In this document: in pieces, positions 1 to 64,000 of the stretch
Numbering within the stretch: position 1 is the stretch's first letter
Layout: every line of letters begins with the position of its first letter
Sequence record: MT446408.1
Reading direction: 5' to 3' (one strand)
From: Escherichia virus TH35
DNA: 64,000 nt
Translations under genes and position numbers: made by a program
The notes under the pieces: model-generated
Databases searched by the model: none
Told to the model about the DNA's origin: nothing
Seen by the model: the letters and a program-made list of their open reading frames with translations, nothing else

Positions 1-1
1 G

Positions 2-196
2 GCTAATCCTTTACTACAGCCGCAGTGCATCGGTATGGGTAAGTGCGCATTCCCTCGTCACGGTAAGGCCCATTGCCCATGGTATCGTGATTGGATGGAT
101 ACCACTGCACAGCAAGAAGAATTACGCATTCAGTTTTGGAATGCAATGCCAATCACCAATAATCCAGTGGCCAAAGATGGAGTATCAAAAGGATGA
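2..196 (+). CDS. Partial CDS, 3' end of an upstream gene truncated by the window edge (C-terminal ~64 aa, Cys/His-rich)
   Basis: Open frame from window start to TGA at 194-196, overlapping ATG of next gene (ATGA); translated by eye. Confidence 0.3.
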   Translation, partial: ANPLLQPQCIGMGKCAFPRHGKAHCPWYRDWMDTTAQQEELRIQFWNAMPITNNPVAKDGVSKG

Positions 197-1065
197 GTAT
201 CAAAAATAACCAAATCTTAAACGTATTCGACCTTGACGGAACTCTGTTTGATGACCGTTGGCGCTTAGACCGCATCAAGGTGGCAGGTCCGTTGTCAGAC
301 TATGATGATTATCACAGCGGTATTGGTTATGATCAGTTCTATCCTCACATTGCATCAGCAGTAGAGTCGGCATCTCTTCGCGGTGAGGCGGTTGAATATT
401 GGACTGCAAGGCCAGAAAAATACAGACAAGTGACTTTTGAACGTCTGGACAATGTTTTTCCTTTTGATGAATTTACAATCAAGATGAGAGACTATGGCGA
501 CAAACGTCCATCAACTATTATGAAATCTGCATGGCTATCGCACGCTTTGCGGCACGGCGATTATCGAATCATCAATGTATTCGACGACCGACAAGACGTA
601 CTCGCGCGGATGCAAGATGAAGCATTGTGTTATAATTCCGTTGCTCAAAATAAAATCGCTTTTACATTTAATCTTTGCAAGGCAGGTGAAGTGGTGCAAC
701 AATTAGCAATTGATCCAAGCGCAACAGGGCAAGAAGAGACTAAGTCTGTGGAAGTTGAACAATCTCCGGCAACTGCCGCCGATATTCTTGATGCAATGGC
801 AGCAACCTTCCGTGAGCGCAACGCTGTCTATGGCGATAACGCTGTGATGGTAGGTCAGGTTATGCAAGTGCTTTTCCCTAATGGCGTGACGTTGAAAACG
901 CCGGAAGACTACCACATGTGGCATCTGTTCGAGCTTAAGATTGTCAAGCTTACACGCTTCGCAATCAGCGGCCTGAAGCACGAAGACTCTATACACGATG
1001 ATGGTGTTTACAGCGCCATGTGTGAACGTCTTGTTAACACCCATAATATTAATTTCAATAAATAG
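193..1065 (+). CDS. HAD-superfamily phosphatase-like protein with an uncharacterised C-terminal domain
   Basis: ORF track 290 aa; N-terminal FDLDGTLF motif typical of HAD phosphatases; C-terminal domain function unknown. Confidence 0.55.
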   Translation: MSIKNNQILNVFDLDGTLFDDRWRLDRIKVAGPLSDYDDYHSGIGYDQFYPHIASAVESASLRGEAVEYWTARPEKYRQVTFERLDNVFPFDEFTIKMRDYGDKRPSTIMKSAWLSHALRHGDYRIINVFDDRQDVLARMQDEALCYNSVAQNKIAFTFNLCKAGEVVQQLAIDPSATGQEETKSVEVEQSPATAADILDAMAATFRERNAVYGDNAVMVGQVMQVLFPNGVTLKTPEDYHMWHLFELKIVKLTRFAISGLKHEDSIHDDGVYSAMCERLVNTHNINFNK

Positions 1066-1094
1066 TTTACTTGTGCGTTTCGATGAGTTATCTT
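1066..1094 (+). promoter_or_regulatory. Sigma70-like promoter (TTTACT-N17-TATCTT) overlapped by inverted repeat CGATGAG/CTCATCG
   Basis: Hexamers and spacing read from sequence upstream of 1130 ATG; shares about 50 bp of similarity with element at 7996-8040. Confidence 0.4.
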
Positions 1095-1129
1095 TATCTC
1101 ATCGAAACGAAGTCCAAAAGGATAAATAA

Positions 1130-1813
1130 ATGAAAAAAGTAATTGTTGTAACTGGCTGCAATTCCGGTCTTGGTAAATCCATTTTTGACACCCTTGGCGC
1201 TTACGGTCATGAAGTTGTCGGTATTGATTTGGAGAACGGCTATGACATCCGTAACGCGAAACAGATGAAAGAGCTTCTCTCTCAATACGACGTAGAAGGC
1301 TTGATCAACTGCGCTGGCGTCAACTCCAACAACTGGTTCGAAGATGTTAACTACGAAGAGTTCAATCGCGTTATGCACACCAACGCCTTCTCTTTCGTCA
1401 ACACGACTCAGGCCGCGCTGAAAAGTCTTATTGACAACAAAGGTTTTGTGATCAACATCGTTTCCAACGCTGCGCATATTCCTATGACGTCCAGCTTGTG
1501 TTATAATGCTTCCAAGGCTGCTGCGCTCATGATTAGCAAGCAGATGGCTCACGAGCTTACGCCTAAATACGGGATCACGGTGTTCTCTATTAGTCCTAAC
1601 AAGCTACGTGGTACTGGCATGTCCAAACAGATTGAAGATGCTGTTTGCGCGACTCGCGACTGGACTCCTGAGTATGCTGCTGAATACCAGAAAAAGGCGT
1701 TGATGAATGGATTGGAGACTGAGCCGCAAGTAATTGCTGACTTCATTCGACATATCTTAATTACGGGCGCATGGCGCTTTATGTCTGGTACTGATATTCC
1801 ATTTGGGAAATAA
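1130..1813 (+). CDS. Short-chain dehydrogenase/reductase (SDR) family oxidoreductase
   Basis: ORF track 227 aa; Rossmann motif VTGCNSGLGK and catalytic YNASK (YxxxK); RBS AAGGA upstream. Confidence 0.8.
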   Translation: MKKVIVVTGCNSGLGKSIFDTLGAYGHEVVGIDLENGYDIRNAKQMKELLSQYDVEGLINCAGVNSNNWFEDVNYEEFNRVMHTNAFSFVNTTQAALKSLIDNKGFVINIVSNAAHIPMTSSLCYNASKAAALMISKQMAHELTPKYGITVFSISPNKLRGTGMSKQIEDAVCATRDWTPEYAAEYQKKALMNGLETEPQVIADFIRHILITGAWRFMSGTDIPFGK

Positions 1814-1816
1814 ATC

Positions 1817-1987
1817 ATGACTATCAAAGTTGTTGTAGAAGTGATTGGCGACTTGGCAGAAGTGAAGATTGATCAAGAAGGCGTTGGATTTGAAGTAATA
1901 AGAATCGAAAACGCAAAGATTAACCACGAGCGCGTCGGTTCCATTGAGACTTATTCCATAGAAGGCAACACAGTAATTAATCAATAA
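1817..1987 (+). CDS. Small hypothetical protein (56 aa), below ORF-track size cut-off
   Basis: ATG 1817 to TAA 1985-1987 translated by eye; fills the gap between SDR gene and next gene on the coding strand. Confidence 0.3.
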   Translation: MTIKVVVEVIGDLAEVKIDQEGVGFEVIRIENAKINHERVGSIETYSIEGNTVINQ

Positions 1988-2007
1988 TATTTAATTAAGG
2001 AAACAAA

Positions 2008-2559
2008 ATGCCACATTTTAAAATTGAACAAATCGCCCTGTCAATTCCATGTGCTCAGCGCGCACAGAATTTCCTGGCTAAAATCGGCCTGACAGAATGG
2101 TTCCATGATCACGTTGTTGCTACTGGTCGCGTATTTGAAGCTGATGTCTTTAAGGGTCAGCGCGGCGATTGCACCAACGAAGCTGACTTGCGCTTCAACT
2201 ATCAGGCTGGCAACGGCACCGATGGCGGCGCTGGTAAGCCTCTTGAGCTTGAAATTCTTGACTATACAAAAGGTTGCAACTGGATTCACGAAAACATCGA
2301 ATACATCGATGCGCACGACAATCAGGTTAGCCATCTTGGTATGCACGTGACTGCCGCTGAACTTGCTGAATGGCGTAAGTTCTTTAAAGAAGAAGGTATT
2401 CAGGTTGCACAGGAAGTTGTAACTGACTCTCATACCAACCCGAACATTGCTGGTCAACGTCGTTACAACTATGTGATCTTTGATACGCGTGAAATCATCG
2501 GCGTTGATTTGAAGTTTATCGTGCGCTTGAATCAAGACGGTACTCCGTACACTGTATAA
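2008..2559 (+). CDS. Hypothetical protein (183 aa)
   Basis: ORF track; RBS AAGGAA upstream; no confident family assignment. Confidence 0.55.
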   Translation: MPHFKIEQIALSIPCAQRAQNFLAKIGLTEWFHDHVVATGRVFEADVFKGQRGDCTNEADLRFNYQAGNGTDGGAGKPLELEILDYTKGCNWIHENIEYIDAHDNQVSHLGMHVTAAELAEWRKFFKEEGIQVAQEVVTDSHTNPNIAGQRRYNYVIFDTREIIGVDLKFIVRLNQDGTPYTV

Positions 2560-2575
2560 CGAATCGTGAATCTGT

Positions 2576-2601
2576 GGCCGTCCTAATGGGCGGCCTTTTT
2601 G
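2576..2601 (+). terminator. Rho-independent terminator (GC hairpin GGCCG...CGGCC followed by T-run)
   Basis: Hairpin plus TTTTT read directly downstream of 2559 stop. Confidence 0.55.
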
Positions 2602-2613
2602 TAGGAGGCTAAT

Positions 2614-3156
2614 GTGTTATTTCTCCCTTATGACTTCGAAACAACCGGATTGACCGTGCACCCGAAAGCGCCGCTTGGGATGCAGCCGCGCCCTATTGAA
2701 TTTGCAGGTCTGTTGACAGACGGCAAAGAGATTCTTGAAACGTTTGAATTCATAATTAATCCTGAAATCGTGATTGAAGAAATTATCACAAAGATTACCG
2801 GATTAACAAATGAAGACCTTGAGTGCAATCCACCATTCATCAATTTTGTCCCGCAGCTAAAAGAAATCTTCAAGAAGACGGATGCCACTATCGCGCACAA
2901 CCATGCGTTCGATAAAAACATTCTTGATTATGCACTACAGCGCGAAGGACTTACGCTTGATGGTGTTAATTTTCCAGAAATAAACATTTGTACAGTTGAG
3001 CAAACCTTGCCTATTTTTGGCCGAAGAGTTAAGCTTCAAGAGCTGTATGAATTATATTTCGGAAAATATGAACAGAAACACCGTGCATTAGACGACGTAA
3101 TATTACTGCACAAAGTCTGCCAACAAATTGGCGTATATGACATCTGGAGTAAATAA
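2614..3156 (+). CDS. DnaQ-like 3'-5' exonuclease (DEDD family, proofreading-type)
   Basis: ORF track 180 aa (GTG start, RBS AGGAGG); Exo I YDFETTGL, Exo II AHNHAFD, Exo III HRALDD motifs. Confidence 0.8.
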   Translation: MLFLPYDFETTGLTVHPKAPLGMQPRPIEFAGLLTDGKEILETFEFIINPEIVIEEIITKITGLTNEDLECNPPFINFVPQLKEIFKKTDATIAHNHAFDKNILDYALQREGLTLDGVNFPEINICTVEQTLPIFGRRVKLQELYELYFGKYEQKHRALDDVILLHKVCQQIGVYDIWSK

Positions 3157-6053
3157 TGTTTCCACAATTGAGAGTTCGCAGCGGTTACACGTTCAAAGAA
3201 GTTTATGGACGGCATCCTGAAATTATAGCACGGCTCAAAGAGTTGGGCTGCGAAGTCGCGGCATTAGTTGATAACAACACATGGGGTCACGTTCGCTGGG
3301 AAAAGGAATGCCAGAAAAATGATATTAAGCCTATGTTTGGGATGGAGATTCCAATCATCGACCCTGATGCGGACCCGAAAAAGGGATTCAAACCGAAGGC
3401 TTGGATATTGGCCCTTGACTTGAAATCTTTTTACAATGCTACAACACTTGCAACGCAGCGCGGTGGACTTACCCGTTCAGAGTTCGGTGCGCTCGATGGC
3501 GTCGTTAAATTCTGTGGCGGTGCCGTGGAGTTGCTGCGGCCAGAGGACTACGACTATATAGACGTCAACCCATCATCGTTCCTTTTGGCAAAGCGCCAGG
3601 CATTGGCTCATCGTAGCAGTGGAAGGCCGCTGGTTTTAACCGGATACAATCACATGCCTTCACCTGAGCACGTTGACTTTGCTTATGCGTGGGAAGTGCG
3701 CGACACGGTTAAGCCGCATTGCATCGTTGACGTTGAAGACTTGCGCAAACAGCTTAAAGGCATCTTGACTGAAGATGAACTTGATCAGGCAACGGCCAAT
3801 GCTGTGGACATCGCAAACGGCATAGTCGGGCTTGACTTGAAATTGCGTAAGGCACCGATTATTCACCTTGCTGGTGACATGGTAAAGCTTGCTCGCGAGG
3901 GTATGGAGTACCGTCTAAAAGCAGGTCACATCAAAGAATGGACTCAGGAATACGAGGACCGCTTCAACGAAGAAATTCACCAGATTCAGCTGAAAGATTT
4001 CGACTCATACTTTCTGGTGGTAGCGGACCTTGTACGATTCGCAAAAACAAAAATGCTCGTCGGTCCTGCGCGCGGCTCATCGGCTGGTTCACTTGTTTGC
4101 TATTGCCTCGGCATCACGGAAGTGGACCCAATCCCGTATAAGCTGCTGTTTGCCCGATTCATCGACGTAAGTCGCGCCGACCTTCCTGACATCGACATCG
4201 ACTTTGAAGATACCAAACGCTATATGGTGTTTGATTATCTCAAAGAGAAATACGGCGAAATGAATGTTGCAAAGCTTGGCAACATCAACACGCTTAAGGC
4301 CAACTCAGTAATGGCGCAGGTTGGTAAGAAGTTCAACATTGGATACCACGAAACGGCCAACATTAAAAACGCACTGCTTGAATACTCATCCGGTGACGCC
4401 CGTTATGGTCACGGCCTGGAGGATACCTTTGCAACAACGACCACGGGCCAAGAGTTCGTGGCGAAATATCCTGACGCCGCGCGTTGCATGGGTGACCTTG
4501 AGATTCACCCTTCCCACACAGGGGTGCACGCAGCGGGAATCATCGTGTGTAATGACCCAATCTCTGATTACTGTACTGTAACTGCGGAAGGGATTGCGCA
4601 AATCGATAAGCCTGACAGCGAGTACCTTAACCTTTTGAAGCTTGATGCACTGGGCCTTCGTACTCTCGGCATTATTTCTGATACAGGCGTTATTGATGCT
4701 GAAACGCTCTACGGAATCAAGCTTGATGATCAAAGCGTACTTGACATTCTTAACGAAAACAAGATGTCAGGCATCTTCCAGTTTGAAGGTGACGCTGTAC
4801 GCTCAGTAACAAACTTTGTGCACGTCGACAACTTTAACAAAATCGACAACCTGACAGCTTTGGGTCGACCTGGCCCGTTGTCATCCGGTATGGCCCAGAA
4901 ATACATTGAACGCGCGGCAGGGCGTGCGCCGATTGAGTACGACGTGCCGCAGCTTGAGCCGTACTTGAAAGAGACTTACGGCGTGTTTCTTTACCAAGAG
5001 CAAATCATGGCCGTGGTTAAAGAGATTGGTTCATTTGACTGGGCGAAAACGTCAGCTGTGCGTAAGGCGATGTCAGGCCGTAAGGGTGAAGAATACTTTA
5101 ACAAGCTTGGCGAGGACTTTGTTGCAGGCGCAATCAATAACGGCGTACCGGAAGCGGATGCAAGAAAGCTTTGGCAAGCGATGGCCACGTTCGGGTCATG
5201 GGGCTTTAACAAGTCACACTCCGTGTCATACGCGGTCGTGACCTACTGGACCTTGTGGCTTAAGCGACACTACCCGTTGGAATTTGCCGCTGCCTGCTTA
5301 CGCGCTGCTAAGGACGAAGACCAGACGATTGCGATATTACGTGAACTAGCGAAGGAAGGCGTGGATTATGTGCCAATCGACCCTGATCACTCTTCGATGA
5401 ACTGGACCATCGCGAACGGAAAGCTAATCGGCGGCATCATGAACGCGAAAGGATACGGAATGGTGAAGGCGATGAAGTATATCGAAGCGCGTGAAGCCGG
5501 AACCTTAACGCAAAAGCAAAAGGACGCATTGGCCAATGCTGAAGTCAAATACGGCGACCTTACAGAGATGCACACAAAGTTCGGCTGGGCGTATAATGAC
5601 CCGTATCTGATTGGTGTGACGTCCGGCGCTTCAATACGCCAGATGAAGGAAGTCGGTGATGACGAGCGTGCAATAGTAATCGGCAAGTTGACAAAGAAAG
5701 TGCTTGCAGACGAGAACGAAGCGACACGCATCCGTAAACGACTTGAGCGCGGCATCTATACAAAGCACGGCAAGCTTAAAAAAGGTCTTCAAGCTGATGG
5801 CCGCTACGCAGAGTTTGACCAGTACGGAAACAAGCTTGAGACTCAGTTCATCGACCTTATGTGCAAAGACGACTCGACCGACTCGCCAATGCGCTTCAGG
5901 ATTCGTCCAGAAAAGTTCCAGAAGTACGGGAAATACATTGCTGAAAACGTCGGGAACGGCGCATTCTTCCTGATGAAAGGTCGCAAGCTTGAAGGCATTG
6001 ACATGTTCATAGTCGACGTTATCAAACAGGTGTATCCAGATGGCAACAAATAA
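3156..6053 (+). CDS. DNA polymerase III alpha-subunit-like replicative polymerase (DnaE family, PHP domain N-terminal)
   Basis: ORF track 965 aa; conserved GSSAGSLVCYCLGIT and DLPDIDIDFE polymerase motifs. Confidence 0.9.
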   Translation: MFPQLRVRSGYTFKEVYGRHPEIIARLKELGCEVAALVDNNTWGHVRWEKECQKNDIKPMFGMEIPIIDPDADPKKGFKPKAWILALDLKSFYNATTLATQRGGLTRSEFGALDGVVKFCGGAVELLRPEDYDYIDVNPSSFLLAKRQALAHRSSGRPLVLTGYNHMPSPEHVDFAYAWEVRDTVKPHCIVDVEDLRKQLKGILTEDELDQATANAVDIANGIVGLDLKLRKAPIIHLAGDMVKLAREGMEYRLKAGHIKEWTQEYEDRFNEEIHQIQLKDFDSYFLVVADLVRFAKTKMLVGPARGSSAGSLVCYCLGITEVDPIPYKLLFARFIDVSRADLPDIDIDFEDTKRYMVFDYLKEKYGEMNVAKLGNINTLKANSVMAQVGKKFNIGYHETANIKNALLEYSSGDARYGHGLEDTFATTTTGQEFVAKYPDAARCMGDLEIHPSHTGVHAAGIIVCNDPISDYCTVTAEGIAQIDKPDSEYLNLLKLDALGLRTLGIISDTGVIDAETLYGIKLDDQSVLDILNENKMSGIFQFEGDAVRSVTNFVHVDNFNKIDNLTALGRPGPLSSGMAQKYIERAAGRAPIEYDVPQLEPYLKETYGVFLYQEQIMAVVKEIGSFDWAKTSAVRKAMSGRKGEEYFNKLGEDFVAGAINNGVPEADARKLWQAMATFGSWGFNKSHSVSYAVVTYWTLWLKRHYPLEFAAACLRAAKDEDQTIAILRELAKEGVDYVPIDPDHSSMNWTIANGKLIGGIMNAKGYGMVKAMKYIEAREAGTLTQKQKDALANAEVKYGDLTEMHTKFGWAYNDPYLIGVTSGASIRQMKEVGDDERAIVIGKLTKKVLADENEATRIRKRLERGIYTKHGKLKKGLQADGRYAEFDQYGNKLETQFIDLMCKDDSTDSPMRFRIRPEKFQKYGKYIAENVGNGAFFLMKGRKLEGIDMFIVDVIKQVYPDGNK

Positions 6054-6462
6054 CCGTGAGCAGAAATACATATTCGTGCCTTTAAAGAAGCATTCAGAGT
6101 CAGTATTGAAGCTTCAACGAATCGAGTCGATGACTGGTGATGGCGTGCCGGACGTAATCGGCACCAACCGGAAAGGGCGCGGCTTTTGGCTTGAAATGAA
6201 GTTCTTTGAATCGTGGCCTGCAAGGGCCACCACTGCACCTTTCAGAAATGCATTTGAGAAAGGTCAATGCAGCTTTCTTTCTTCGTGGAATGATTGGAAA
6301 TACCCATCATTTGTTCTGCTTAAGGTTGATTCTGAGAAGATGTTTTATTTAGTCCACCCTTCTATTGAATTAAAGCGTTATAATACTGCAGACGTTCAAC
6401 GTGAGATAATCGTGAAGGGAACTATTCATCACATCATCAAGTATTTAGAGGAATTGTCGTGA
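6040..6462 (+). CDS. VRR-NUC domain nuclease (PD-(D/E)xK fold)
   Basis: ORF track 140 aa; GVPDVIG ... GFWLEMK motif arrangement. Confidence 0.7.
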   Translation: MATNNREQKYIFVPLKKHSESVLKLQRIESMTGDGVPDVIGTNRKGRGFWLEMKFFESWPARATTAPFRNAFEKGQCSFLSSWNDWKYPSFVLLKVDSEKMFYLVHPSIELKRYNTADVQREIIVKGTIHHIIKYLEELS

Positions 6463-7982
6463 AAACACAAGGAATGCGCCACCAATTATTGGCGCTTGAT
6501 AAAGCAGGCCGCAGAAAATACTTTGCTTATTTCATGGAGCAGGGTCTTGGCAAAACCTGGACCGCTTTGGCAGAGTTTGAAAAGCATTTTACCGCTGGCG
6601 CATTTGATGCCATGGTTGTAATCGCTCCTAACGGTGTACACTCAAACTGGATTCGTCGTGAAGCACCAGAGCACCTTTCCATTAAATGGATTGGTCATTA
6701 CTGGCGCGGCAATGACAAAATGAAAACTAAAAAGGGCAAGGCGCTTTGGGAGAAGATGTTTGCTGATCACTATCCTGAAGGCGAAGTGCCTGCACGAATC
6801 TTCTCATTCAACATTGACACGGTGAACACGCCAGTCGGTTATCAACACATTGAGTCCGTACTGAAGAAGTACCGCTGTTTGATGATCATTGATGAATCGA
6901 CGCGTATCAAAAATAACACAGCCAAACGCTCCATCAAGGTTGTGGAATTGGGACGGCTGGCAAAGGCCCGTCGAATCCTTTCCGGTACGCCGCTGCCGCG
7001 CTCGCCTGCTGATATTTACATGCAGTATCACTTCCTTGAAGCTGGCTTGCTTGGCACAAAATCGTTCCGTGCATTCAACTCTGAATTTACAGTCCTGCTT
7101 GAAGCGCACGACCCAGAGATGCAGGCCATTCTCAAGAAAATCGGCGGCAACGGTTATGGCATTCCGCAAGTGCCGCGCAAAGACCATTTTGGCCGACCGA
7201 TGTACAAAAACCTTGACAAGCTTATCCGGCTGATGGAACCGCACTATTTTCGTGCGACAAAAGCGGAATACTTGCCGGACCTTCCAGAGAAGGTGTACAA
7301 GTTTATTGACTTCGAGTTGTCGCCTAAACAACGCGATGTTTACGATGAACTCAAGAATGAGTACAACTATCTGATGGAGTACAAAGGCGAAGAAGAAAAC
7401 GTTAAGTTTGAGATGATCGCATCTCGCACTAAGATGAAGCAGGTGACATCAGGCTTTGTTAAGGTGTATGATGAGATGGTCTACATGGAAGACAACCCAC
7501 GATTCACGGCCTTTAAGGACTATGTGGAAGGGGTGCTGGAAGACGACCCAGAGCGCAAATTCATTGTTTGGGCCATCTTTAAGGAAGAGATGAACCAGAT
7601 TAAGGACTGGCTTGAGTCTGAAGGCGTGGTCACTGGTGTATATAACGGTGAAACATCAAAAGAGCAGCGCGAGTTCTTGATTGATGACTTCCAGAAGAAC
7701 ACAGTTGAGAACGGTGGAACGCAAGTCTTAGTTTGTCACGCTGCAGCGGCAGGCATCGGAATCACGCTTACCGCCGCCGACTTGGCAATCTATTATTCTT
7801 GCAACTATGACAACGAGTTGCGCAAGCAATCCGAAGACCGAAATCACCGCATCGGCACCAAATCAAGCGTGTTGTATGTTGATTTTATTGGGGTTGATAC
7901 CATCGACGAAGAAATTCAGCGTTCATTGAGTATGAAGTCTATGCTTGCTGATCACATCCTCGACGGCAAAAAGATGAATTAA
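6459..7982 (+). CDS. SNF2-family helicase
   Basis: ORF track 507 aa; motif I GLGKT, motif II IIDESTRIKN, motif VI QSEDRNHRIG. Confidence 0.85.
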   Translation: MKTQGMRHQLLALDKAGRRKYFAYFMEQGLGKTWTALAEFEKHFTAGAFDAMVVIAPNGVHSNWIRREAPEHLSIKWIGHYWRGNDKMKTKKGKALWEKMFADHYPEGEVPARIFSFNIDTVNTPVGYQHIESVLKKYRCLMIIDESTRIKNNTAKRSIKVVELGRLAKARRILSGTPLPRSPADIYMQYHFLEAGLLGTKSFRAFNSEFTVLLEAHDPEMQAILKKIGGNGYGIPQVPRKDHFGRPMYKNLDKLIRLMEPHYFRATKAEYLPDLPEKVYKFIDFELSPKQRDVYDELKNEYNYLMEYKGEEENVKFEMIASRTKMKQVTSGFVKVYDEMVYMEDNPRFTAFKDYVEGVLEDDPERKFIVWAIFKEEMNQIKDWLESEGVVTGVYNGETSKEQREFLIDDFQKNTVENGGTQVLVCHAAAAGIGITLTAADLAIYYSCNYDNELRKQSEDRNHRIGTKSSVLYVDFIGVDTIDEEIQRSLSMKSMLADHILDGKKMN

Positions 7983-7995
7983 TATCAAAAATAAT

Positions 7996-8024
7996 TTGAC
8001 TTGTCACGGAAGATGAGTCATAAT
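7996..8024 (+). promoter_or_regulatory. Sigma70-like promoter (TTGACT-N17-CATAAT) with downstream GATGAG...CATCGAAACGAA box
   Basis: Read from sequence upstream of 8057 ATG. Confidence 0.5.
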
Positions 8025-8056
8025 TACTTCATCGAAACGAAACAGAGGAATACAAA

Positions 8057-8320
8057 ATGGTACGCATCCTTGAACGTTACAAAAATGAAGCTACTGGCGC
8101 AATCGCTTTCAAACGTCTTTTGGTCAAAGAAATTGACGGAATGTTTCGCATTGTTAAAGAGTTTGATTATGGCAACGGTGCTGGGGTGAATACCGTTATC
8201 ATGCCTGGCATCAAGGCGTATAAAACCTTAAAAGGCGCTGAGAAGGCTTTGTCGGCTTGGAAACCTGAACGTTATCAAATGACCCGTGTTGAAGGGCTAA
8301 TGCAAGAAGGTAAAATATGA
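8057..8320 (+). CDS. Hypothetical protein (87 aa)
   Basis: ORF track; RBS GAGGAA upstream; preferred over overlapping 8001-8189 ORF which covers the promoter. Confidence 0.6.
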   Translation: MVRILERYKNEATGAIAFKRLLVKEIDGMFRIVKEFDYGNGAGVNTVIMPGIKAYKTLKGAEKALSAWKPERYQMTRVEGLMQEGKI

Positions 8321-8874
8321 GCAATATTAATTGGGAAGATGATTTGCCGCAGGTCGCTCCTGAGAGCATTCAAGAGCGCCTTGCGCGCTTAGTATCTGAA
8401 TTGGCAGAACGCCAAGAAGCTTTGACAGAGCTTGAAGATGAAGCTGATATGCAAAAGCAGCGCATCAGTGAAATCAAGACTGTTTTACTTCCTGGCGTCA
8501 TGGATGAGCTTGGCGTGTCTGAAATCAAGCTTGAAGACAAGACCAAAATCAAGGTCGAGTCGAAAGTGAATGCTTCAATCAAGAAAGAAAACGAATTAAA
8601 AGTTTTCGATTGGCTTGTCAACAACGGTTACGGCGGCCTGATCAAGTCCAGCGTCACGGCTGAGTTCGGTCGCGAAGAAATCGAACAGGCGCAAGAGATT
8701 GTTGCCGCGCTGCGTGAAGATGGTGTTGAAGCAACGTTGAAACAAGGCGTTCATTCTGCTACACTGAAGTCATTTGTAAAAGAACAACTGGAAGCGGGCA
8801 ATCCAGTTAGTGAAGATATTAGCGTTTTTGAATACAAAGAAGCTAAAATAACCTTGCCTAAAAGCAAAAAGTAA
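8317..8874 (+). CDS. Hypothetical protein (185 aa) with N-terminal coiled-coil
   Basis: ORF track; translational coupling with upstream gene; function not assigned. Confidence 0.6.
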   Translation: MSNINWEDDLPQVAPESIQERLARLVSELAERQEALTELEDEADMQKQRISEIKTVLLPGVMDELGVSEIKLEDKTKIKVESKVNASIKKENELKVFDWLVNNGYGGLIKSSVTAEFGREEIEQAQEIVAALREDGVEATLKQGVHSATLKSFVKEQLEAGNPVSEDISVFEYKEAKITLPKSKK

Positions 8875-8933
8875 TTTAACCTTTATCTTGAAATCAGGTT
8901 GCCACGAAACTTGATACTATAGGAAAATATCAA

Positions 8934-9794
8934 ATGTCTAAGAAAGAAACTACCGAAGTTGCAGTGAAAAACACCCAGATGTCCGCTATGGCTGATTTTG
9001 TCGACATGACCGATTTTGGCGCTGGTTTTGAAGGTGCCGATGCCGATGCGTATGCCATTCCTTTTATCGTCGTACTGCAGAAGATGTCTCCTATGGTCGA
9101 CGAAGATGATCCAAAACACGTTCCTGGCGCAAAAGCTGGCATGCTTTACAACACCGTTACTGGTGAGTTGTATGACGGCAAGAAAGGCGTGCAGATCATC
9201 CCTTGCGCATTCAAACGCACCTTCATCCTTTGGGGCGGTCGCGAGTCCGACGATAAAGGCTTTAAAGGTGAATTCACCAAAGAGCACGTTGATGCAGAAG
9301 TAGCGGCAGGCCGCGCTGTTGAGATCAACGGTAAAGTGTTTGTGCCGGACGAAAACGGCAAAGTGCACGAGAAGAAATCGCCTTACTACGCAGATACACG
9401 TAACCACTTCGTAATTCTGTTGAACGAAGAAACTGGTGAATTTGGTAGCGCAATGTTGTCTTTGACTTCTTCGATGATCAAGCCGTCTCGCATGCTGATG
9501 ACCGCGCTGCAGCAGAAGAAAGTTCAGACTCCGCAAGGTCTGAAAACGCCGCCGACCTTTATGAACATCGTTCGCATGGGTACTGCATCCCAGTCCAAAG
9601 ACGGGAACACCTGGTCTGTTCTGAAGTTTGAGTTGGAAGGTCTGGTGCAGGACAAAGGTCTGTATGAAGTCGCCAAAGCATTCCACAACGATGTAGTTGG
9701 CGGCAACGTTAACATTGACCGCAGCAAGCAGGAAGAAGCAAGCGGTGCCGCTGGCCCTGTTAATGAAACTCCGACCGACGCAGAAGAGTTTTAA
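8934..9794 (+). CDS. Hypothetical protein (286 aa)
   Basis: ORF track; position between helicase and lysis genes; no confident family. Confidence 0.65.
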   Translation: MSKKETTEVAVKNTQMSAMADFVDMTDFGAGFEGADADAYAIPFIVVLQKMSPMVDEDDPKHVPGAKAGMLYNTVTGELYDGKKGVQIIPCAFKRTFILWGGRESDDKGFKGEFTKEHVDAEVAAGRAVEINGKVFVPDENGKVHEKKSPYYADTRNHFVILLNEETGEFGSAMLSLTSSMIKPSRMLMTALQQKKVQTPQGLKTPPTFMNIVRMGTASQSKDGNTWSVLKFELEGLVQDKGLYEVAKAFHNDVVGGNVNIDRSKQEEASGAAGPVNETPTDAEEF

Positions 9795-9812
9795 TCGACA
9801 ATCAAATCAACA

Positions 9813-9838
9813 AGGCTGCCGATTGGCGGCCTTTTATT
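9813..9838 (+). terminator. Rho-independent terminator
   Basis: GGCTGCC-GATT-GGCGGCC hairpin followed by TTTTATTT. Confidence 0.55.
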
Positions 9839-9851
9839 TATCTGGTGCATC

Positions 9852-10370
9852 ATGATAGAAAGAATTGTACCACTCCTGAAGATTATGGCCCTTGTTGGCG
9901 CGTTTGCCGCTGGATCATACGTTGAAGACCTGCAGCAAACCAACGCATCACTGGCCAAGGATAACCAATATCTGACATCGCTTAATGAGCGTAAGGACAA
10001 GATAAATGCACTCGAAGAGCAAATTGCATCTTTACAGGTTGAATCGGCATCGGCATATGAGAAAGGTCGCCAGGAAGCGCAACTGGTTGCTGATGACACT
10101 ATTGCTCGTTACAAGTCTGGGAATATCAAGTTGCGCGAGCAACTCAGCTGCTCCCGTGAGTTACTCAGGAGTGTGCCCGACTCTGCGACCACTGGACGCC
10201 TCTCTATCCCAGAAGGAAACTGTGGACTATCAGAAGAAGATGTCAGATTTCTTGTTCAGTTCGCCGCAGAAACAAACCGATTAAAAGATAAAGTTAATAG
10301 CTTGATTGATACTTATAATCAGGCTAAAATAAAAATCGATCAATTCAATGCATCAAAGGAAAATAAATGA
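9852..10370 (+). CDS. Rz-like i-spanin (inner-membrane spanin subunit)
   Basis: ORF track 172 aa; N-terminal transmembrane segment then long coiled-coil; contains embedded lipoprotein ORF in +1 frame. Confidence 0.6.
   Translation: MIERIVPLLKIMALVGAFAAGSYVEDLQQTNASLAKDNQYLTSLNERKDKINALEEQIASLQVESASAYEKGRQEAQLVADDTIARYKSGNIKLREQLSCSRELLRSVPDSATTGRLSIPEGNCGLSEEDVRFLVQFAAETNRLKDKVNSLIDTYNQAKIKIDQFNASKENK
10057..10284 (+). CDS. Rz1-like o-spanin (outer-membrane lipoprotein), embedded in the i-spanin gene
   Basis: ORF track 10006-10284; start moved to internal ATG 10057 giving MRKVARKRNWLLMTLLLVTSLGISSC signal peptide with lipobox Cys. Confidence 0.5.
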   Translation: MRKVARKRNWLLMTLLLVTSLGISSCASNSAAPVSYSGVCPTLRPLDASLSQKETVDYQKKMSDFLFSSPQKQTD

Positions 10371-10960
10371 AACAGATTTATGCAAACATTCGCCAGTGGG
10401 CTTCTGACCGTAACATCATCCAAGGTTGCGACCTTAAGGACCAATACCCGAAGCTTATCAGCGAGTTTGGGGAGTTAACCGACCACGTTGATCAACTCCA
10501 TGACCTTGTGTTCTTTGACCATGAAATTGAATATACAGAGCAGGCCATCTGTGACCTGCAGGCCGCAATCAAGGACGACATTGGTGATTGTCTTGTTGTA
10601 TTGACTATCCTTGCCGCGCAAAATGGTGCAAAAATCGAAGACATCAACGGCGGCGGTTGCGCTGACAAAGGTGCCCACCCTCACTCGTTTATCCTTCGCT
10701 TGGCAAAGACTCTCGGACGGCTTGGTGACGCCATTGCTAAAAATCAGAGCATGGATATTGATGTCACCATCATGGTCGCAGTCGATTACCTTTCCGGCGT
10801 AGCTCATGATTATGGCCTTCGCTTATCCGACTGTGCGCAAGCGGCCTACGAAGACATCAAGGACCGCAAAGGTGTCATGTACAACGGCACGTTTATCAAA
10901 TCGACTGATCAGGCTTACGCCTATGCGCTGGAACAAGTAATGAATGAGGGGAAAGAGTGA
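10367..10960 (+). CDS. MazG-like nucleotide pyrophosphohydrolase
   Basis: ORF track 197 aa; EFGELTDH and IGDCLVVL motifs typical of all-alpha NTP pyrophosphatases. Confidence 0.6.
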   Translation: MKQIYANIRQWASDRNIIQGCDLKDQYPKLISEFGELTDHVDQLHDLVFFDHEIEYTEQAICDLQAAIKDDIGDCLVVLTILAAQNGAKIEDINGGGCADKGAHPHSFILRLAKTLGRLGDAIAKNQSMDIDVTIMVAVDYLSGVAHDYGLRLSDCAQAAYEDIKDRKGVMYNGTFIKSTDQAYAYALEQVMNEGKE

Positions 10961-11934
10961 TGGCAGGAGAGATCAAAGCGCTTAAGCCAATGAAAGGCTG
11001 TCAACGTAAGCAAATCATCGAACGCGGTGAAGACGTTCCGTTACCTTGCGGATTGTCATTTAAGGTTGATGGCATACGTGCTATGGCTTATGACAAGCTT
11101 CCTATGGGTACGTCTGGAATGCCGCTGCGAAACGTTCAAATCAAGAAAGAGTTCCTTTTCTTGGGCGATTTGATTTACGGCCTTGATGGTGAACTCATCG
11201 ACGGCAATCCTAATGACAAGAACGTCATGCAGCAGGCATATACTGCGTGCATGAATACTGATGCAATAACTAACTTTACATGGTGGGTGTTTGATGACTT
11301 CAGCGACCCCGATTTACCTTTTGAAAAGCGTTATGCGAACTATCGGGCTAGAGTTGCTGAGGTCAATCAGTATCTCTTGGACCATGGCCACAGACCATTC
11401 CTTCGCGCCCTTGAATACCGAAACATTGAGAATATGGATCAATACGCGGCAATGCAAGTCGAAGCGGACCAGCTTGGATATGAAGGCTTATACGGCAAAT
11501 CGTGGACGGGCAAATACAAGCATGGTCGCGCAACGCCGAAGTCGCGTGATGTATGGAAAGACAAGCCGTGGACCGACGAAGAAGGACAGATCATAGATTT
11601 CGTCGAGATGATGGAGAATAACAACGAAGCGTTCATTGATGAGCTTGGTCGCACAAAACGATCAAAGGAAGCTGAAGGACTCGTTGCCAAGGGTTATCTC
11701 GGATCATTTGTCGTAGTCAATCCAAAGTATGTAGATGAGAAGGGTGAGATGATTCCTTTCCGTGTGTCCGCAGGTTCAATGCCTATGGCAGAGCGGAAGA
11801 TGCTTTGGGATAATCGCGAAAATTATCGCCACAAATACTTGACGTATAAATTCTTTAACTTTGGCATCGTTGACGTGCCGCGCTCTGCGCTTTATAAATG
11901 CTTCCGTGATATTACCGATATGGAGTATTTTTAA
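10957..11934 (+). CDS. ATP-dependent DNA ligase
   Basis: ORF track 325 aa; nucleotidyltransferase motif I FKVDGIR (KxDG). Confidence 0.75.
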   Translation: MMAGEIKALKPMKGCQRKQIIERGEDVPLPCGLSFKVDGIRAMAYDKLPMGTSGMPLRNVQIKKEFLFLGDLIYGLDGELIDGNPNDKNVMQQAYTACMNTDAITNFTWWVFDDFSDPDLPFEKRYANYRARVAEVNQYLLDHGHRPFLRALEYRNIENMDQYAAMQVEADQLGYEGLYGKSWTGKYKHGRATPKSRDVWKDKPWTDEEGQIIDFVEMMENNNEAFIDELGRTKRSKEAEGLVAKGYLGSFVVVNPKYVDEKGEMIPFRVSAGSMPMAERKMLWDNRENYRHKYLTYKFFNFGIVDVPRSALYKCFRDITDMEYF

Positions 11935-12008
11935 CACACTGGATAAATAATTGTTGCGTATAATCTATCGCGCCGTTTTATAGAATTTAATATACAGTGT
12001 ATACATAA

Positions 12009-12035
12009 AGCCGGAAATTTCCGGCTTTTCTTTTA
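12009..12035 (+). terminator. Rho-independent terminator
   Basis: Perfect palindrome AGCCGGAAATTTCCGGCT followed by T-run. Confidence 0.6.
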
Positions 12036-12050
12036 TTTACTTTCGGCGTA

Positions 12051-12078
12051 TTTACTTTCAAAACCTTAAGCCTATACT
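12051..12078 (+). promoter_or_regulatory. Sigma70-like promoter (TTTACT-N16-TATACT)
   Basis: Read from sequence upstream of 12110 ATG. Confidence 0.45.
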
Positions 12079-12109
12079 ATTAATATTCATAATCAAAAGG
12101 TGAATTATA

Positions 12110-12652
12110 ATGAAAGCGAACAAATTAAAGATTGTTTTGATCATCATCATGGCTATGCTGACAGTTATATTCTTCACCAAGACTGCATCGGCTGAAAATA
12201 TGTTCACGCCGCCGAATGGAAGTGCAAAAGTTTTGACAAGATATTTCAACAATGGGCAGTCATTTGAGTTTTGCTGGAATAAATACGACGTAATAAAAGA
12301 AAGATTTGACAAAGAAAAGATGTGCGTAATGAATGATCGCGGTCGGCAGGTCGTGTCGTTTGTGTTCGGAATGTCGATGGCAAAAGTTGATGCCCCTGAA
12401 ATCGTTGTCAGGTATAATACATTGGACAGCGGCCTTGTCGACAAGACATACCCTGTTGCAGTAGACAGCAGGACAGGCGGCGCACTAATACTCACTCCAG
12501 AAGATAAATCAGATGTCGTTAACATGCTCATCAACAGCAAAGACGTAATCGTGTTTTATCACATTGAAGGCGTATCAGACTACCAAATGGCCTACTATCC
12601 ACTGCCCTTGAGAGATGCTTCAGGTAATGTTAAGACACAGGAAGTGCGTTGA
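12110..12652 (+). CDS. Secreted hypothetical protein with cleavable N-terminal signal peptide
   Basis: ORF track 180 aa; MKANKLKIVLIIIMAMLTVIFFTKTASA signal-peptide-like N-terminus. Confidence 0.6.
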   Translation: MKANKLKIVLIIIMAMLTVIFFTKTASAENMFTPPNGSAKVLTRYFNNGQSFEFCWNKYDVIKERFDKEKMCVMNDRGRQVVSFVFGMSMAKVDAPEIVVRYNTLDSGLVDKTYPVAVDSRTGGALILTPEDKSDVVNMLINSKDVIVFYHIEGVSDYQMAYYPLPLRDASGNVKTQEVR

Positions 12653-12879
12653 CATGGGTGGTAGTTATGCAGAAAGATTTGGAAGAAAACAAAAGGCTGA
12701 AAAAGGCTTTGACGTCTCAAATCTTGTCCCTGTTGGTAAAGCTTATTGGGGAGTCAATTAGCAACAAGGTGGCACGGGCCGCGATTGTAGGTGTGATTGG
12801 TATGGCGGGGTATTACTTCGACTTGCCAGACATTGATACAAGTTCCGCTCCGCCCGTCCAAGTTGAAGCCGTAAAATAA
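12649..12879 (+). CDS. Small membrane protein (76 aa), holin candidate
   Basis: ORF track; single hydrophobic segment AAIVGVIGMAGYYF; adjacent to convergent endolysin gene. Confidence 0.45.
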   Translation: MTWVVVMQKDLEENKRLKKALTSQILSLLVKLIGESISNKVARAAIVGVIGMAGYYFDLPDIDTSSAPPVQVEAVK

Positions 12880-12881
12880 AC

Positions 12882-12904
12882 AAAGGCCCATATGGGCCTT
12901 TTTC
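12882..12904. terminator. Bidirectional terminator between convergent + and - transcription units
   Basis: Perfect palindrome AAAGGCCCATATGGGCCTTT flanked by A/T runs on both strands. Confidence 0.65.
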
Positions 12905-13549
12905 TTACATGACTGCTAGTGCATCCTTGTAACGCTTTCTTCGCAACTCACCGTGGTTCGCTGCGTTCGGCGCGGCCCCATTAATCCGCTTAACGGTTGA
13001 ATCAAAATTCCCTGCATCCGCAAGAGGAATACAACCACTATTCTTAAAGAACCATGCCGCGCTGTCGGCAATGTATTTTGGTTCAGTCAGAATATCAGGA
13101 TTGTTCAATGCATCATAGCCTGATTGACGCGTATATTCAGCATAGTTCGCTTTGCCAGTCAGCTGAATGGCACCACGGCCACGGTACTTCCAACCGTCGC
13201 CAGATGCTACCGAACCGTTGCCCATGCGGTTTGCGTATGTATTATTGGCGATTTCCATAGGTTTACGTGCAATCGACAGGGCCAATGAGTTCGGGGCGCT
13301 TCCAGCACGACCGTTGACGCTGTAACGACTAGGCCATGTATTGGCAAGGCCCTGTGCAGAGTAGTTGAGATTTTCCACAAAGGTCTTCAAGCCGCCCGTC
13401 TCTACTCCTACGTTTGCAAGGAATGCTGCAATGGCATTCTTGCTTTTTATTCCGTAGTGCTCACAAGCCTGCTTGAAAGGATCCACCCAATTTTCTGCAA
13501 CATCCGTGCTGCATCCTGTCCCTTTAGATATTACGTTTGCATTAATCAT
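12905..13549 (-). CDS. Endolysin, glycoside hydrolase family 19 type
   Basis: ORF track 214 aa; AAFLANVGVETGGL and GDGWKYRGRGAIQLTGKANY motifs. Confidence 0.8.
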   Translation of the reverse strand: MINANVISKGTGCSTDVAENWVDPFKQACEHYGIKSKNAIAAFLANVGVETGGLKTFVENLNYSAQGLANTWPSRYSVNGRAGSAPNSLALSIARKPMEIANNTYANRMGNGSVASGDGWKYRGRGAIQLTGKANYAEYTRQSGYDALNNPDILTEPKYIADSAAWFFKNSGCIPLADAGNFDSTVKRINGAAPNAANHGELRRKRYKDALAVM

Positions 13550-13557
13550 AAATCACC

Positions 13558-15345
13558 TTATGCGCTTCTGTACCAGCCATTCAAAACAACGTATCGCGGC
13601 AAAGTCGCAACAGCCGTTGGCACCGACTGCCCTGCATTGCCAGTGTTACCGACCACATCGTGAGTGTGAGCGGGAAGGGTATAGCTGTGGCTGTGATTGC
13701 CAGCGTAATTTATATTCAACCCATGGGTGTGTGATCCAGAAGATTGAATATTATGAACGTGGTTGCCATTAGTTGACGTATTGTATTTGTAGTTATCCCA
13801 GTCGCCGCCTTTGCGACTTCCGAAGTTGTTGTGTGTCCCATCATAAACGCCGTACCGCGCATCGCTAGTATTGGCTTCACCCCAGCTACTGTCATGGTGG
13901 TGGTTGCCTGCCGTGTCCATTCCGTGCACGTGAGCGCCGTTTTGACTGGTATCGCCTGTGTGGTTGTGGTTGCCTGCGTCTCCAGTGGTATTGGACCATG
14001 GACCACTTTGTCGCGTGGTAATGTTCACGCTGTGATTGTGGAGAGGAAGCATGGCGGCGGTAAGGGTAACAGAGTCTGCTCCGCCTGTATCAAGACCGTT
14101 TCGTGCAGCGCCGGACGTGCGAATCACCATGTTATCAGGCAGTCGTGTCCATACCTGGCCGTAAGCGCCCAGTTTAGTATTCGGGTTGGTCCCGTTGGTG
14201 AGGAATCGAGTCTCACCGACTTCGAACACATCACCCATAGTGATCAACTTCGCAGCCAAAGCATCGAGTTGGCGCTTTGTAACAAACTGTTGCGGCTCAG
14301 TAGCATCAACGCCGATTTGCGCCGCGCCAAACGCCTGAAGGAGACGCCAAACAGTTCCGTCATAAATGATGGTGAATGGCAGCAATCCTACGATAGCGCC
14401 AGCTGGCAACTCGCCGCCGTCGAATCCAAGAACGGCAACTTTGTTTACACCAATGGTCACGGTGACAGGTCCGGTAGTCGTTACATCATTGACGATTGTC
14501 AGGCGACTACCTGCTGACGGAGGCCATGAATACCCTGCTGGAACGGTGAGAATTATATCTTGCGCGCCTTTACCTGATGCAAGATTCGGCGTTCCAATTT
14601 GCACATCTTGAACAGTGGCATTTTGAATCCAAGCACTCCAAGCACCAGAAGTATAAGAGCGAGTAAACAAATAGCCATTCATTGATGTATATTGCTGCAA
14701 GGCAAAGGTTTGCGCATCGACCTGCCAAGCGCAGACCTGCAGTCGACCTGCAACCTTCGTTGCGCCAACCGCATTCGGGATGTTAGAGCACAGAGCGGCG
14801 ACGGCATCGGATTGAATGACGATAGTTGTGGATGTCGTGATGTTATCGAAGTCCACAAAACTTGAAATCAATCCGCGAACAAAGTACGGGTTTTGCGCAT
14901 CGCCGCCAGCAGGCATCGGAATGTATTTTCGCGCTTCGCTGGGCAGTGTTAATTCCTGCCAAGATTCCGTTTCTCCGTTAGCTGGGACGGCGCTTGTGTT
15001 GCCGTCGACCACGCTCTGAAAGATGCGCCACTCAGGTGCTGAAGGCGTTCCAGAGTTGCTGACAACGATGGCATTTTTCGGGTATCCATCAGGCTTCAAG
15101 TCAGAAGAGAAATATTGTTGAGCGCCATGATCTTGAATAAACATAAGGTTGTCTGTGATCAAATTCAGCAACCAGTTCATCGATTCGCGCTCAACAGCTT
15201 TCGCGGCGACGTTTCCAGCCTCCAGAGCAAGCGCATAGTCAGGGGTGTAGCCGCGCTGGAAGTTTACATAACCGCTTGGGCTTGCATCCGGCACCACGGA
15301 TACATCACCGCTTTGCGCGAAAGGTCTGTTAATAAGTGTTGGCAT
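13558..15345 (-). CDS. Tail fiber protein with His-rich C-terminal repeats
   Basis: ORF track 13558-15402; start moved to ATG 15345 (RBS AGAGGAA); repeated HxH motifs near C-terminus. Confidence 0.7.
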   Translation of the reverse strand: MPTLINRPFAQSGDVSVVPDASPSGYVNFQRGYTPDYALALEAGNVAAKAVERESMNWLLNLITDNLMFIQDHGAQQYFSSDLKPDGYPKNAIVVSNSGTPSAPEWRIFQSVVDGNTSAVPANGETESWQELTLPSEARKYIPMPAGGDAQNPYFVRGLISSFVDFDNITTSTTIVIQSDAVAALCSNIPNAVGATKVAGRLQVCAWQVDAQTFALQQYTSMNGYLFTRSYTSGAWSAWIQNATVQDVQIGTPNLASGKGAQDIILTVPAGYSWPPSAGSRLTIVNDVTTTGPVTVTIGVNKVAVLGFDGGELPAGAIVGLLPFTIIYDGTVWRLLQAFGAAQIGVDATEPQQFVTKRQLDALAAKLITMGDVFEVGETRFLTNGTNPNTKLGAYGQVWTRLPDNMVIRTSGAARNGLDTGGADSVTLTAAMLPLHNHSVNITTRQSGPWSNTTGDAGNHNHTGDTSQNGAHVHGMDTAGNHHHDSSWGEANTSDARYGVYDGTHNNFGSRKGGDWDNYKYNTSTNGNHVHNIQSSGSHTHGLNINYAGNHSHSYTLPAHTHDVVGNTGNAGQSVPTAVATLPRYVVLNGWYRSA

Positions 15346-15355
15346 TGCCGTTCCT

Positions 15356-18094
15356 CTACACGATGTATTTAATTTTTGATAAAAGGGTCGATGCCCAATC
15401 ACCAGTCAAGTCAGTTATATTCATGCTTGAAACATAACCGCCAGCAGCACTTCTTGGAAAGTTTACTGTCGCTACAACATCACCATTCGAAGCTATCAAT
15501 TGAACTCCAGTCGCCAGTGACCCTGGGTTTTTGATGTATATAGAAGTTGCAGTTTTCTTTGCAAAATCTTCGCTTGTTGAAATCGCAAGCGCATTCATCG
15601 TATTACCAGAAACAAGCATCAAGCTTAAAATATCAAGTTCAAGAGTCGTACCAACTTCGGTCGGCAAGTCTTTCCCTGATATCAAACCAATGCTGATTCC
15701 ACCTGTCGAACCATCCCAAGTCGTTCCTGCAACAATCTCAGCGGCAAGGTCAATTTCGATACGTTGCAAATCACCTGCGCCTATGCTGTAGAATTTAGGG
15801 ATATAGCCGCCCATACCATCCGGTACGGTTACGAAAAGTTTTTGACCGTTTACCGTGTTGTTTTTAACTATTGCGATAAATGACAAAGGACCAGTCAGGT
15901 TGCCAGTGTATTTAGTAGCAAGTACAGCGCGTGCATAACCGGACGCTGGCACAGTCCCTATTGTAGCGGAAAGCTTGAATGATGGGAACTGGTTGGGCAC
16001 ACCGCTGATTGGCGTCGCCGTTACCGTGTTATCTCCGTCCTTGATGATATTGCCAAAAGATGTGCCGTCATTGGGCTGTGTGTATCGCCAGTAGTTTGTG
16101 ATCGCGGCACGTGGGATTTCACGACCAAAGTCATCTCTTGATGCTTTTGAGATTGAATAGTCGTTGACAAGCGCGCCATCGATAACTTGGTTAACACCTT
16201 TCAGAGACTCAAGCTGTCGTATTACGCCTTTAAAGTTGTTCAGCGGCCACTCGTTTATGCCGCCAACTCTGATGATCCCGTCAGTGTTAATCCATGCGAC
16301 ACCTTCCGTTTCGAATCCAACTCGCGTGTCTGTTATGTTGCTGACAGTCAAATCAATATCAGATAAGTCTGCGACTTCTTGGTAAAGTTGCCAACGTATT
16401 CCGGCATTTGCTGGCAAGAATCCTTCATTCCTGTCGCCAACTAGCGTCTTAAAGTTATCAGACAAGTTGTTGGCGAAATAAGGTCCGATAACATATTCCA
16501 TGTAATAGTCAGCGGTCGGCGGCGGCGGTACTCCGTCCAATCGGCTAACGTTCCATGAGCGTCTGATTCCGTCTGTTTCTGCGATTAGAGTGGCGTTTCC
16601 TGGGTACGGGTAGCCGCCGATTGAACCAGAGTACGCAAGTGATGACCCAGGCTGCATAAATGACTCGCCCACCACGCCATTTCTTGTCGTCAACGGACCG
16701 TTTGCGCAAGAAATGTTGTTGAGCGTTCCTGCCGTAACAGACAAAATTGCTGTGCCATCTGCAGGCGGATTTTGAGTCCCATAGAAATAAGGCTCAGGCC
16801 CATTAGGATTCTGAACAGGGTCGCAAACACAAATTGAGTATCCAAAAAGAAGCGCATCAGACCCTTCAGGCAATTCGCGAGTCTGAGTTGATCCAGCGGC
16901 AGTCGCTTTCAACTCAATTGAAAAGCTTGTGTTTACCCCAGCTGTCGCGTTCGCAGTTTGTTCTACAATCCAGATTCTGTACCAATCGCCGCCGATTGCC
17001 TTGATGCCACCACGGTTTGATTCCCTTCTCACACCGTCGAACTTGCCTGTGATGAAATAACTCAAAGAAGAGTCAAGGTTGAACTGCCCAGTCACTGGGT
17101 CGAAAAGTTTTCCATTACTCGATGCATCACTATTCTCTGTTACGGAAACAGAAGCCACGTTTTCAGAAAGCACTTTTATGTAGAAGCTATAGCAAACGTT
17201 GACACCAGCCTGAGAAGGAAGCGCAATAGATTGGGCGCTTGGATTGCTGGCCAAAGAATACACAGGCTCGCCGCTGGAAGCGGTTTTGATGACCCGTACT
17301 GCGTTGGCGAAATTCTCTATGGCTTCTCCTGGGTAATCACCACACAGCTGGCCGTAATAGTCAGGGCCGCCATATTGGCGTGTATCACCGCCGACAATAC
17401 CAGTGCCGGACCCGTTACCCCATGAATACCAGTCTGGGTGTGCCATTCGCGAAACGGTCCCTGCCACCCCACTTATGGTAAGTCCTGCGTTGTTGCCGTG
17501 ACTCAAAAGAACTTGTTTATAATCGTGCTGAATCTCAGTTGACCCCTGCCAGTCGTACAGAAGGAATGAACCGTTTGTTGATTCAGAAGAAGACACCGCG
17601 CCTTGAGTATTGTCTGTCACGTATGCATAGCGCGATGAAGAGTAATCCCAATCTTCTCCACGGTTAAAAATCCACTTAAGCATACGGTTGATGCTTTCGA
17701 TGCGGCCATCACTTGTAAGCGTCAGATAACGAAGCTTCAGAAGGATGCGCGCTTCTTCAATGTTTTTCACAACCTTTCCGCCAGCACCAAAGAAGTTGCC
17801 GCCGATATTGTCCGGCCCTTCAAAGTTGTCGCGTGTTGGCCCGAATGCCCAGTTGTGCTCATAGTTACTTAAGTCAACAAAGTCTCTTGGGATGCATAGG
17901 ATGTCGCACCAAATATAAATGCCCATTGCGTCACAAGTATCAATGTTGAATATGTTCTTGTACCAGTCAATCCAAAACTGATCTTGATATCGCTCATACC
18001 AGTCACTTTTCTTCTGAACCAAAGATGTGATGTTTGGCGCGTTGTTTTGCATCCACTTAAGGTTTTGCAACAGGTTTGTGTCAAACTTTTGCAT
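15356..18094 (-). CDS. Large tail fiber / baseplate-associated structural protein (912 aa)
   Basis: ORF track; size and position between baseplate genes and distal fiber. Confidence 0.6.
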   Translation of the reverse strand: MQKFDTNLLQNLKWMQNNAPNITSLVQKKSDWYERYQDQFWIDWYKNIFNIDTCDAMGIYIWCDILCIPRDFVDLSNYEHNWAFGPTRDNFEGPDNIGGNFFGAGGKVVKNIEEARILLKLRYLTLTSDGRIESINRMLKWIFNRGEDWDYSSSRYAYVTDNTQGAVSSSESTNGSFLLYDWQGSTEIQHDYKQVLLSHGNNAGLTISGVAGTVSRMAHPDWYSWGNGSGTGIVGGDTRQYGGPDYYGQLCGDYPGEAIENFANAVRVIKTASSGEPVYSLASNPSAQSIALPSQAGVNVCYSFYIKVLSENVASVSVTENSDASSNGKLFDPVTGQFNLDSSLSYFITGKFDGVRRESNRGGIKAIGGDWYRIWIVEQTANATAGVNTSFSIELKATAAGSTQTRELPEGSDALLFGYSICVCDPVQNPNGPEPYFYGTQNPPADGTAILSVTAGTLNNISCANGPLTTRNGVVGESFMQPGSSLAYSGSIGGYPYPGNATLIAETDGIRRSWNVSRLDGVPPPPTADYYMEYVIGPYFANNLSDNFKTLVGDRNEGFLPANAGIRWQLYQEVADLSDIDLTVSNITDTRVGFETEGVAWINTDGIIRVGGINEWPLNNFKGVIRQLESLKGVNQVIDGALVNDYSISKASRDDFGREIPRAAITNYWRYTQPNDGTSFGNIIKDGDNTVTATPISGVPNQFPSFKLSATIGTVPASGYARAVLATKYTGNLTGPLSFIAIVKNNTVNGQKLFVTVPDGMGGYIPKFYSIGAGDLQRIEIDLAAEIVAGTTWDGSTGGISIGLISGKDLPTEVGTTLELDILSLMLVSGNTMNALAISTSEDFAKKTATSIYIKNPGSLATGVQLIASNGDVVATVNFPRSAAGGYVSSMNITDLTGDWASTLLSKIKYIV

Positions 18095-18100
18095 AGTTCC

Positions 18101-19372
18101 TCACACAAATTTAACGTTGATGAAGCCGCGCATAGTATTGGCCTTATCCCAAGGATTGGCAATCCACTCGCTGCCATAATCGGAAGGGTAAGTTGGCGCT
18201 GCCTGTCCGCTTTTAACTGCTGCAATTTTGCAATCTTTGATATAAAGTCCTGGATATTCGCAGGATACTGCTGAAGCAATTTCAAAAGAAGATTGAGATT
18301 GACCTACTGTATATCCCTGCTCACCGTTAAAATTGCCATTGCCGTAATTCAGCACAGCGGCAATGATAGACTCAGCATCAGCGGTCGCCGTTCCTCTTGA
18401 AACGGTTATATCAACATACAAATCATATATCACTGCAGTGTTAAATTTGACGAAATAAGACAACTGTGATTCTGCATCGACCACTTCGATTCCATCAGGC
18501 GAGTTTACCGGATTGCCTTGATTAGTGGCACCAAAGTCCCAAGGTTGACCGCCCATCTTCGCCTTGAATATCGTCTCCGCAAACACTTGCTTGTCAAATG
18601 TTCCGCTTGCGCACACCCAAACACCGTTAGGCGTTGAGAAGGTAATGCCGCGCACCGTTCCAGGCACTCCTGTGTCATTCTCCACGACCATCACAGACTC
18701 TACACCGTCGACCGACATGGCGCGAGCGCGGATGGCACCAAGCGATGCAATGCCCTGCTGGTAAAGACGCTTAACGCGAGCGGCCTTTAATGCTCCGTCG
18801 CCCATGTATTGTGTTCCTGGCACGGTCGTCGTTTCCGACGTTGAATAAGTTCTTGACCATCCGATGACGTCATAACCTTGCACCACTGTGAACTCTTCAT
18901 CAGGTGCAACAGTGAATGATCCATAGTCTTTTGACGCAAGAGTCATATTGCTTGTCTTGCCAGTCGAAGCGATTTGAACGTCTTCCAGCACATACCAGTA
19001 TGTACCATTTGAATCAGTAAGAAGACTTCCAGCAGGAATTTCCAGCAGCGGCGTTCCCTCTGCAGTCACACCTTTCAGCATCGTGCTTACGTTTTTTGTG
19101 CGCTCGATACCAAGAAGCGCCGCGATTGCATCAAGATATACTCCATATGAGTAGTTAGGGTTGATGAGACTTCCCAATTCGGCATTGTTCTTCATCACTG
19201 AAGTTCTTGCCAACGTCTCTGTTGCGATTAGCGTGCCTTGCGGCGTCGAAGCATCAACATCAAGCCCGACCCCTAAAGACTCAATCCATTCACCTTGAAC
19301 ATCAGCCAATAAATCTGCCGTGTCAATGGTGATCACACCAGTGCTTACTATGTAAGAATATTGTGCACTCAT
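18101..19372 (-). CDS. Baseplate protein (J-like wedge protein candidate)
   Basis: ORF track 423 aa; position in baseplate cluster; family assignment by resemblance only. Confidence 0.5.
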   Translation of the reverse strand: MSAQYSYIVSTGVITIDTADLLADVQGEWIESLGVGLDVDASTPQGTLIATETLARTSVMKNNAELGSLINPNYSYGVYLDAIAALLGIERTKNVSTMLKGVTAEGTPLLEIPAGSLLTDSNGTYWYVLEDVQIASTGKTSNMTLASKDYGSFTVAPDEEFTVVQGYDVIGWSRTYSTSETTTVPGTQYMGDGALKAARVKRLYQQGIASLGAIRARAMSVDGVESVMVVENDTGVPGTVRGITFSTPNGVWVCASGTFDKQVFAETIFKAKMGGQPWDFGATNQGNPVNSPDGIEVVDAESQLSYFVKFNTAVIYDLYVDITVSRGTATADAESIIAAVLNYGNGNFNGEQGYTVGQSQSSFEIASAVSCEYPGLYIKDCKIAAVKSGQAAPTYPSDYGSEWIANPWDKANTMRGFINVKFV

Positions 19373-20121
19373 TCTATCATATTCCCAGTTCTGTTTCCAG
19401 GCCCGTTACCGATATGCCCGTGAGTGGATACATCAATGCCGCCGACCGTTGTGCCAGTCGGAAGCGTTGCCGTCGTTCCTTCTTTGCCTTCTATCCCGCC
19501 ATTGAATGTTGCCTTTCCATTTACTATCAATTGTTGATCGATAGTGGTTATCGGGGTCTTGACGTTTACTCCAGCAGACGCAGTTATGTTTATTGAGTCA
19601 TCGCTTAGTGCAATTCTCACAGCGCCGCTGAGGGATTGAATTACCATTGACCCCGCATCCTCTCCGCTTATGGTGTATTTTCGGAATACATCCGGTATGA
19701 ACAGTCCATCAGCGAAAGTTTTTACACGGCCATTGGTAGGCGCGGTCGGCTTCAATTCTTCAAGGAATGTCGACAACTCGCGGTCGCCAGCGAATATCCA
19801 GCCCAAGTCGCCTTCCTTCAAAGGGAAGTTGATCACGAATCCGCCGCCGCCGATTGCCAGTACCGGAATTGACACCAAAGGTTGACGCTCCACTGGCTTA
19901 TCATCAAGACTTACGAAATGAATAACAGGTTTTATGACTGCTAAATTTTTCTTGCGGTCATAAGATATTACTTGCGCAGGAATCATGCCATCAGTGGTAT
20001 ACTTGCCACGGTCCAGCATTCCCTGAAGCGCGGCAAACATACTTGATTTGTCAGTTTGGTTGGGGCTTGTAAGTTGGGTTAACTTTTCTGCCATCATAGA
20101 CTCCTTATATCTGATCAACAA
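19369..20121 (-). CDS. Baseplate hub/spike-like protein
   Basis: ORF track 250 aa; position; Gly-rich beta region. Confidence 0.45.
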   Translation of the reverse strand: MLIRYKESMMAEKLTQLTSPNQTDKSSMFAALQGMLDRGKYTTDGMIPAQVISYDRKKNLAVIKPVIHFVSLDDKPVERQPLVSIPVLAIGGGGFVINFPLKEGDLGWIFAGDRELSTFLEELKPTAPTNGRVKTFADGLFIPDVFRKYTISGEDAGSMVIQSLSGAVRIALSDDSINITASAGVNVKTPITTIDQQLIVNGKATFNGGIEGKEGTTATLPTGTTVGGIDVSTHGHIGNGPGNRTGNMIE

Positions 20122-20154
20122 ATTATAATCTATAAGGAGTCTATAAGCAATATT

Positions 20155-20676
20155 TTAGCGATTTGACTTTGATTCTTTAATGGCAGCTTCGTTTGAGTAG
20201 GCTTCATTAAGTGATTTTGCTATTAAACCATCAAACATGGCAAATGCATCACGCAGTGAATAGTATTCTTCCAACTCCTTTAAAGATGCAAGGCCGTTAT
20301 TTATTAGACTTGCAACCATTGGCTCAAGATAATTAGGCTCTACTGTCGGTGCATCAGCCAAGAATCTATTTGGAATTTTGGTGCTTTTCCAATCGCTAAG
20401 GAATCCAAAGTTGTGCTTTTTAACGGCTTCCATCAATACTTTCAACACAAGATTAGGCGGCAAGTGATTAGGAATACTTTTCACTTCCTCACTAATTACT
20501 TTTTCAGAATTAAGCCTTACTTTGGACCCGTCATATTTGATCACATAACATTCACTCAATAATTCAAGTGGAGTTAATATACTTATGTCATCCACCATTT
20601 CAAATGCATCTATTGCGCTAAATTGATGAATTTCATAAGTCACGCCAAACAAGTCGATTATTTTATTCTTTCTCAT
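20155..20676 (-). CDS. Hypothetical tail/baseplate protein
   Basis: ORF track 173 aa; position. Confidence 0.5.
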   Translation of the reverse strand: MRKNKIIDLFGVTYEIHQFSAIDAFEMVDDISILTPLELLSECYVIKYDGSKVRLNSEKVISEEVKSIPNHLPPNLVLKVLMEAVKKHNFGFLSDWKSTKIPNRFLADAPTVEPNYLEPMVASLINNGLASLKELEEYYSLRDAFAMFDGLIAKSLNEAYSNEAAIKESKSNR

Positions 20677-20678
20677 AT

Positions 20679-21551
20679 TTATGCCGATGGTGCAACGCCG
20701 CCCGTCACCGTAAATATATCATCACGACTCGCTAAATCATATTCAAGTTGCATGATGACAAATGTGGTGTCGTTCAAGCTTGGGTTTAAGACTGATTTGA
20801 ATTTAACACCTTGTGCAAGCTTCAAATCTGCGTTATACATACAAGTGAAGTCTGCACCCCACTCGTTCCACATCGGTATTCCGACAAATTCCTCAATGAC
20901 CGTAATCTGGTCTGGATTTAGAATTTTGTCTTTATCCTTGACAATTAACGTATCGTCATCAATGTATGCCGCGATGGAGTTGCGTTGATAGTTCTGGATC
21001 TCAAGCAGCAGCGCAGCAGCAACATATGTCGTTCTTCCTGGATTCACAAGTCGCTGATTGTTAATCGACGTATCACAAATAACAGTATCGATGTCCATTT
21101 GTTTTGCAGACCATTCCACAAACTCTTTGAAAGTCGGGTTGGATGGCGCAGCTTGAGTGATGAACTTAGTTCTGTTTATTTGGTTGGTGTAGCAAGTGAT
21201 TCTGATGACAATATTCGGCGGCGGCGCTGTTATCTCAACTGTCGTCACCTGTCCCTTGTATACCAAGTTGCTGCTGATGACACTCCCTTCTCTGTATCCA
21301 GCTTCAATAGTCACGTTGACGTAGTTCGCCGCCAGCTGGCCTTGATCACGCAGACGTTTGTTGAATGCCGTGAAGTTGGAAAGCAGGTACTCTCTCAAGT
21401 ACCCTGTTAATCCTGCGACTTCAATCGTTGCCTTATTCTGAACGGAAAGTGCTGCCTTTTTGATTCGGCATCTAAGCATCAATCCTTCGTCAAGCACTTG
21501 ACTTGTGCCATCCGGCATGGATAAGGTGACTTTAAGGATTCTCTTTTTCAA
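20679..21551 (-). CDS. Hypothetical tail protein downstream of tape measure
   Basis: ORF track 290 aa; position. Confidence 0.5.
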   Translation of the reverse strand: MKKRILKVTLSMPDGTSQVLDEGLMLRCRIKKAALSVQNKATIEVAGLTGYLREYLLSNFTAFNKRLRDQGQLAANYVNVTIEAGYREGSVISSNLVYKGQVTTVEITAPPPNIVIRITCYTNQINRTKFITQAAPSNPTFKEFVEWSAKQMDIDTVICDTSINNQRLVNPGRTTYVAAALLLEIQNYQRNSIAAYIDDDTLIVKDKDKILNPDQITVIEEFVGIPMWNEWGADFTCMYNADLKLAQGVKFKSVLNPSLNDTTFVIMQLEYDLASRDDIFTVTGGVAPSA

Positions 21552-21555
21552 ATGA

Positions 21556-23736
21556 TCACCACTTCAAAGGTGTAGCAGTAAGGTTGTTTATGTCGTTGAT
21601 ATCATCTTGTTCAAGCACGCGCTTAGTCTCAATAGCCGTGCTTCGTGGGTCTTGAGCGCCGTTGACGTTGATGACAACGTTTTTCTGACCCATAGTAATA
21701 TCACGCCCACCAGGTCGACTATTCGCGGAGAGGTCGCTGCCGTATTTCTGGAACGCCTCAAGCTGGAATGCGGCAAGACGAGCATTCTTCATCGCTTCGG
21801 CCTGAATGTTCGGTCTTACGCCTGGAGTTGAAGCCAACTGCATGTTTTTAATATAATCCCTTTGCGTTCCAAGTTTAAGGTAAGTTTGAGCAAAGTCAAT
21901 ATCGCCTTTGTTAACTTGCCCTTGCATCAACTGCTCAACTGGCACGTTTAGGTATCCTGCAATGGCTTCTTGCAACTGTCTGTATTGCACCGTTTGGCGG
22001 GATTGGCCTTGTACTGGTGCATAGCTTCCTTTCGGCGCTTCTGCTCCGCTACCGCTAAGCACTGGAGTAACTGGTGCACCTTGCGGCGCTCCTGTGGCGT
22101 ATTCTCCATTCGCCTGTCGGTCGAGAGCGGCCATCACCTTGCCAGGATATGCACGGGTGTTCTTTCCCCATCCGCTTCGGTCATATCCACCGTGATACAT
22201 AGTCAGCGCAAGATTCCAATCGCCATTGGCAGCTGTTAAATATTCCTTGAGAAGTTGAGCGCCGCCCATAATGTTTTGTCTTGGGTCGTTACCGTCAGTG
22301 ATTCCAAGACCCTTGAAGTTGGAAGGCATTATTTGCATCAATCCGGTCGCGCCTGCTCCGCTCACAGCATTAGGGTTGAATCCAGATTCGACTTCTGTGA
22401 CGGCCTTCATCATCGCAACAGGGATTCCATAACGCTTGGAGGCTTCCTCATAGATTGAGTCATATGCAGTCGGATTTCCTGACCCCAAGTTGTTGCCTAC
22501 GGTCGCACCAGTGCTTAGTGCTGGCGTGCCAGGCATTGCGGATTGGCCTGCGCTTCGTCCTATCTCACCAGCCCATGCAGCCCACGCTTGTCGCTCATCA
22601 ATAACACCAGCAAAGGTTGAAACGGCGCTTGAAAACAGGTTTATATCGCGAGTGAAAAGTGCTTGCGCAGAACGTTGTTCAGCCGCGTTTTGCTCCTGGT
22701 TCCTCTGGCGCTTCACATCGCCGTCAGCCATCTGAGTTATCCATCTATCAACTGCACGCTCGTGACGCTCGTTAACAGCCGCCTGTTTATCGAACGGGTG
22801 TTTCAAATCAGCAATGAAATTGTCGACAAATTCAGACCATCCATCAGACATCCTTTGGAACATCATCTGGAATCCTTCGACTGTATCGGCGGTCTTGCTG
22901 ACAAGCGTCGAGAATGCAGGCATCACGTTCTCACCGATTACCAGTCCAATGCGTCGCCAGTCTTCTTGAATTTGGCCCATGCTGTTTCGTATCGTTTCAA
23001 GCGCAGCCTGCTGTCTTTGCAGCTTCGCCGTTTCTTCGTCGCTTATACGGGTGCTTTCTTTGACTGATTGATTTCGCTCACGAAGCGCACGGACTTCATC
23101 GGCGGTAAAACCTGCCAGAGCACCAATAGCACGAGCGGTTTGCTCATTCACACTTCTCAGCTTTGTGCCAATTTCATCAAGAAGCTGGTTTGTGTCTTTG
23201 ATGCCGCCGTTACTATTGAAAGGACTGGTCCCCATCTTGTTCAGCAACAAGTTGTCCTTGTTCATCACATCTGGGTTGGTGTATGCGTTAAATGCGAGAT
23301 TAGAAGCCTTGCTGATTAAATCCCTTGACCCTTGCGCACCAAGAACTCCGCCTGAACTCTCATTCAATTGTCGCTGTAATTGCTCCACGCCAATTGGTGA
23401 AAGTCCTGCTTCAAATCCAAGCTTCCTTTGCGCTTCATATTCTTTTCGAACATCAACGATTGATTTAACGACAACAGCCAATCCTGCGACAACAGGAACG
23501 AGCGCGGCAAAGCGGTAAGTAAGCCGCGCAAGGATTCCGTCAATGGACCCCAGTTCAGCTGTGAGAGGCTTCAGCTCACCAAACACATCTTTGAATGCTC
23601 CGGTGAAGTCCTTGCCAGCGGCCTTTGCCTTTTTGTTTGTCTGATCAACCTTATCTTGCAATTGCTCAAGACGATTGATGGACTCTTTCAAGTCCACCGT
23701 GTATTGAAGAACAAATTTTTCTAATGAGTCAGACAC
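21556..23736 (-). CDS. Tail tape measure protein with C-terminal lytic transglycosylase (SLT) domain
   Basis: ORF track 726 aa; coiled-coil-rich N-terminal part; SLT motif EVESGFNPNAVSGAGATGLMQIMPS. Confidence 0.8.
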   Translation of the reverse strand: MSDSLEKFVLQYTVDLKESINRLEQLQDKVDQTNKKAKAAGKDFTGAFKDVFGELKPLTAELGSIDGILARLTYRFAALVPVVAGLAVVVKSIVDVRKEYEAQRKLGFEAGLSPIGVEQLQRQLNESSGGVLGAQGSRDLISKASNLAFNAYTNPDVMNKDNLLLNKMGTSPFNSNGGIKDTNQLLDEIGTKLRSVNEQTARAIGALAGFTADEVRALRERNQSVKESTRISDEETAKLQRQQAALETIRNSMGQIQEDWRRIGLVIGENVMPAFSTLVSKTADTVEGFQMMFQRMSDGWSEFVDNFIADLKHPFDKQAAVNERHERAVDRWITQMADGDVKRQRNQEQNAAEQRSAQALFTRDINLFSSAVSTFAGVIDERQAWAAWAGEIGRSAGQSAMPGTPALSTGATVGNNLGSGNPTAYDSIYEEASKRYGIPVAMMKAVTEVESGFNPNAVSGAGATGLMQIMPSNFKGLGITDGNDPRQNIMGGAQLLKEYLTAANGDWNLALTMYHGGYDRSGWGKNTRAYPGKVMAALDRQANGEYATGAPQGAPVTPVLSGSGAEAPKGSYAPVQGQSRQTVQYRQLQEAIAGYLNVPVEQLMQGQVNKGDIDFAQTYLKLGTQRDYIKNMQLASTPGVRPNIQAEAMKNARLAAFQLEAFQKYGSDLSANSRPGGRDITMGQKNVVINVNGAQDPRSTAIETKRVLEQDDINDINNLTATPLKW

Positions 23737-23739
23737 AGT

Positions 23740-24156
23740 TTACCCCTTGTTTGGAGTCTCGCCGCTGAGGAATGGCGCGATTAATCGCATCGATTCGCCA
23801 ATAAATGCTGCAGCCATTTCGCCGCCAGCTTGCTCCCAGTATCCTTCACGTTCAGCGTGAGTCTCTGGGTTGATTCCGTTTTCCATCAACACTGCTTCGA
23901 AAACCAATTTCAAGTTTTCCCAGTCGCCAAGATGGTTGTCAATAAGTGCGCCAGTGCTCAGAGGAATTTCTTGCCCGACATCAAGTTCAACCTTCGCAAA
24001 GCTTAATACTTCCATTGTGTATTCTGAACGAAAGGCAGGGTCTTTTGACATCGCAAATTCGATGAATCGGCGCTGTATGTTCCAACCTTCCATCGCAGTC
24101 ATTTTGCTGATTTTAATTTCTACTTTGCGACCAGTTTGTTTATTGGTGATCTTCAT
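23740..24156 (-). CDS. Tail assembly chaperone-like protein
   Basis: ORF track 138 aa; immediately upstream of tape measure gene. Confidence 0.45.
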   Translation of the reverse strand: MKITNKQTGRKVEIKISKMTAMEGWNIQRRFIEFAMSKDPAFRSEYTMEVLSFAKVELDVGQEIPLSTGALIDNHLGDWENLKLVFEAVLMENGINPETHAEREGYWEQAGGEMAAAFIGESMRLIAPFLSGETPNKG

Positions 24157-24157
24157 T

Positions 24158-24718
24158 TTATATTCCTACTGTTGATTTTATTTTATTATATAACGAACTC
24201 ACAGTTGTAGTCAAACTGACTGGCTCTTTAATAGCCACGCCATTTGACGATTCATCTGCGGACTGTTTAGGGTCAAAGCTTCCTTGAATACTAAATGACG
24301 TCTGTTCAAATGTTATTACAATTGAGACTCCATTCAGGTTTTCTTCTGACTGAGTTATTTCGACATCAGACATCGACATTTTGCTTGCAATTATGCTTCG
24401 AGAAGTTATCGAAAATGTGACTTCATCATTGTCGAATGTATTAATTATGTTTTCAATAGTCGATTGGTCGTTGCAAATTACGTTTAGCGCCATGTGCGCT
24501 GGCATTATTACTTTTGCCGCCTGTAAATTGCTTACTGAGGATGTGCTTGATACTTCCACCACCTGCATCGCCGTTCCAGCAAGGGGAAATTGAGTAGTTT
24601 CTGCTGGTGATGTTATTTCTGCAGACACTGGAGAAAGCCTTGTCCAGACAGGAAGCCCTGTCGACTCGTTCGTTATGGTCAGAGATTGACCAGAAAGCAG
24701 AATCGAAACAAAGTCCAT
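24158..24718 (-). CDS. Hypothetical tail protein
   Basis: ORF track 186 aa; position. Confidence 0.5.
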   Translation of the reverse strand: MDFVSILLSGQSLTITNESTGLPVWTRLSPVSAEITSPAETTQFPLAGTAMQVVEVSSTSSVSNLQAAKVIMPAHMALNVICNDQSTIENIINTFDNDEVTFSITSRSIIASKMSMSDVEITQSEENLNGVSIVITFEQTSFSIQGSFDPKQSADESSNGVAIKEPVSLTTTVSSLYNKIKSTVGI

Positions 24719-25251
24719 CAGAACATCCCCTTGATGCCATTCATCACCTTTGTTGCAACGCCAGTGACGCTGGCAGTAGTCTCTTTTATATAAGCGATGC
24801 CGCGCTCAATGACAGTGGAGTCGGCTGCTTGCGCTGTTTGAATAGACACATCCTGCTGTGTTAATATCTCATGGAAGACCAGTTGTATGGGTTGTGAAGT
24901 TATATTGTCAGCATCTTGGCTGAAATTGTTATTTTGCAGCACCATACGTTCAAATATTAGCCCACGAGAATTTATTGTGTATATCGTGGACCTGTTCTGC
25001 AACATCTTTGCGATTGCGTCGGATGCGCTTTTTGTCTGTGCTATTACAGTCACAGTCAATATTCTAGGCATTTTGACTCTGCCATCGACAATATAGCTTC
25101 CATCTTCCCTTTGGTTCTTGAATATCTTTGCTTGGAGTCTTATTTTAACGTTAACAATTGCCCAACCAAGCGTTGACACTTCCCCAAGGTTGAAGCTTCT
25201 TATTGTGAAGCTTCTGTTGGAAAGACTATATGACAATAAATCGATAGCCAT
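24718..25251 (-). CDS. Hypothetical tail protein
   Basis: ORF track 177 aa; position. Confidence 0.5.
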   Translation of the reverse strand: MAIDLLSYSLSNRSFTIRSFNLGEVSTLGWAIVNVKIRLQAKIFKNQREDGSYIVDGRVKMPRILTVTVIAQTKSASDAIAKMLQNRSTIYTINSRGLIFERMVLQNNNFSQDADNITSQPIQLVFHEILTQQDVSIQTAQAADSTVIERGIAYIKETTASVTGVATKVMNGIKGMF

Positions 25252-25748
25252 TAAATTGACCCCAATATGCTCTGCACCACGCCTTTTGCAATTTGCGATG
25301 TGCTCTGTGCGCCGCCGTAGCTGGCAAACACGAATGTGTATCTGTTTGTCTTACGACGACCGGATTGCTCAATGGAGTCGCCAAGCGGACCGCTGATGAT
25401 GGTTCCGTTTGAAAATGCCACTCTGCCGCCATCAGGATATGTAATAAGCATTGACGTGACATCCTGTATAGGAAGCCACTTGAATCCGCCTTTACGAGCG
25501 GAAAGCAAAAGCTTTAGGTTTATATCGTCTTCAGTGTTTGGGATCACCGCAATGGATACGCGAACGACGGCGGCCTTGTCATAAATACAAATGCCACCGT
25601 CATAAGTAAGTTGATAGCCTACTGATTCAACTTCCTCAATAATTAGCGAATCCTGGTCATCAGACAAAGAACTGATATTCAGCCCAACAGGGAAAGATTG
25701 GAGAGCGACAATTCTAATGCTTGTGCCAAATCCACTAATATTGACCAT
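25251..25748 (-). CDS. Tail tube-like protein, paralog of 26699-27166
   Basis: ORF track 165 aa; N-terminal MVNISGFGTSIRIVA similar to MINVSGFGASIRLVA of the other tube protein. Confidence 0.55.
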   Translation of the reverse strand: MVNISGFGTSIRIVALQSFPVGLNISSLSDDQDSLIIEEVESVGYQLTYDGGICIYDKAAVVRVSIAVIPNTEDDINLKLLLSARKGGFKWLPIQDVTSMLITYPDGGRVAFSNGTIISGPLGDSIEQSGRRKTNRYTFVFASYGGAQSTSQIAKGVVQSILGSI

Positions 25749-25750
25749 GT

Positions 25751-26017
25751 TTACTCCGCAGATGCAGATTTAACTGCCGCAAGAATTTCATCCTTATAAG
25801 AAAGACCTTTGATGTCAATCTCATGTTCCTTTGCATAAGCCTTCAATTCAGAGACGCTCATTGAATCAAAATCAACTTTCGACTCTACTGGCTTCTCTTC
25901 TACCTGTTCTTTCTTTTCCGCAACAGGCTTTGAAGTCTTGTTGAATAATTCCGATGCGTCTTCAAATTTTTCGCCAAATTTCATGACGCCATTAGCAAAA
26001 TGAATTACTTGTGCCAT
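25751..26017 (-). CDS. Hypothetical protein (88 aa)
   Basis: ORF track; position in tail module. Confidence 0.5.
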   Translation of the reverse strand: MAQVIHFANGVMKFGEKFEDASELFNKTSKPVAEKKEQVEEKPVESKVDFDSMSVSELKAYAKEHEIDIKGLSYKDEILAAVKSASAE

Positions 26018-26373
26018 TATTGATTACTCACCTTTATACGTTCGCCATAAATAGTCACCACTTCAGCGGTAAATCCAAGAATACCGTTTTGGATGGTGAC
26101 AGTCAATGAGTCGATTCCGGCAACGTCTGCTTTCTTCAGAATAGCATCTGCAATCGACTTTCTCGCACCGTCTTCATCAACGGGCGATTTGAAAACAGTG
26201 CCCAAATAATCGACTCCGTTTTCAACATCGTACAAGTCTTCACCAAGTCGCATTTGATGCGCCGCCTTGATAACTTGTACCATGGCCTTTTCTCCTGACA
26301 GAATATTCAAATTTCTTCCATCAGGCAGAAACAGGTCATTGTTATCATTAACTTCAATCGTTAGAGTTGTCAA
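26017..26373 (-). CDS. Hypothetical protein (118 aa)
   Basis: ORF track; position. Confidence 0.5.
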   Translation of the reverse strand: MTTLTIEVNDNNDLFLPDGRNLNILSGEKAMVQVIKAAHQMRLGEDLYDVENGVDYLGTVFKSPVDEDGARKSIADAILKKADVAGIDSLTVTIQNGILGFTAEVVTIYGERIKVSNQ

Positions 26374-26699
26374 ATTGCAAACTCCGCTTCAGCAGTTTTC
26401 TGGAATTCAGCCAACTCAGATTCTGACATGTAATATAAATTACAGCCGCCAGAGTTAAAATGCTCATAATCGGGCAAGCTGTCAAAAATAAAGTTGCCGT
26501 ACCCAATCATGAGATATTTATAAGGCACCATTGGTATACCACCAAAACAGCGCACCCCTTGAATCAACAATTCGCCATTGCGGTAAACATCTGCGCACAT
26601 GTGCTCAATTGCGGCGAATATGTGCAGTTGCCAATAAGCACCGTCAACGTTAAAGCTGATATTCTGGTTAGGTACGCTGTCAAGTGGTATTTGATACAT
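26370..26699 (-). CDS. Hypothetical protein (109 aa)
   Basis: ORF track; position. Confidence 0.5.
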   Translation of the reverse strand: MYQIPLDSVPNQNISFNVDGAYWQLHIFAAIEHMCADVYRNGELLIQGVRCFGGIPMVPYKYLMIGYGNFIFDSLPDYEHFNSGGCNLYYMSESELAEFQKTAEAEFAI

Positions 26700-27166
26700 T
26701 ATAAAATCTCTTGGTTGCTCACGCCAGTTTTGACTACGTTCTCAAACTTAAAGCGATATTGACGTGTTTTTACACGACCCTGAGACTGGATGCCAGGAAT
26801 CACTGAACCAGTCGTCAAAGTACCCTTGTTCAGTGTGATGACCATGCCAGAAGGATAGGTCAGAATAAGGGTGATCACGTCTTTCGCAGAGTTCTTGCGC
26901 TTGCCTACACGGTTAGCCGCTGCCAGAACATCTAAGTTTACATCGCTTTCAGAAGTAGGGATGATGTTGACGCCTACTTCAAGAGGGTTGGCACGGTTCC
27001 AGACTACCAAGTCACCGTTCAATCCCATTGCCGCTTCAGAGATTTGAAGATCAGGCGCGTCAATCGGATCAGCATCGTCTGCGAAATCAGAAAGAGTTAC
27101 ACCATTTGGAAAAGTGTTTGATGCCACTAAACGAATCGAAGCGCCAAAACCGGAAACGTTAATCAT
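26699..27166 (-). CDS. Tail tube protein
   Basis: ORF track 155 aa; immediately downstream of sheath gene. Confidence 0.6.
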   Translation of the reverse strand: MINVSGFGASIRLVASNTFPNGVTLSDFADDADPIDAPDLQISEAAMGLNGDLVVWNRANPLEVGVNIIPTSESDVNLDVLAAANRVGKRKNSAKDVITLILTYPSGMVITLNKGTLTTGSVIPGIQSQGRVKTRQYRFKFENVVKTGVSNQEIL

Positions 27167-27213
27167 TACAGATTCCTCTCAGAGAGATGGCCGCCAGTTA
27201 CGGCGGCAATTAT

Positions 27214-28752
27214 TTAGATAAGAACGTCACGACCTTCAACGCGACGCACAGCATCATCTTTAGAGTAGATTAGCGTGTATGTTGCATAGTATTCGGTGCG
27301 TCCATCGGAAGTGGTTTCAGTATCAAAATCTACAGTCAGCCAGTAACCGATAGTTTCAACCTGTCGCCAAGCAGTGTTGTCACCGGAAGTTTGCGTGATG
27401 TATTGTTTCTGAATCTCAGTCAGCGCCTTGCCAACAGAGATGGTGCCGTTTACTTTTGCGTTATCCACAGCAACCTGAATCATGGCTTGTACAGTCGCTT
27501 TCCCTTCTTCGTTAGCAGGCACGCGACCCAGATTCAAGAACATGCTAAACAGCTGAGATGTAATAGCAGACTTTAGCCACATTTCGTTGGCATAAGTGTT
27601 CATATCAACTGCTGCAGTTGAACCGCCCATCAATACGCCGCGCTGGAAGAATGCCAAGGTTTGTCCGGCCTGCTGAGTAGCACCGATGTAGTTCGCACGG
27701 TTTTGATCAGCAGTATCTGCGCGAGAGTCAGTTGAAACAGTCACGTTGCGAGTATCAAACTGATAATACATGTAGTTTTGAGTCGCATTTACAGTATTAT
27801 AGTTTGTTGCCGCGAGGATTTCAGCAGGTGCTTGGTCGATGTAATCGTTGGCAAGGTTAGTTGCACGAATCATCATGCCAACGCCTGAGTACCCTTTCAG
27901 AGCGGTGTAGTATGACCCGATATTGGCGAACGAAGTCGAGAATAAATACATGTACATATTATTCTGCGAATGAGTCCACGCTGCCACAGCGGTAATTTCT
28001 TCCAGAGTTCGGTCAGCCCCAGCAAAAAGGAATGAGCCGAAGTTGTTGGAGATTTCCACAGATGCTGCGATTGCTTCTACCGGACTTGAAACGCCCTGGC
28101 CTGCAACGGTTACAGTGCCAGTGGTGGTCCAACCTAATGCTTGAGACGGGTCGGTCGGTTGGCCTGTGACATTGATAGACAGATTGCCTGCACCAGCGGT
28201 CGACGGCGCTGCTTCCAGCGTGAACTGCTGAGTATTAGCGTTCCAATACACTTCTGCATCAGCAAGTGCAGGCACCGACATGCCACCTTCTGCTGCAAAT
28301 TTAGTATTGATTGCCGTTTCCAGAAGTTCAGCCACATTTGCCAGACTTGTTGCCGCTGAAAGGTTAATTGCGTCAGTCAGGTAGTCTGTGCCGTCATAAG
28401 TGATGCTTAAAATAGCGCCAGTAAACGCTTGAAACGTAGCAAGCACTTTAGGCTCAGTATCACCGATTACCATCGCTGGAATCGCAGTTGAAACAATACG
28501 CGAGAAGCTGATTGAATCAGGCGAGTTAATTTGCTTGCTGATGAATCCAAAATATAATGCTGCGCGCTTATATTCTTCGGAAGAATAACCGAAATATGAT
28601 CCAACAGCATCAGCCGTTGAAAATTCTGCTACAATGCCTGGCGGCAGAACTGTATTAGAAGTCATGACGCGAAGCGACAGTTTGCGAACTGCAACAGCCG
28701 CGCCTGCTCCGACCCCTGATACAATTTTAATATAACGAGATTGACTGATCAC
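27214..28752 (-). CDS. Tail sheath protein
   Basis: ORF track 512 aa; size and position upstream of tube gene. Confidence 0.6.
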   Translation of the reverse strand: MISQSRYIKIVSGVGAGAAVAVRKLSLRVMTSNTVLPPGIVAEFSTADAVGSYFGYSSEEYKRAALYFGFISKQINSPDSISFSRIVSTAIPAMVIGDTEPKVLATFQAFTGAILSITYDGTDYLTDAINLSAATSLANVAELLETAINTKFAAEGGMSVPALADAEVYWNANTQQFTLEAAPSTAGAGNLSINVTGQPTDPSQALGWTTTGTVTVAGQGVSSPVEAIAASVEISNNFGSFLFAGADRTLEEITAVAAWTHSQNNMYMYLFSTSFANIGSYYTALKGYSGVGMMIRATNLANDYIDQAPAEILAATNYNTVNATQNYMYYQFDTRNVTVSTDSRADTADQNRANYIGATQQAGQTLAFFQRGVLMGGSTAAVDMNTYANEMWLKSAITSQLFSMFLNLGRVPANEEGKATVQAMIQVAVDNAKVNGTISVGKALTEIQKQYITQTSGDNTAWRQVETIGYWLTVDFDTETTSDGRTEYYATYTLIYSKDDAVRRVEGRDVLI

Positions 28753-28764
28753 GTCGGTGTCCTC

Positions 28765-29250
28765 TTATTTAATGACTTGGCTGCTGACAGATTGCCACAT
28801 GAGGCTAGTGTGAATCAAAGGCTTGTCGAATCCCTTCACACGTACAGTATATCTGGCGTTTGGTTGCCACGGTCCGTTTTTAATTGATTCGACAATCTTT
28901 GCTTCCATCGCAAGCCCAATTTGACCTAATGCCTGTCTAGCGTCTATTTTACCGGAAAAAATCTTTTTAGCAATTTTATTCTCTATTTCACTGCGCTCAC
29001 TAACGAATAATTCATAGGCATATCTCATGAATGGTCTGGGTGGAACTTCTACCCTGACTGGCCCTTGTCCAAAGTTCAAAACGGCTATGTGACCAAACTC
29101 GTTAAGCCGCGCGACTTCTGACACCAGTATTCCTTCTCCACCAGTTTCTGAAGGGTATCTGGTAGAATCAAACCATCCTGCCTCAACAGTAAGACCCTTC
29201 ATAGACTGAAGCGCCTTAATCTGTTTCTCTATCATTTTTGATTTTGTCAT
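28765..29250 (-). CDS. Neck / head-tail joining protein candidate
   Basis: ORF track 28765-29310; start moved to internal ATG 29250 abutting upstream stop. Confidence 0.5.
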   Translation of the reverse strand: MTKSKMIEKQIKALQSMKGLTVEAGWFDSTRYPSETGGEGILVSEVARLNEFGHIAVLNFGQGPVRVEVPPRPFMRYAYELFVSERSEIENKIAKKIFSGKIDARQALGQIGLAMEAKIVESIKNGPWQPNARYTVRVKGFDKPLIHTSLMWQSVSSQVIK

Positions 29251-29251
29251 A

Positions 29252-29833
29252 TTACACCGGAATATCACCCAAATCATTATTAACAGCTCTTGCAACAGCA
29301 GGAGTATCAATTGAAATTGCGTTTCTGTGAAGTATTACCAAATCAAAAGAAGGGAATGATTCAAATTGCGACATGTCATCATAAAACTTTTCATTATTAT
29401 TCATGTCGATTCGATATACTGATGCCTGATGCTTTTTGAACCAATCCCTCAAATTCGCTTTATGAGTTATGAATCTTGCCAAATAAGTCAATACGTCATT
29501 AGCAGTAGGCTTTTCTGGATTGCCAGGAACTTCTGGAAATAAGCCGCTGATTTGAAAACGTGTAGCGTATATTTGATCTTCAACATCTTTGAATTTTCCG
29601 TTTACAAATTGAGACTCATCATTGACAAATTCACTTTTCCTCATGGACCATCCAAACGGAACTGAGAATAAAAGGTTAAACCAAATTTGGTCACCAGTCG
29701 GAAGACCCTGTTGAGTCGGTTGATACTTTTTCTGGACCGGAACAGCAGAAAGGTCTGCACGACTATACGCCGCCAGACCTTCTTCAATTCGCGTTGCCAG
29801 CATGTCAATCAGGTCGACATCTGTCATATACAC
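29252..29833 (-). CDS. Hypothetical head-tail connector region protein
   Basis: ORF track 193 aa; position. Confidence 0.5.
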   Translation of the reverse strand: MYMTDVDLIDMLATRIEEGLAAYSRADLSAVPVQKKYQPTQQGLPTGDQIWFNLLFSVPFGWSMRKSEFVNDESQFVNGKFKDVEDQIYATRFQISGLFPEVPGNPEKPTANDVLTYLARFITHKANLRDWFKKHQASVYRIDMNNNEKFYDDMSQFESFPSFDLVILHRNAISIDTPAVARAVNNDLGDIPV

Positions 29834-29834
29834 C

Positions 29835-30221
29835 TCAAGTAGACACTGGAAAGCTTTGTTTTATTTCCACGGCAAGGCAAGTCGTCCAACCATCTTGGTC
29901 AAACCATGTCGTTTCATCTTCCATTTTATACGTTTTCCCACCAAACACAAAATAGTCGCCGGAAGCGTCGCGGTCAAGGTCAACAATGTCTTTGTCTACC
30001 CAGATTTTGACATAGTTCTTTTGAAGCTCCAATCCAAGCTCGACGTATTGATTTCGAAGAACAGCCTGCACCGAAGCAAGTAGCGTGATTGGTTCTTCAT
30101 AAGTGGTAACGTAGTTGCGCATTTTATCAAGGGTGCGCCCCTTGTACATGTAATATTGAATCGGTTGGCGACCGATGACCTTTGTCGCAACTCGATATAA
30201 GTTTACGCCAGGAATCCTCAC
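29835..30221 (-). CDS. Hypothetical protein (128 aa)
   Basis: ORF track; position. Confidence 0.5.
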   Translation of the reverse strand: MRIPGVNLYRVATKVIGRQPIQYYMYKGRTLDKMRNYVTTYEEPITLLASVQAVLRNQYVELGLELQKNYVKIWVDKDIVDLDRDASGDYFVFGGKTYKMEDETTWFDQDGWTTCLAVEIKQSFPVST

Positions 30222-30682
30222 CAGAATACCCCACCAATTTTACGAAATCCTTCGCGCTCTGGAAGACCGCCAAACGACAAGCCGCCGACAGCCAGTGCTT
30301 GCAGAAGCGCCCAAAGCGCCATGCCATAAGGAGTGCTTGAAAGCCAGTATTCCCAACCATCACTTGCAGGCGGCGCTACCTTATTCACGGTGATGTCACC
30401 GATTGTTGCACCAGTCACGAAGCCGCCTTGTTCAACTCCGTCACCAGAAGACACAGACACCTGTTGGTCTGTGGCTATGCATAAAAGATGAGCCGTCATA
30501 TATTCCAATGCCAGCTCCAATTTACTGCCATTTAAAACACGACAAGGACTGTCTTGTGATTCAATAAATTCACATGCCATGTCATAGAATACTTGAAGCG
30601 TTGTGTCAGGGAATTTTACCTGATCAGCAAACTGTGGAAATTTTATTCTGAACTTTTCGTAATCTAATGACATGGCATTCAC
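30218..30682 (-). CDS. Hypothetical protein (154 aa)
   Basis: ORF track; position. Confidence 0.5.
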   Translation of the reverse strand: MNAMSLDYEKFRIKFPQFADQVKFPDTTLQVFYDMACEFIESQDSPCRVLNGSKLELALEYMTAHLLCIATDQQVSVSSGDGVEQGGFVTGATIGDITVNKVAPPASDGWEYWLSSTPYGMALWALLQALAVGGLSFGGLPEREGFRKIGGVFW

Positions 30683-30687
30683 CTTAT

Positions 30688-31152
30688 TTAAACGCGGAAC
30701 AAATCATCTTCTTGTTCGCCGCTCAATTTAACCTTGATGCGCTTGTCAGCCGTCTCACGCGTCATAGGTGCGAACGGGTCATCTGACATGCCGCGCACTT
30801 CTTTAGCGACAGCTTTATGATTGCCAACGATGTCGTGGTTAACCACTTTAACCAGACCTTTTTCAAGGTGCTGCTTGAATACGTGATGATCTTTTAAATG
30901 TTCAAAATCAGCATCGCTTACAACGGTGACGATTCCTTCAGGAGTCCACAAAGGTGCACCATCAGCGCCTTTTGCCATTTCACCAAAGCCGGAAGTTGCC
31001 GAAGTAAGACCAGCACCGCCCTTGATCAGAATCTGTTTGCGAATATTTGGAAGAGCGCCTGAACCAGCTTTTGCATTCGGGTTTTCTTTCACTTCCGTAT
31101 AGAAAGTGTAGTTGACTGACATAGACATAGTTGAAACGATGTATTTTGGCAT
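30688..31152 (-). CDS. Hypothetical virion protein downstream of capsid gene
   Basis: ORF track 154 aa; position. Confidence 0.5.
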   Translation of the reverse strand: MPKYIVSTMSMSVNYTFYTEVKENPNAKAGSGALPNIRKQILIKGGAGLTSATSGFGEMAKGADGAPLWTPEGIVTVVSDADFEHLKDHHVFKQHLEKGLVKVVNHDIVGNHKAVAKEVRGMSDDPFAPMTRETADKRIKVKLSGEQEDDLFRV

Positions 31153-31267
31153 TTTGTAGTCCTATTTATATAAGCCTCAGATAAGCCCCTACAGCCCTTG
31201 AGGTCTATTGATATGGGGCGAAGCCTTTCGACCACGCCCCATGTGTTTTACTGTGTAATCACAGCAA

Positions 31268-32407
31268 TTAGATACCAGTCATACGGACGACTGCGAAAGG
31301 ACGCTTGAGCAGAACGCCTGCTGTTGCGTTTGCGTAGTCTTCAACGTAGCTCTTAGCGCGTTTCTCAACGCCCAGAGTCATAAACTTAGTCTGGACCAGC
31401 TGACTGAATACGGAACCATCATCGCTTGAGCCATCAATTGAGGAATCGATGTGATCAGCGTACAGATATGCCACGTTCAGGAAAGTCGGGTCACTGCCAA
31501 GTGCACCGTTGAGTTCCGGTGCAGATTTGATCTTCATCTTCGGATAAGTCTGGGTGATCCAGTCACGTACAGAAATACCGAAGTCGGTGGTGTTTGACAG
31601 CCAATCAATAGAGTTGGTCGGCAGCGCCAGAGTCATATCAACCTTCTCTGGATCAATCTGGTCCTGAGAGTTGACACGGATTTGACGAACCATCAAACGG
31701 ATGTCTGCAGTCACCTGTTGGAAGGTCGCAGTAGCCCAGCCGGAAGTGGTGTTTGAAGTCATTGCCGCTGGCAGGTTTGGATCATTCAGGAAGCCGAACG
31801 TGCGGTTGTTCCCGTTATACCAACCATAGAAGCCGATTGCGTTACGCATGATTTCCAGAGATACAGCAGCCTGCTGGCGCTTGGTCTCTGCAGAGTTCAG
31901 ACGCATCGCAGACGCGCGGCCTTCTTCCAGCATGCCGACTGCCATGCCCATTTCACCGCGAACGATGGAACGGCGTTCAAAGTTCACGTTCCAGCTTGCC
32001 AGAGGAATAGAGGTGAAATCACCATATTCAACTGCGGTGCCAGCTGGTTCAACGATGCCCTGAACGATTTCTGCATCTTCCCACTGACCAACGGTGTCAA
32101 TACCAACCAGCTCGTCAATTTTACGGGCAGCGGTCATGATTTTGACGAAGCCAGGCAGCCACTGTTGCAGGAACTGCAGCGGGGTCGGGATTGATGGCGT
32201 GGTTTGCGGCGCAGTAAATGCGGCGTCACCTACGCGGAAAGCGCCTGCACGGTTTAAGTGCTCAATCTGATCACGCACAATCGCGGAATCAAACACAATA
32301 CCGATACGCGCAAGCTGGGAAACAGCCGCGTCGGTCACGGATTGCATATCAAAAGGGCGCACCTTGCTCGCTGGGAGGCGAGAGTGTGTTTGGCTAATGC
32401 GAGTCAT
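31268..32407 (-). CDS. Major capsid protein
   Basis: ORF track 379 aa; size and position after scaffold/protease gene; followed by hairpin at about 31215-31245. Confidence 0.8.
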
Positions 32408-32421
32408 TATTCACCTGCCTA

Positions 32422-33039
32422 TTAACGAGTCAATTGTACAATGGTATAAGTGGAAGACTGGACGCTTGGGCCGGAAAGGGCAATAGTCGTCGGGTCAATC
32501 ACAATACCGCCTGGGATGGCAACCATGCCAGTTGGCAATGAGCCAGTATAGGCGATAATTGCACCAATAGGCAAGTTGTTCGGGTTGTTACCGCTGGAAA
32601 TGCCTTTAGGTACATAAGCAAGCAGGTCGCCATAGTTAAGCGTCTGCGGACTGGTGCTTGGGTTGAATACTTCAACTACGAGGCCCGTGCACATATCATA
32701 GAACTCGCCTTCGCTATATTGAGGCAGAACCATGCTGGCACCCAAAGGACCAGTAGAGTTGCCATACAGCGCGTAACGCTTGCTATTGCCGAGGATGCCG
32801 TAGTAGTTAGTGCCGCCCAGCTCAACTTCAAAGTCCTGCGCGCCCAAAGTTTTGGTTTGACCAGTACCCATTAAGGATACGTCAGTCTTAAAACCGAACA
32901 CACGGCTGATGGCGTTTACGTTTGCGCCTTCGTTAGCGTTGGCAATTCGGCCTGGCTTCCCACGCTGTGGGCCGTCGCGAACGATGTCGCCAGGAAAGCC
33001 AGTTGTATATTGACGGCCTACACTAGTTTGGAAAGTCAT
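32422..33039 (-). CDS. Hypothetical head protein (decoration protein candidate)
   Basis: ORF track 32422-33060; start moved to internal ATG 33039. Confidence 0.5.
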   Translation of the reverse strand: MTFQTSVGRQYTTGFPGDIVRDGPQRGKPGRIANANEGANVNAISRVFGFKTDVSLMGTGQTKTLGAQDFEVELGGTNYYGILGNSKRYALYGNSTGPLGASMVLPQYSEGEFYDMCTGLVVEVFNPSTSPQTLNYGDLLAYVPKGISSGNNPNNLPIGAIIAYTGSLPTGMVAIPGGIVIDPTTIALSGPSVQSSTYTIVQLTR

Positions 33040-33041
33040 GT

Positions 33042-34460
33042 TTATTCCCCTTTCAACCAAGCTTCAAACGCTTCGTCAGTTGCTGCAGAATCCGCAGCGG
33101 CCTTTTGTTTTGCGACTACACGCTGTTTTTGACCGTGTTCAACGCCGCGCAGATAATTATCCACCACGTCAAACTCAGCACCATCAACGCACTTCAAGCC
33201 TAACTTTTTAGCGCCATATTTCGCTACGGACTTGGAGTCCATAGTTGCATGATCAAAGGCACCAACAACTTTAGACAGGCGCTGGTAGAGGCTATTCTTA
33301 CGAGCAGAATCAGCGTAGAAAGCAGCAACTGCTGAATCAGATGCCATTGAGTGTTCCCCTTTTGCTGGACCTGGCGACGCTTTCGCCGCTTTTGTCGGTT
33401 TGTCATCTTTTTCGACCGAAGCCCCCTTTACGTTGCTGTTTTGCAGGCCGCTAACCACATCTTCAGCTTTGTCGCAAGGTGATACATCTTCAGCCTTGAC
33501 TTCAACTTCTTCGTCTTTGACTTCGGCTTCAACTTCTTCTTCATCACCTACCGCGCCACCTTTCAGTTTTGCAATAAGTGCTTCGATTTGGCTGATCAGT
33601 TGCGGAAGCTCGCCGCCAGCGTGAGATTCAGTTTCAACTTCAAACTTCTCTTCACCTTCTGGAGTCTCTTCAGCTTCTGCTTTGACTTCTGGATCAACCA
33701 TCACTTCTTCACGTTCTTCGGTTGAATCCTTCTCTTCTGCTTTCACTTCAACTTCGTCCTGATGAGCAGCTTCGGTGCTCTCTTCATTCAGAAATTGTTC
33801 GAGCGCAGGGATCAGTGATTTCAGCTGTTCAACAGCATTATCACGCGCTTTACCTTTTAACGGTTTTGGCATGTCTAAATCCTCGTTGGATGGTGTTACA
33901 GTCGTCAAACAAAGATGGTCAAAGCAACGACCATCCAGCACCCGTGCACCTGGTACTCGACCAACGTCCACGAGAGCAATGTGGTTGCCGCGAAGAGTTG
34001 TCTGTACCACTTCATACGGCTGCCCGTCAAACTCTCCAGACTGTATGATGAATTCACAGTCATAGCCCAAAGACAAGTCAACCTTTCCAGAATCGATGGC
34101 CTTCTTCAGACGACGGCTAAAAACTTTAAGGTCGCCGCGCATCCATGGCTTGTCATAATAAACATTGCCAGTTAGAACGCCATCAACGCCATACTCTTCG
34201 GGTGCTGTGTTATCCTCATCACCTTCGAATCCAGAAAGCATTTCGTGATTGTCGATGAAAGGGATATTTTTGAATGAATCTATCGCTTCGGGGTCTTTCA
34301 CCGCTGACTCTGGGCGATAAACTTTTACGATGCGATTCGGATCACCATCAAGTCCAACCTGACCTGCAGAATAATCAAAAATGCCAAATGACGAAATGGG
34401 ACAACCCACAATCGTCAAGAATCCATTTTTGTCAATTTCGCGTGCCGTTTGCATTCGCAT
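33042..34460 (-). CDS. Prohead scaffolding / protease-like protein with acidic coiled-coil central region
   Basis: ORF track 472 aa; long E/K/A/V-rich low-complexity segment; position upstream of capsid gene. Confidence 0.55.
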   Translation of the reverse strand: MRMQTAREIDKNGFLTIVGCPISSFGIFDYSAGQVGLDGDPNRIVKVYRPESAVKDPEAIDSFKNIPFIDNHEMLSGFEGDEDNTAPEEYGVDGVLTGNVYYDKPWMRGDLKVFSRRLKKAIDSGKVDLSLGYDCEFIIQSGEFDGQPYEVVQTTLRGNHIALVDVGRVPGARVLDGRCFDHLCLTTVTPSNEDLDMPKPLKGKARDNAVEQLKSLIPALEQFLNEESTEAAHQDEVEVKAEEKDSTEEREEVMVDPEVKAEAEETPEGEEKFEVETESHAGGELPQLISQIEALIAKLKGGAVGDEEEVEAEVKDEEVEVKAEDVSPCDKAEDVVSGLQNSNVKGASVEKDDKPTKAAKASPGPAKGEHSMASDSAVAAFYADSARKNSLYQRLSKVVGAFDHATMDSKSVAKYGAKKLGLKCVDGAEFDVVDNYLRGVEHGQKQRVVAKQKAAADSAATDEAFEAWLKGE

Positions 34461-34564
34461 CCACCCTCAAATAAGTATTGTGTATTATATCTAATGAAAA
34501 AAACTTAGGCAAACAATAATTATGGTTTGAATATGTATAACAACCGATATAGCCGCGCCTTAAT

Positions 34565-34835
34565 TAGTGTGATACGGATGATACGGATAAAATGAGGCGT
34601 ATTTTTATCCGTATCGGTGTATAAGCCGCGCTATCACTGGTGTGCTACGGATGATACGGATGATACGGATACTTTTCATATATAAGAGTTTATAAAAAAA
34701 AATAAAATTAAATTAGATATATAATTTTAAATTAATTTATTTGAATTCCTATAAAGTATCGCGGCAACGCGTATCATCCGTATCATCCGTAAGATTCTTT
34801 TGAAAACAACTACTTACTTGATACGGATGATACGT
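34565..34835. repeat. Iteron-like array of GATACGGAT 9-mers (both orientations) flanking a ~70-bp AT-rich core
   Basis: About 9 copies read directly; 21-mer ATCCGTATCATCCGTAAGATT is shared with 50974-50994. Confidence 0.6.
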
Positions 34836-34878
34836 CATTATACGCGTAAAATCCTGCGGCAATCCATTGCCAGGCGAT

Positions 34879-35016
34879 TCAGTGAATATTAAAAAGCACT
34901 CCAGCAACTAAAACGCCAATCAGCATCGAGTCGTAAACAGCCCATTTCCAAGAAAGCAAAGAGTTGCAATTAATATTTCGCACTTTAACGTAACGTGACT
35001 GAATAATCTTTTGCAT
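34879..35016 (-). CDS. Small membrane peptide (45 aa), not in ORF track
   Basis: ATG 35016 with strong RBS AGAGGAAG; hand translation MQKIIQSRYVKVRNINCNSLLSWKWAVYDSMLIGVLVAGVLFNIH. Confidence 0.35.
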   Translation of the reverse strand: MQKIIQSRYVKVRNINCNSLLSWKWAVYDSMLIGVLVAGVLFNIH

Positions 35017-35026
35017 AACTTCCTCT

Positions 35027-35947
35027 TTAGTTCAACTTAATTGCGGTGATCTGTCCGTAAACGGTAGATGTCAATGCGTCTGTGCATTGATAGTTTAGAT
35101 ACACGTTGCCAGGCGCGGCAAGAGTAATTATCTTTGTTGGAATATTGCCGCCGAAACGACCTGCAGCCCGAATGCCAGCAGACATCGTGAATGCATCATC
35201 CGTAATATCTGAATTACTTGTTGACAATTTTACTGTAATTCCGGTATTCGCTTGAACTCCTTCTGTTGCTACAGTCAACTGACTTGCTGTCACAAGCCAT
35301 TTCCCTGCAGGCAGGTTTAATGTTGCCAGATTCACCAGAGTTGTCGGAGGATTGCTTACACTATTGCTTGTGTTTTGCACATTGCTTGCAGCAGCATTAA
35401 GAACTCCAGAACCATCAATTGATAGTGTCGTTCCTACTTTTACGCCACCCAAGGTTGATGCTGATGCAATCGGTAACGAGTATTGAGTAACACTAATTGT
35501 ACCGTCACCTGCAACACTTATGCCACTTCCTATCTTGACGCCGCCGAGAATAGAAGCCGTTGCCGCTGGTAACGTGTATTGGTTGCCGCTGGATTTGACT
35601 ACCTTAACGGCGACAGCATTCTTGGAACCTCCAGACTCCATGCCTATAATCACTGCTTCTCCAAAAGCGATGGTGATTGTAGATGCAGTTAAACCAGTCT
35701 GCACGTCTGTTATGTTCATTTTGGGAACTGAAAGTGTCAGATTCGGCTTGCTGGTAGAATCGCCATCATTACCGATCATAAAGAATTGACCAACTGAATT
35801 GTATCCAGACGCCAATGGCGGACTCAATGGAACAATCAGGTTTTTATCGGATGTAAATTCTGAAACAATCGCCAAACCGTTAGCATATACAGCAGGCAAT
35901 ACTGGCGTTTGTCCAGATAGAGGAAACGTGCTGATTGGTATCGTCAT
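35027..35947 (-). CDS. Fiber-like structural protein with internal tandem repeats
   Basis: ORF track 35027-36016; start moved to ATG 35947 (RBS GAGGT); repeats YTLPAATASILGGVKIGSGISVAGDGTISV and YSLPIASASTLGGVKVGTTLSIDGSGVLN. Confidence 0.6.
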   Translation of the reverse strand: MTIPISTFPLSGQTPVLPAVYANGLAIVSEFTSDKNLIVPLSPPLASGYNSVGQFFMIGNDGDSTSKPNLTLSVPKMNITDVQTGLTASTITIAFGEAVIIGMESGGSKNAVAVKVVKSSGNQYTLPAATASILGGVKIGSGISVAGDGTISVTQYSLPIASASTLGGVKVGTTLSIDGSGVLNAAASNVQNTSNSVSNPPTTLVNLATLNLPAGKWLVTASQLTVATEGVQANTGITVKLSTSNSDITDDAFTMSAGIRAAGRFGGNIPTKIITLAAPGNVYLNYQCTDALTSTVYGQITAIKLN

Positions 35948-35954
35948 AATGACC

Positions 35955-36806
35955 TCAAATGATTGGTATTTTTCTGCACTTGCAGTGTATTGCCCATCCA
36001 GGAGGACCGATGTCACCCTTTTTGAACTTCAATTCGCCGCCAACTTCCCATAGGCGCTTGTCATCAAGTTTGAATCTCATTCCGTCGACGTGTTCATGAG
36101 AGATTCGCGGCTCCTTTCCTGCTCCTGAGTGCGCCCACTCAAATTCTTCGACTCCATTCTGGCGCATCCTTTCATCGCTTAGAACGCAATACAATTTGCT
36201 TGTCTGGTCTTTAGCGATCAAGTCGACTCTCTTTGCAGAGAAGTGTTTTACGTTTCGCAATGCCGCCTGAATGCCTGACGTGCCTTGCTGGGCTGGGTCG
36301 GGAGAAGTCAGCGAAAGCATGACTGCTTCGTACACTCTGTTGTGAATATCCTCGCCGACCTTAGTCACTAGAGTCGTGTTAAACTTCTCGCTTGTTCTAA
36401 GAGTGTTCTCAACGAATTTGTTATATGTGGCCTTTGGCGCTTCTATGCCTGCGGACTTAAGGCTTGCGAATGTAGCAGAAGTGGCACCCTTTTCGACCGA
36501 TTTGATAAAATCAGCGGCAATCTTCGACCCAACACGTGCAAACGCCTTTGCCCATTTCAGTTGCAGCCGTTTCATAAGGGTCTGGAATGTCGAATCAGCA
36601 GAGTCCTGCGCAAAAAACTTCTGCACCTGCTTCTTGTCAAGCCATTCTGAAATGCCTGCCTGATAGTCATCAATCATCGCATAGCAAAGACCTTTCATCT
36701 CACGACGGTAGGCCATCGCAATAGCGTTTGATGGGATTATCGGACTGCCGCGCCCGATTCTATCGGGTGAGCGGCGTTCACGTTTTTTCGAAGCTTTAAA
36801 AGCCAT
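35955..36806 (-). CDS. Head morphogenesis protein (MuF-like minor capsid protein)
   Basis: ORF track 35955-36869; start moved to ATG 36806 just after portal stop; position between portal and capsid genes. Confidence 0.65.
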   Translation of the reverse strand: MAFKASKKRERRSPDRIGRGSPIIPSNAIAMAYRREMKGLCYAMIDDYQAGISEWLDKKQVQKFFAQDSADSTFQTLMKRLQLKWAKAFARVGSKIAADFIKSVEKGATSATFASLKSAGIEAPKATYNKFVENTLRTSEKFNTTLVTKVGEDIHNRVYEAVMLSLTSPDPAQQGTSGIQAALRNVKHFSAKRVDLIAKDQTSKLYCVLSDERMRQNGVEEFEWAHSGAGKEPRISHEHVDGMRFKLDDKRLWEVGGELKFKKGDIGPPGWAIHCKCRKIPII

Positions 36807-36807
36807 A

Positions 36808-39183
36808 TCAACCTTGCTTCGGTGAATTAGTAGGATTATTGAGTGCTCCGTATGCTTGAGAGCAATCACCCTTCAACCACTCCTTGAATGAGTTCACATC
36901 TAATTCGTGGATTGAGTCGAATCCGTTCCAACCGTTACCAAATGATGCTTGATAAGCTTCTTTCGCTTCTTCTGCTGAATCGAATCCAAGCATACACTTG
37001 TGTTCATCAAACTCGCCAGAGTAGTTATCGTTTTGGTTCACGATAAAGACTTTCGGCGACTTCAGATTTGGACCCACAAAGCAGTCGACTTCATCACCGT
37101 CTGCGCCCTTGGTGCCCTTGATGAATCCGTAGTGGTGCGGCATCTTCACGGCCCATTCACCGTCAAGGCTGTTTCCTCTACGAATGCTGTTTCGCGGATT
37201 CTCAATGCCAAGAATCATTCCGTGCAACTTCATCTTAGGTAATGATGCTGCGTCCATTTTACCCACGTTGTGGCGTAAGTTGACGACGTGTCCTTTAACG
37301 CTTGGAAGGGTAGACGGTTGCACCGACCGTGAATCTTTTTGAGGGTCAAAATCCACATCCTGACCTTCTTTCAGGTAGTAATCCGCAATACCCTCCAGCC
37401 CTTCTTTCAACTGCGTTAGGACATCAACCTTATGGCTTGATTCATCATCGGTATCGTCCATGTTGATTTCGACAGGCGCTTTGTCAGGGTTTTCCGCCAA
37501 CTCACCACGCGCGGCACCCTCTGGCATAATACCTGTTTCGCTATAGAACTGGCCGCCCATCTTAACGACATCAGCTTTCGCCTGTTCAATATCGGCCTTA
37601 CCTTGCAGGACTTCACCAGCAGACTTGCCAAGCAATGCCATATTCTCTGGAGACATCCCTGGGGTTTCTTCTGCCGCGTCTTCCGGCAGACGGTTGTAGC
37701 CGCTGTTTTTGTCGTCTTTGATGCGGTCGCGCTCTTCATCAGGAGAAATGACGCCAGCATCAATAAGAGTTTTGCCAGTGTTGGCTCGCTTATCATTGAT
37801 TTCTGCAAGTTGAGTAGCAGTAAGTGAGCCAACTGGTTCCCATGCAACCTTAACATCGACATCCACCCCTTCTGATTTGAGAAGGATTTTGTAATGGCGG
37901 TCGAGAATTTTTGTCAGGTCATGCTGCTGGCACGTTTCCAACTCTTCGTGATAGCTGACCATCTCGAATTCACCAGTGGCGTTAAAGCCTTTTGGCGAAG
38001 TCCCAAGCAGTTTGGTCGACGGAACTTTTGCGATTGCGGCCACAAGCTGGTACTGGTTCATGATGATGCTGTCGAAGTCTGACAAGTTGATGTCAAACTG
38101 GTCCATCTCTTCTTTTTGGCCAAGCACTTTGACTGCATAGTTGTCGCGGTACTTGATCCACATCATCAGACGTTCTGCAAAAGACCGCTCATTGGCAATA
38201 GCCTTGTCAACGTCGGTCCGCAGCGTCGTTGTACGCTTGGACATCGCCAGCAATGGCGCTTCGTTGGCGGTACGTTCAGCGGCATAGATGCGTTCATAAA
38301 TCTGCTGAGTCAGAGGAATGCCGCCGTAAATATAAGTCGGCTTGAGAATATCAGCTGGCTCATCGTTGCGCAAGATTATGAGGTGGCTGCGATGATAACG
38401 TTGTCCGCTGATTACCCAATATTCTGGGTCATAGAAGTGCTGTGATGCAGGGTCTGCTGTGTTTTCAGACGTCAGAAACGGCATCATCCAATAAGGGTCA
38501 ACCTGAATGATTCCCTTATAAGACCCCTTTGTCACACCATCAATGTTAAAAGGCTTGCTGTAATATTCTGGGTCATCGCTACGCACATCAAATATGATGA
38601 CGCGGATACCAAAAATATTTTTGAATCGTTCGGCTTCAACTAAGTGCTCTTTGATATTAAATTCTTTATCAATTTGCTTTAGGCGTTCGCTTGCCTGTAC
38701 TGACAATTCTGACTCAGAACTGGATTTGACTTCCCAGCCTTTACGGACTGCATCGCGGCCTACCATGGAACACGCTTTGTTCACCAGCCAGTGCTGCGCG
38801 ATGATTGCGCAAGCTTGATAGCCGATGAATGACTGTGACAAATACCAGTTTTGAAGTTGAATAGGTACTGTGTATGGGTTGACCTGCCCTTCTGAACTGA
38901 TGTTCTTCAAGGCATTATCCATAACTTTTTTGGATACTGTTGCGGAATCGACTGAACGACCTTTTATGATAGCAACACCGTCGCCATTAATATCAGGCTC
39001 ATACAAAGGGAAGTCATCAACCGTTTTAAAGGTAGGTCGATTGCTTTCAGTCTTTTCCCAGCGTTGACCGCTGCCGCGCCTTTCAAGGCGTTCAAACGGT
39101 GCCAATGGGTCGCCTGGCGGCATCTCCGCTGGTTCGGCTTCTGGTTGCGTCTTCTCCCAGAGTTTTATGCCAAGAATTTTCAT
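36808..39183 (-). CDS. Portal protein with C-terminal inorganic-pyrophosphatase-like domain
   Basis: ORF track 36808-39216 (TTG); start moved to ATG 39183 (RBS AGGTGG); position next to large terminase; C-terminal D-G-D-E-V-D-C signature. Confidence 0.75.
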   Translation of the reverse strand: MKILGIKLWEKTQPEAEPAEMPPGDPLAPFERLERRGSGQRWEKTESNRPTFKTVDDFPLYEPDINGDGVAIIKGRSVDSATVSKKVMDNALKNISSEGQVNPYTVPIQLQNWYLSQSFIGYQACAIIAQHWLVNKACSMVGRDAVRKGWEVKSSSESELSVQASERLKQIDKEFNIKEHLVEAERFKNIFGIRVIIFDVRSDDPEYYSKPFNIDGVTKGSYKGIIQVDPYWMMPFLTSENTADPASQHFYDPEYWVISGQRYHRSHLIILRNDEPADILKPTYIYGGIPLTQQIYERIYAAERTANEAPLLAMSKRTTTLRTDVDKAIANERSFAERLMMWIKYRDNYAVKVLGQKEEMDQFDINLSDFDSIIMNQYQLVAAIAKVPSTKLLGTSPKGFNATGEFEMVSYHEELETCQQHDLTKILDRHYKILLKSEGVDVDVKVAWEPVGSLTATQLAEINDKRANTGKTLIDAGVISPDEERDRIKDDKNSGYNRLPEDAAEETPGMSPENMALLGKSAGEVLQGKADIEQAKADVVKMGGQFYSETGIMPEGAARGELAENPDKAPVEINMDDTDDESSHKVDVLTQLKEGLEGIADYYLKEGQDVDFDPQKDSRSVQPSTLPSVKGHVVNLRHNVGKMDAASLPKMKLHGMILGIENPRNSIRRGNSLDGEWAVKMPHHYGFIKGTKGADGDEVDCFVGPNLKSPKVFIVNQNDNYSGEFDEHKCMLGFDSAEEAKEAYQASFGNGWNGFDSIHELDVNSFKEWLKGDCSQAYGALNNPTNSPKQG

Positions 39184-39345
39184 TGTTAACGCCACCTGAC
39201 AGTGAAAGGGAATCAATCTATATTATAAATATTCATGTGTTTGTAAGCAAATGATATGTATGGTGATCATAAATAGTTCATAAAATATTTTGCTTTTGTA
39301 TCATTTTGAGTTATATTTTAGTTAACCAAACGAAAGGAGATTGAA

Positions 39346-39762
39346 ATGAGCACAACAATTGTATTTGTCGTCTTGAATAAAGGCGAAGTCGTTAACGTAT
39401 GTGAATATGAAGAACTGGCAAAGGCCACTGCTGCGCGATACGAAGGTGCTATTATTGACCCGTGGATTTTAGATGCGCGCAACGTCTTGCAGGCGACTTT
39501 GGATGAGTGGTTGTTGGGCCGCAAGGTCTATCCAGTAGACAACATCGACTCAATTCAAGGTGAAACAGTATACTTTGAAGATGAATGCGTTCGCGGAATC
39601 GGCAAATTTATGGGATTGTGCCCATCTTCATCCAAAAATAAATTCTATCGTATTCAAGTTGAAGAAAACGATATGTTTGATAAAGTCACGCGCTCGATTG
39701 TTCCTGGCGGCGGAACTCCAATCTTTATGGCAGAATCAGACATCAAGGGGATTATCAAATGA
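39346..39762 (+). CDS. Hypothetical protein (138 aa), opposite strand to flanking structural genes
   Basis: ORF track; RBS AAGGAGA upstream. Confidence 0.6.
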   Translation: MSTTIVFVVLNKGEVVNVCEYEELAKATAARYEGAIIDPWILDARNVLQATLDEWLLGRKVYPVDNIDSIQGETVYFEDECVRGIGKFMGLCPSSSKNKFYRIQVEENDMFDKVTRSIVPGGGTPIFMAESDIKGIIK

Positions 39763-39998
39763 GAACTTTAACCGAACTCGATGTTTTGAAAGACGTTGCA
39801 GCCGCGCTGGGCGTTGAAGTCTCTGAAAAGTCGACACTGGGTGCTCTGCGTCGTGATTTACTCGAAGCCGTCGACCGCAACGATTTTGATCGTAAGTGTT
39901 TGCAAAAGAAGATTCGACAGGCAGTAAGGGCGGGTAAGCGATTCCGTGCCAGGTCGTTTGCCGCAAGAAAACTCGACCTTCAGCACGGAATGCTTTAA
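39759..39998 (+). CDS. Hypothetical basic protein (79 aa)
   Basis: ORF track; ATGA overlap with upstream gene. Confidence 0.55.
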   Translation: MRTLTELDVLKDVAAALGVEVSEKSTLGALRRDLLEAVDRNDFDRKCLQKKIRQAVRAGKRFRARSFAARKLDLQHGML

Positions 39999-40001
39999 TT
40001 G

Positions 40002-41462
40002 TTAAAGGTTAGAGAAGAAGCCGGATGCTGCAACAATTGGTTTCATCAACGCCATGATTGCTGCGTCCGCTTTGTTAGGCGATTTGACTCCACGCTTTGC
40101 CATATCCTTTTTCGATTCAACTTTAAACTTACCAAGCACAGACGTGTCTTTGCGCGGCGCTGACATCTCAAAAAGAAATGTCTCAATTTCTTCCGCAGAC
40201 CAAGCAGGAATCCCAAGTTCTGGAATGCCGTCTGTGTCGATGGAAATCAGCTCATCAGTCGGGTATACAGCCTGCCCTGTTGCATACTCATATGTCTTCC
40301 TGAATCGTTCGGCAATCTCAGTCCATTTTTGCGCTTTTATGTTTGCGAAATGGTCTTTATTGAGTATTTCAACGTGTGGTAACTCAAGGAAGACGTCATC
40401 AGGATCATCAACAGCACCTTGCGCGTTGAACGCATTAAATTCGATTCTTGGGAATGTTGGATTTTCATGGATTGCATACTCATTAAGCTCATCAAATTTT
40501 GAACCAGCAAATGCACCAACACCGATGGCGTCATAGGTAATTGATGCGCCGAATGTTAATGCATCTTTCCAAACTCCGCTTGCGGACTTAAGCAATTCAT
40601 CTTCCAGACCTTCCCATGTCTTGATGCCGCGCAATACGTTGCCCGTGACAAATGCTGTGGCGTTTAAGTCGTCGCCGTCGTCTGCCACGTCAAAGCCTAT
40701 ACGGTTAGACCCTGACAAGCTCCATCCCAACGTAGGGTGTTTGTGGAGGTTTAGCGCGGCCTTGACGAATGCACGGTTGATGACCGACTTGTCGCCGCCT
40801 GTCTTCGGTACTCCGCCATAAACGTGTTCTGCCTTTTTCGGGTCGCGCTCATACATGCCAGCGATAACGTCCAGCATTGTTTGCGACAAGAATGGATTGT
40901 CCTGCCAGTTAATCTTCTTAACAATGGCATTTTTAGGCGGTCGCATAACAAAGTTCTGGTAGACGAAATCAGCCTCTTCATCAGGGTTAAATATGATCCA
41001 TATTTCGGACCCTTCCTTACGAATTGTCGGCTCAATAATATCCCACTGCTCTTCAGTCAGCGCGTGCGCTTCTTCAAGCCAAAGAACGTCAACACCTTCT
41101 GTTGATTTGATTTCGTCAACGTTGCGTGCGATACCGTAAAATAAGAATTCAGATTTTGTTCTTTTGTGTTCAATGGAGTTCTTTAATAAGTTGAACTCAT
41201 CTTTGAAATCAGAAATTTCTATTTTGTCTTTTAATAGCGTATATACTGATTCAGAAATCTTGTTCTGGAATTGTCGAACGCAAAGGAATTTTAATTTAAA
41301 ATTTGCCGCCAAATAAATAGCAAAACCAGCGGCATCATGCGATTTGGAAGATGCACGACCGCCGTATATAACTTTGTATCGCGCTTTCGTCTTCCAGACT
41401 TCTCTTAAAGCAGGATTCAACTGGTACATGACTTTCCAATTATGTGTTAATATTTTATTCAT
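40002..41462 (-). CDS. Terminase large subunit
   Basis: ORF track 486 aa; Walker A-like VIYGGRASSKSHDAAG; nuclease-type C-terminal half. Confidence 0.9.
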   Translation of the reverse strand: MNKILTHNWKVMYQLNPALREVWKTKARYKVIYGGRASSKSHDAAGFAIYLAANFKLKFLCVRQFQNKISESVYTLLKDKIEISDFKDEFNLLKNSIEHKRTKSEFLFYGIARNVDEIKSTEGVDVLWLEEAHALTEEQWDIIEPTIRKEGSEIWIIFNPDEEADFVYQNFVMRPPKNAIVKKINWQDNPFLSQTMLDVIAGMYERDPKKAEHVYGGVPKTGGDKSVINRAFVKAALNLHKHPTLGWSLSGSNRIGFDVADDGDDLNATAFVTGNVLRGIKTWEGLEDELLKSASGVWKDALTFGASITYDAIGVGAFAGSKFDELNEYAIHENPTFPRIEFNAFNAQGAVDDPDDVFLELPHVEILNKDHFANIKAQKWTEIAERFRKTYEYATGQAVYPTDELISIDTDGIPELGIPAWSAEEIETFLFEMSAPRKDTSVLGKFKVESKKDMAKRGVKSPNKADAAIMALMKPIVAASGFFSNL

Positions 41463-41470
41463 ATTATAGT

Positions 41471-41499
41471 TTGCTTGCGACAGCTATATCAAGTAAAAT
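41471..41499 (+). promoter_or_regulatory. Candidate sigma70-like promoter (TTGCTT-N17-TAAAAT)
   Basis: Read from sequence; lies in divergent intergenic region between terminase and + strand genes. Confidence 0.3.
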
Positions 41500-41539
41500 T
41501 ATGATTCCAGCTTAGTAGTGGATAAAGGATGATCTTTTC

Positions 41540-41568
41540 GGCCAGATTCTTTCTGGCCATTTTTTTTA
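41540..41568 (+). terminator. Terminator-like hairpin (GGCCAGA...TCTGGCC) followed by T8, immediately upstream of an RBS
   Basis: Read directly; unusual position 5' of gene 41582. Confidence 0.5.
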
Positions 41569-41581
41569 TCAGGAGTAAATC

Positions 41582-41812
41582 ATGGCCCTAGTAAATATTC
41601 AACTCACTCCATCTTACACTTCCGTTCTTTCTGTTGCTGAAAACGTATCAGGCGCACTTATTCAAGTTCGCGGCGGTGCCGCAGAGATCTGTTTCGAAGA
41701 AAAAGCCGATGACAAGTTGATCGGCATCGCAGTTGTTGGCACGGTCACAATCCCGCCAGGCGTTGAGATTTTCGCGAAAGGAAGCGGCACATTAGTCGTG
41801 TCTTCTCACTAA
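41582..41812 (+). CDS. Hypothetical protein (76 aa)
   Basis: ORF track; RBS AGGAG upstream. Confidence 0.55.
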   Translation: MALVNIQLTPSYTSVLSVAENVSGALIQVRGGAAEICFEEKADDKLIGIAVVGTVTIPPGVEIFAKGSGTLVVSSH

Positions 41813-41901
41813 TCATTTGCCATGGACGGCATAAATTCACAAAAAGTTTGCCTTTCTGAAACTCTGCGTTATAATCATATTAACTCAAAACCGGAGGTAA
41901 T

Positions 41902-42117
41902 ATGAAACTCATCGACCGTGCCATCAAAGCCATTGATAACCACTCCACCGCGCTTGCTTTCGTGATGGGATTTTGTTTCACTGCTGCGTTTGGCGACGTT
42001 CACACATTCAAGTCTGTCATCTTGTGCTGGTCCATCTGGTCCCTTATTTCTCTGGTTTTGATTCTTCCGATGACGTGGCTTGTTCTTACTTGTCTTGAAT
42101 CTCAAGGTGAAGACTGA
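41902..42117 (+). CDS. Small multi-pass membrane protein (71 aa), holin candidate
   Basis: ORF track; two to three hydrophobic segments. Confidence 0.45.
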   Translation: MKLIDRAIKAIDNHSTALAFVMGFCFTAAFGDVHTFKSVILCWSIWSLISLVLILPMTWLVLTCLESQGED

Positions 42118-42338
42118 TGAGACTATCAATCAAAGAGCGGGCAAAGCGACCCAAAAGGAGTGAGCCAAAGGCCAAATACATATGCGTTGGCGGACCGTTC
42201 GACGGTCAAGCGATGTGGCTTTCAAAATCTAATCCATCGACGGTTGAGTTCAGCCTTCATGGAATGCGCGGCAGGTATCTGCTAAACAGAGAAACAAGCG
42301 GCAGCACATTTGTGGAGTGGAAAGAAAATGGCAAGTGA
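42117..42338 (+). CDS. Hypothetical protein (73 aa)
   Basis: ORF track; ATGA overlap. Confidence 0.5.
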   Translation: MRLSIKERAKRPKRSEPKAKYICVGGPFDGQAMWLSKSNPSTVEFSLHGMRGRYLLNRETSGSTFVEWKENGK

Positions 42339-42561
42339 ATTATCAATCGAAGTACCGAAAGAATGGCTGGATAAGGCATACGCAGATTCTGTAAAAGAAC
42401 TTGCTGTTGTGCTTGGAATCGAAAATGAGTTTAACGTTCAACTTCAATTCCTAAAAGATACTCTTCAAATCAAAGAGAATAGAGAAGCTGGCGGCGGTGC
42501 GCCTTTGGCTCTGGCAATAATCTATGCGGGATTAATTTTGAAGTCTGGAGGCGAACTGTGA
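42310..42561 (+). CDS. Hypothetical protein (83 aa)
   Basis: ORF track. Confidence 0.45.
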   Translation: MWSGKKMASELSIEVPKEWLDKAYADSVKELAVVLGIENEFNVQLQFLKDTLQIKENREAGGGAPLALAIIYAGLILKSGGEL

Positions 42562-42757
42562 ATCGTTGGTGCAGTTGGAAGTTGAAACGTCTCGCCTGGG
42601 CCAATGCCGCCAATTCTGCTGGCCCAATCACCGCTGGTGTTGGGTCGATATGGGACGGCGAAGGACGTTGGGACTCTCTGTGTGGCACGCGCCTATTCTT
42701 TCGCTTAAAATAACATTCGCCCTTCCCGATATGGGAAGGGAATTTAAAGAGGTTATC

Positions 42758-43099
42758 ATGAACAATACTTTATCACAACTGCTAATCTGGACAATTGCTG
42801 CTATCATCGGCACCGTTATTATGATGTCGAGTGCAAAGGCCGATACGGATATTTGCGGCAGACTTATTTCTGAGAATGGCGAGATTTATTATGGCAACTC
42901 AAAAGGCGATTATATATCGCCTGAGGTTTGCGCTCAGAAGAAAGCAGAAATGCAAAAGCAGTATCATGAAGATCAATCTATATCTCAAGCCGCGCTGATT
43001 GAATTAAGTATATCAGCCATCATCTTTCTAATCGTTTTTATGCTCATTATTAAACCAGATAATGGCAGCCACCGTCATATTCCTCTCAAAAGAAATTAA
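42758..43099 (+). CDS. Membrane protein with N-terminal signal/anchor and C-terminal transmembrane segment
   Basis: ORF track 42566-43099; start moved to ATG 42758 with RBS AAGAGG. Confidence 0.45.
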   Translation: MNNTLSQLLIWTIAAIIGTVIMMSSAKADTDICGRLISENGEIYYGNSKGDYISPEVCAQKKAEMQKQYHEDQSISQAALIELSISAIIFLIVFMLIIKPDNGSHRHIPLKRN

Positions 43100-43137
43100 G
43101 GTTATAATACGGTTGTCGACAAAACGAGGACCGTAAA

Positions 43138-45480
43138 ATGCCAAGGCTAATATTCAAAAACAACTTTGAGGTCGCGCTGGCTCAACCAACGACGACTTCA
43201 GACACCACAATCACAATTCGCTCAGGGTCGGGCTTTCCGACTTTGGGCGCAAACGAGCGTGTAGTGGCGACAATCGTCGACGCTGCAACAGGCCTCCAAT
43301 TCGAAATCGTCACAGTAACAGCCGTGGTTGGAAACGTCCTGACCGTGCAGCGTGCTCAAGAAGGAACTGCAGCGCGTGCATGGGCTGCTGGTGACATGCT
43401 TTCCATTCGAACTACTGCCGCGACTTTGACGGGTACTGTCCGAAACTTTGGCGCTGTTCCATCCGGTATGAATTTGAACGCTCTTACTGGCAGCTGGTTT
43501 GGGCAATATTATCAGAACTCTGACGGCGCAGCCTCTTCTGGGTTGAACTATCCTGTTGAGCAGGCAGGAGTCCTAGAGGTGTTGCAAACAGGAGTATCGA
43601 CCGAAAGTTGCATCCAAAAATACACATCATATTCCATCAACAACACTTACCAAAGAAGATTCAATGCGCAAAATAGCACATGGTCTCCTTGGGTGATGAT
43701 TTATTCAGAATCAAGCGTCATACCTGTGTCCAACGGCGGCACGGGTCAAACAACCATTCAGGGGATGAAGTCCGCGTTTGGATTCGGTACAGTTGCTGAT
43801 CAGAATGTCGTCCCTACTTCCATGGGCGGTACGGGCTCAGCAGACAATGCACAAGCATGGCTGAATATTCGTCCACAAGGGTCAACGCCGCTCGCTGGTG
43901 ACCCAGTTAACGATTATGATGCCGCGACCAAGCGTTGGGTTGAAAACTTAGTTAACACAGGCACCATTGGTCCAAGCATGAACGGTGTCATGAACTATGG
44001 CGTTGGTGATTTTCACTTACGCGACAGTCGTGCATATATTCAACCGTATGAAGTCGTTGCTGATGGGCAGTTATTAAACCGCGCTGACTGGCCTGAACTT
44101 TGGTCATATGCGCAAATGCTGTCGCCTATTGCAGATGCTGACTGGCTGGCGGACCCGCAAAAGCGCGGAAGATATTCCTTGGGGAATGGCACCACCACAT
44201 TCCGAGTGCCAGACCGCAACGGCGTCCAGACAGGGTCAATAAAAGAGCTTTTCTGCAGAGGTGATGGCGGCAACCCGACAAACGATGGAATGGTGTATAA
44301 TGCTGCTGCGCCTAACATACTTGCCTATACGCCTCACACAGTGCTCACCGCTGCCAGTGCAAAAGGCCAAGTGGCCACTGATGGGTCTTTCACATCAACG
44401 ACATCCACTAGTGGTGTTTGGCCTACGTCCGGTGGCGAAGGCCTGTATGCGAATATCCGTTTCGACGCTTCCCAATCATCTCCATTGTATGGTCGATACG
44501 GAATCGTGGACAACCTGATACCAAAGAACTTTATTGGCGTTTGGGTGATTCGTGCATCGGGTGGATTTGTTGCCGCGAATACGTCTTGGAGTGTTATAAA
44601 TGGTGATGGCACAAGACCGCCTGGCGGGACGAGAGTTGAATCAGGGAAAGTAAGCGTTGAATACAAGATTGGAACTTCCATTGAAGCGCAAGGAACGGTT
44701 TACACATCAGCAACGATGGGTGGTTCATACTCCACCCAGTTGTCCGTAAAAAACGTCACTGCAGGTAAAGAAAAAGACATCAGCTTGACTGATGACGGTC
44801 TATTGTGGTCTGACCGATTTGCGGCACGTTACGGAACATTGATGTCATGGGCTGAAACAGGTTCAAAGTCAGGCACCTTCTCGATGACGAGACAGGCACT
44901 TGGTCAAAACTATGGCTTTAACAGCCTTATCAGCGGTAGTCAATCTGTTAATACAGGATACGCAACTACTGTTCACCATGGCATGATTCACAACAACAAT
45001 GGAAGTTTTGCGCAAGCTACGTGGATTGCTTCTGGTGATGATGATGCAAAGTATCAAACAAAGATGCAAATCCAGCCTAACGTAGAGGATGTATTTTTTT
45101 CAGTATCCGTTCCAGGCTCTGACAGCTTCTTTACTCTTCAAAAGAATGCCATCTCTGATGAGAATTTGAAGCATGACATACGACCAGGAACGGTTGAAAA
45201 AGCATGGAGCAACCTTTCATCGCTGGAGTATGTAACGTTCATATACAACAATGATGAAAAGGAAAGGATAAGAAGGGGTATTATCGCTCAACAGGCAGAG
45301 ATTATTGACCCTTTGTATGTTAAGACGATTAAATTCTATCCGAGTGAAGGTGTCGAAGTTGAACAAAAACAACTTGACACGACACCTATGCTTTTGGATA
45401 CGATGCACGTGGTGCAGGAGTTGATGAAAAAAGTTGAATCCCTAGAGGCAGAGATAGCCGCGCTGAAAGCAGCAAAATAA
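43138..45480 (+). CDS. Tail fiber/tailspike protein with C-terminal intramolecular chaperone (peptidase S74-type) domain
   Basis: ORF track 780 aa; C-terminal NAISDENLKHDI motif followed by coiled-coil. Confidence 0.7.
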   Translation: MPRLIFKNNFEVALAQPTTTSDTTITIRSGSGFPTLGANERVVATIVDAATGLQFEIVTVTAVVGNVLTVQRAQEGTAARAWAAGDMLSIRTTAATLTGTVRNFGAVPSGMNLNALTGSWFGQYYQNSDGAASSGLNYPVEQAGVLEVLQTGVSTESCIQKYTSYSINNTYQRRFNAQNSTWSPWVMIYSESSVIPVSNGGTGQTTIQGMKSAFGFGTVADQNVVPTSMGGTGSADNAQAWLNIRPQGSTPLAGDPVNDYDAATKRWVENLVNTGTIGPSMNGVMNYGVGDFHLRDSRAYIQPYEVVADGQLLNRADWPELWSYAQMLSPIADADWLADPQKRGRYSLGNGTTTFRVPDRNGVQTGSIKELFCRGDGGNPTNDGMVYNAAAPNILAYTPHTVLTAASAKGQVATDGSFTSTTSTSGVWPTSGGEGLYANIRFDASQSSPLYGRYGIVDNLIPKNFIGVWVIRASGGFVAANTSWSVINGDGTRPPGGTRVESGKVSVEYKIGTSIEAQGTVYTSATMGGSYSTQLSVKNVTAGKEKDISLTDDGLLWSDRFAARYGTLMSWAETGSKSGTFSMTRQALGQNYGFNSLISGSQSVNTGYATTVHHGMIHNNNGSFAQATWIASGDDDAKYQTKMQIQPNVEDVFFSVSVPGSDSFFTLQKNAISDENLKHDIRPGTVEKAWSNLSSLEYVTFIYNNDEKERIRRGIIAQQAEIIDPLYVKTIKFYPSEGVEVEQKQLDTTPMLLDTMHVVQELMKKVESLEAEIAALKAAK

Positions 45481-45487
45481 TTCACTC

Positions 45488-45512
45488 AAGGCGCTGAAAA
45501 GCGCCTTTACTT
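45488..45512 (+). terminator. Rho-independent terminator (weak T-run)
   Basis: GGCGC-TGAAAA-GCGCC hairpin after fiber gene stop. Confidence 0.45.
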
Positions 45513-45561
45513 TATGCGCAATTAAGTTATACTCATTATACGTTAACAAGTGAGGTGATTT

Positions 45562-45849
45562 ATGAAATTTGAAGATATTGATAAGGCTCAGAAAGCAAAG
45601 ACTCTTCCAAAATACTTAATTTGCGGCATCGACCCTGCGGACAAGCGCCTTGTCTTTTTGAAAGCCGTCAAGGGTGATGAACATGGCAACGCAGTTGATT
45701 GGTGCATCCCGCTCTTTGAGACAAAGGGAGAAGCCGAACAGGCATTGTTAGAAAGCAAGATGCCTTCGCATTACAAAGTCAGGACTCAAGATGAAATTCC
45801 AACCTTGATTTTGGACAACATTAACAGCGGAGAAGGCTCTAATGGATAA
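45562..45849 (+). CDS. Hypothetical protein (95 aa)
   Basis: ORF track. Confidence 0.6.
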   Translation: MKFEDIDKAQKAKTLPKYLICGIDPADKRLVFLKAVKGDEHGNAVDWCIPLFETKGEAEQALLESKMPSHYKVRTQDEIPTLILDNINSGEGSNG

Positions 45850-45940
45850 AGAGGCACGACGCTTTGCATTTTGGGGCACGGTTTGTGTTGTCGCCCTGTT
45901 AGGAATTGTTTACGCAATAATTCATGCTGCTGCGGCATAA
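45842..45940 (+). CDS. Small hydrophobic peptide (32 aa), not in ORF track
   Basis: ATG 45842 with RBS GGAGAAGG; hand translation MDKEARRFAFWGTVCVVALLGIVYAIIHAAAA. Confidence 0.3.
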   Translation: MDKEARRFAFWGTVCVVALLGIVYAIIHAAAA

Positions 45941-45943
45941 ATC

Positions 45944-46339
45944 ATGATCATTGATATTGAAAAGGCGCTTAAGCGCGAACTGACGCCAGGTGCAACTCCT
46001 GGTGAAGAGGCTTATTACCGGCCCAAGCCGCAACGCACTAATGATATTCCGGTCTTCAAGCGTACAGTGAATAAAAACGGTCAGCGGTCGCGACCGCGCT
46101 CTATCCGGTCCGGTGAGAAGCTGAAAACGATTCGCCAGTGTCTACAACGACTCGAAATCATGGGTTGTCGCGCTTATATCGACCCTGATGGAAAGGTTCT
46201 GGTGAGAATTGGCAATAGTACACATCTACAGGACGGATTGCCCTGCGGCGAATCCAGACCCATAGCCAAGACCGACCGTGTGGCTACTGGCCGCGAGATT
46301 GAGGAAAGTTGGTTGGGTGCTTTCTTATTAAAATATTGA
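45944..46339 (+). CDS. Hypothetical protein (131 aa)
   Basis: ORF track. Confidence 0.55.
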   Translation: MIIDIEKALKRELTPGATPGEEAYYRPKPQRTNDIPVFKRTVNKNGQRSRPRSIRSGEKLKTIRQCLQRLEIMGCRAYIDPDGKVLVRIGNSTHLQDGLPCGESRPIAKTDRVATGREIEESWLGAFLLKY

Positions 46340-46346
46340 GGATTAT

Positions 46347-46595
46347 ATGAATCAAAATGAATCAGTAGCATTCTTACAATGGCTGGAAGGTGTGGTGGAG
46401 TATAACGCAGCAAACGACCGCTTCATCTTTCAAGGTAAAAGTTACAAGCGCAAAGGTCAAGCCCAGAAAGCTGCGCGCAAGTACTGGAAAGAAGTTTATT
46501 CAGAATTTTTCTCTCAGATGGGTATCGTCGGCGCTACTGTTCACGGCGACCCAGCACAATTGGTATCGATTGATGAATCCAATCGTCACAATTAA
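46347..46595 (+). CDS. Hypothetical protein (82 aa)
   Basis: ORF track. Confidence 0.55.
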   Translation: MNQNESVAFLQWLEGVVEYNAANDRFIFQGKSYKRKGQAQKAARKYWKEVYSEFFSQMGIVGATVHGDPAQLVSIDESNRHN

Positions 46596-46638
46596 CAAAC
46601 CGATTTGAATGCCGCGCCATGCGACTTTATTATAGTTA

Positions 46639-47049
46639 TTGTTAATCACCCTCATGAAAGGTAATGATATGTCAAATAAGAATGATTCTATTCACAATAC
46701 ATATACTAAAGGCAGCGGAATGGCCTTTGGTGGCAGTATCAAAATTGACGTTCCATCTTGCGATTCTGATGGATTGGAAGTCGGCAACCGCGACTTAACA
46801 TGGGTTTTACGTCGCCAATCTGATTTAGAAGAGAAGCTGGAAAATATTGAGCGTTCTCTCGAAAGTTTGCGCGATCAGCTTTTTGGTTGTTCTGAAGATG
46901 ATTCACAACCTGGACCATATGCAGCCAATCATGGTTTGATTGATAATATGCTTGCTATTACCGCTCGATCAATTGGTAAAACTGTGTCCATTGAATCATT
47001 GATCAGCCAGATTGCGGATGGCTTTGGTGATGCCCATAAGAGCGAATAG
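46639..47049 (+). CDS. Hypothetical protein (136 aa)
   Basis: ORF track; true start may be internal ATG near 46669. Confidence 0.55.
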   Translation: MLITLMKGNDMSNKNDSIHNTYTKGSGMAFGGSIKIDVPSCDSDGLEVGNRDLTWVLRRQSDLEEKLENIERSLESLRDQLFGCSEDDSQPGPYAANHGLIDNMLAITARSIGKTVSIESLISQIADGFGDAHKSE

Positions 47050-47079
47050 TGGGTGGATGTTGCTTTAACCGTGAATCGT

Positions 47080-47105
47080 GGGTCGCTGTGGCGGCCCTTT
47101 ATTTT
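47080..47105 (+). terminator. Rho-independent terminator
   Basis: GGGTCGC-TGTG-GCGGCCC hairpin followed by TTTATTTT. Confidence 0.55.
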
Positions 47106-47109
47106 GCCT

Positions 47110-47745
47110 GCCGCGCAGGAGTGTACTGCAAATTTACTGTGGGCACAAAATAGTACGGTACTGTCTAGGACTTTTTCTTTGAAAAGTTAGTGGACCAAAT
47201 GTGTCGTATTTTGATTAGTGTACTGCAAATTTCATCAAGTACCAAAACGCACCAAAAGACCCATGCCCTAAAAACCACACGAACGCAATAATCAATCGCC
47301 GTTACAGTTTCCAGCGTTACAATTCGAAAGCGAATGATTCGATACACAATAATATGAAGCATAATGATTCGAAAGCGAATGATTGCGTGTAGTATAATAT
47401 CGGTGGGGATTATTCTAGATGCATGTAATTTCGCATGCGTACTATTTTCGGACGAAGGGTCGGCATATTCCTCGTTTTAGTTCGGAACGAAGGGAAAGTT
47501 TTGCGCCTTTATAAAACAACGACTTACGCAACCCGCCCTAACGGTCCGATATAGGTGTCTATATAAAACAAGGACTTACGCGATGTTCTCCATTTAACGT
47601 AATACCCGTTATGCGAACTAAGGAGCATCTCGAAGAAGATTATGAGGCGACGAAGGGAAGGATAAAGGAGTTTTCGCGGAGAAGCGCATCGAGATAGGGA
47701 CGAAGAAAAGCCGCGACTAAGCGCGGCCTATTAGTAACGGAAGGA
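47110..47745. repeat. Noncoding repeat-rich region (~640 bp) with several direct repeats
   Basis: TACTGCAAATTT x2, TTCGAAAGCGAATGATT x2, TATAAAACAA(C/G)GACTTACGC x2, ACGAAGGG x3-4 read directly; only one weak 65-aa ORF. Confidence 0.5.
47689..47712 (-). terminator. Rho-independent terminator for acidic paralog A
   Basis: On - strand GCCGCG-CTTAGT-CGCGGC hairpin followed by TTTTCTT. Confidence 0.45.
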
Positions 47746-47747
47746 TA

Positions 47748-48038
47748 TTATAAGGAGACAATTTTAAAATAAGTTACTTCGCCGCCGAGTTGCGGTACAG
47801 CGATATATTCGCCGCCGATTTCGGTAATCGTATAAACGAAGCCGTTAATCGTTACGCGATAGGATACGATGTCCTCGTCGCGATACTTGTAAAGGTCGAG
47901 GAAGTTGATCGGCTCATAAATAGACTCGATAATCGCGTCGACGTTAGAGAGATAAACGCTCTCTAAGGTTTCGCCAAATACGTTAGAGTTTTCGGAAGTT
48001 TCGACGCGAGCGGAACGGATAGCGGCTAAAGTAATCAT
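47748..48038 (-). CDS. Acidic small protein, paralog A (96 aa, net charge about -10)
   Basis: ORF track; RBS AGGAG; own promoter; similar to 48146-48448 and 48674-48958. Confidence 0.65.
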   Translation of the reverse strand: MITLAAIRSARVETSENSNVFGETLESVYLSNVDAIIESIYEPINFLDLYKYRDEDIVSYRVTINGFVYTITEIGGEYIAVPQLGGEVTYFKIVSL

Positions 48039-48105
48039 AATAATCTCCTAGTTGGTCGGGCGGGTAGCGACCTATTCGCTACCTCATCCCCTCTCGATAT
48101 AAAAC

Positions 48106-48134
48106 ATTATAGTATTAGTGTACGAAGAAGTAAA
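48106..48134 (-). promoter_or_regulatory. Sigma70-like promoter TTTACT-N17-TATAAT with upstream CGAAAAAGTGC element
   Basis: Read on - strand; near-identical to promoter at 48577-48604. Confidence 0.6.
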
Positions 48135-48145
48135 GCACTTTTTCG

Positions 48146-48448
48146 TTATTTTGCGATAAAATGTTTATAAGCTTTATCGCCTTCTACGTCGATATACTCG
48201 ACGATAATTAACGCTTCGTCGCGAGGCGTAACCGTCTCGATAAGGGTAACGGCTTCGTCGTCGGTCTTCGCGAAGCGGATGGCGCTACGTTCGGCGTATT
48301 TCATATCGTCGAAGGAAAGGCCGACGAAGGCGAACGCGCGGACCTTAATAGCGGTCCCGTCTAGTTCCGCGTTAACGGCTTTAAGAAGAGAAGCGACGGT
48401 TAAGCGGTCTTCGTCGTAAGTAAGGATAGAAGAGATTAAAGTGGTCAT
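48146..48448 (-). CDS. Acidic small protein, paralog B (100 aa)
   Basis: ORF track 48146-48505; start moved to ATG 48448 (RBS GGGAG) because the promoter -10 lies at 48505-48510. Confidence 0.6.
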   Translation of the reverse strand: MTTLISSILTYDEDRLTVASLLKAVNAELDGTAIKVRAFAFVGLSFDDMKYAERSAIRFAKTDDEAVTLIETVTPRDEALIIVEYIDVEGDKAYKHFIAK

Positions 48449-48504
48449 AATAAAACTCCCGATGCTAGTAGAAGGAAGGGCCATCGCCCGTCTCGATATA
48501 AACA

Positions 48505-48532
48505 AGTATACGCGAGTGTACGAAGAAGTAAA
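48505..48532 (-). promoter_or_regulatory. Sigma70-like promoter TTTACT-N16-TATACT
   Basis: Read on - strand upstream of paralog B. Confidence 0.5.
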
Positions 48533-48576
48533 GAAAAAAGATAAAATAATTTATCTCATTTTTATCGAAAAAGTGC

Positions 48577-48604
48577 TTTACTTTTTTCTACACTATATTA
48601 TAAT
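48577..48604 (+). promoter_or_regulatory. Sigma70-like promoter TTTACT-N16/17-TATAAT with upstream CGAAAAAGTGC element
   Basis: Read on + strand upstream of paralog C; about 60-nt leader to ATG. Confidence 0.6.
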
Positions 48605-48673
48605 GTACTCATATCGGGACGGGATGAGTTAACGAATAGGTCGTTAACGCCCGTCGAGAACTAGGAGTTTAAA

Positions 48674-48958
48674 ATGGCTATTCTTAACGTTTCTTCCATC
48701 CGTAACGCTATCGTCGAGAACTACGGCGTAAAACAAATTTTATCCGAAGTCTACGCCGCGAACGTAGACCAAACTATCGAGGCAGGTGGGGTAACGGTCG
48801 CCGAGGCTTTTAAACTTTACGCGGCGCTACCGGAATCGGACCGCGAAGCCTTCGAAGTAAACGTTAACGGATACTTCTTCGAAGCGGTCGAAATCGGTAA
48901 CACCTTACTCGTTATGGGCGAAGAAGAATTTGAGACCTTCTCCCTCGTCGAAGCGTAA
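48674..48958 (+). CDS. Acidic small protein, paralog C (94 aa, net charge about -12)
   Basis: ORF track; RBS AGGAG; own promoter and terminator. Confidence 0.65.
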   Translation: MAILNVSSIRNAIVENYGVKQILSEVYAANVDQTIEAGGVTVAEAFKLYAALPESDREAFEVNVNGYFFEAVEIGNTLLVMGEEEFETFSLVEA

Positions 48959-48972
48959 GAGAGGATTTTTAG

Positions 48973-48998
48973 AGCGTCGTGCGCGACGCTTTAATAAA
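48973..48998 (+). terminator. Terminator hairpin after paralog C
   Basis: AGCGTCGTGCGCGACGCT palindrome followed by TTTAATAAAATTCTTT. Confidence 0.5.
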
Positions 48999-49038
48999 AT
49001 TCTTTCGCGCCTAGCGCCCTAACAAATAGGAGTTTATT

Positions 49039-49665
49039 ATGGTTAGCTTAAATCGTTTCTCGACTAGCGGCGACGTTATCGCAACTAAGACCGCCGACCT
49101 CGTTGCATTTTATAATGCAAATTCCGGTTCGAAGCCGATTAAGAAATTTTCGGACCGCCGGACCGCCGAGGCTCGCGTAATAGCGTTAATCGAGTCCTTA
49201 AACGCGCTCGATGAGCCGTCCAACGAATCGCCCATCCCAGACGCGAAGTCGCGCGAGGAAGTGCCCAGCGATGTAAAAACGCATAAGGCGCGTGCGGTCG
49301 TTAAAAAGTCCGAGCCGACCCAGGAAGAACTCGACGCGATGACCGACGAAGAGTATGAAGCCTTCGTTAAGAGCGGTTTAAACGATAGTGCAAATTGCGT
49401 AGTGCAAAATGGAACTCCTTCCCATCGCCGTTCAAATAGCGAAGGTATTGCGAAAAGTTGGGATAACAAGGAAGTGGCGCAAAAGCGTCTCACGCGTAAC
49501 GGCGTTATGGTCGAGGGTGTAGGCGAGTTCAAATCGGTCCGCGTAGCGTTTGCTGCGCTGGGCTTACCGGATAGCAAGCACATTCGCTTCCGCATGAAGC
49601 TTAAAGAAGCTGGACGATTGAACTTTGAGTTCGGCAACAAGTCCTACACCTTCCAGATCATCTAA
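49039..49665 (+). CDS. Hypothetical protein (208 aa), mosaic composition
   Basis: ORF track; RBS AGGAG; 5' half CpG-rich like the acidic cassette; contains two ATAGTGCAAAT-type motifs at 49385-49410. Confidence 0.6.
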   Translation: MVSLNRFSTSGDVIATKTADLVAFYNANSGSKPIKKFSDRRTAEARVIALIESLNALDEPSNESPIPDAKSREEVPSDVKTHKARAVVKKSEPTQEELDAMTDEEYEAFVKSGLNDSANCVVQNGTPSHRRSNSEGIAKSWDNKEVAQKRLTRNGVMVEGVGEFKSVRVAFAALGLPDSKHIRFRMKLKEAGRLNFEFGNKSYTFQII

Positions 49666-49671
49666 TCGAAT

Positions 49672-49694
49672 GGCGGCCCTTCGGGGTCGCTTTT
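49672..49694 (+). terminator. Rho-independent terminator
   Basis: GCGGCCC-TTCG-GGGTCGC hairpin (one G-U pair) followed by TTTT; followed immediately by ATAGTGCAAAT. Confidence 0.5.
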
Positions 49695-49715
49695 CATAGT
49701 GCAAATTGGTGGCTT

Positions 49716-49979
49716 ATGAATACGCTTATTCTTATCGCTACGTTGTCCATCGGAAGTGGTCGCACCTTATCCCTTTATGATCATAGTGCAAATTGCGCTT
49801 ACCCAACGCGCGTTGCGGTGATAGTTAATAGTGCAAATCGAATGCTATTCGAGACTTGTTGGCGGGTCGATAACGAGAAAGGTCGGGTAGTCTTAGGTTA
49901 TAGTGCAAATCTGCTGGTGGAGTCGTTCGATTGGACGGTTGAAGGCCGTAAATTGTTACGGAAAGTGACTAAAAGATGA
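49716..49979 (+). CDS. Doubtful ORF (87 aa) carrying three ATAGTGCAAAT motif copies
   Basis: ORF track; GGTGG as possible RBS; coding status uncertain. Confidence 0.3.
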   Translation: MNTLILIATLSIGSGRTLSLYDHSANCAYPTRVAVIVNSANRMLFETCWRVDNEKGRVVLGYSANLLVESFDWTVEGRKLLRKVTKR

Positions 49980-50040
49980 CTTATAATAATACACTTTCTA
50001 ACGCGTTTATGGTTGTAACCTTCCCCGTCGTATTACCGAT

Positions 50041-50080
50041 GGCCCTAGAAGTGGAGAAAATGTGTTCTAGGGCCGTTTTA
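50041..50080 (+). terminator. Rho-independent terminator
   Basis: Perfect 10-bp stem GGCCCTAGAA/TTCTAGGGCC followed by GTTTTA, then ATAGTGCAAAT. Confidence 0.55.
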
Positions 50081-50093
50081 TAGTGCAAATTGG

Positions 50094-50582
50094 CTAGTGG
50101 CGGGAGAATTGCTCACCTTCTTTGGCCGCCTCTCCAAAATCCTTGTAGAAATCGTCCATAGAACGGCCCATTTTACTATTGCCGTTTTCATCAATCATCG
50201 TGATGCCGTAGATGATATTCAGTTCACGAATAGCATTAAGCTTGGCTGATGCCGCGACTTCTGGATCACGCACAAGCTTGACCAAATTGTGAATTGCACC
50301 TTTTACGCTCCACAAATCCTTTAGCGGCATTTCTTCCATACGCTTTTTGAAGCGCATTTTGTAGTACGGATTGCGTTGTGCGCAAAGGATTCGCTGGCCA
50401 GTGTAGTTATCCGTTGCAACTTCCATTCCAAATACTAGTGCAAAAGCTGCGCGCATGTCATGGCCCTGAATAACAAGGTCAATGAACTCATCGAATAAGG
50501 CCTGATTGTGCTCTGCAAATCGCGGGTCTTCAAAGTCTTCAGGCATCGCTACATAGTCTTGACTCATAGTGCAAAATCCCAT
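50094..50582 (-). CDS. Hypothetical protein (162 aa); motif copies overlap both gene ends
   Basis: ORF track; start codon overlaps an ATAGTGCAAAAT copy; no clear RBS; function not assigned. Confidence 0.55.
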   Translation of the reverse strand: MGFCTMSQDYVAMPEDFEDPRFAEHNQALFDEFIDLVIQGHDMRAAFALVFGMEVATDNYTGQRILCAQRNPYYKMRFKKRMEEMPLKDLWSVKGAIHNLVKLVRDPEVAASAKLNAIRELNIIYGITMIDENGNSKMGRSMDDFYKDFGEAAKEGEQFSRH

Positions 50583-50714
50583 AGTGCAAATTAATAGTGT
50601 GAATTATACAATGGATGAACATTATATTCAAGTGCAGATTGATGTTCATTATGGCTATAAACGTACACAAATCATATTGCGGAATGAATAGCGGACCGTG
50701 GTGCGTGGTGTACT

Positions 50715-51130
50715 GTTTGATACGTATAAAAGAAATCCATCCCTTTCGCCGCTTGTTATGCAAATCAATGACTTAGCCGCTGCTGGCTGGTTTAAGCGTA
50801 TCATGACGTATCATCCGTATTGCCGCAAGTCTTTGTTTTTACTTATATCTTACGGATAATACGTATAAATATAAGTTTAGTATAAGTATGAGGATATGAA
50901 AAAAATTAATTTAAATGTTTTTAAAATGGAGTTTATTTATTTTTGGAGTTTTATATATAACGATGCCCAGTTTTATCCGTATCATCCGTAAGATTAATGT
51001 ACAAGCCAGGCGCGGCAAGGGCTGTACACTGATACGGATAAAAAAACATGACGTATCATGACGTAAGGGTGTACCACTTTGGAAAAGAGGAATCCAGGAA
51101 CGGTGCGGCCTGCAGCCATGATACGCTTAA
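50715..51130. repeat. Second iteron-like array (GATACGGAT and GTATCATGACGTA repeats) flanking a ~90-bp AT-rich core
   Basis: Read directly; shares 21-mer ATCCGTATCATCCGTAAGATT with 34774-34794. Confidence 0.6.
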
Positions 51131-51397
51131 ATTTTAGCCGTATTTTAGGCGTATCAAATGTGTGCAAACAACACGTTTCACGACACTAAAATTTCAATCC
51201 ATAGATAATTCCTAACAAACACCACGGACCAATAGACACGATCTATGAAATATATTTCTAAATATTTCCGCACAATTAATAAATAAAACACAACCTCATA
51301 ATTATTCCATCGCAAAACACGACCCAAACGACAAAAGGCCGCATAAAGCGACCCATTGCACACATTCCATTCTTCAAAACACACAAATCAATGTTCT

Positions 51398-51934
51398 TTA
51401 TCCGCTGACCTTCCAGTCACCATTCCTTTTATCACGCTTCTTTAACTCCGTTTTAATGACATTATTATCCACAATAACTCCTAAACGGCGCAATTCACAC
51501 ATGACCTTGTGGCGATATTGTCGAAGCTTTTTGACGTCCATTGTGCTCCTTGAATAAGATAGTACCATAAAAATAATATCATCATTCATTTTGTAACGCA
51601 TACAAGTTTTATAATGCCTTTTGAAAATTGCATTTACGGCATCTGTTTTCAGCAATTCATCCATTAATTCTGGATTCCCTTCACAGACGTTAATGACCCA
51701 TTCATCCCTTGATTTTGCCGCTTTCAATCCCCTTAGAGTTAATAACTCATATAATGCCTTTCTGCACTTAGAGCAATCACCAATTGTCAAACTTGATTCC
51801 ATTTCTTGAGCATCGGTCAACTCTGTATTGCCTTTGTTGAATTTACCGCACAAGCTGATTTGCTCGCCGTTGTCAAAGTAGTGGGCAAGTTTTGAGTATC
51901 GCGGCTTGCCCCATCCTGCAACGTTACCCATCAC
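51398..51934 (-). CDS. Hypothetical early protein (178 aa)
   Basis: ORF track. Confidence 0.55.
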   Translation of the reverse strand: MMGNVAGWGKPRYSKLAHYFDNGEQISLCGKFNKGNTELTDAQEMESSLTIGDCSKCRKALYELLTLRGLKAAKSRDEWVINVCEGNPELMDELLKTDAVNAIFKRHYKTCMRYKMNDDIIFMVLSYSRSTMDVKKLRQYRHKVMCELRRLGVIVDNNVIKTELKKRDKRNGDWKVSG

Positions 51935-52356
51935 CCCTCCTTAACGACCCGATAAGCAACAATCTTTGCACCAGTCGGGCTTGTGACTTTATCCCATGTC
52001 AAACTATCCGAAGGAACGGCCTCTTTTGATTTATAACCGTTGAGTAATTCAAACTCAACCATCTTCCCAGGCACCGGATTCGCGCCACCAAACCACACGA
52101 TCCACATTTCCTCCTTCGGCGCATCATCATCCACGCCTATAGTAGCAACAACGTCATGCAACTGCTTAACAAGCGCTGACGCATCACGGACCTGTGAGCG
52201 TAATGCGACCAACTCGCGTTGCGCTTCACTATATTTCGCTTCCAGCGCGGCATAGTCCTCATATGCAACAAAACGTCCTTCGTGACTTTCTGGAACAGGA
52301 GTGATGTCGAAATCTTCTGTCGCCACATCGTATGTCAGGTCATAACGTTGTATCAT
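51931..52356 (-). CDS. Hypothetical protein (141 aa) with C-terminal domain shared with 53240-53749
   Basis: ORF track; shared W..W.GG.NPVPGK ... Y.VV.E pattern. Confidence 0.55.
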   Translation of the reverse strand: MIQRYDLTYDVATEDFDITPVPESHEGRFVAYEDYAALEAKYSEAQRELVALRSQVRDASALVKQLHDVVATIGVDDDAPKEEMWIVWFGGANPVPGKMVEFELLNGYKSKEAVPSDSLTWDKVTSPTGAKIVAYRVVKEG

Positions 52357-52573
52357 TTAACTTCTCCAAAATTTCAATAGCGATTTGCGTTTTCTTCTCA
52401 AGAGCTAGACGCAGCATATCAATTTGCAAGTCACGATGGGCCAGTTCAGCGGCAATGTCCGACTTGCTGTAAAGACCTTCATGCGTCATGGCATAGATGT
52501 GGCGCGTATAATAGCCGCCCTCGTCGAGTTGCTCGATGTCACGCTGCCCGACTGCGTATTGTTTATCGGTCAT
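52340..52573 (-). CDS. Hypothetical protein (77 aa)
   Basis: ORF track. Confidence 0.5.
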   Translation of the reverse strand: MTDKQYAVGQRDIEQLDEGGYYTRHIYAMTHEGLYSKSDIAAELAHRDLQIDMLRLALEKKTQIAIEILEKLNDTTL

Positions 52574-52902
52574 GATGCATCCTTAGTTGGATAGAATTTA
52601 GGGTTGTTCTTATAGAACGCCTTGAGCCATGCCTTTGCTTCAGCAATGCTGCTGAACTCTTCTTTGGAGAGTCCGGTGCGGTCCTCACCTGCGACCTTGA
52701 AATGGATGCGCACCTTGAGCCGAAGGTTGGTTGCTCTCGCGTAGTGGCCTTCATAGCCGTCATGATTAAGACTTACTATCGCGGCGAGCATCTCGCAGTC
52801 TTCTTTATCGGGATTGCCGCTGTAACAAATCGGCCAGCCACGACGTTGGAATGACCTGTATTGGCCTGTCGGCTCAGGGTCCACATACCATTTCAATTTC
52901 AT
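52570..52902 (-). CDS. Hypothetical protein (110 aa)
   Basis: ORF track. Confidence 0.55.
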   Translation of the reverse strand: MKLKWYVDPEPTGQYRSFQRRGWPICYSGNPDKEDCEMLAAIVSLNHDGYEGHYARATNLRLKVRIHFKVAGEDRTGLSKEEFSSIAEAKAWLKAFYKNNPKFYPTKDAS

Positions 52903-53240
52903 TCAACCTTCTCCAATTGGAATCTTGTTTCTGGAAAACCTGCGACAAACATGTCACGGCCCTCGACATCACGCTTCACAAACCAACGCATTCCGCTGAC
53001 TACCGTGAAGACAATTTGCCTTCCATCAATAATAAGTCCTTTTGCCTCATAAAGCAAATAGGTTTGACCGACCTTGAAGCTTGAAAGCTCTTTGCTTGCG
53101 CTGGTGCACTTGAGCCGCCACTGGGTGAGATTGGATTCGCTTGCCTCGATGTCAACAACCTTACCGCGCAGCGGCGATGTGCGCTGAAGCTCTTGCATCT
53201 GCTCGTCGAAAGTTAGCTCACGACCTTCTTGCTCTTCCAT
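52899..53240 (-). CDS. Hypothetical protein (113 aa)
   Basis: ORF track. Confidence 0.55.
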   Translation of the reverse strand: MEEQEGRELTFDEQMQELQRTSPLRGKVVDIEASESNLTQWRLKCTSASKELSSFKVGQTYLLYEAKGLIIDGRQIVFTVVSGMRWFVKRDVEGRDMFVAGFPETRFQLEKVE

Positions 53241-53749
53241 TATTCCTCCACGACTTTGTATTTGATGACATCGCCGTCGCGGTGGCGCTCAATCTTCTCC
53301 CAGCGCAATTCATTTGATGCAATCGGCTTTGTCGCTGTAGCACCGTCGCGCAGCATGTAAAGCACCTTCTTTCCTGGTACTGGATTCAAGTCGCCGCCGT
53401 CCCAATCAATCCAGCCGTCATCTGTCGTTGACTTCTCCTTTAAGTGGTCGTACTTCTCACCGATGTGGGCGATTGGCTGGTTGCTTTTGTAAAAGAATCC
53501 AAGTGCAACGTCGTAGCACGGGTGACTATGAGAAAGGCAAATGTCATCACACCAAAGCTCCATGGTGCGCGACTTAAGAGTCATCATATTAGTATACCAC
53601 TCGATGGTGTAGTGGTCATTAAGGTTGCCGACAATATAGAAGTTGCGACAAAAGTGCGCGGCATCATCCGACTTCTCGCGGCTATAGCTTCTGATTGCGC
53701 CTGCCTTTACAGCCATTTCCAATACTGCTTCGAGTTGTTCGATTTTCAT
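53240..53749 (-). CDS. Hypothetical protein (169 aa) with C-terminal domain shared with 51931-52356
   Basis: ORF track. Confidence 0.55.
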   Translation of the reverse strand: MKIEQLEAVLEMAVKAGAIRSYSREKSDDAAHFCRNFYIVGNLNDHYTIEWYTNMMTLKSRTMELWCDDICLSHSHPCYDVALGFFYKSNQPIAHIGEKYDHLKEKSTTDDGWIDWDGGDLNPVPGKKVLYMLRDGATATKPIASNELRWEKIERHRDGDVIKYKVVEE

Positions 53750-53765
53750 TGTTGTCTTCTCCTAT

Positions 53766-53930
53766 TTATTTGATGGATGTTGTGTAAGAATATACCTTCT
53801 TGCGACGCTTTGCCTTGTAAAGACAACGGTCGCCGCTGCGGTTGTAGATGTTAAGCCAGGTACGCTTGCTAATCTTGTACGGCACATGCGGCTTTATGAA
53901 TAGTAAACGGGCTTTAAGGTTGGATGTCAT
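53766..53930 (-). CDS. Small basic protein (54 aa), not in ORF track
   Basis: ATG 53930 to TAA; hand translation MTSNLKARLLFIKPHVPYKISKRTWLNIYNRSGDRCLYKAKRRKKVYSYTTSIK; RBS weak. Confidence 0.3.
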   Translation of the reverse strand: MTSNLKARLLFIKPHVPYKISKRTWLNIYNRSGDRCLYKAKRRKKVYSYTTSIK

Positions 53931-54225
53931 AATAGTATTTTCCTTCTCTCATATTCTTTTTAATTCCTTGTAATGCCTCGCGCCCCTTCTTTGTCATCAC
54001 CACAAATGAATATAGTCTTGGGTCTTTTTCTCCTTGAACCGCCCAATCAACAAGCCCAAGGCGAAACAAAACAGGGATTGATGGTGCATTGACGTCATAA
54101 AACGGCGATGGGCGCTTCTCATGAGCCTTCTTGCAATCGCCACGCAACATATATCGCGTCCCGTCTTCCATACGGTATAATGTTTGGACTTGTGCTAAAC
54201 TTAGTTTCATTGCTGTCTTCTCCAA
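53914..54225 (-). CDS. Hypothetical protein (103 aa)
   Basis: ORF track. Confidence 0.5.
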   Translation of the reverse strand: MEKTAMKLSLAQVQTLYRMEDGTRYMLRGDCKKAHEKRPSPFYDVNAPSIPVLFRLGLVDWAVQGEKDPRLYSFVVMTKKGREALQGIKKNMREGKYYYDIQP

Positions 54226-54392
54226 ACTGCATGTAATGTTTTCTGGTCAAACTTGGACAGCGTTTCACGCTCCGAAGCCTTAAGGAAGCGCGTGCCAAAG
54301 AACAGCATGCCTTGCGGCGTTTTAACGAGAGACACGCCTTTGTTACGGTAAAAGCTTACCATTGCTGAAGCGTTATGGACTTCGGTACTCAT
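54207..54392 (-). CDS. Hypothetical protein (61 aa)
   Basis: ORF track. Confidence 0.4.
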   Translation of the reverse strand: MSTEVHNASAMVSFYRNKGVSLVKTPQGMLFFGTRFLKASERETLSKFDQKTLHAVWRRQQ

Positions 54393-54694
54393 AAATTCCC
54401 TCCAAACGTTGCAACACGGATGGCGCGACGCTCAAATGCCAACATAGGATTAAGGCCGTCGGCACAAGTGATGAATGCATCATCAGCGACAAGGTCGTAA
54501 CCGCCGACGCAAAGAATAAATGTATCATCACTATTCTTTAATAGCATGATTGCCGCTACACCGTCCTTTTTATTCTTAAAGAAGAATACTGGCTCACCGC
54601 CTTCTTGAGTCTCCTTGAACTCTTTAATGGCACCACAGTTCACGGCTTCTTGCAAAGTGTTCAAAATCTTTTTCTTCATTGCTTCGGTACTCAT
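54389..54694 (-). CDS. Hypothetical protein (101 aa)
   Basis: ORF track. Confidence 0.55.
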   Translation of the reverse strand: MSTEAMKKKILNTLQEAVNCGAIKEFKETQEGGEPVFFFKNKKDGVAAIMLLKNSDDTFILCVGGYDLVADDAFITCADGLNPMLAFERRAIRVATFGGNL

Positions 54695-54993
54695 AGCTCA
54701 CCCTCTTTAAAAACAAATCCGCTGATAACAGATTGATAGTAGTTCACGCCGCGCACCTCTACAACCTTGCACCGATGAGCCTGACCCTTGTATTCTATCC
54801 ACCAGACTTCCATGTCAGGCAAGTTGTTGCGACGCGTCAACCAGCCGTGAAACAGCTTGTATGTTTCGCCGACCTTAAAAGGTTTCAGCGTACCGTAAGA
54901 ATCAACCTTGAATGCGCAGACAACATCTTTGCTGTCTTTGTGTACAGCGTCATGAAATAATCCGCTTCTGCCAAACCTTTCGTCGTAACTCAT
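54691..54993 (-). CDS. Hypothetical protein (100 aa)
   Basis: ORF track 54691-55053; start moved to internal ATG 54993 with RBS AGGAGA. Confidence 0.5.
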   Translation of the reverse strand: MSYDERFGRSGLFHDAVHKDSKDVVCAFKVDSYGTLKPFKVGETYKLFHGWLTRRNNLPDMEVWWIEYKGQAHRCKVVEVRGVNYYQSVISGFVFKEGEL

Positions 54994-55071
54994 AATCATT
55001 TCTCCTTTGCTTGATGAACTAAGTATAATGCAGGCAAATAAAAAGGCAAGCATTTAGCTCACCTTTTTGAA

Positions 55072-55332
55072 TTAAATATTCTTCGCCTCTTCGTGAAGGC
55101 CGACCGACCTTAGTTTGCGCCGCAAGTAAGCTTTCTTTTCGCTCTCCCGCCCTTTCGGAGTAACGCGCCAGCGTAATGTGTTCTCCAGATTCTTGCGTCG
55201 GTTGTGCTCGTCGAGTAGCTCTACCAGTGCCTTTGCGTCGTCGAGTGTTAACACCACGGGCCGCGACCCATTAACGGCTTGTCGAAGCTTCCGCGCGGCA
55301 ACGGCTAACTTAGTCATCGGACCCTTGTTCAC
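55072..55332 (-). CDS. Hypothetical basic protein (86 aa)
   Basis: ORF track. Confidence 0.55.
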   Translation of the reverse strand: MNKGPMTKLAVAARKLRQAVNGSRPVVLTLDDAKALVELLDEHNRRKNLENTLRWRVTPKGRESEKKAYLRRKLRSVGLHEEAKNI

Positions 55333-55712
55333 GGCAACTCCTTATTCATCGGTGTGATAGACAACACCTTCACTTCAGTGATGTCACGGTTGTATTCGCG
55401 CTTGATTTGTAGAATCTGAGATTGGATGCGCGCAATAAAGTGCGGCGTGATTCCTTCCTTAACGTTAATCCAAGCCGCAAGCTGAATTGAGTCGATGTCG
55501 CTTCTCAATGTTGTTGGACAGTAAATCGTACTTGGTGCGCCGTAAGAACGTTGCACTTCATAAGCAGAAGCTTTGAATGACACCAAGAACATTCTTTCTT
55601 CAAGTTGGCTTTCGCTATTAGGATTCTTATCACAGTTAGTCATGTGCTGCACAAACTCTTCGTGTGGAAGGTGCATCACATCGTGGCAGTAAGGGCAACG
55701 CTTCATTCTCAT
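55329..55712 (-). CDS. Zinc-ribbon-containing protein, paralog of adjacent gene
   Basis: ORF track 127 aa; N-terminal MRMKRCPYCHDVMHLPHEEFVQHMTNCDKNP. Confidence 0.55.
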   Translation of the reverse strand: MRMKRCPYCHDVMHLPHEEFVQHMTNCDKNPNSESQLEERMFLVSFKASAYEVQRSYGAPSTIYCPTTLRSDIDSIQLAAWINVKEGITPHFIARIQSQILQIKREYNRDITEVKVLSITPMNKELP

Positions 55713-55713
55713 T

Positions 55714-55998
55714 TCACACCTCGTGCAAGAAAGATAAAGATTTAATGCAGACTATTTCTTTGCCAGACACTTCCTTGATTGTATCCAGCAGGCTTTCATA
55801 CGCCTTTTTGGTGATCACCATTTCTTTCGTAGTGACGATGCCTGTTGCGCCTGAGCCGTCTTCTGCTTCCGCATGATAATGATAATAGTAACGTGTCGAG
55901 TTTTCAGGATTAGCATCACAAACGTTAACGTGATGTAAATATTCTTCAGCAGTAAGCCGCATCGTGGACAAGCAATGGGGACATCTTTGCATCTTCAT
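55714..55998 (-). CDS. Zinc-ribbon-containing protein, paralog of adjacent gene
   Basis: ORF track 94 aa; N-terminal MKMQRCPHCLSTMRLTAEEYLHHVNVCDANP. Confidence 0.55.
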   Translation of the reverse strand: MKMQRCPHCLSTMRLTAEEYLHHVNVCDANPENSTRYYYHYHAEAEDGSGATGIVTTKEMVITKKAYESLLDTIKEVSGKEIVCIKSLSFLHEV

Positions 55999-56231
55999 TT
56001 TGCATACTCCATAGCATATTGCTGCAGCTTGAATGCAGCATGTTGTAATTGTTTACGACGCTCATTCAATTCTTTCCATTCTTCTTCAGGACAATTTAGA
56101 GAGTATGCCTTGTTTGCAATCTTGATTAGTGATAAATGCGTTTGTTGAAAGCGCGATACCATGCGCAACTCATTACGCTTATTGAATGGCAACTTACCCA
56201 GCGCGGCGTTCATAATTGCACCTCGACACAC
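55995..56231 (-). CDS. Hypothetical protein (78 aa)
   Basis: ORF track. Confidence 0.5.
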   Translation of the reverse strand: MCRGAIMNAALGKLPFNKRNELRMVSRFQQTHLSLIKIANKAYSLNCPEEEWKELNERRKQLQHAAFKLQQYAMEYAK

Positions 56232-56527
56232 GATTCACTAGCCTCGAAGCTCCAGCCTTCCAGACCGACTTCGCCGCAGTAACGCGCCATTGCACGCTCG
56301 TCCAAAAACCAACCGTGATATTGCTCTATATACTTTGGTTTTTCCGAATAACAGTGAATGACTCCGTCGTCATCAATGGCCACGTAACGCGTGCCAGGAG
56401 CGACTGGGACAACAACGTCTGGGTGGGCGATTGGCCAAGGCTTGATGTGTACAGCTGTGTCCAACTTAACGTTTGGCACCCTTGAAAGGTCTTTGTAAGC
56501 ACCCTCGTCCATTCCTAAGTAAATCAT
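56210..56527 (-). CDS. Hypothetical protein (105 aa)
   Basis: ORF track. Confidence 0.55.
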   Translation of the reverse strand: MIYLGMDEGAYKDLSRVPNVKLDTAVHIKPWPIAHPDVVVPVAPGTRYVAIDDDGVIHCYSEKPKYIEQYHGWFLDERAMARYCGEVGLEGWSFEASESCVEVQL

Positions 56528-56612
56528 GATTCACCTCACTTGTTAGTCTTGATGAAAAGAGTATAAGTATTGATAAAAGAAAAGGCAAGCATTTAGCTCA
56601 CCTTTTTGATAT

Positions 56613-56945
56613 TCATTTTACATAGTGGAGTAGGTCAATCTCTATCTGGTCACGCGTCCTTGTTATCTTTGTATCACCCGTCCGGTGAGAGAATCGATAG
56701 ATGGTCAACTCTCCGTCATTTCCTCTATCGAACTTCATGCTGGCTAGTCGACAAGCATATATTGCATTAAGCTTTTCGCCATAAGACAGAAGATTAAAAG
56801 TCAATACTGTGTTGCCCATTCTTGCATTTTCTTTTATGCACTTCTTTAAGAAGTAATAAGAATCAGCAAAAGCATTGGCCTTCTTCCACACTTCTTTTAT
56901 TAATCCACGCTCATGCGCGACGAGTATCTGATCACGGGTCATCAC
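56613..56945 (-). CDS. Hypothetical protein (110 aa)
   Basis: ORF track. Confidence 0.55.
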   Translation of the reverse strand: MMTRDQILVAHERGLIKEVWKKANAFADSYYFLKKCIKENARMGNTVLTFNLLSYGEKLNAIYACRLASMKFDRGNDGELTIYRFSHRTGDTKITRTRDQIEIDLLHYVK

Positions 56946-57181
56946 TGCACCTCTGTTATTCCGGTAATTCGAACGATGACGGTGTCATCCAAATTGAACT
57001 GCTGCCGCGCGACGCGTTTGATGTCGTCCTTAAGGTCAGAAATCAACTCCCTTGTTAACACTGTACGCTCTGAAACGTCATATTGAACGTCAAAGGTATA
57101 CTCGCCATAGAATACCGCGCCATTCGGAAGTTGCACGACATAGAATGCCATATACATAGCGTTGATATAATCTTCCATCAT
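56942..57181 (-). CDS. Hypothetical protein (about 79 aa)
   Basis: ORF track 56942-57292; start moved to internal ATG 57181 to remove overlap with 57178-57525. Confidence 0.45.
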   Translation of the reverse strand: MMEDYINAMYMAFYVVQLPNGAVFYGEYTFDVQYDVSERTVLTRELISDLKDDIKRVARQQFNLDDTVIVRITGITEVQ

Positions 57182-57525
57182 ACATTCTCCACGGGTCGAC
57201 GGATGAGTTTGCGTAATCCTTCGGGCCATACCTTCTTGATCACGGCTTTCGCTGGGCTGGATGAAAGTTTCTTCAGCTTCAATAGGACACATCCTTCATC
57301 ATCGTTCGGTTGTACCTGGATAACGACGCGCGCTTGTCGGTCGATGACCATGACATCGCCAATGCGAATGTCTTTTACCAACACGCCCATCTCCTTCGTG
57401 CCGGATACGCCGTTGATGTGATCAAAACCTTTTCGCAGCGACTTCACTCTTTCTTCTCCTGCCATTTCTCTGACACGTTTCTTAATCTCTGCGCCAAACA
57501 ACACTTCGTCTTTAACATGAGCCAT
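57178..57525 (-). CDS. Hypothetical protein (115 aa)
   Basis: ORF track. Confidence 0.5.
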   Translation of the reverse strand: MAHVKDEVLFGAEIKKRVREMAGEERVKSLRKGFDHINGVSGTKEMGVLVKDIRIGDVMVIDRQARVVIQVQPNDDEGCVLLKLKKLSSSPAKAVIKKVWPEGLRKLIRRPVENV

Positions 57526-58006
57526 GGTCGAGTACCTTATAAAGAGTGCAAGAAGGACTGTTGAATTCCCTTAATGCGTAAGCCACGTTCAAGCTGCCAG
57601 GTTCTTTCTTTGCGTTTGTCACTTCCATGTGTTGGCAGCCGTTTATACTGTATCGTCTTACTACAACAGCATTGAAAATCTGACTGCCGTAATAGACGCA
57701 GACGATAACATCACCGACTTCTATTTTATCAGCCGGAACAGGCTTAAGGCGCGGCTTTTTATCAACATAAGTCTTGATAGGAGCTTGTACGCAACGAGAT
57801 TGATGGTAAATAGGTCTTGTTGCACCCTTGACGTTGCGCTTCAGCAATTCATCAATGGCATAGTCAACATCATCACTTTCGAACTGCTTCATAATGAAGC
57901 CTCTTACCTTTACGCGAAGTTTAACATCTGCTTCTGCACGTCTCAATGCGTGTAAAATTTCTTTAGCTTCTTCTTTCTTTAACATTAAAGGGCGATGGAT
58001 GATCAT
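57512..58006 (-). CDS. Hypothetical protein (164 aa)
   Basis: ORF track; RBS AGAGGT upstream. Confidence 0.55.
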   Translation of the reverse strand: MIIHRPLMLKKEEAKEILHALRRAEADVKLRVKVRGFIMKQFESDDVDYAIDELLKRNVKGATRPIYHQSRCVQAPIKTYVDKKPRLKPVPADKIEVGDVIVCVYYGSQIFNAVVVRRYSINGCQHMEVTNAKKEPGSLNVAYALREFNSPSCTLYKVLDHGSC

Positions 58007-58008
58007 AA

Positions 58009-58164
58009 TTAACCTCTGATTTGTGACACAAAACGTTTATAATGTTCTTTGGCTAGGACGCGTGCACGCTCTTTCGTATGGCCGCTGGCTTCAAGTACGC
58101 GACGAAGCTGCTTGATTGCATCCGCCTTACTGATTTTATTATCGCTAAATTGATATTTATTCAT
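58009..58164 (-). CDS. Small helical protein (51 aa), not in ORF track
   Basis: ATG 58164 overlapping upstream stop (ATGA); hand translation MNKYQFSDNKISKADAIKQLRRVLEASGHTKERARVLAKEHYKRFVSQIRG. Confidence 0.4.
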   Translation of the reverse strand: MNKYQFSDNKISKADAIKQLRRVLEASGHTKERARVLAKEHYKRFVSQIRG

Positions 58165-58382
58165 GCTTCACAAGCCGCCTTAATTTGACGTGGAGTAACG
58201 ATGACCACTTCACCAACCATTGACTTGTCATCTTCTTTTACTGTATCGATTCTTACACGGTAATGATTGCGACCGCGAGAATCGGTAAGGTATTCATCCA
58301 GCTCAAGGATGGTGCCCGCACGCATGTGCTGTCCTGACACCCAACGGATACGGTCGCCAGCCTTAAGGGTTTTCTTGCTCAT
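58161..58382 (-). CDS. Hypothetical protein (73 aa)
   Basis: ORF track 58161-58547; start moved to internal ATG 58382 because upstream part overlaps 58390-58668 out of frame. Confidence 0.45.
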   Translation of the reverse strand: MSKKTLKAGDRIRWVSGQHMRAGTILELDEYLTDSRGRNHYRVRIDTVKEDDKSMVGEVVIVTPRQIKAACEA

Positions 58383-58389
58383 CTTCAAC

Positions 58390-58668
58390 TCACTTATAAT
58401 ATTTAAACATTGCCGCGCAGAAGTCTTGCATGGCATTCTTAATGTGCTTCTTAAACAACGGGTCGTGCATATTTTCGACATTGGTCTTGAGTCGCACATG
58501 ACCGACGACCTCAAACGCAGTCGCTGGCATAGGTTCATAGATGTCATAATCGTTCAAGATTATATCGATATTTGGATTGGAAATCACGCAATAGTTTTTA
58601 CCAGCAGTAAATTGGTCATCAATGGATGATGTGCACTTGACAAAGAACACTTTGTATGTAGTAATCAT
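58390..58668 (-). CDS. Hypothetical protein (92 aa)
   Basis: ORF track. Confidence 0.55.
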   Translation of the reverse strand: MITTYKVFFVKCTSSIDDQFTAGKNYCVISNPNIDIILNDYDIYEPMPATAFEVVGHVRLKTNVENMHDPLFKKHIKNAMQDFCAAMFKYYK

Positions 58669-58874
58669 AGCGAGTCCTTCGGGCCGCAGTAGCGCCCGTC
58701 CAGGTAGCGGTCGTATTGGATTAAAGCGAATGTCTTCAATGAAAGGTTACGGCGCTTAAACAGGTGACCCGTTGATGGATTCTGCTCGTGCGCCGTTGGA
58801 TAAAGGCGTGACAGGTAGTGGATGAGGACTTGTAAAGCCCTACGTTGCTTTGTTATTCTCCCTTGTGTATTCAT
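58665..58874 (-). CDS. Hypothetical protein (69 aa)
   Basis: ORF track; weak RBS. Confidence 0.4.
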   Translation of the reverse strand: MNTQGRITKQRRALQVLIHYLSRLYPTAHEQNPSTGHLFKRRNLSLKTFALIQYDRYLDGRYCGPKDSL

Positions 58875-59064
58875 GGCTGAATCTACCCTCTGTCAATATC
58901 CGGTCGTGGATAACTATACCAGTACAGCGCAGGCGGTTAGCATTGCTTCGCGCCTTTGCTGCTTGATGAGGATTGAACAAGCCGAACAAACTAGCCTTAA
59001 AAGCAAACTGGTAATATTTGATTAAGGTACTAAGTGCTAACTCAATCCTGTCTAAATTAATCAT
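58840..59064 (-). CDS. Hypothetical protein (74 aa)
   Basis: ORF track; strong RBS GAGGTGA upstream of ATG 59064. Confidence 0.5.
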   Translation of the reverse strand: MINLDRIELALSTLIKYYQFAFKASLFGLFNPHQAAKARSNANRLRCTGIVIHDRILTEGRFSHEYTRENNKAT

Positions 59065-59103
59065 AATATCACCTCGTCAGAAAAGCAAATATTTTGATGA
59101 TGA

Positions 59104-59751
59104 TTATCCTGTGGCCTGCATATTGCGTACATACTTCTGCTCTAATGAATAGATGAAGTCGGCGACAGTCAATCCCTTCGTGTGCCATTCATACATGGTG
59201 AAGCCTGTATTCAGGAAATAGCCGCGCACCTTGTCCATCGCTTCAGCTTCCTCCAGTGAAGCCATCAGCGCGGCGACGTTGTCATAAGAAGGTACAAATC
59301 CCTTCTTGCGTAGCGCATTGCGCAAATCTTTAGTTCTGAAGCCAATCTTGCAAGGGTCATCGCGGCCCGTGGATGATGCAACCTTTGGAAGAGCAAGGAA
59401 CTCTTTGAGGAACATTGCAATGTTCAAGTCGCCTGCATCATCAAGCTTCTGGATTCGGTTGCGACCGCGACCCTTGAATTCACTCGCACGAGGGTGAGCG
59501 CCAAAACAGTGCGCCCCTTCCAGTTTAGGGTCAATGATCATCACATCTTTCCCAATGCGCAGCTCTACGTAGTAAAGATAAGACTCATCGACAAGCTTTG
59601 TGCGCTTGCAAGTGATTGAGTCCTTATCATAACCAAAGCCGCGCAACACGGTTGAGATCATTCGGTTCATTTCTTCGCCGTGAACGTCACTTTCTTTGTT
59701 CAGTTCACCAAGATGTTGAAAGAATTTAGCGATGTTGATTGCTTTATTCAT
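59104..59751 (-). CDS. Hypothetical protein (215 aa)
   Basis: ORF track. Confidence 0.6.
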   Translation of the reverse strand: MNKAINIAKFFQHLGELNKESDVHGEEMNRMISTVLRGFGYDKDSITCKRTKLVDESYLYYVELRIGKDVMIIDPKLEGAHCFGAHPRASEFKGRGRNRIQKLDDAGDLNIAMFLKEFLALPKVASSTGRDDPCKIGFRTKDLRNALRKKGFVPSYDNVAALMASLEEAEAMDKVRGYFLNTGFTMYEWHTKGLTVADFIYSLEQKYVRNMQATG

Positions 59752-61421
59752 CAGAATTCATCCTTATCTCTTCCCAAAGAACGTTTACGCTCAATAACCT
59801 TCTTCAAGAATTCAATATCTTCAGGGTCAGACTCATCGCGGATAAGATACGCTAAGATGGTCATCAAATCAGAAATGTATTCTCCTGCTTCATTCTTAAT
59901 CAGCGGCGTAAAGTACCCGCGCTGGTTGCGATAGGTTGCAGGCTCAAAACCAAGCTTCGACATGTGCGGCGCAAGGGTACGTGAGAAAGGCGACTTGCCG
60001 CACTTAGCTCTGAAGCCCATAGCGATTGCACCACTAGTGATGTGCCAGCGTCCGCTGTGATGTCGGTCATAAGGCGCGGTAATGATGACTTCAACAAGGT
60101 CGTTGTCGACCATCTCATCACGGATAACGCCGCGAGCGCGTTCCATTTCGTTCTTACTGAACTCAGTAAGCATACGAGATGTTTCACCAACAAAGGCATT
60201 GTAACCTGCTTCACCGTGCTTCTCCATCCACGCAGCGCACTCAGCCATCAGTTGCCAAACGTCTTCTTTCAAAGTGGAAAGGTCAGCTTGGAAGTCTTTA
60301 GACCAGTTCGGTTGCCCGTCCTTGTCAGCAAGTTGTCCAACAAAGATAGGGTACACACGACGGTTGCCCGTGTCGTCACGCTGCATACCTGCGTATTCGT
60401 TGCCGTCCATGATAGCAATCCACTGGCGTGGTTTAACCTGCGTGTCTTCAAATTTGAAGTCCAGGTCATCTTCCGTCTTAGTCAGGAATGCTTTCATGTT
60501 TTCGATGTCAGCCTTTTTAAAGCCTGTCATCTCGCCAACGTTCGCGATAATTGAGCGACCCGTAATAGCTCGCAAGAACGGGTTGAAGTTCTGCGCGGCC
60601 AAGTTCAACGGAATCGGTGTTGCGTGGCGGTCGTTCATAATAGCTTCGCAAAGTAGCTTACTAAAATAACTCTTCCCTGCGTTCTGGCCGCCGATGAGCG
60701 CAATGGAGATTGGCGCTTGACAGCCAGGGTTGGTCAGGCGGTTATAGAGCGATAGCCAAAAATACACACCGATTTGTCGGTTTAACTCTGTATCGAACGG
60801 TCGGAATAGCTCGATAAGGTATTTCTCAATGCGCGCAGTACCGTCCCATTCAGGCAGCTTCTTGTAGAAGAAGTCCATCAGGTCATCGCGCTGATAACGC
60901 ATGGCCCATTCCTTATAGGATTGAGCGACCTGACGTGAGTTTGGGTTGGACAGGCCTGCTGCGTCGACAGCGGCAACTATCTCTGTGACTTCCAACGTCC
61001 GGTCGGTGAATGTTTCTCCGCGATGGTCGACTAAGCGTCCACGAAAAGTATCTTTGTGAGGGAATGGGACAATGCCGCTTCCCTTATCAAACAACGCGTC
61101 GAAAACCGCATAACGGTTCATGTCACTCGTCCGGTCCGCCTGAAGAACAAAATCATCTTTCGTCGGTTTGTAGTGAGGGAACTTGATTACCTGAAGTGAG
61201 GCGAGCAAACGTGCTCTTTCAACCAAGTCTTCTTCACCGTAGCATTCCATGCGCTCTGCATCTTTCTCAACAGCCTTATGCTGGAGGCTGATTTTAGCTC
61301 TGGCGCCTTGCTGCTCTGCCGCTTGCATTTCTTCTGAAACACCAGCGTCTTGAATTTCGTCAAAGATTGCACCAAATTCATCACCTGTATCCTCTGGAAG
61401 ATTGTCATGTTCAATTGACAT
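59751..61421 (-). CDS. P-loop NTPase of the primase-associated D5/VirE-like helicase type
   Basis: ORF track 556 aa; Walker A IALIGGQNAGKS; directly downstream of primase gene cluster. Confidence 0.55.
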   Translation of the reverse strand: MSIEHDNLPEDTGDEFGAIFDEIQDAGVSEEMQAAEQQGARAKISLQHKAVEKDAERMECYGEEDLVERARLLASLQVIKFPHYKPTKDDFVLQADRTSDMNRYAVFDALFDKGSGIVPFPHKDTFRGRLVDHRGETFTDRTLEVTEIVAAVDAAGLSNPNSRQVAQSYKEWAMRYQRDDLMDFFYKKLPEWDGTARIEKYLIELFRPFDTELNRQIGVYFWLSLYNRLTNPGCQAPISIALIGGQNAGKSYFSKLLCEAIMNDRHATPIPLNLAAQNFNPFLRAITGRSIIANVGEMTGFKKADIENMKAFLTKTEDDLDFKFEDTQVKPRQWIAIMDGNEYAGMQRDDTGNRRVYPIFVGQLADKDGQPNWSKDFQADLSTLKEDVWQLMAECAAWMEKHGEAGYNAFVGETSRMLTEFSKNEMERARGVIRDEMVDNDLVEVIITAPYDRHHSGRWHITSGAIAMGFRAKCGKSPFSRTLAPHMSKLGFEPATYRNQRGYFTPLIKNEAGEYISDLMTILAYLIRDESDPEDIEFLKKVIERKRSLGRDKDEF

Positions 61422-61557
61422 TTAATCCTCCTGATACGGCTTTGTTATATTGTTGCATGGATATATCCTTTCAGGGTGCGGTAAATAAACGCCAGAAATC
61501 TGGCGTTGTATATTAATATAGTAAAACTCAGTTTAAAGCAATATAACTGGTGAACTA

Positions 61558-61848
61558 TCAACAAGGAAATTGGTCAGCGTATGCCTTTCTCAATTTGTTT
61601 ACTGACTGAACAGAATGAAGGTATTGGCAATCGGTGAAGATGCGGCGCAAACAATCCATAGAAGACAGGTCATCGTTAGTAACCACCAGAATCTCTTCAG
61701 AAGGGCAACCAGCTTCTTTGGCAATCTCATTAAGATTTGAGCCATTAATTTCTTCAACACGTTTCACCTCATCGATACCGTAAACATCAACGGCAACTTC
61801 GATGTCGTCATCGCTGATATTCTCACCATAAAGAATTACAATATTCAT
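61558..61848 (-). CDS. Hypothetical acidic protein (96 aa)
   Basis: ORF track. Confidence 0.5.
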   Translation of the reverse strand: MNIVILYGENISDDDIEVAVDVYGIDEVKRVEEINGSNLNEIAKEAGCPSEEILVVTNDDLSSMDCLRRIFTDCQYLHSVQSVNKLRKAYADQFPC

Positions 61849-61967
61849 TTACTCACCCCTGCCAAATAATATGCCATATCCAATACATATAATAGCCCCA
61901 GGATGATTACAAGGGAAATGATTAATGTGTATTTCTTTACGGCTTTCATATGTATCTATACCTAAAT

Positions 61968-62231
61968 TTACTGTTGAGGATCACCGATGGAGTTTGTCGC
62001 ATCCCATTCAACGCGTGCTGAACGTTCTGCTGGTGGACAACCTTCTCCTGCGTAAAGCTCCACCACGCCTTCGTGAGAGCAGCACTGGCACTCTACAAGG
62101 TCGCCGTCCTCCCAGGCACCTTCCTCTGCACTACGATGCTGCCGCACCTTGATCACATCGCTCGCACAGTTAGGACAAGTCGAAAGACTGCTTGTGACGT
62201 TCCAAATAAACTCGTTGCGGAAAGCGCCCAT
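61968..62231 (-). CDS. Zinc-ribbon protein (about 87 aa)
   Basis: ORF track 61968-62282; start moved to internal ATG 62231; CPNC ... CQCC cysteine pairs. Confidence 0.45.
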   Translation of the reverse strand: MGAFRNEFIWNVTSSLSTCPNCASDVIKVRQHRSAEEGAWEDGDLVECQCCSHEGVVELYAGEGCPPAERSARVEWDATNSIGDPQQ

Positions 62232-62232
62232 G

Positions 62233-62523
62233 CTACACCTCTTGATCTCGCTGTTGTTGAATTGCGGCTGCGGCTTCTTCAAAATTTACTGGCTCAACGG
62301 TGAATGTTGCACTGACAGTAAATTTGTTGATCGTCAGCAAAGTATTGAAACGCTCTGCATTCAGATTCATCGCTACGTGCGTCGACACATTAAGGATTGC
62401 GCCAACGACTTCTTCAACTGCATAGCCTTTAAACAGAGGAAGAATTTCATTGACAAGCTTAAGCTCGTTCTCCACGCGAAGTTTTTGCGCTTCTTCAGGA
62501 GTCATCATTTTTGGTTCGTTCAT
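62233..62523 (-). CDS. Hypothetical protein (96 aa)
   Basis: ORF track. Confidence 0.55.
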   Translation of the reverse strand: MNEPKMMTPEEAQKLRVENELKLVNEILPLFKGYAVEEVVGAILNVSTHVAMNLNAERFNTLLTINKFTVSATFTVEPVNFEEAAAAIQQQRDQEV

Positions 62524-62526
62524 TTT

Positions 62527-62673
62527 TTATTCCTTAACAAATTCAAAGTAGTGTTTGGCCGCAGCCGATTGGTGGTGAGCCATGACACCTTCAAGGGTGG
62601 GAAGCTCTACGTGCTTAGGTTCTAACGAATTTAACAGACCTTCAAGCTCGATGTTCAATTCTTCGCTTTGCAT
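62527..62673 (-). CDS. Small acidic protein (48 aa), not in ORF track
   Basis: ATG 62673 with strong RBS AGAGGTGA; hand translation MQSEELNIELEGLLNSLEPKHVELPTLEGVMAHHQSAAAKHYFEFVKE. Confidence 0.45.
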   Translation of the reverse strand: MQSEELNIELEGLLNSLEPKHVELPTLEGVMAHHQSAAAKHYFEFVKE

Positions 62674-62731
62674 AGATCACCTCTGCTTCAGTTCATAAAA
62701 TGATTATAGTTGCTAGAAAAATAAAAGCAAA

Positions 62732-63814
62732 CTATTTTATGCCACCTGCGCGACGATTTATCATATCAAGTTGATTCTCAATATAAGGCATGACTACTGC
62801 TTCAACAAAAGCGGTCCAGCCTTTCTTGCCTTCCCCTTTCCGGTGACAGTCGTGAGCACAACCGAAAACGAATTCATGTTCAGCACCAGGGATGGGGCCG
62901 CGAAAATAAGCGCCGTATGGGTCGCCGTTGGTGTGCTCTTCACCCCAAGGGCAAATGATTCGGCATTTACCTGACATGTTTTCAACCACATCGCCATCAG
63001 ACCCTTCGCCCATCTTATTGCGCGCAAGGATTTGCTGGGCTATCTTATACCAAACAGCATCATATTTGTATTCGTCAACGTCGATTTGAATTTCACGCTT
63101 TTGCGGCATAACGACGTGGAAACCGAAGGCTTGGCAAATCTCTTCGATTGTGTAGCGCAAAGAATAGTCTGCATGGACAAGTCGGCAGCGGAACGGGTCG
63201 CCGTTCTCATCGACATATTTATAGGGGCCGTCGTGAGTCACGCGCTTGTTGTTGATGCACCCAGGAACACGGCCCACGCGCGTCACGTCTTTAATCGTAT
63301 TGTCGCCGCCCTTCTTGAGTACCATGTTTACGAAAGACCCAAGGAATGCTTTGAACTGAATAAGATGGTCAATTGGCTCTTTAAAGAAATACCACAGCTG
63401 GTGGTTGTTCGGCGAAGTCTCAACGATGACGGTTGGCTTCAGACGCTCGAAAAAGAACTCCAAATCTAAATCGCCTTTAGACCCTTTACCGTGACCGATG
63501 TCGTCGACCATCATCGCCATGCCATGACCAAAGGCCGATTCCGTGCGCCAGTATCGCATCTCGCCTGTCTTTGGGTTGGGAGACTTACGCATTGAACTTA
63601 TGCAGGCGTAACCGTTCTGATGTTGCATCAGCGGCTTGCCAAGCTTCCAAGGCTTAGGCCAGAAGCTGCTGTTAATCTTTTTGCCGCGCTCGTCGGTCTG
63701 CACCGTTGCTTCAGGCGCAAACACGGTCATGACGCGTTCATCTTCTGGAATGCCTCTTTGGAGTTCCGTCAAAAACTCTTCGATTATTTTTGCTTCTTCT
63801 CTTAAACTAGCCAT
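62732..63814 (-). CDS. Archaeo-eukaryotic-type primase (primase-polymerase-like) with C-terminal zinc-binding region
   Basis: ORF track 360 aa; AEP-like motifs MMVDDIGHG, ETSPNNHQLW, RVGRVPGCINNK; Cys/His cluster CPWGEEH ... FGCAHDCH. Confidence 0.65.
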   Translation of the reverse strand: MASLREEAKIIEEFLTELQRGIPEDERVMTVFAPEATVQTDERGKKINSSFWPKPWKLGKPLMQHQNGYACISSMRKSPNPKTGEMRYWRTESAFGHGMAMMVDDIGHGKGSKGDLDLEFFFERLKPTVIVETSPNNHQLWYFFKEPIDHLIQFKAFLGSFVNMVLKKGGDNTIKDVTRVGRVPGCINNKRVTHDGPYKYVDENGDPFRCRLVHADYSLRYTIEEICQAFGFHVVMPQKREIQIDVDEYKYDAVWYKIAQQILARNKMGEGSDGDVVENMSGKCRIICPWGEEHTNGDPYGAYFRGPIPGAEHEFVFGCAHDCHRKGEGKKGWTAFVEAVVMPYIENQLDMINRRAGGIK

Positions 63815-64000
63815 CTTTCTTTCCTTCGGTGATCAATACCTGCAGTATAATATTGAGTGATACAAAGTCAACAATATTTACCATTTAGTTCACAATTTCG
63901 ATTTACTTTGCTTTATACTATATCTGCAATTATACTATCAGAAAATATTTCCGCACTAACAAAGGTCGCCTGAAATGAACGAAAAAGAGACGAAGCAACG

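Follow-up and report, generated by a model that had tools for sequence, protein, structure and literature searches.

Introduction

What is the stretch of about 640 bp at positions 47110-47745 of Escherichia virus TH35 (record MT446408.1), rich in direct repeats and placed between tail-fibre-side genes and a cassette of genes for acidic proteins? A sequence-only reading of the 64,000 nucleotides analysed here (the window) had listed a structured noncoding RNA, an origin of replication and the boundary scar of an acquired module as candidates. Our analysis indicates that the region is probably a cis-acting, untranslated stretch spanning the inner edge of a 3.67-kb direct terminal repeat (DTR), carrying signals for the formation of the genome end, and not a gene. 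The source phage belongs to Wifcevirus, a genus of E. coli myophages, and shares 91-95% overall identity with WFC, WFH, Mansfield and ECML-117; the same range holds over 28 Wifcevirus records.

Results and discussion

A gene-free region between convergent terminators

The gene-free span, as corrected here, comprises 47050-47747 and lies between two convergent intrinsic terminators. The rightward tail-fibre-side set finishes with a plus-strand gene for an acidic protein of 126 aa (46669-47049, from the ORF list), located in the unique DNA adjoining the region and without a match in Pfam or PHROG. The terminator of these plus-strand genes (47080-47105, in the terminator prediction 47080-47097) consists of GGGTCGCTGTGGCGGCCC followed by TTTATTTT and is annotated in WFH and WFC. 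From the other side, the early-type genes of the minus strand end at 47708-47729 (minus strand) in GGCCGCGCTTAGTCGCGGC followed by TTTTCTT, a terminator that is annotated in Mansfield, WFH and WFC and is invariant in 20 of 20 genomes. The first gene inside the terminal repeat (47748-48038, minus strand) encodes a genus-restricted protein of 96 aa (pI 4.2) and has its own promoter, TTTACT-N17-TATAAT, at 48134-48106. We divide the region into zone A (47098-47254) on the unique side, zone B (47255-47440), in which a near-invariant terminal 58 bp precedes a 45-bp duplication that varies and is partly dispensable, and zone C (47441-47729).

The earlier statement that the region has no convincing ORF was upheld, since each of its seven ORFs (31-65 aa) is broken in at least one of the 20 related genomes. 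A codon-position test on the 20 genomes found no third-position substitution excess in any of the seven, and the same excess was present in both flanking genes (81 vs 53/55, and 59 vs 32/25). A missed protein-coding gene was rejected on the basis of these two results and of the absence of any frame similar to the neighbouring proteins; a decayed paralogue of the neighbours is likewise unsupported, as tblastn of their proteins against the region gave no similarity in any frame. In the curated BASEL annotations, no gene is placed here. Small ORFs have been called across it in some deposited records, and on practical grounds these should no longer be annotated.

A host or plasmid origin was rejected, since neither 5,426 E. 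coli genomes nor 72,556 plasmids contained a match to the region. Among 50,697 phage records, distant blastn matched Wifcevirus only, tblastn of the 96-aa protein and of a 100-aa protein against all phage records revealed no relatives outside the genus, and IMG/VR scans with the flanking proteins gave nothing outside it. Screening metagenomes for the 19-mer that is invariant at the cut site described below returned five Wifcevirus contigs (93-96% identity) and eight matches dissimilar to the window. Because these searches found nothing past the genus, phylogenetic footprinting beyond approximately 90% identity is impossible. Among the 28 Wifcevirus records, the noncoding stretch is 88.5-96.7% identical, with at least 95% identity in 21 of them.

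The junction is conserved and is a site of module exchange

Nucleotide diversity was computed for 11 genomes that share their flanking alleles, and the 20-genome profile agrees. The π values are 0.033 in zone A, 0.018 in the terminal 58 bp (47255-47312), 0.038 in zone C and 0 in the minus-strand terminator, compared with 0.129 and 0.094 at third-codon positions of the two flanking genes; relative to these positions, evolution is 2.5-7 times slower in zone A, in zone C and in the terminal 58 bp. This pattern suggests purifying selection on the three blocks, although it could partly reflect recombination, in that frequent homogenising of the junction, not function, may explain part of the conservation. 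A functionless spacer or a decayed gene left between two modules would agree with the lack of coding capacity and with the partly dispensable or neutral-like behaviour of 47313-47440, but it is extremely improbable in view of the slow evolution of most of the region, the lack of any frame resembling the neighbouring proteins and the retention of the full length in 28 records and five metagenome contigs.

Alignment with related phages, proposed earlier as a means of locating module boundaries, placed recombination breakpoints between gene modules inside the region. Across the 126-aa gene, zones A, B and C and the 96-aa gene, WFC and Bas99 are 100, 99.4, 100, 97.9 and 70.3% identical, and WFC and WFH 89, 96.8, 88.7, 98.6 and 98.6%. 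In ECO71P1, a divergent allele of the 126-aa gene (57-61% nucleotide identity) adjoins a zone A of 97.5% identity; the 96-aa gene occurs in two allele types with 63.5% protein identity, next to a zone C of 96-99% identity; and in four phages an extra 210-bp gene (70 aa) is inserted at about 47745. As the junction is conserved and the genes on both sides occur in divergent alleles, it acts as a homologous joint for module exchange. The notion of a boundary scar is thereby borne out for the boundary, which coincides with the inner end of the DTR, the edge of a block of aberrant composition (see below) and exchangeable modules. It fails for the scar: the region is not decaying, and the genes flanking it are less well conserved than the region itself.

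The terminal repeat of close relatives ends inside the region

By homology to these relatives, the DTR occupies 47255-50927 (3,673 bp, minus strand) and is present as a single copy in the window. The conventional genome start corresponds to window position 50927, read on the minus strand, and the records of WFH, WFC and Mansfield align from there downwards with their first 400 bases. Both repeat copies are contained in the records of WFH, WFC, SP13 and Ro157lw. In four independently deposited genomes, the right end of the record (WFH, SP13 and Ro157lw) or of the PhageTerm repeat (Mansfield) is the base homologous to window 47255, and the three records all finish in ...GGCATGGGTCTTT; the WFC record stops 81 bp further on, at window 47174. 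For Mansfield, a PhageTerm repeat of 3,673 bp that ends inside the region is annotated (PMC6753283), the termini of Ro157lw were determined independently with PhageTerm, which classed the repeat as T5-type (PMC6454146), and a repeat of about 3.7 kb was reported for WFC and WFH (PMC6563267).

The cut site of the right virion end (47240-47274, cut between 47254 and 47255) reads TACCAAAACGCACCA up to the cut and AAAGACCCATGCC beyond it, with two copies of ACCAAAA 11 bp apart. The surrounding window sequence is identical to that of WFH, SP13, Ro157lw and Mansfield, only 5% of columns 47249-47288 are variable, and homology to the termini of these relatives suggests cutting at this position in this phage too. 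The terminal 58 bp of the repeat (47255-47312; 6.9% variable columns) would then be the extreme right end of the packaged DNA. Sequence comparison of the two repeat boundaries gave no obvious common cut-site motif. The DTR of this phage carries at least six genes, including that of the small terminase (50094-50582; PDB 7uxe_A, E = 6e-34), the only one of its proteins to which Pfam, PHROGs and NCBIfam assigned a function.

Repeat families and their possible roles

Exact searches recovered all four direct-repeat families described earlier, and the impression of repeat richness holds against chance, with 19 repeated 10-mers in the region compared with a mean of 1.5 in 636-bp windows of the same genome (top 0.9%); Markov-1 simulations gave a mean of 0.4 and reached 19 in 0 of 2000 runs. 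In zone A, the 16-nt repeat AGTGTACTGCAAATTT occurs in two exact copies (47120-47135 and 47217-47232). Zone B contains D1, a tandem duplication of 43-45 nt on the plus strand (47313-47400; copies 47313-47355 and 47358-47400, 74% identical) with the core TTCGAAAGCGAATGATT at 47323 and 47368. In zone C, D2, of the form CT(T/A)TATAAAACAA(C/G)GACTTACGC, is found at 47507-47529 and 47559-47581, 52 bp apart, and ACGAAGGG is present at 47452, 47487 and 47650, its first two copies being enclosed by the 22-nt repeat D3 (47438-47459 and 47473-47494). The longer repeats have no further copy anywhere else in the 64-kb window, and their local confinement led us to reject a role as genome-wide promoters. 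The number of two copies per repeat speaks against a cis-acting signal.

The repeats differ in how well they are kept. D1 is the most variable repeat part (π = 0.071), and exactly one of its units is missing in Bas100, so one copy is dispensable. It is followed by a variable spacer (47401-47440; π = 0.119) with a diversity similar to that of third-codon positions in the neighbouring genes; its hairpin (47419-47440), the one internal hairpin of the region, is not conserved. A CAT to TCG change disrupts it in many relatives, and its rate of evolution is neutral-like.

D1 bears on the RNA hypothesis, as weak sigma-70-like promoter matches lie on its plus strand at 47324-47353 (9/12) and 47369-47398 (10/12, with TATAAT). 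Were they to fire, RNA would run through zone C antisense to the 96-aa gene, and read-through would be possible because the minus-strand terminator has no T-run on the plus strand. We regard this as distinctly unlikely: such matches are no more frequent than in shuffled sequences (6 vs 4.0 ± 2.1), D1 is the least conserved repeat and has lost a copy in Bas100, and most relatives have GATAAT or AATAAT in place of TATAAT. Neither a stable or covarying structure nor an Rfam family was found, and the proposal of a structured noncoding RNA is not supported. The covariance-model scan of Rfam, with hits accepted up to E = 10, gave no match better than E = 2, the best being NsiR4 (16.1 bits against a gathering score of 40, E = 2.1), which covers the terminator hairpin only; a tRNA scan of the region gave none; folding of 120-nt windows on both strands yielded z-scores of -2.2 to +1.4, with negative values confined to the terminators; and alifold on the 20-genome alignment returned a covariation term of about 0, a weak test with sequences that are approximately 95% identical.

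The proposed origin fared no better. An iteron-based replication origin could be read into direct repeats spaced 35-52 bp apart and the AT-rich D1 (39% G+C), but an iteron origin calls for at least three copies of one iteron and there are two per family here, no DnaA box (TTWTNCACA) occurs in 47050-47750 even with one mismatch allowed, and Pfam and PHROG identified no adjacent initiator gene. A better iteron candidate is the 9-mer GATACGGAT, which forms tandem and inverted arrays at 34551-34834 and around the left end at 50813-51039, and has no copy in the region. We consider an origin here very unlikely.

Conserved and noncoding, zone A adjoins the terminal repeat on its outer side and holds five GTAC sites in 157 bp in addition to its two AGTGTACTGCAAATTT copies (0.31 GTAC expected), the densest cluster in the window, and four of the five are invariant in 20 genomes. 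The longer motif AGTGTACWG has just three copies in 64 kb, two of them in zone A and the third, in inverted orientation, at 51022, 95 bp outside the other repeat boundary. The last copy is absent from the WFH/ECML-117 type of left flank, although the left end of WFH is unchanged, and the motif can therefore not be essential for cutting at the left end. The GTGTAC repeats of zone A, and possibly D1-D3, could instead be operators through which a phage regulator links early-gene shut-off to the repeat end. Consistent with this, 8 of the 17 GTGTAC sites of the window fall within 47121-51074, two of them within spacers of early-type promoters, namely those of the 96-aa gene and of the 100-aa gene, ATTAGTGTAC is common to D4 and the early-type promoter of the 96-aa gene, and the 70-aa gene beside the region in four relatives is named a transcriptional regulator in F13, FEC19 (RefSeq) and ECML-117 (RefSeq). 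Zone A, however, has no predicted promoter, this phage has no regulator gene adjoining the region, and the GTGTAC enrichment was spotted post hoc; we judge an operator function unlikely.

Zone C is the edge of a CA/TG-depleted block

The high CpG content noted earlier is real (observed/expected 1.68, the 96th percentile of the window), and it is not a trait of noncoding DNA as such. The ratio is 0.84 in 47110-47254 and about 1.9 from 47255 on, persisting through the next 2 kb or so of genes, and the CpG of the region is the edge of a 1.77-kb block poor in CA and TG (47441-49210), which starts inside the region, 186 bp from the right terminus, and ends inside the gene 49039-49665. Maximum likelihood placed the block edges at 47440 and about 49210. 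The relative abundance of CpA/TpG in the block is 0.16-0.5, compared with 1.17 elsewhere, with CpG at about 2.0-2.5 and TpA at 1.15-1.5. The noncoding part of zone C (47441-47707), which holds D3, D2 and ACGAAGGG, is conserved, poor in CA/TG and rich in CpG and TpA; across zone C the rho values are 0.36 for CA, 0.28 for TG and 1.87 for CG, and just 11-14 CA/TG remain in 289 bp in 20 of 20 genomes. CA/TG and CpG are normal in zone A.

The depletion is strand-symmetric, affects noncoding DNA as strongly as genes of either strand, and disregards gene borders. Three proteins of the block are stripped of Cys, Trp, His, Gln and internal Met, the -35 elements of local promoters are free of TG/CA (TTTACT), and in WFC the depletion is retained despite 30% nucleotide divergence of the gene. 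Causes at the mRNA level, such as codon usage or RNA cleavage, were rejected because of the strand symmetry and the extension into noncoding DNA. Restriction-site avoidance is unconvincing, with one EcoKI and five EcoP1I sites left in the block and, by an arithmetic estimate, CA or TG expected in merely about half of random 6-bp sites. We tentatively raise the rather unlikely possibility that selection on the duplex DNA removes CA/TG by transitions to CG/TA, producing a recoded, positional 'stealth' segment gated by the noncoding junction. If so, such DNA might lie open in the cell at a time when the remainder of the genome is not yet protected, or might face a phage nuclease directed against host DNA. 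To our knowledge, no dinucleotide-free segment of this kind is known in a phage, and a literature search for a comparable phage segment found none.

A proposed model for the junction

Based on these findings, we propose the following hypothetical scenario for the cis-acting junction, in which (i) genes converging from both sides stop at the two intrinsic terminators; (ii) packaging from concatemers would end with a sequence-specific cut at 47254/47255; (iii) with the cut at this position, 47255-47745 would form the last 490 bp or so at the right end of each virion chromosome, with a further, internal copy located 3.2-3.7 kb in from the left end, and 47098-47254 would be the first unique DNA past the cut; and (iv) signals for making and handling the end would reside in three conserved blocks, namely the AGTGTAC/GTAC array of zone A, the 58 bp at the cut and the two repeat families of zone C. 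These signals would serve recognition by terminase or a nicking activity, the packaging stop and duplication of the repeat, any pairing of a protein with a particular repeat being inferred. Between the conserved blocks, the hairpin and the 45-bp duplication resemble a tolerant spacer, and the conserved junction doubles as the homologous joint for exchange of gene modules. A packaging role of the conserved blocks is our interpretation of sequence patterns that would also fit a role in injection, regulation or replication.

For most phages, the mechanism that cuts and duplicates a long exact terminal repeat is unsettled, and the Ro157lw paper called it unknown for this genus (PMC6454146). The region offers a compact, conserved and tractable candidate for a right-end signal, comprising approximately 215 bp around the mapped cut and a second block of 290 bp, with built-in natural controls in the dispensable spacer and the Bas100 deletion. 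In rebooting or engineering, 47098-47729 should, as a precaution, be handled as cis-essential until proved dispensable. Wifceviruses have recently been brought onto E. coli K-12 derivatives; they were reported to be unusually fast and to resist most restriction systems tested, without a known protection mechanism. The terminal repeat, the early-type acidic cassette and the CA/TG-free block are places to look for an explanation of this resistance and speed.

Comparison with known systems

The DTRs of Mansfield, WFC/WFH and Ro157lw are the same element as that described here, and the repeat and its boundary are already present in GenBank and in PMC6753283, PMC6563267 and PMC6454146. The junction, its repeats, its conservation, the mosaic joint and the dinucleotide anomaly are unmentioned in these three papers, in PMC7048862 and in bioRxiv 2024.09.12.612763. 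The Pbunavirus (PB1/E217) group, named as distant relatives of Wifcevirus, has the same virion type and a homologous small terminase (the PDB 7uxe_A match above); its genomes are terminally redundant and circularly permuted according to the abstract of PMC12345254. The phage-record, IMG/VR and metagenome searches revealed no counterpart of the region outside Wifcevirus. For T7, the 1983 work of Dunn and Studier and that of the Hinkle laboratory are said to describe exact terminal repeats arising from sequence-specific processing of concatemers, with noncoding arrays of short repeats directly beside the terminal repeat; the T7 repeat is reportedly 160 bp long and gene-free, whereas the DTR here measures 3.7 kb and bears genes.

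Repeat Region 3 of T5 is the closest analogue. This untranslated, repeat-rich region of T5 straddles the inner end of the left terminal repeat, has genes converging on it and is better conserved than the ORFs next to it; it is a proposed injection-stop signal, and Davison found paired DnaA boxes (TTWTNCACA) in all T5-like phages (bioRxiv 10.1101/866236). The two differ in that distant blastn gave no sequence similarity, the region here is shorter (0.65 vs 1.2 kb), its repeats have two copies compared with families of up to nine, palindromes are few and the paired DnaA boxes are missing. The T5 repeat is also not depleted in CA/TG and its CpG is only mildly raised, in contrast to the Wifcevirus block. 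By analogy, DNA entry could proceed in two steps, in which the left end enters first, host RNA polymerase reads inward through the early-type genes of the minus strand and stops at the terminator at 47729-47708, zones C to A hold the DNA, and proteins encoded in the repeat then let the remaining DNA in. The T5-type PhageTerm class of the Ro157lw repeat would suit such a scheme, as would the early-cassette appearance of the DTR, in which three near-identical strong sigma-70-type promoters drive small, acidic, genus-specific proteins. Set against the lack of DnaA boxes even with one mismatch, the lack of sequence similarity to T5 and the presence in the repeat of a small terminase, which is not an obvious pre-early function, we consider it rather unlikely. 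What the region does share with Repeat Region 3, and what such a scheme would draw on, is its anatomy: both are noncoding and rich in direct repeats, both are preceded by terminators and have genes converging on them, both surpass the repeat-encoded ORFs in conservation, and both lie mostly inside a long repeat with an overrun into unique DNA, of 270 bp in T5 and about 157 bp here.

Untranslated junction between convergent genes

The window belongs to Wifcevirus, a group of E. coli/Shigella myophages; over 46000-49000, 28 records share 91-95% identity with it. For the noncoding stretch by itself, identity is 88.5-96.7% (at least 95% in 21 of the 28 records); this stretch has no match in any other phage group by distant blastn, and was not found in 5,426 E. 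coli genomes or 72,556 plasmids. There is no credible gene in 47050-47747. The 126-aa gene (46669-47049, +) ends at its left side, followed by an intrinsic terminator with a T-run (47080-47097, +), and the 96-aa gene (47748-48038, -) ends at its right side, also followed by an intrinsic terminator (47729-47708, -); the interval is thus a convergent intergenic gap. The sequence-only reading had seen no convincing ORF here, and this is upheld, since each of seven small ORFs is disrupted in one or more genomes and lacks a third-position excess. In the curated BASEL annotations the gap contains no gene; small ORFs are called there in the kaset and Mansfield records. Because no frame resembles the neighbouring proteins, a decayed gene is not indicated, and we give almost no credence to the view that the stretch is junk. 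In Mansfield, a (GTGGGTC)x5 tandem expansion lies just upstream of the + strand terminator (~47075), the window counterpart having two copies, GTGGGTG at 47051 and GTGGGTC at 47079.

The direct repeats noticed from the sequence are all present: two exact copies of AGTGTACTGCAAATTT (47120 and 47217), a tandem duplication of 43-45 nt with the core TTCGAAAGCGAATGATT (47313-47355 and 47358-47400), a 22-nt pair (47438-47459 and 47473-47494) that includes two of the ACGAAGGG copies, and a 23-nt pair whose copies lie 52 bp apart (47507-47529 and 47559-47581). The junction contains 19 repeated 10-mers, compared with a genome mean of 1.5 and 0.4 in simulated sequence (0 of 2000 simulations reach 19), and its long repeats have no further copies elsewhere in the 64-kb window. 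A replication origin, one of the functions first suggested, is highly improbable, as each repeat has two copies only and the region holds no DnaA boxes even with one mismatch. The proposal of a structured RNA is not supported: a covariance-model scan found no Rfam family (best E = 2.1, the terminator hairpin), there are no tRNAs, folding z-scores range from -2.2 to +1.4, and no covariation was seen among sequences that are ~95% identical.

Inner boundary of the terminal repeat

The Mansfield record has a PhageTerm-predicted direct terminal repeat of 3,673 bp, the inner end of which lies inside the homologous region (PMC6753283). The termini of Ro157lw were determined by PhageTerm as T5-type long repeats (PMC6454146), and repeats of ~3.7 kb have been reported for WFC and WFH (PMC6563267). 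For records containing both repeat copies, physical ends were mapped onto the window. WFH, SP13 and Ro157lw terminate at the base corresponding to 47255, to which Mansfield position 3673 also maps; in all four the sequence up to this point is ...GGCATGGGTCTTT (window 47255-47267 on the opposite strand). At the other end, WFH, WFC and Mansfield each begin at 50927. These genomes come from different laboratories. The mapped ends place the repeat at window 47255-50927, with the conventional genome on the - strand. Only the WFC record is discordant, ending 81 bp beyond the shared terminus, at 47174; either WFC cuts elsewhere or the end of its record was set differently. The cut falls between TACCAAAACGCACCA and AAAGACCC, a stretch with two copies of ACCAAAA 11 bp apart. 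For tens of bases on either side, the window matches these relatives exactly, and by homology the same cut is presumably made in TH35. The small terminase gene (50094-50582, -; E = 6e-34 against PDB 7uxe_A) lies within the repeat, with 345 bp separating it from the left physical end, so that every virion would carry two copies.

Seen from the cut, zone A (47098-47254) is the unique DNA just past it and holds both AGTGTACTGCAAATTT copies. Zone B (47255-47440) comprises 58 near-invariant terminal bases, then the duplication (D1, 45 bp) and a short spacer with a hairpin, and zone C (47441-47707) contains the other two repeat families and reaches the invariant terminator. Zone A is the window's densest cluster of GTAC sites (5 in 157 bp, 0.31 expected), four of them invariant across 20 genomes. 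The longer motif AGTGTACWG occurs three times in 64 kb, a number reached in 0 of 100 shuffles: twice in zone A, and once inverted at 51022-51030 (-), 95 bp outside the left repeat boundary. Such a placement could reflect symmetric recognition on either side of the repeat, but the third copy is present in WFC-type left flanks and missing from those of the WFH/ECML-117 type, and little weight can be put on it. GTGTAC also lies within the spacers of two early-type promoters, in line with a reading of the junction as an operator array, which we consider unlikely.

Other motifs were observed around the left end. A perfect DnaA box, TTATCCACA, lies at 51465-51473 (+), 540 bp outside the left repeat boundary. 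The 9-mer GATACGGAT (25 matches with up to one mismatch; 10.3 ± 3.6 in shuffles) clusters in two noncoding places only, 34551-34834, in the gap at 34.5-35.0 kb, and 50813-51039, which straddles the left physical end (50927); it is often in 9-bp tandem register and forms a 22-nt perfect inverted repeat. The 71-nt stretch 50795-50865 resembles 34776-34845 (77%). These arrays look like iterons for an origin, the terminase or a regulator; the 47110-47745 region has no copy of the 9-mer.

Conserved blocks and recombination

Across an alignment of 20 genomes, the noncoding DNA is less diverse than the flanking genes. Among the 11 genomes with the same flanking alleles, which served as benchmark, nucleotide diversity (pi) is 0.129 and 0.094 at third-codon positions of the 126-aa and 96-aa genes, respectively, 0.033 in zone A, 0.018 in 47255-47312, 0.071 in D1, 0.119 in 47401-47440, 0.038 in zone C and 0 in the terminator. 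This pattern indicates two blocks under DNA-level purifying selection with a tolerant spacer between them. Bas100 lacks exactly one 45-bp unit of D1, and the zone B hairpin is disrupted in many relatives. An antisense RNA could start from two weak + strand promoter matches within the duplication; however, the duplication is the least conserved repeat and such matches are not enriched over shuffles, which makes this explanation quite unlikely.

Identities along the junction are mosaic. From the 126-aa gene through zones A, B and C to the 96-aa gene, WFC and Bas99 are 100%, 99.4%, 100%, 97.9% and 70.3% identical, and WFC and WFH 89%, 96.8%, 88.7%, 98.6% and 98.6%. In ECO71P1, a 126-aa gene allele of 57-61% identity adjoins a zone A of 97.5% identity. 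In Eco4M-7, ECML-117, F13 and FEC19, a further gene of 210 bp is inserted at ~47745, precisely in the gap that separates the - strand terminator from the 96-aa gene; it is labelled 'transcriptional regulator' in the F13, FEC19 (RefSeq) and ECML-117 (RefSeq) records. The mosaicism and the inserted gene show that modules on both sides have been swapped, with breakpoints within the conserved junction. The supposed module boundary is therefore borne out in that breakpoints between exchanged gene modules fall here, but the junction is conserved under purifying selection and is not a decaying scar.

CA/TG-poor block and acidic gene cassette

The high CpG content attributed to the whole stretch begins at 47255 (observed/expected ~1.9); it is 0.84 in 47110-47254, and it stays raised, at 2.0-2.5, over the following 2 kb. 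CA and TG are nearly missing from a 1.77-kb block (47441-~49210) that starts 186 bp from the right terminus: relative abundances in the block and in the rest of the window are 0.16-0.5 and 1.17 ± 0.20 for CpA/TpG, ~2 and 1.09 for CpG, and 1.15-1.5 and 0.66 for TpA. CA and TG are equally depleted when genes of either orientation are read on their sense strand, and likewise between genes; zone C, with 7 CA and 5 TG in 307 bp, keeps the depletion in 20 of 20 genomes. WFC retains it even though its 96-aa gene differs by 30% at the nucleotide level, every relative examined shares it, and the block's far edge lies inside a gene (49039-49665). Strand symmetry, the coding and noncoding span, the end inside a gene and persistence together argue for a selected property of the duplex DNA set by position, not by gene. 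Simple restriction-site avoidance does not explain the depletion, and our literature search found no precedent for such a block.

Genic CpG in the block sits at codon position 3|1, and its three small acidic proteins (94-100 aa, pI 4.0-4.7, no family match; 47748-48038 (-), 48146-48448 (-) and 48674-48958 (+)) contain almost no Cys, Trp, His, Gln or internal Met. Both proteins tested, those of 96 and 100 aa, are restricted to Wifcevirus; the 96-aa protein has two allele types (63.5% mutual identity) and is a weak paralogue of the 94-aa protein (27% identity, E = 1e-4). Each gene is preceded by one of three near-identical sigma-70-type promoters, GCTTTACTTCTTCGTACACT...TATAAT (48106-48134 (-), 48505-48532 (-) and 48577-48604 (+)), with a -35 element, TTTACT, that is free of TG/CA; this arrangement points to an early cassette with strong expression. 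Wifceviruses reportedly withstand most of the restriction systems tried on them, with no protection mechanism known, which makes the early-looking cassette and the odd DNA worth testing.

Probable role in end formation and comparison with known systems

The repeat-rich stretch is a real feature and can for the most part be accounted for: it is untranslated, conserved DNA at the point where a known terminal repeat has its inner end. Our analysis adds that two constrained blocks enclose a spacer here, that gene modules recombine within the junction, and that its right half forms the edge of the CA/TG-free block. We consider it probable that the junction is cis-acting DNA for end formation. The terminase or an associated nicking activity would recognise signals located in zone A and in the 58 bases next to the cut, whereupon packaging stops and the right terminus is formed; within the terminal ~490 bp, zone C would act as a second cis element, and the duplication and hairpin between the conserved blocks would serve as a spacer.

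The left terminal repeat of T5 has its inner end, at 10139, within the untranslated Repeat Region 3 (9194-10409). This region is situated downstream of terminators and between convergent genes, extends beyond the repeat into unique DNA for 270 bp and is rich in direct repeats; its conservation among T5-like phages exceeds that of the adjacent ORFs, and it has been proposed as an injection stop signal (Davison, bioRxiv 10.1101/866236). The Wifcevirus junction has the same anatomy, but shares no sequence similarity with it and lacks paired DnaA boxes; likened by anatomy, it is an analogue and not a member of this class, and entry control as proposed for T5 is rather unlikely. The T5 terminal repeat does not share the CA/TG depletion, and its CpG step is milder (relative abundance 1.0-1.6 in the left repeat and 0.4-0.9 just beyond, within T5 1-14000). 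T7, which has repeat arrays beside its terminal repeat, provides a second analogue. Pbunavirus relatives share the small terminase with Wifcevirus, and their genomes are described as terminally redundant and circularly permuted (PMC12345254); the fixed repeat and its junction thus appear to be specific to Wifcevirus.

Follow-up and report, generated by a model that had tools for sequence, protein, structure and literature searches.

The window analysed here comprises 64,000 nucleotides of Escherichia virus TH35 (MT446408.1) and was placed by Megablast in the genus Wifcevirus, a group of PB1-like E. coli myoviruses with ~68 kb of sequence plus a direct terminal repeat of ~3.7 kb. Read in window coordinates from the annotation of the relative Bas100, the minus strand carries structural genes and the terminase large subunit up to ~41.5 kb; the plus strand then carries a tail-fibre block and a small-gene block to ~50 kb; and from 64 kb down to 51 kb the minus strand carries small genes and replication genes. 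Two repeat-rich elements are set into this layout: element A (34565-34845), in surroundings 99.7% identical to FEC19 by Megablast, and its twin, element B (50693-51231), in surroundings 95% identical to phage WFC.

Element A is followed on the minus strand by the gene for the prohead protease (33042-34460; DUF2213, 5e-35; phrog_3778), with a sigma-70-like promoter between the two on the same strand (34484-34512; TTGCCT-17-TATAAT, matching 10 of 12 consensus positions). Element B stands upstream of the small terminase gene, terS (50094-50567, minus strand), which encodes 157 aa and is the first gene inside the terminal repeat. Its product matched the E217 small terminase in PDB 7UXE (phmmer, E=7e-34, residues 3-147) as well as phrog_4783, and a TerS annotation is also present in phage Mansfield. 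The gene starts ~125 nt from the inner edge of B and ~360 nt from the chromosome end described below. Between B and terS lies a sigma-70-like promoter (50603-50631, minus strand; TTGAAT-17-TATAAT, 10 of 12 positions, a consensus match only), and a terminator-like hairpin is found upstream of B. The direct repeat CATAGTGCAAA occurs twice at 50565-50590, overlapping the start of terS, and its copies form two in-frame ATGs on the coding strand (ATGGGATTTTGCACTATGAGT…); annotated starts differ, giving 157 or 162 aa.

Among the replication genes are those for a VapE-like (SF3-type) helicase (59751-61421, minus strand; PF05272, 1.6e-28), 8.6 kb from B in the window and a candidate alternative binder of the repeats, and for a RepB-type primase (62732-63814, minus strand; PF16793). 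Relatives annotate both genes as ‘DNA primase’. Some 25 small ORFs separate the helicase gene from B in Wifcevirus and in Pantoea phage Kyle; in Pbunavirus the two are adjacent.

Architecture of the two elements

A preliminary description of this DNA had noted a second copy of an iteron-plus-AT-rich element, with a ~90-bp core, at 50715-51130 in the early region. All of the building blocks that it listed were recovered in both elements, as was the AT-rich core, at measured lengths of 105 bp in B and 93 bp in A. The element proved to be larger, extending over ~50693-51231 as a nested dyad of inverted-repeat pairs, and ‘early region’ is an imprecise label for a site that lies across the edge of the direct terminal repeat, immediately before the small terminase gene.

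Both elements consist of head-to-tail arrays of a 9-10 bp unit in mirror orientation around an AT-rich core of ~100 bp, with extra units and inverted pairs outside the inner arrays. In A, arrays at 34570-34592, 34602-34616 and 34644-34672 lie on one side of the core (34673-34765, GC 0.15) and arrays at 34769-34796 and 34818-34845 on the other. B is a nested dyad-symmetric platform containing inverted-repeat pairs I1, I3, I5, I9 and I16, and its outer brackets, GGACCGTGGTG (50693-50703) and CACCACGGACC (51220-51230), form the outermost inverted pair. The core of B (50867-50971, GC 0.20) is flanked by an inner-left array, ATCTTACGGATAATACGTATA (50846-50866, plus strand), which is an arm of I1 and matches the reverse strand of a 21-mer with three mismatches, and by an inner-right array (50975-50995, minus strand), which is that 21-mer itself, ATCCGTATCATCCGTAAGATT, identical to 34776-34796 in A and kept in all B variants. 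Further out on the left are an outer array of 9-10 bp units, GCGTATCATGACGTATCATCCGTAT (50796-50820, minus strand), and a single unit, TGATACGTATAAAA (50718-50731); on the right are the outer arrays TGATACGGATAAAA and then CATGACGTATCATGACGTAAG (51030-51067), followed by additional single units at 51119-51131 and 51143-51158.

A census of these repeats set the pair apart from the rest of the window. The 21-mer is present in exactly two copies, at 34776 and 50975, where chance would predict 0. Allowing up to one mismatch, GATACGGAT was matched 25 times against 10.3 expected, a count reached in 0 of 100 shuffles, and the matches are concentrated in A and B; GTATCATGACGTA is found exactly at 50798 and 51053 in B and with one mismatch at 34831 in A. 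TGATACG, the core of the 9-10 bp unit, occurs 22 times in the 64 kb, 16 of them within the elements (eight in each), and the complete genome of Bas100 contains no TGATACG clusters beyond the A and B pair. The elements have 46 canonical 8-mers in common; random windows of the same size averaged 6.2 and reached 23 at most.

Across the genus, A retains 95-99.7% identity and its repeats are better preserved than those of B. The left half of B is conserved genus-wide; the right half is variable, yet keeps its repeats and GCGGC boxes. This right half (window 50930-51240) differs in about half the genus, for example in WFH and RCIP0319 (our loci L014 and L015), where the alternative version keeps a three-unit array, GCGGC boxes and some single units, the remainder being unrelated. 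In WFH, the right half of B (gtataaagtatagcggcgacgcGTATCATCC…) is closely similar to element A, suggesting that the two have exchanged sequence.

Structural features of other kinds were also surveyed. A contains a near-perfect 30 bp inverted repeat and folds strongly as DNA (z=-7.1), whereas B does not (z=-1.6), so that cruciform or hairpin formation was rejected as a common property. An Rfam scan gave no match in B; the only hits in A, to hairpin-type models of miRNAs and sRNAs, scored 20-30 bits, below the gathering scores of 50-211. The 10-11 bp periodicity of AA/TT in the cores, a sign of wrapping, reached a z of only ~2. In many lineages, the core edge farthest from the protease gene or terS, in A-type and B-type elements alike, often has a conserved box of the form TTTTCGAAA…CTATATAGG (examples are ctataagg, ctatatagac, ctttatagg and ttatatataaa); the core is therefore not merely AT-rich.

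Next to B, at 51160-51340, runs a non-coding, strongly strand-asymmetric stretch, poor in G and rich in A and C, with a GC skew of -0.24 at 51-52 kb; it ends at a terminator-like hairpin on the minus strand (51336-51354), and a 68-aa ORF at 51178-51384 is unlikely to be a real gene. A similar C/A-rich stretch lies between the B-type element and terS in E217 and in the L104 lineage, that of E217 holding a 40 bp direct repeat. Small ‘hypothetical protein’ ORFs have been annotated across B-type elements (E217 58488-59108; Mansfield 125-283; SP13 69-230; Bas100_0090/0091) and, because of the repeat and AT-core structure that they overlie, are probably not genes either.

Chromosome ends and the terminal repeat

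Ends were taken from deposited records and two papers, that is, from record start points rather than from raw reads. Five independently deposited Wifcevirus records, from at least three laboratories, have resolved direct terminal repeats. The WFC record, which includes both copies of the repeat, has a first nucleotide that aligns to window position 50927, in the middle of the core of B; those of WFH, Ro157lw and SP13 open at the homologous nucleotide, even with the next 15 bases different; and Mansfield, whose repeat was called by PhageTerm, also opens at the equivalent of 50927. The sequence at this cut reads …TTTTTAAAAT|GGAGTT…, and the junction AAAAT|GGAGTT is conserved in all B variants and absent from A. 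Wifcevirus records starting in A were sought and none was found.

The direct terminal repeat spans 47255-50927 (3,673 bp) and is present as a single copy in the window. Its right end, at 47254|47255 (…ACGCACCA|AAAGACCC), is common to Mansfield, Ro157lw, SP13 and WFH; the WFC deposit runs 80 bp further, to 47174, within the palindrome ACTTTTTCTTTGAAAAGT. Because the distal end falls on the same nucleotide in four of the five phages despite repeat lengths that vary from 3,533 to 3,899 bp, the cut there is sequence-specific, and the permuted, imprecise distal ends of headful termination were not encountered in Wifcevirus. The genus therefore combines exact terminal-repeat packaging with a pac-like start.

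Just outside the right end (region 47100-47260), two direct copies of AGTGTACTGCAAATTT were seen at 47120 and 47217. GTGTACTG has three copies in the whole window, the third at the inner edge of B (50708), and Kyle has the homologous CAGTACACTAATCA ~30 nt past its own right end. This repeat may be the signal for the termination cut.

The same arrangement of end and gene recurs beyond the genus. The TerS of Kyle is 43% identical to that of the window, and the Kyle record opens in its own B-type AT core, 356 nt upstream of terS, with a terminal repeat of 3,603 bp. In Pbunavirus, the records of five phages (Ab27, SIIA-P1, PA8P1, BrSP1 and Pa193) start at one nucleotide inside the core of the B-type element, which we call B'. 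Essoh et al. (2015) had found no terminal repeat and just one fixed end among their reads, lying ~7.5 kb upstream of the first nucleotide of PB1 (PMC4482731), and this is the same place as the record starts in the B' core. Published reports on Pbunavirus genome ends contradict one another: for the Pbunavirus Banzai, PhageTerm showed no significant end peaks (PMC12390725), and relatives have been reported as headful packagers. As judged from the records, the terS-proximal core in three genera is the site at which packaging-related DNA ends arise, under either specific or reportedly headful termination.

Conservation of the pair in diverged lineages

The pair was assessed for co-variation in four diverged lineages: Wifcevirus, Kylevirus, Pbunavirus and a lineage from IMG/VR. 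In Kyle, the core of the B-type element is flanked by different repeats (GGTTATT/AATAACC and ATATCCGAA), and these repeats recur in a second element, upstream of the head maturation protease gene. In the Pseudomonas phage E217 (Pbunavirus), long strings and the repeat GGTAATTTG are common to two elements, of which the first precedes the protease homologue and the second, B', lies between the VapE-like helicase gene and terS; the helicase orthologue is 45% identical to that of the window and its gene ends 240 nt upstream of B'. The IMG/VR lineage (contig 3300013308_000002, L067) has two clusters of a repeat of its own, GGAAAGTA. Within these four genomes, the two elements have 46, 39, 57 and 52 8-mers in common, against 5-16 between genomes. 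As 8-mers are shared far more within genomes than between them, whatever reads the repeats reads both elements.

Linkage of the B-type element to terS was found in every lineage in which terS was identified, namely Wifcevirus, Kylevirus, Pbunavirus and the L243 lineage, where the order is helicase, element, terS; the L067 locus stops at the gene after its second cluster and was left out of this count. The A-type element is equally regular in position. At least 15 diverged lineages have one ~250 bp ahead of the gene for the prohead protease, with an AT dip at about -200 to -310 from that gene and lineage-specific repeats on either side. In A' of Pbunavirus, conservation within the genus is uniformly high and motifs are indistinguishable from spacers.

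One motif, the GCGGC box, is mirror-symmetric about the cores in all this divergence. In A-type elements it reads as GCCGC in 32/34 cases on one side and as GCGGC in 29/31 on the other (Fisher p=8e-14), and in B-type elements from five lineages the figures are 10/11 and 17/17 (p=8e-7); the lineages tested are related, so these p-values overstate independence, although their repeat sequences have fully diverged. Enrichment of GCGGCA by plain count was discarded as an indicator, with 109 occurrences in the window; the significance lies in strand symmetry about the cores alone.

Packaging, replication and regulation as explanations

Element B is probably a pac-type packaging-initiation site, the cut in its core giving the left end of the chromosome. 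This reading makes B both the packaging start and the outer boundary of the terminal repeat, because the ends map in its core and terS adjoins it. A pac site should contain a reproducible end of virion DNA and should lie in or adjacent to the small terminase gene; deposited records place such an end within the site (five Wifcevirus, Kyle and five Pbunavirus), and terS is adjacent here as well as in Kyle, E217 and L243. The preliminary description had seen in the two elements either two origins or two binding platforms for one regulator that coordinates the early and late gene blocks. Two platforms for a single factor are well supported as a reading of the lineage-specific repeats common to both elements in four diverged lineages, but that account overlooked the core of B as the left end of the packaged chromosome beside terS. 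Coordination by one regulator gains little from our results: a sigma-70-like promoter does lie downstream of each element, but outside the arrays.

In the order of events that we infer, a sequence-specific protein would load on both arms of B, the likeliest candidate being the ring-shaped small terminase encoded next door, and the tandem 9-10 bp units would suit successive TerS subunits (the ring is decameric in E217). The AT core, bendable and easily melted, could thus be presented to the nuclease of the large terminase, which would make the first cut at 50927|50928. Packaging would proceed from the 50927 end towards terS, through the 3.7 kb repeat, and would stop one genome later at the second specific site, 47254|47255. 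The E217 TerS itself showed no appreciable DNA binding in vitro (PMC9611059).

With neither the cut sequence nor any Wifcevirus record start, A would therefore be a second platform for the same factor or factors; most likely it binds the same protein or proteins as B but is not a major site of cutting. It may act as a further platform for terminase, as an origin of replication or as a regulatory site. It weighs against the packaging reading that a pure packaging model leaves A without a necessary role.

The design of the elements also weighs against it, since inverted iterons flanking an AT core are the design of the SaPI ori and of viral SF3-helicase origins. By analogy, A and B might be two replication origins, the lineage-specific repeats of both arms bound by the VapE-like SF3 helicase in concert with the RepB-type primase, their AT cores melted and synthesis proceeding bidirectionally, an explanation that we hold as a tentative possibility. 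The terminus in the core of B would then be secondary, for instance if terminase cut a structure opened by the initiator or if synthesis from B duplicated the terminal repeat; the two readings are compatible and not mutually exclusive. Both elements do have the clustered short repeats beside an AT-rich unwinding region that characterise iteron origins, the phage does encode the helicase and primase, and in E217 and L243 the end of the helicase gene directly precedes B'. Both elements are insulated, each with a terminator ahead of it and a promoter that points away, and an origin would give A a clear function. The pair is moreover conserved in the reportedly headful Pbunavirus, so that fixed ends cannot be the sole reason for its existence. 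On the other hand, adjacency of helicase gene and B is lost in Wifcevirus and Kyle, whereas that of terS and B is kept wherever terS was identified; DnaA boxes are absent, TTATCCGTA being two positions off consensus; and GC skew in the window tracks gene orientation rather than the elements and, because it follows transcription, is uninformative on origins. Published GC-skew minima of Pbunavirus are located elsewhere (PMC12390725). An origin by itself would also leave unexplained the precise double-strand end in the core of three genera. Combining the two, A and B could be dual-purpose ori/pac modules, with fast-evolving repeats read by the VapE-like helicase, universal GCGGC boxes by the conserved small terminase and the two copies paired, a scheme that we think rather unlikely. 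Were it so, replication and packaging initiation would be assembled on the same dyad platform, twin-ring synapsis of the copies would sense the state of the concatemer, and priming at B would lead to duplication of the 3.7 kb repeat, with no genome wasted.

It is doubtful that the elements are upstream regulatory platforms at which one phage transcription factor, conceivably TerS itself, tunes the promoters of terS and of the protease-scaffold-capsid operon and so couples head production to the supply of terminase. Promoters with 10/12 consensus matches do lie 55-90 bp downstream of both elements, facing the same way, and Kyle and E217 have comparable promoters after their elements. However, they are outside the repeat arrays and so near consensus that they should need no activator, and a promoter scan at A and B returned no more sites than shuffled sequence; a dyad of 300-550 bp with an AT core far exceeds a typical operator, and the terminus in the core of B would go unexplained. 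The notion that one element, A or B, is a decaying or accidental duplicate of the other, without function of its own, is hardly credible. The two are homologous, and WFH-type phages have signs of exchange between them, but an A-type element with its own repeats occupies the same place upstream of the protease gene in the diverged lineages described above, its repeats are in better condition than those of B, and the GCGGC box is mirror-symmetric about its core. We exclude a functionless duplicate because of this conserved position, the symmetry of the box and the 8-mers shared within genomes, and the preliminary description's own counter-hypothesis of a remnant without function is contradicted by the lineage-specific repeats that the pair shares in four lineages.

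Several features of B have precedents. Repeats flanking a terminase cut are a known design, seen in SPP1 pacL/pacC/pacR and in P1 pac (PMC9611059). Like B, the SPP1 and P1 sites lie beside or within terS, have a central cut flanked on both sides by repeated recognition motifs (hexamer clusters flank the cut region of P1 pac) and direct packaging from the cut towards terS, a direction that for B is inferred. Unlike them, B has arms in which tandem 9-10 bp units form long mirrored arrays, together with a second box that is universal, around an AT-rich core of 100 bp; Wifcevirus termination is sequence-specific, with an exact 3.7 kb terminal repeat in place of a headful cut; and a full second copy lies 16 kb away, with TerS as candidate binder. 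T7-type processing of concatemer junctions resembles that of Wifcevirus in its exact ends, single repeat at each junction and cis-acting signals at the edge of the repeat, but its repeat is 160 bp rather than 3.7 kb, Wifcevirus has no phage RNA polymerase or pause site, and the recognition architecture of such junctions differs from that of B.

For the twin, the nearest precedents by analogy would be two-site origins and the T4 synapsis hypothesis. The former include SPP1 oriL/oriR (G38P), P4 ori/crr (alpha primase-helicase) and the SaPI ori (Rep helicase). As with A and B, two distant platforms have short repeats in common and one of them sits among the late genes, an AT-rich stretch is flanked by iterons, the repeats are lineage-specific and the phage encodes an SF3/VapE-type helicase, whose gene is beside one element in Pbunavirus; unlike these origins, B contains the end of the chromosome as packaged and keeps its linkage with terS wherever terS was identified. 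The twin-ring pac synapsis model for T4 proposes that rings of the small terminase pair two gp16 sites (genes 16 and 19) before the cut is made, one close to terS and a homologue in the structural-gene region. In T4, these are short homologies inside genes and the phage has no fixed ends, whereas A and B are large intergenic dyads and B is cut precisely; pairing of A and B on this model would be purely hypothetical.

GenBank records and a genome announcement already give the terminal repeat, its boundary by PhageTerm and the annotation of TerS. A literature search of incomplete coverage returned no description of the cis-element at the terminus, its twin or the conservation of both among PB1-like phages, nor of the coincidence of the Pbunavirus fixed end with a B-type element. 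Pbunaviruses (PB1-like phages) are widely used in Pseudomonas phage therapy, and their small terminase, of solved structure, now has a concrete conserved candidate site as its DNA target. With the cut position mapped to the nucleotide in three genera and the twin found upstream of the head genes throughout the group, it becomes directly testable what terminase recognises, how the exact 3.7 kb repeat forms and why two platforms persist. The results also bear on the engineering and rebooting of these phages, in which the ends and both elements have to be kept intact.

One record bears on A-type cores. That of Pseudomonas phage E215 (NC_042080.1, position 1) opens inside the AT core of A' (L013 12803 in E217 coordinates). 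As one case in ~290 records this start is not significant alone; A-type cores could also be cut, or could be prone to break assemblies.

Follow-up and report, generated by a model that had tools for sequence, protein, structure and literature searches.

Phage accessory gene arrays hold most unexplained phage genes and have been the source of many recently found counter-defence proteins. Among the systems closest to the proteins analyzed here are the accessory proteins of the lambdoid ea/nin region that carry DUF551 (PF04448) or a comparable promiscuous domain, a small unit that stands alone or at the C terminus and is encoded in small-gene arrays near replication genes. The same properties were found for the domain described below, referred to as the W-domain, and the opening motif of DUF551 looks similar to that of the W-domain (DGWI...PV). 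In L017, a DUF551 gene was located four genes downstream of a W-domain gene within the same array. Assignment of the W-domain to DUF551 was rejected since none of the W-domain proteins gave a Pfam match to DUF551 and hhalign against the L017 DUF551 protein gave a probability of only 1.8%. A different parallel is provided by the T-shaped tail-fibre receptor-binding domains (RBDs) of Wifceviruses, for which cassette-type mosaicism was described in the BASEL paper (PMC11990801). Like the W-domain, these RBDs combine conserved flanks with a swapped, divergent central segment in otherwise near-identical genomes; unlike them, the W-domain cassette is part of a non-structural protein, small and acidic, that is encoded in a replication-proximal accessory array.

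For the second module considered here, the closest described systems are the classical beta-beta-alpha CCHC zinc fingers, with C-x2-C-x13-H-x3-C spacing and a hairpin followed by a helix that bears the His and the last Cys, a pattern matched by the predicted module in the window. Fingers of the UBZ4 and NEMO types have similar spacing, while in the known zinc-ribbon regulators and restriction-alleviation proteins of phages (the Lar, Ogr/Delta, and Com families) the ligands are four Cys residues. Membership in the latter families was rejected, as none of them was found for either protein in Pfam and NCBIfam scans and the ligands are CCHC. The best sequence match in the PDB was 2l7x, the Gn-tail fingers of Crimean-Congo haemorrhagic fever virus, which have the same CPYC...H...C pattern, and this match was not significant (E=0.18). 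The resemblance to classical CCHC fingers is one of pattern and fold and not of membership.

The window, the whole 64,000-nt stretch of DNA analyzed, corresponded to a Wifcevirus-like myophage of E. coli. The four open reading frames (ORFs) of interest were verified on the minus strand at the coordinates given in Table 1, each with an ATG start preceded by a GGAG or GAGG site at a distance of 6 to 10 nt. They belong to a co-directional array of 25 small genes that lies downstream of, and on the same strand as, RepB-primase-like and VapE-like genes, the latter carrying the annotation P-loop ATPase or DNA primase in WFC and the BASEL phages. A terminator-like hairpin was found directly beyond the final gene of the array (51398-51934). 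A promoter scan gave signal at chance level. The "early region" label applied in the first-pass annotation derives from this layout, downstream of replication genes, which is only suggestive of early expression.

Table 1. Coordinates of the features discussed in the text (positions in the 64,000-nt window)
Feature	Coordinates	Strand	Basis or description
Terminator-like hairpin closing the array	51336..51354	-	Consensus scan: 7-bp stem, 5 GC pairs, then T-run
141-aa protein gene	51931..52356	-	ATG ORF, GGAG upstream; variable N-terminal part, helical linker, C-terminal W-domain
W-domain of 141-aa protein, residues 81-141	51934..52116	-	HMM match
Predicted helical/coiled-coil segment of 141-aa protein, about residues 32-70	52147..52263	-	Inferred
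169-aa protein gene	53240..53749	-	ATG ORF, AGGAG upstream; conserved N-module, C-terminal W-domain
W-domain of 169-aa protein, residues 109-169	53243..53425	-	HMM match
Hypervariable recombination cassette in W-domain, 169-aa gene nt ~300-480	53270..53449	-	Nucleotide identity bins
N-module of 169-aa protein, residues 1-104	53438..53749	-	phrog_21861, E=2e-49
127-aa protein gene	55329..55712	-	ORF with GAGG site; N-terminal CCHC zinc finger, beta-beta-alpha-beta domain
CCHC module of 127-aa protein, residues 1-31 (C6, C9, H23, C27)	55620..55712	-	Invariant ligands
94-aa protein gene	55714..55998	-	ORF with GGAG upstream; same CCHC finger, different shorter C-terminal part; accessory
CCHC module of 94-aa protein, residues 1-31	55906..55998	-	42% identity to 127-aa module; hhalign 96.9%
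VapE-like primase/helicase gene	59751..61421	-	Pfam VapE-like_dom E=1.6e-28; upstream of array

The first-pass annotation had proposed paralogous domain families among these genes, and both similarities proved to be true homology at the domain level. The W-domain common to the C termini of the 141-aa and 169-aa proteins was confirmed by BLASTP (36% identity across a C-terminal stretch of 77 residues, with E=1e-12 for the pair alone and E=1.5e-10 in the window-wide all-versus-all comparison), by hhalign with ortholog profiles (99.5%, E=2e-22, with a shared domain of ~60 aa), and by shuffling, where none of 2000 shuffles reached the observed score. The zinc module common to the N termini of the 127-aa and 94-aa proteins was confirmed in the same way (42% identity across an N-terminal stretch of 36 residues, with E=4e-11 for the pair alone and E=9e-9 window-wide; hhalign, 96.9%; 0 of 5000 shuffles) and was assigned as a CCHC zinc finger. 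The all-against-all alignment, which had been suggested as a check, ranked the two pairs second and third in strength among all paralog pairs of the 64-kb window, and by hhalign they were the only significant pairs among the 25 array genes (next best, 18.7%). For the remaining parts relatedness was not demonstrable, with 17% of shuffles scoring as high for the N-terminal parts of the W-domain proteins and 27% for the C-terminal parts of the zinc-finger proteins. The four genes are real accessory genes of the Wifcevirus array, and each pair shares one module and not the whole gene; two such pairs in a mosaic accessory region represent ordinary phage gene mosaicism.

The signature of the W-domain was WxxW-GG-x-[N/C]PV ... 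R.G ... W.H ... DI[I/V]AYRVV, and the principal columns (WxxW, GG, [N/C]PV, the central W, and DI[IV]-x-Y-R/K-VV) were invariant or near-invariant at both Wifcevirus loci and complete in both window copies, with the W, R, H, and D positions retained within an otherwise variable centre. A profile built from Wifcevirus copies gave 493 hits, and an exhaustive search gave 10,376 cluster representatives at E<=1e-3 (4,033 at E<=1e-10), many of which hold 2 to 9 copies. The 95 sequenced phages in which the domain was found infect Klebsiella, Pseudomonas, Escherichia, Burkholderia, Aeromonas, and other hosts, and it was also found in phages and prophages in genomes of Alpha-, Beta-, and Gammaproteobacteria. 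Copies stand by themselves, in tandem, or joined to a variety of partners, and in a less biased hit set 40% of the occurrences were stand-alone and 51% C-terminal. The partners include SaV-like/DUF3310, dATP/dGTP diphosphohydrolase, HD, and wHTH domains and PHROGs labelled nucleotide kinase; helical partners were also common, as 17 of 53 N-terminal regions were rich in helix-favouring residues. Elsewhere, W-domain genes occupy the same niche, in arrays of small genes that lie downstream of replication genes of the Prim-Pol or AAA_25 type.

Profile scans gave no Pfam or NCBIfam model for the W-domain, and no relative was found among solved structures. PHROGs 9174, 16943, 26870, and 11995 do cover it, all labelled "unknown function"; these are automatic clusters with no defined boundaries, and the domain is split across them at differing profile positions. 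Both window proteins matched PHROGs at E values of 1e-6 to 1e-5 (11995, 9174, and 16943 for the W-domain of the 141-aa protein), and PHROGs 26870, 9174, and 16943 were matched by all 147 of the top family representatives. The AlphaFold2 model of the W-domain from the 169-aa protein had a pLDDT of 85.7 and a pTM of 0.71, and Foldseek gave TM values of 0.7 to 0.85 to predicted structures of family members in many unrelated phages. The net charge was negative in 79% of copies (median, −3), and this acidity argues against classic DNA binding. The W-domain is an acidic unit of about 60 residues, predicted to be self-folding and mostly beta. It is a previously uncurated, widespread, compact domain present in more than 10,000 sequence clusters and was delimited in this analysis.

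The two W-domain loci were compared across the genus. An ortholog of the 169-aa gene was found in 11 of the 12 other Wifcevirus genomes. In Mansfield, the match was to the N-terminal part only (63% of the query, at 95% identity), and no W-domain was found. Between genomes, the median identity was 88% for the N-module versus 59% for the W-domain, and nucleotide identity to other Wifceviruses dropped from 80-98% to 35-68% within the cassette and returned to 80-100% in the final ~30 nt and in the gene that follows. The cassette allele of the window was shared with Bas100 (96-100%). For the 141-aa gene, a syntenic ortholog was found in each of the 12 other Wifceviruses that were examined, and its N-module and W-cassette assort independently across genomes. 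Its predicted helical linker is probably a coiled-coil; residues 32-68 gave a sub-threshold Pfam match to DivIC (E=0.031). Across the 13 Wifceviruses, the exchanged segment was a central stretch of ~180 nt with sharp borders in the nucleotide alignment, and at least five and at least four cassette types were found at the two loci, giving 10 combinations among the 13 genomes. A search for a diversity-generating retroelement (DGR) template repeat, with the coding segments of both W-domains as blastn queries and the 64-kb window as target, found no second copy (best off-target match, 32 nt, E about 0.1), and no reverse transcriptase was identified within the window, where a YxDD motif occurred in one ORF of >=200 aa (20679-21551). 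Homologous recombination thus exchanges the variable centre as one cassette, with the conserved edges serving as anchors.

The 127-aa zinc-finger gene was present in all 13 Wifcevirus genomes and its homologs were confined to Wifcevirus at an identity of 75% or more, while the 94-aa gene was present in 6 of the 13 and corresponded to a clean 286-bp indel (55715-56000) relative to Bas99. The upstream 94-aa copy is dispensable. The ligands C6, C9, H23, and C27 were invariant in all variants of both paralog types. The best AlphaFold2 model of the 127-aa protein had a pLDDT of 79.7 and the other four 60-70, the alignment being shallow; DSSP assigned residues 4-5 and 12-13 to strands and residues 17-26 to a helix, a prediction confident in one of the five models. 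With respect to a named zinc-finger family, Pfam gave no match other than DUF7501 at 17.3 bits against a cut-off of 27 bits, and the NCBIfam scan of both proteins gave nothing. With predicted zinc binding, these small proteins may bind nucleic acid or protein in a zinc-dependent manner. The two genes are 1 nt apart, and their modules share 54% nucleotide identity with third codon positions near random. The adjacency, this identity, and the saturated third positions fit an old tandem duplication.

The first-pass annotation had gone further and read both pairs as products of repeated local duplication and divergence in this lineage, giving an expanding host-takeover or anti-defence set. The duplication part fits the zinc-finger pair, whose genes are adjacent with the start-proximal module in common, and the W-domain genes might be added since they lie only 0.9 kb apart, both carry the NPVPGK motif subtype, and are conserved as loci across the genus with the allelic hypervariability expected of an arms race. 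However, "repeated" is difficult to reconcile with only two pairs in 25 genes, the NPVPGK subtype also occurs outside Wifcevirus, and the W-domain pair shares the domain alone. The two window copies scored 115 against each other (37% identity) and 117-136 against homologs in unrelated, non-Wifcevirus phages. Since their mutual score is no higher than that to outsiders, their N-modules are unrelated, and the centre is swapped between phages, a better description is that both genes carry a mobile domain of promiscuous habit. As to takeover or anti-defence, the searches gave no similarity to any characterised protein of this kind. Local expansion of such a set was therefore considered unlikely as the explanation of both pairs.

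From its architecture, the W-domain is tentatively proposed to be a binding (adaptor) module, a reading that we consider possible but still the less probable side. The ligand would be a protein or another component of the cell. Conserved strands at the N and C termini, together with aromatics, would form the scaffold, and the variable centre would form the recognition surface. The helical linker of the 141-aa protein, and tandem repeats elsewhere, may provide multivalent display, and the domain would bring or regulate its fusion partner, whichever module that is. Equally, a small-molecule pocket could be formed by the conserved W, R, H, and D residues. A domain binding a nucleotide or small molecule might act as a sensor or regulator of fused nucleotide-metabolising enzymes or, when alone, as a sponge. 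This is consistent with the common stand-alone 60-aa forms, with the persistence of those four residues in the variable centre, and with nucleotide-metabolism modules being the sole recurrent annotated fusion partners (dGTP_diPhyd_N, DUF3310, and DUF6378 in 6 members each, one HD domain, PHROGs labelled nucleotide kinase or dATP/dGTP pyrophosphohydrolase, and SaV-like or OP1 diphosphohydrolase fusions in the viral structure library). It was judged improbable, as few family members carry such fusions (about 4-5% in a sample biased towards repeats), the fold did not match known nucleotide-binding domains, and free swapping of the centre between near-identical phages is unexpected for a fixed pocket.

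The hypervariability may also come from a mosaicism common to the whole array, with no selection for a recognition surface, since several neighbouring genes with neither module are themselves allelic mosaics or presence/absence genes. The W-domain would then be a loosely constrained oligomerisation or stabilising tail, varying neutrally through recombinational churn, in keeping with the family-wide conservation of core residues only. This was given as little probability as the small-molecule pocket because more than 10,000 clusters, stand-alone and multi-copy proteins among them, have kept the domain, and because the variability of the 169-aa gene is concentrated in the W-domain while the N-module remains at 88% identity. 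That the similarities are chance matches, or the ORFs not genes, is suggested only by the shortness of the shared segments (36 and ~60 residues) and is already refuted by E values of 1e-10 to 1e-22, scores that no shuffle reached, the thousands of W-domain homologs, the ribosome-binding sites, conservation in 13 or more genomes, and codon-position patterns of purifying selection.

The descriptive part of this account, comprising the homology, the module limits, the size and distribution of the family, the confidence of the fold, the mosaicism of the cassettes, and the indel, is held with high confidence, and the whole explanation, description plus function, was considered evenly balanced. In its most extended form, the adaptor reading would make the W-domain an unrecognised, widespread phage recognition scaffold, in which a fixed beta-frame carries an exchangeable surface cassette that is swapped to keep binding or escaping host proteins that vary rapidly, for example sensors or effectors of immunity. 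This form is speculative and itself improbable; if true, both Wifcevirus W-domain genes would be counter-defence or trigger-escape factors. In Wifceviruses Bas98-101 of the BASEL collection, the W-domain centre is present as naturally swapped alleles on a near-isogenic background, and these phages thus offer a ready-made genetic system for finding what the W-domain recognises.

The two similarities recorded by eye in the first-pass annotation, a C-terminal domain common to the 141-aa and 169-aa proteins (pair A, here the W-domain) and a putative N-terminal zinc-binding motif common to the 127-aa and 94-aa proteins (pair B), are real. In an all-against-all alignment of about 100 ORFs from the window, the pairs ranked second and third, the best pair being two tail-fiber gp32 paralogs. 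The C-terminal 77 residues of pair A were 36% identical (E=1e-12), and the N-terminal 36 residues of pair B were 42% identical (E=4e-11). Profile-profile comparison of the 25 array genes, using profiles built from orthologs of 13 genomes, found only these pairs to be significant, at 99.5% for pair A and 96.9% for pair B, with the next best at 18.7%. Shuffle tests limited the relatedness to the named modules, and none was detected between the N-terminal parts of pair A. The observation was thus confirmed and sharpened on formal alignment of the array proteins, and the interpretation attached to it was partly supported, as set out below for duplication. For the four proteins, no match in Pfam, NCBIfam, or PADLOC passed its threshold, and sub-threshold matches to SIR2, Gemini_AL3, and DUF2600 were dismissed as noise.

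Three further resemblances were rejected. A C-terminal similarity of the two zinc finger proteins suggested by MAFFT was equaled by 27% of shuffles, and hhalign gave a probability of only 10% both for the motif likeness seen by eye between the N terminus of 53240-53749 and 54389-54694 and for the "FKVG.TY.L" likeness between 52899-53240 and 54691-55053.

Elsewhere in the window, the strongest pair, 25251-25748 (-) and 26699-27166 (-), showed 33% identity over 141 aa (E=4e-26), and both members belong by Pfam match to E217_Gp32, 'tail fiber protein gp32', with E-values of 1e-53 and 1e-60. The adjoining genes 24158-24718 and 24718-25251 form a weaker pair (E=1e-5). A possible third small-gene pair lies on opposite strands, 47748-48038 (-) and 48674-48958 (+), with 27% identity over 81 aa (E=1e-5 pairwise and 0.003 window-wide); neither protein had a Pfam match.

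Positions of the paired genes and of their surroundings
Feature	Position	Strand	Remark
Pair A, 141-aa protein	51931-52356	-	W-domain
Pair A, 169-aa protein	53240-53749	-	W-domain
Pair B, 127-aa protein	55329-55712	-	CCHC zinc finger
Pair B, 94-aa protein	55714-55998	-	CCHC zinc finger
Small-gene array	~59751 down to 51398	-	tightly packed; contains all four ORFs
RepB-primase-like gene	62732-63814		co-directional with the array, which lies downstream of it
VapE-like primase/helicase gene	59751-61421		co-directional with the array, which lies downstream of it
Terminator-like hairpin at array end	51354-51336		

The region 51300-58100 was 88-94% identical in nucleotide sequence to Wifcevirus myophages of E. 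coli and Shigella, including vB_EcoM_WFC, SP13, Eco4M-7, and the BASEL phages Bas98-101, in which all genes under the match are labeled "hypothetical protein." Each of the four ORFs has an ATG start preceded by a GGAG or GAGG site. A second terminator-like hairpin lies inside the array at 56580-56606 (-), between 56613-56945 and 56210-56527, and the WFC and WFH annotations place a putative terminator at the same position, so that the array may comprise more than one transcription unit. Between the array end and the gene at 50094-50582 is an AT-rich stretch, 50600-51400 (GC 0.405 for 50001-52000), which has short ORFs only; its length and the genes called in it differ from one related genome to another. 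Two promoter-like sites with 10/12 matches were seen at 50603-50648 (-); the sigma-70 promoter scan as a whole was at chance level, with 30 sites found and 27 expected. No literature was found on the four genes or the W-domain motif, and the Wifcevirus papers give neither expression nor gene-function data for the array region.

The W-domain spans about 60 residues, and its signature is WxxW-GG-x-[N/C]PV ... R.G ... W.H ... DI[I/V]AYRVV. No model of it was present in Pfam or NCBIfam, and it was covered only by PHROGs of unknown function. The AlphaFold2 model computed from a 119-sequence alignment was mostly beta and confident (pLDDT 85.7, pTM 0.71), and the hits of a PDB sequence search, among them a de novo TIM barrel and aquaporin, were all noise. 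When a 5.8-billion-protein database was searched with a profile of 14 Wifcevirus variants, 493 proteins matched. An exhaustive HMMER search yielded 10,376 cluster representatives with E<=1e-3 and 4,033 with E<=1e-10; 2-9 tandem copies are present in many of them. Members were found in at least 95 sequenced phages of Klebsiella, Pseudomonas, Escherichia, Burkholderia (e.g., Bcep781 gp63), Aeromonas, Edwardsiella, and Vibrio and, with a consensus-type alignment as the query, in genomes of Alpha-, Beta-, and Gammaproteobacteria. The domain is acidic, with a median net charge of -3 and a negative charge in 79% of copies. The niche that the W-domain gene occupies in the window recurs in two unrelated phage lineages, where small genes lacking annotation, the W-domain gene among them, form an array that follows Prim-Pol or AAA_25 replication genes downstream.

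Kinship with DUF551 was rejected. On L017, an unrelated metagenomic phage contig with a W-domain gene, a DUF551 gene (5808-6275) lies four genes downstream of it in the same small-gene array; the two share a genomic niche, but homology was not demonstrable. Residues 8-32 of the 141-aa protein, TYDVATEDFDITPVPESHEGRFVAYEDY, contain PVP and VAY motifs and gave a weak, partial second match to the W-domain HMM, which may reflect either chance or the degenerate remains of a second copy.

Across 13 genomes that otherwise share about 90% identity, it is the W-domain that varies. Median identity in the 169-aa gene was 88% for the N-terminal module versus 59% for the W-domain; at the nucleotide level, identity was 80-98% through the N-terminal module, fell to 35-68% over about 180 nt (~53270-53449), and recovered to 80-100% over the final ~30 nt and the gene that follows. 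In the 141-aa gene, N-terminal module and cassette assort independently, as WFC has the same cassette with a different N-terminal module and FEC19 has the reverse. One locus has at least five cassette types and the other at least four, and the 13 genomes show 10 combinations of these; Bas98 and Bas99 both carry types 3/6, Bas100 carries 2/8, and Bas101 carries 2/9. The edges of this recombinational cassette are conserved and locus specific, and hence can be used as recombination anchors. A diversity-generating retroelement was excluded, since no template repeat was found within the window.

Several neighboring genes without a W-domain are likewise allelic or present/absent, and mosaicism therefore belongs to the array as a whole. 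The genes 51398-51934, 56210-56527, and 57512-58006 (all -) have discrete, highly divergent alleles among the 13 Wifceviruses (93-98% versus 35-40% identity for 51398-51934), so that mosaicism is not confined to the W-domain genes. The genes 53914-54225 and 54207-54392 (-) are of the presence/absence kind; each is confined to 4-5 of the other 12 genomes, and the subsets differ.

The first-pass annotation had read the two families as repeated duplication, which was overstated. Of the 12 other Wifceviruses examined, 11 carry both W-domain genes in synteny and Mansfield carries one, and the two-gene arrangement is thus older than the diversity sampled in the genus. In the window, the two copies were 37% identical with a score of 115, whereas each scored 117-136 against clearly non-Wifcevirus homologs. 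Because these outside scores are equal or higher and the N-terminal modules are unrelated, sequence comparison does not support a recent local duplication. The two copies may instead go back to an ancient duplication, or a mobile domain may have been captured independently.

The pair B module, M-[RK]-x-x-R-C-P-x-C-x13-H-x3-C-[DE]-x-x-P, has C6, C9, H23, and C27 unchanged in all variants. The best AlphaFold2 model of the 127-aa protein (pLDDT 79.7; the remaining four, 60-70) placed a hairpin and a helix (residues 17-26) as a predicted beta-beta-alpha finger, followed by a predicted beta-beta-alpha-beta domain. A PDB search by sequence ranked first the CCHC finger from the Gn tail of Crimean-Congo virus, which has the same ligand pattern, but the match was not significant (E=0.18). 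The 127-aa protein occurs in all 13 genomes, and no homologs were found outside Wifcevirus-type contigs; the 94-aa gene occurs in 6 of the 13, as a clean 286-bp indel at 55715-56000. The modules share 54% nucleotide identity, with matches at 22/36 first, 22/36 second, and 14/36 third codon positions, the last being near random. This pattern indicates, at the level of codon comparison, that the duplication is old and has been maintained by protein-level selection, and the adjacency of the genes, with 1 nt between them, fits a tandem event.

In P0148, a protein of the 127-aa type from a 69-kb Wifcevirus-like contig, the finger N terminus, CPYCLKTMQLSVESFMDHVASCDKSP, is intermediate between the two types, which hints at recombination between the paralogs.

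The W-domain is tentatively proposed to be a binding (adaptor) module, in which a conserved scaffold would bear an exchangeable recognition surface, displayed multivalently by a helical linker in the window and by tandem repeats in other members, and joined to effector modules of various kinds. In a less biased hit set, 40% were stand-alone proteins (<=80 aa), and 51% had the domain at the C terminus, often behind a helical region. The only recurrent annotated fusion partners were nucleotide-metabolism modules (SaV-like/DUF3310, DUF6378, dATP/dGTP diphosphohydrolase, HD, and PHROGs labeled nucleotide kinase); others were single wHTH cases and a few of T7-lysozyme type. The domain could instead be a nucleotide or small-molecule pocket, the one support for which is this minority of fusions to nucleotide enzymes. 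A loosely constrained tail with neutral variability is a further rival to the binding module. For the CCHC proteins, a role as small binders of nucleic acid or protein that depend on zinc is tentatively proposed. The early timing and the host-takeover or anti-defense role suggested by the first-pass annotation are putative: the promoter scan was at chance level, and PADLOC and all family libraries were silent on the four proteins.

That genes of a mosaic accessory array have modules in common is ordinary. The W-domain family is large, compact, and unannotated and has a natural allelic series in a publicly collected phage genus, and the domain is therefore a reasonable experimental target.
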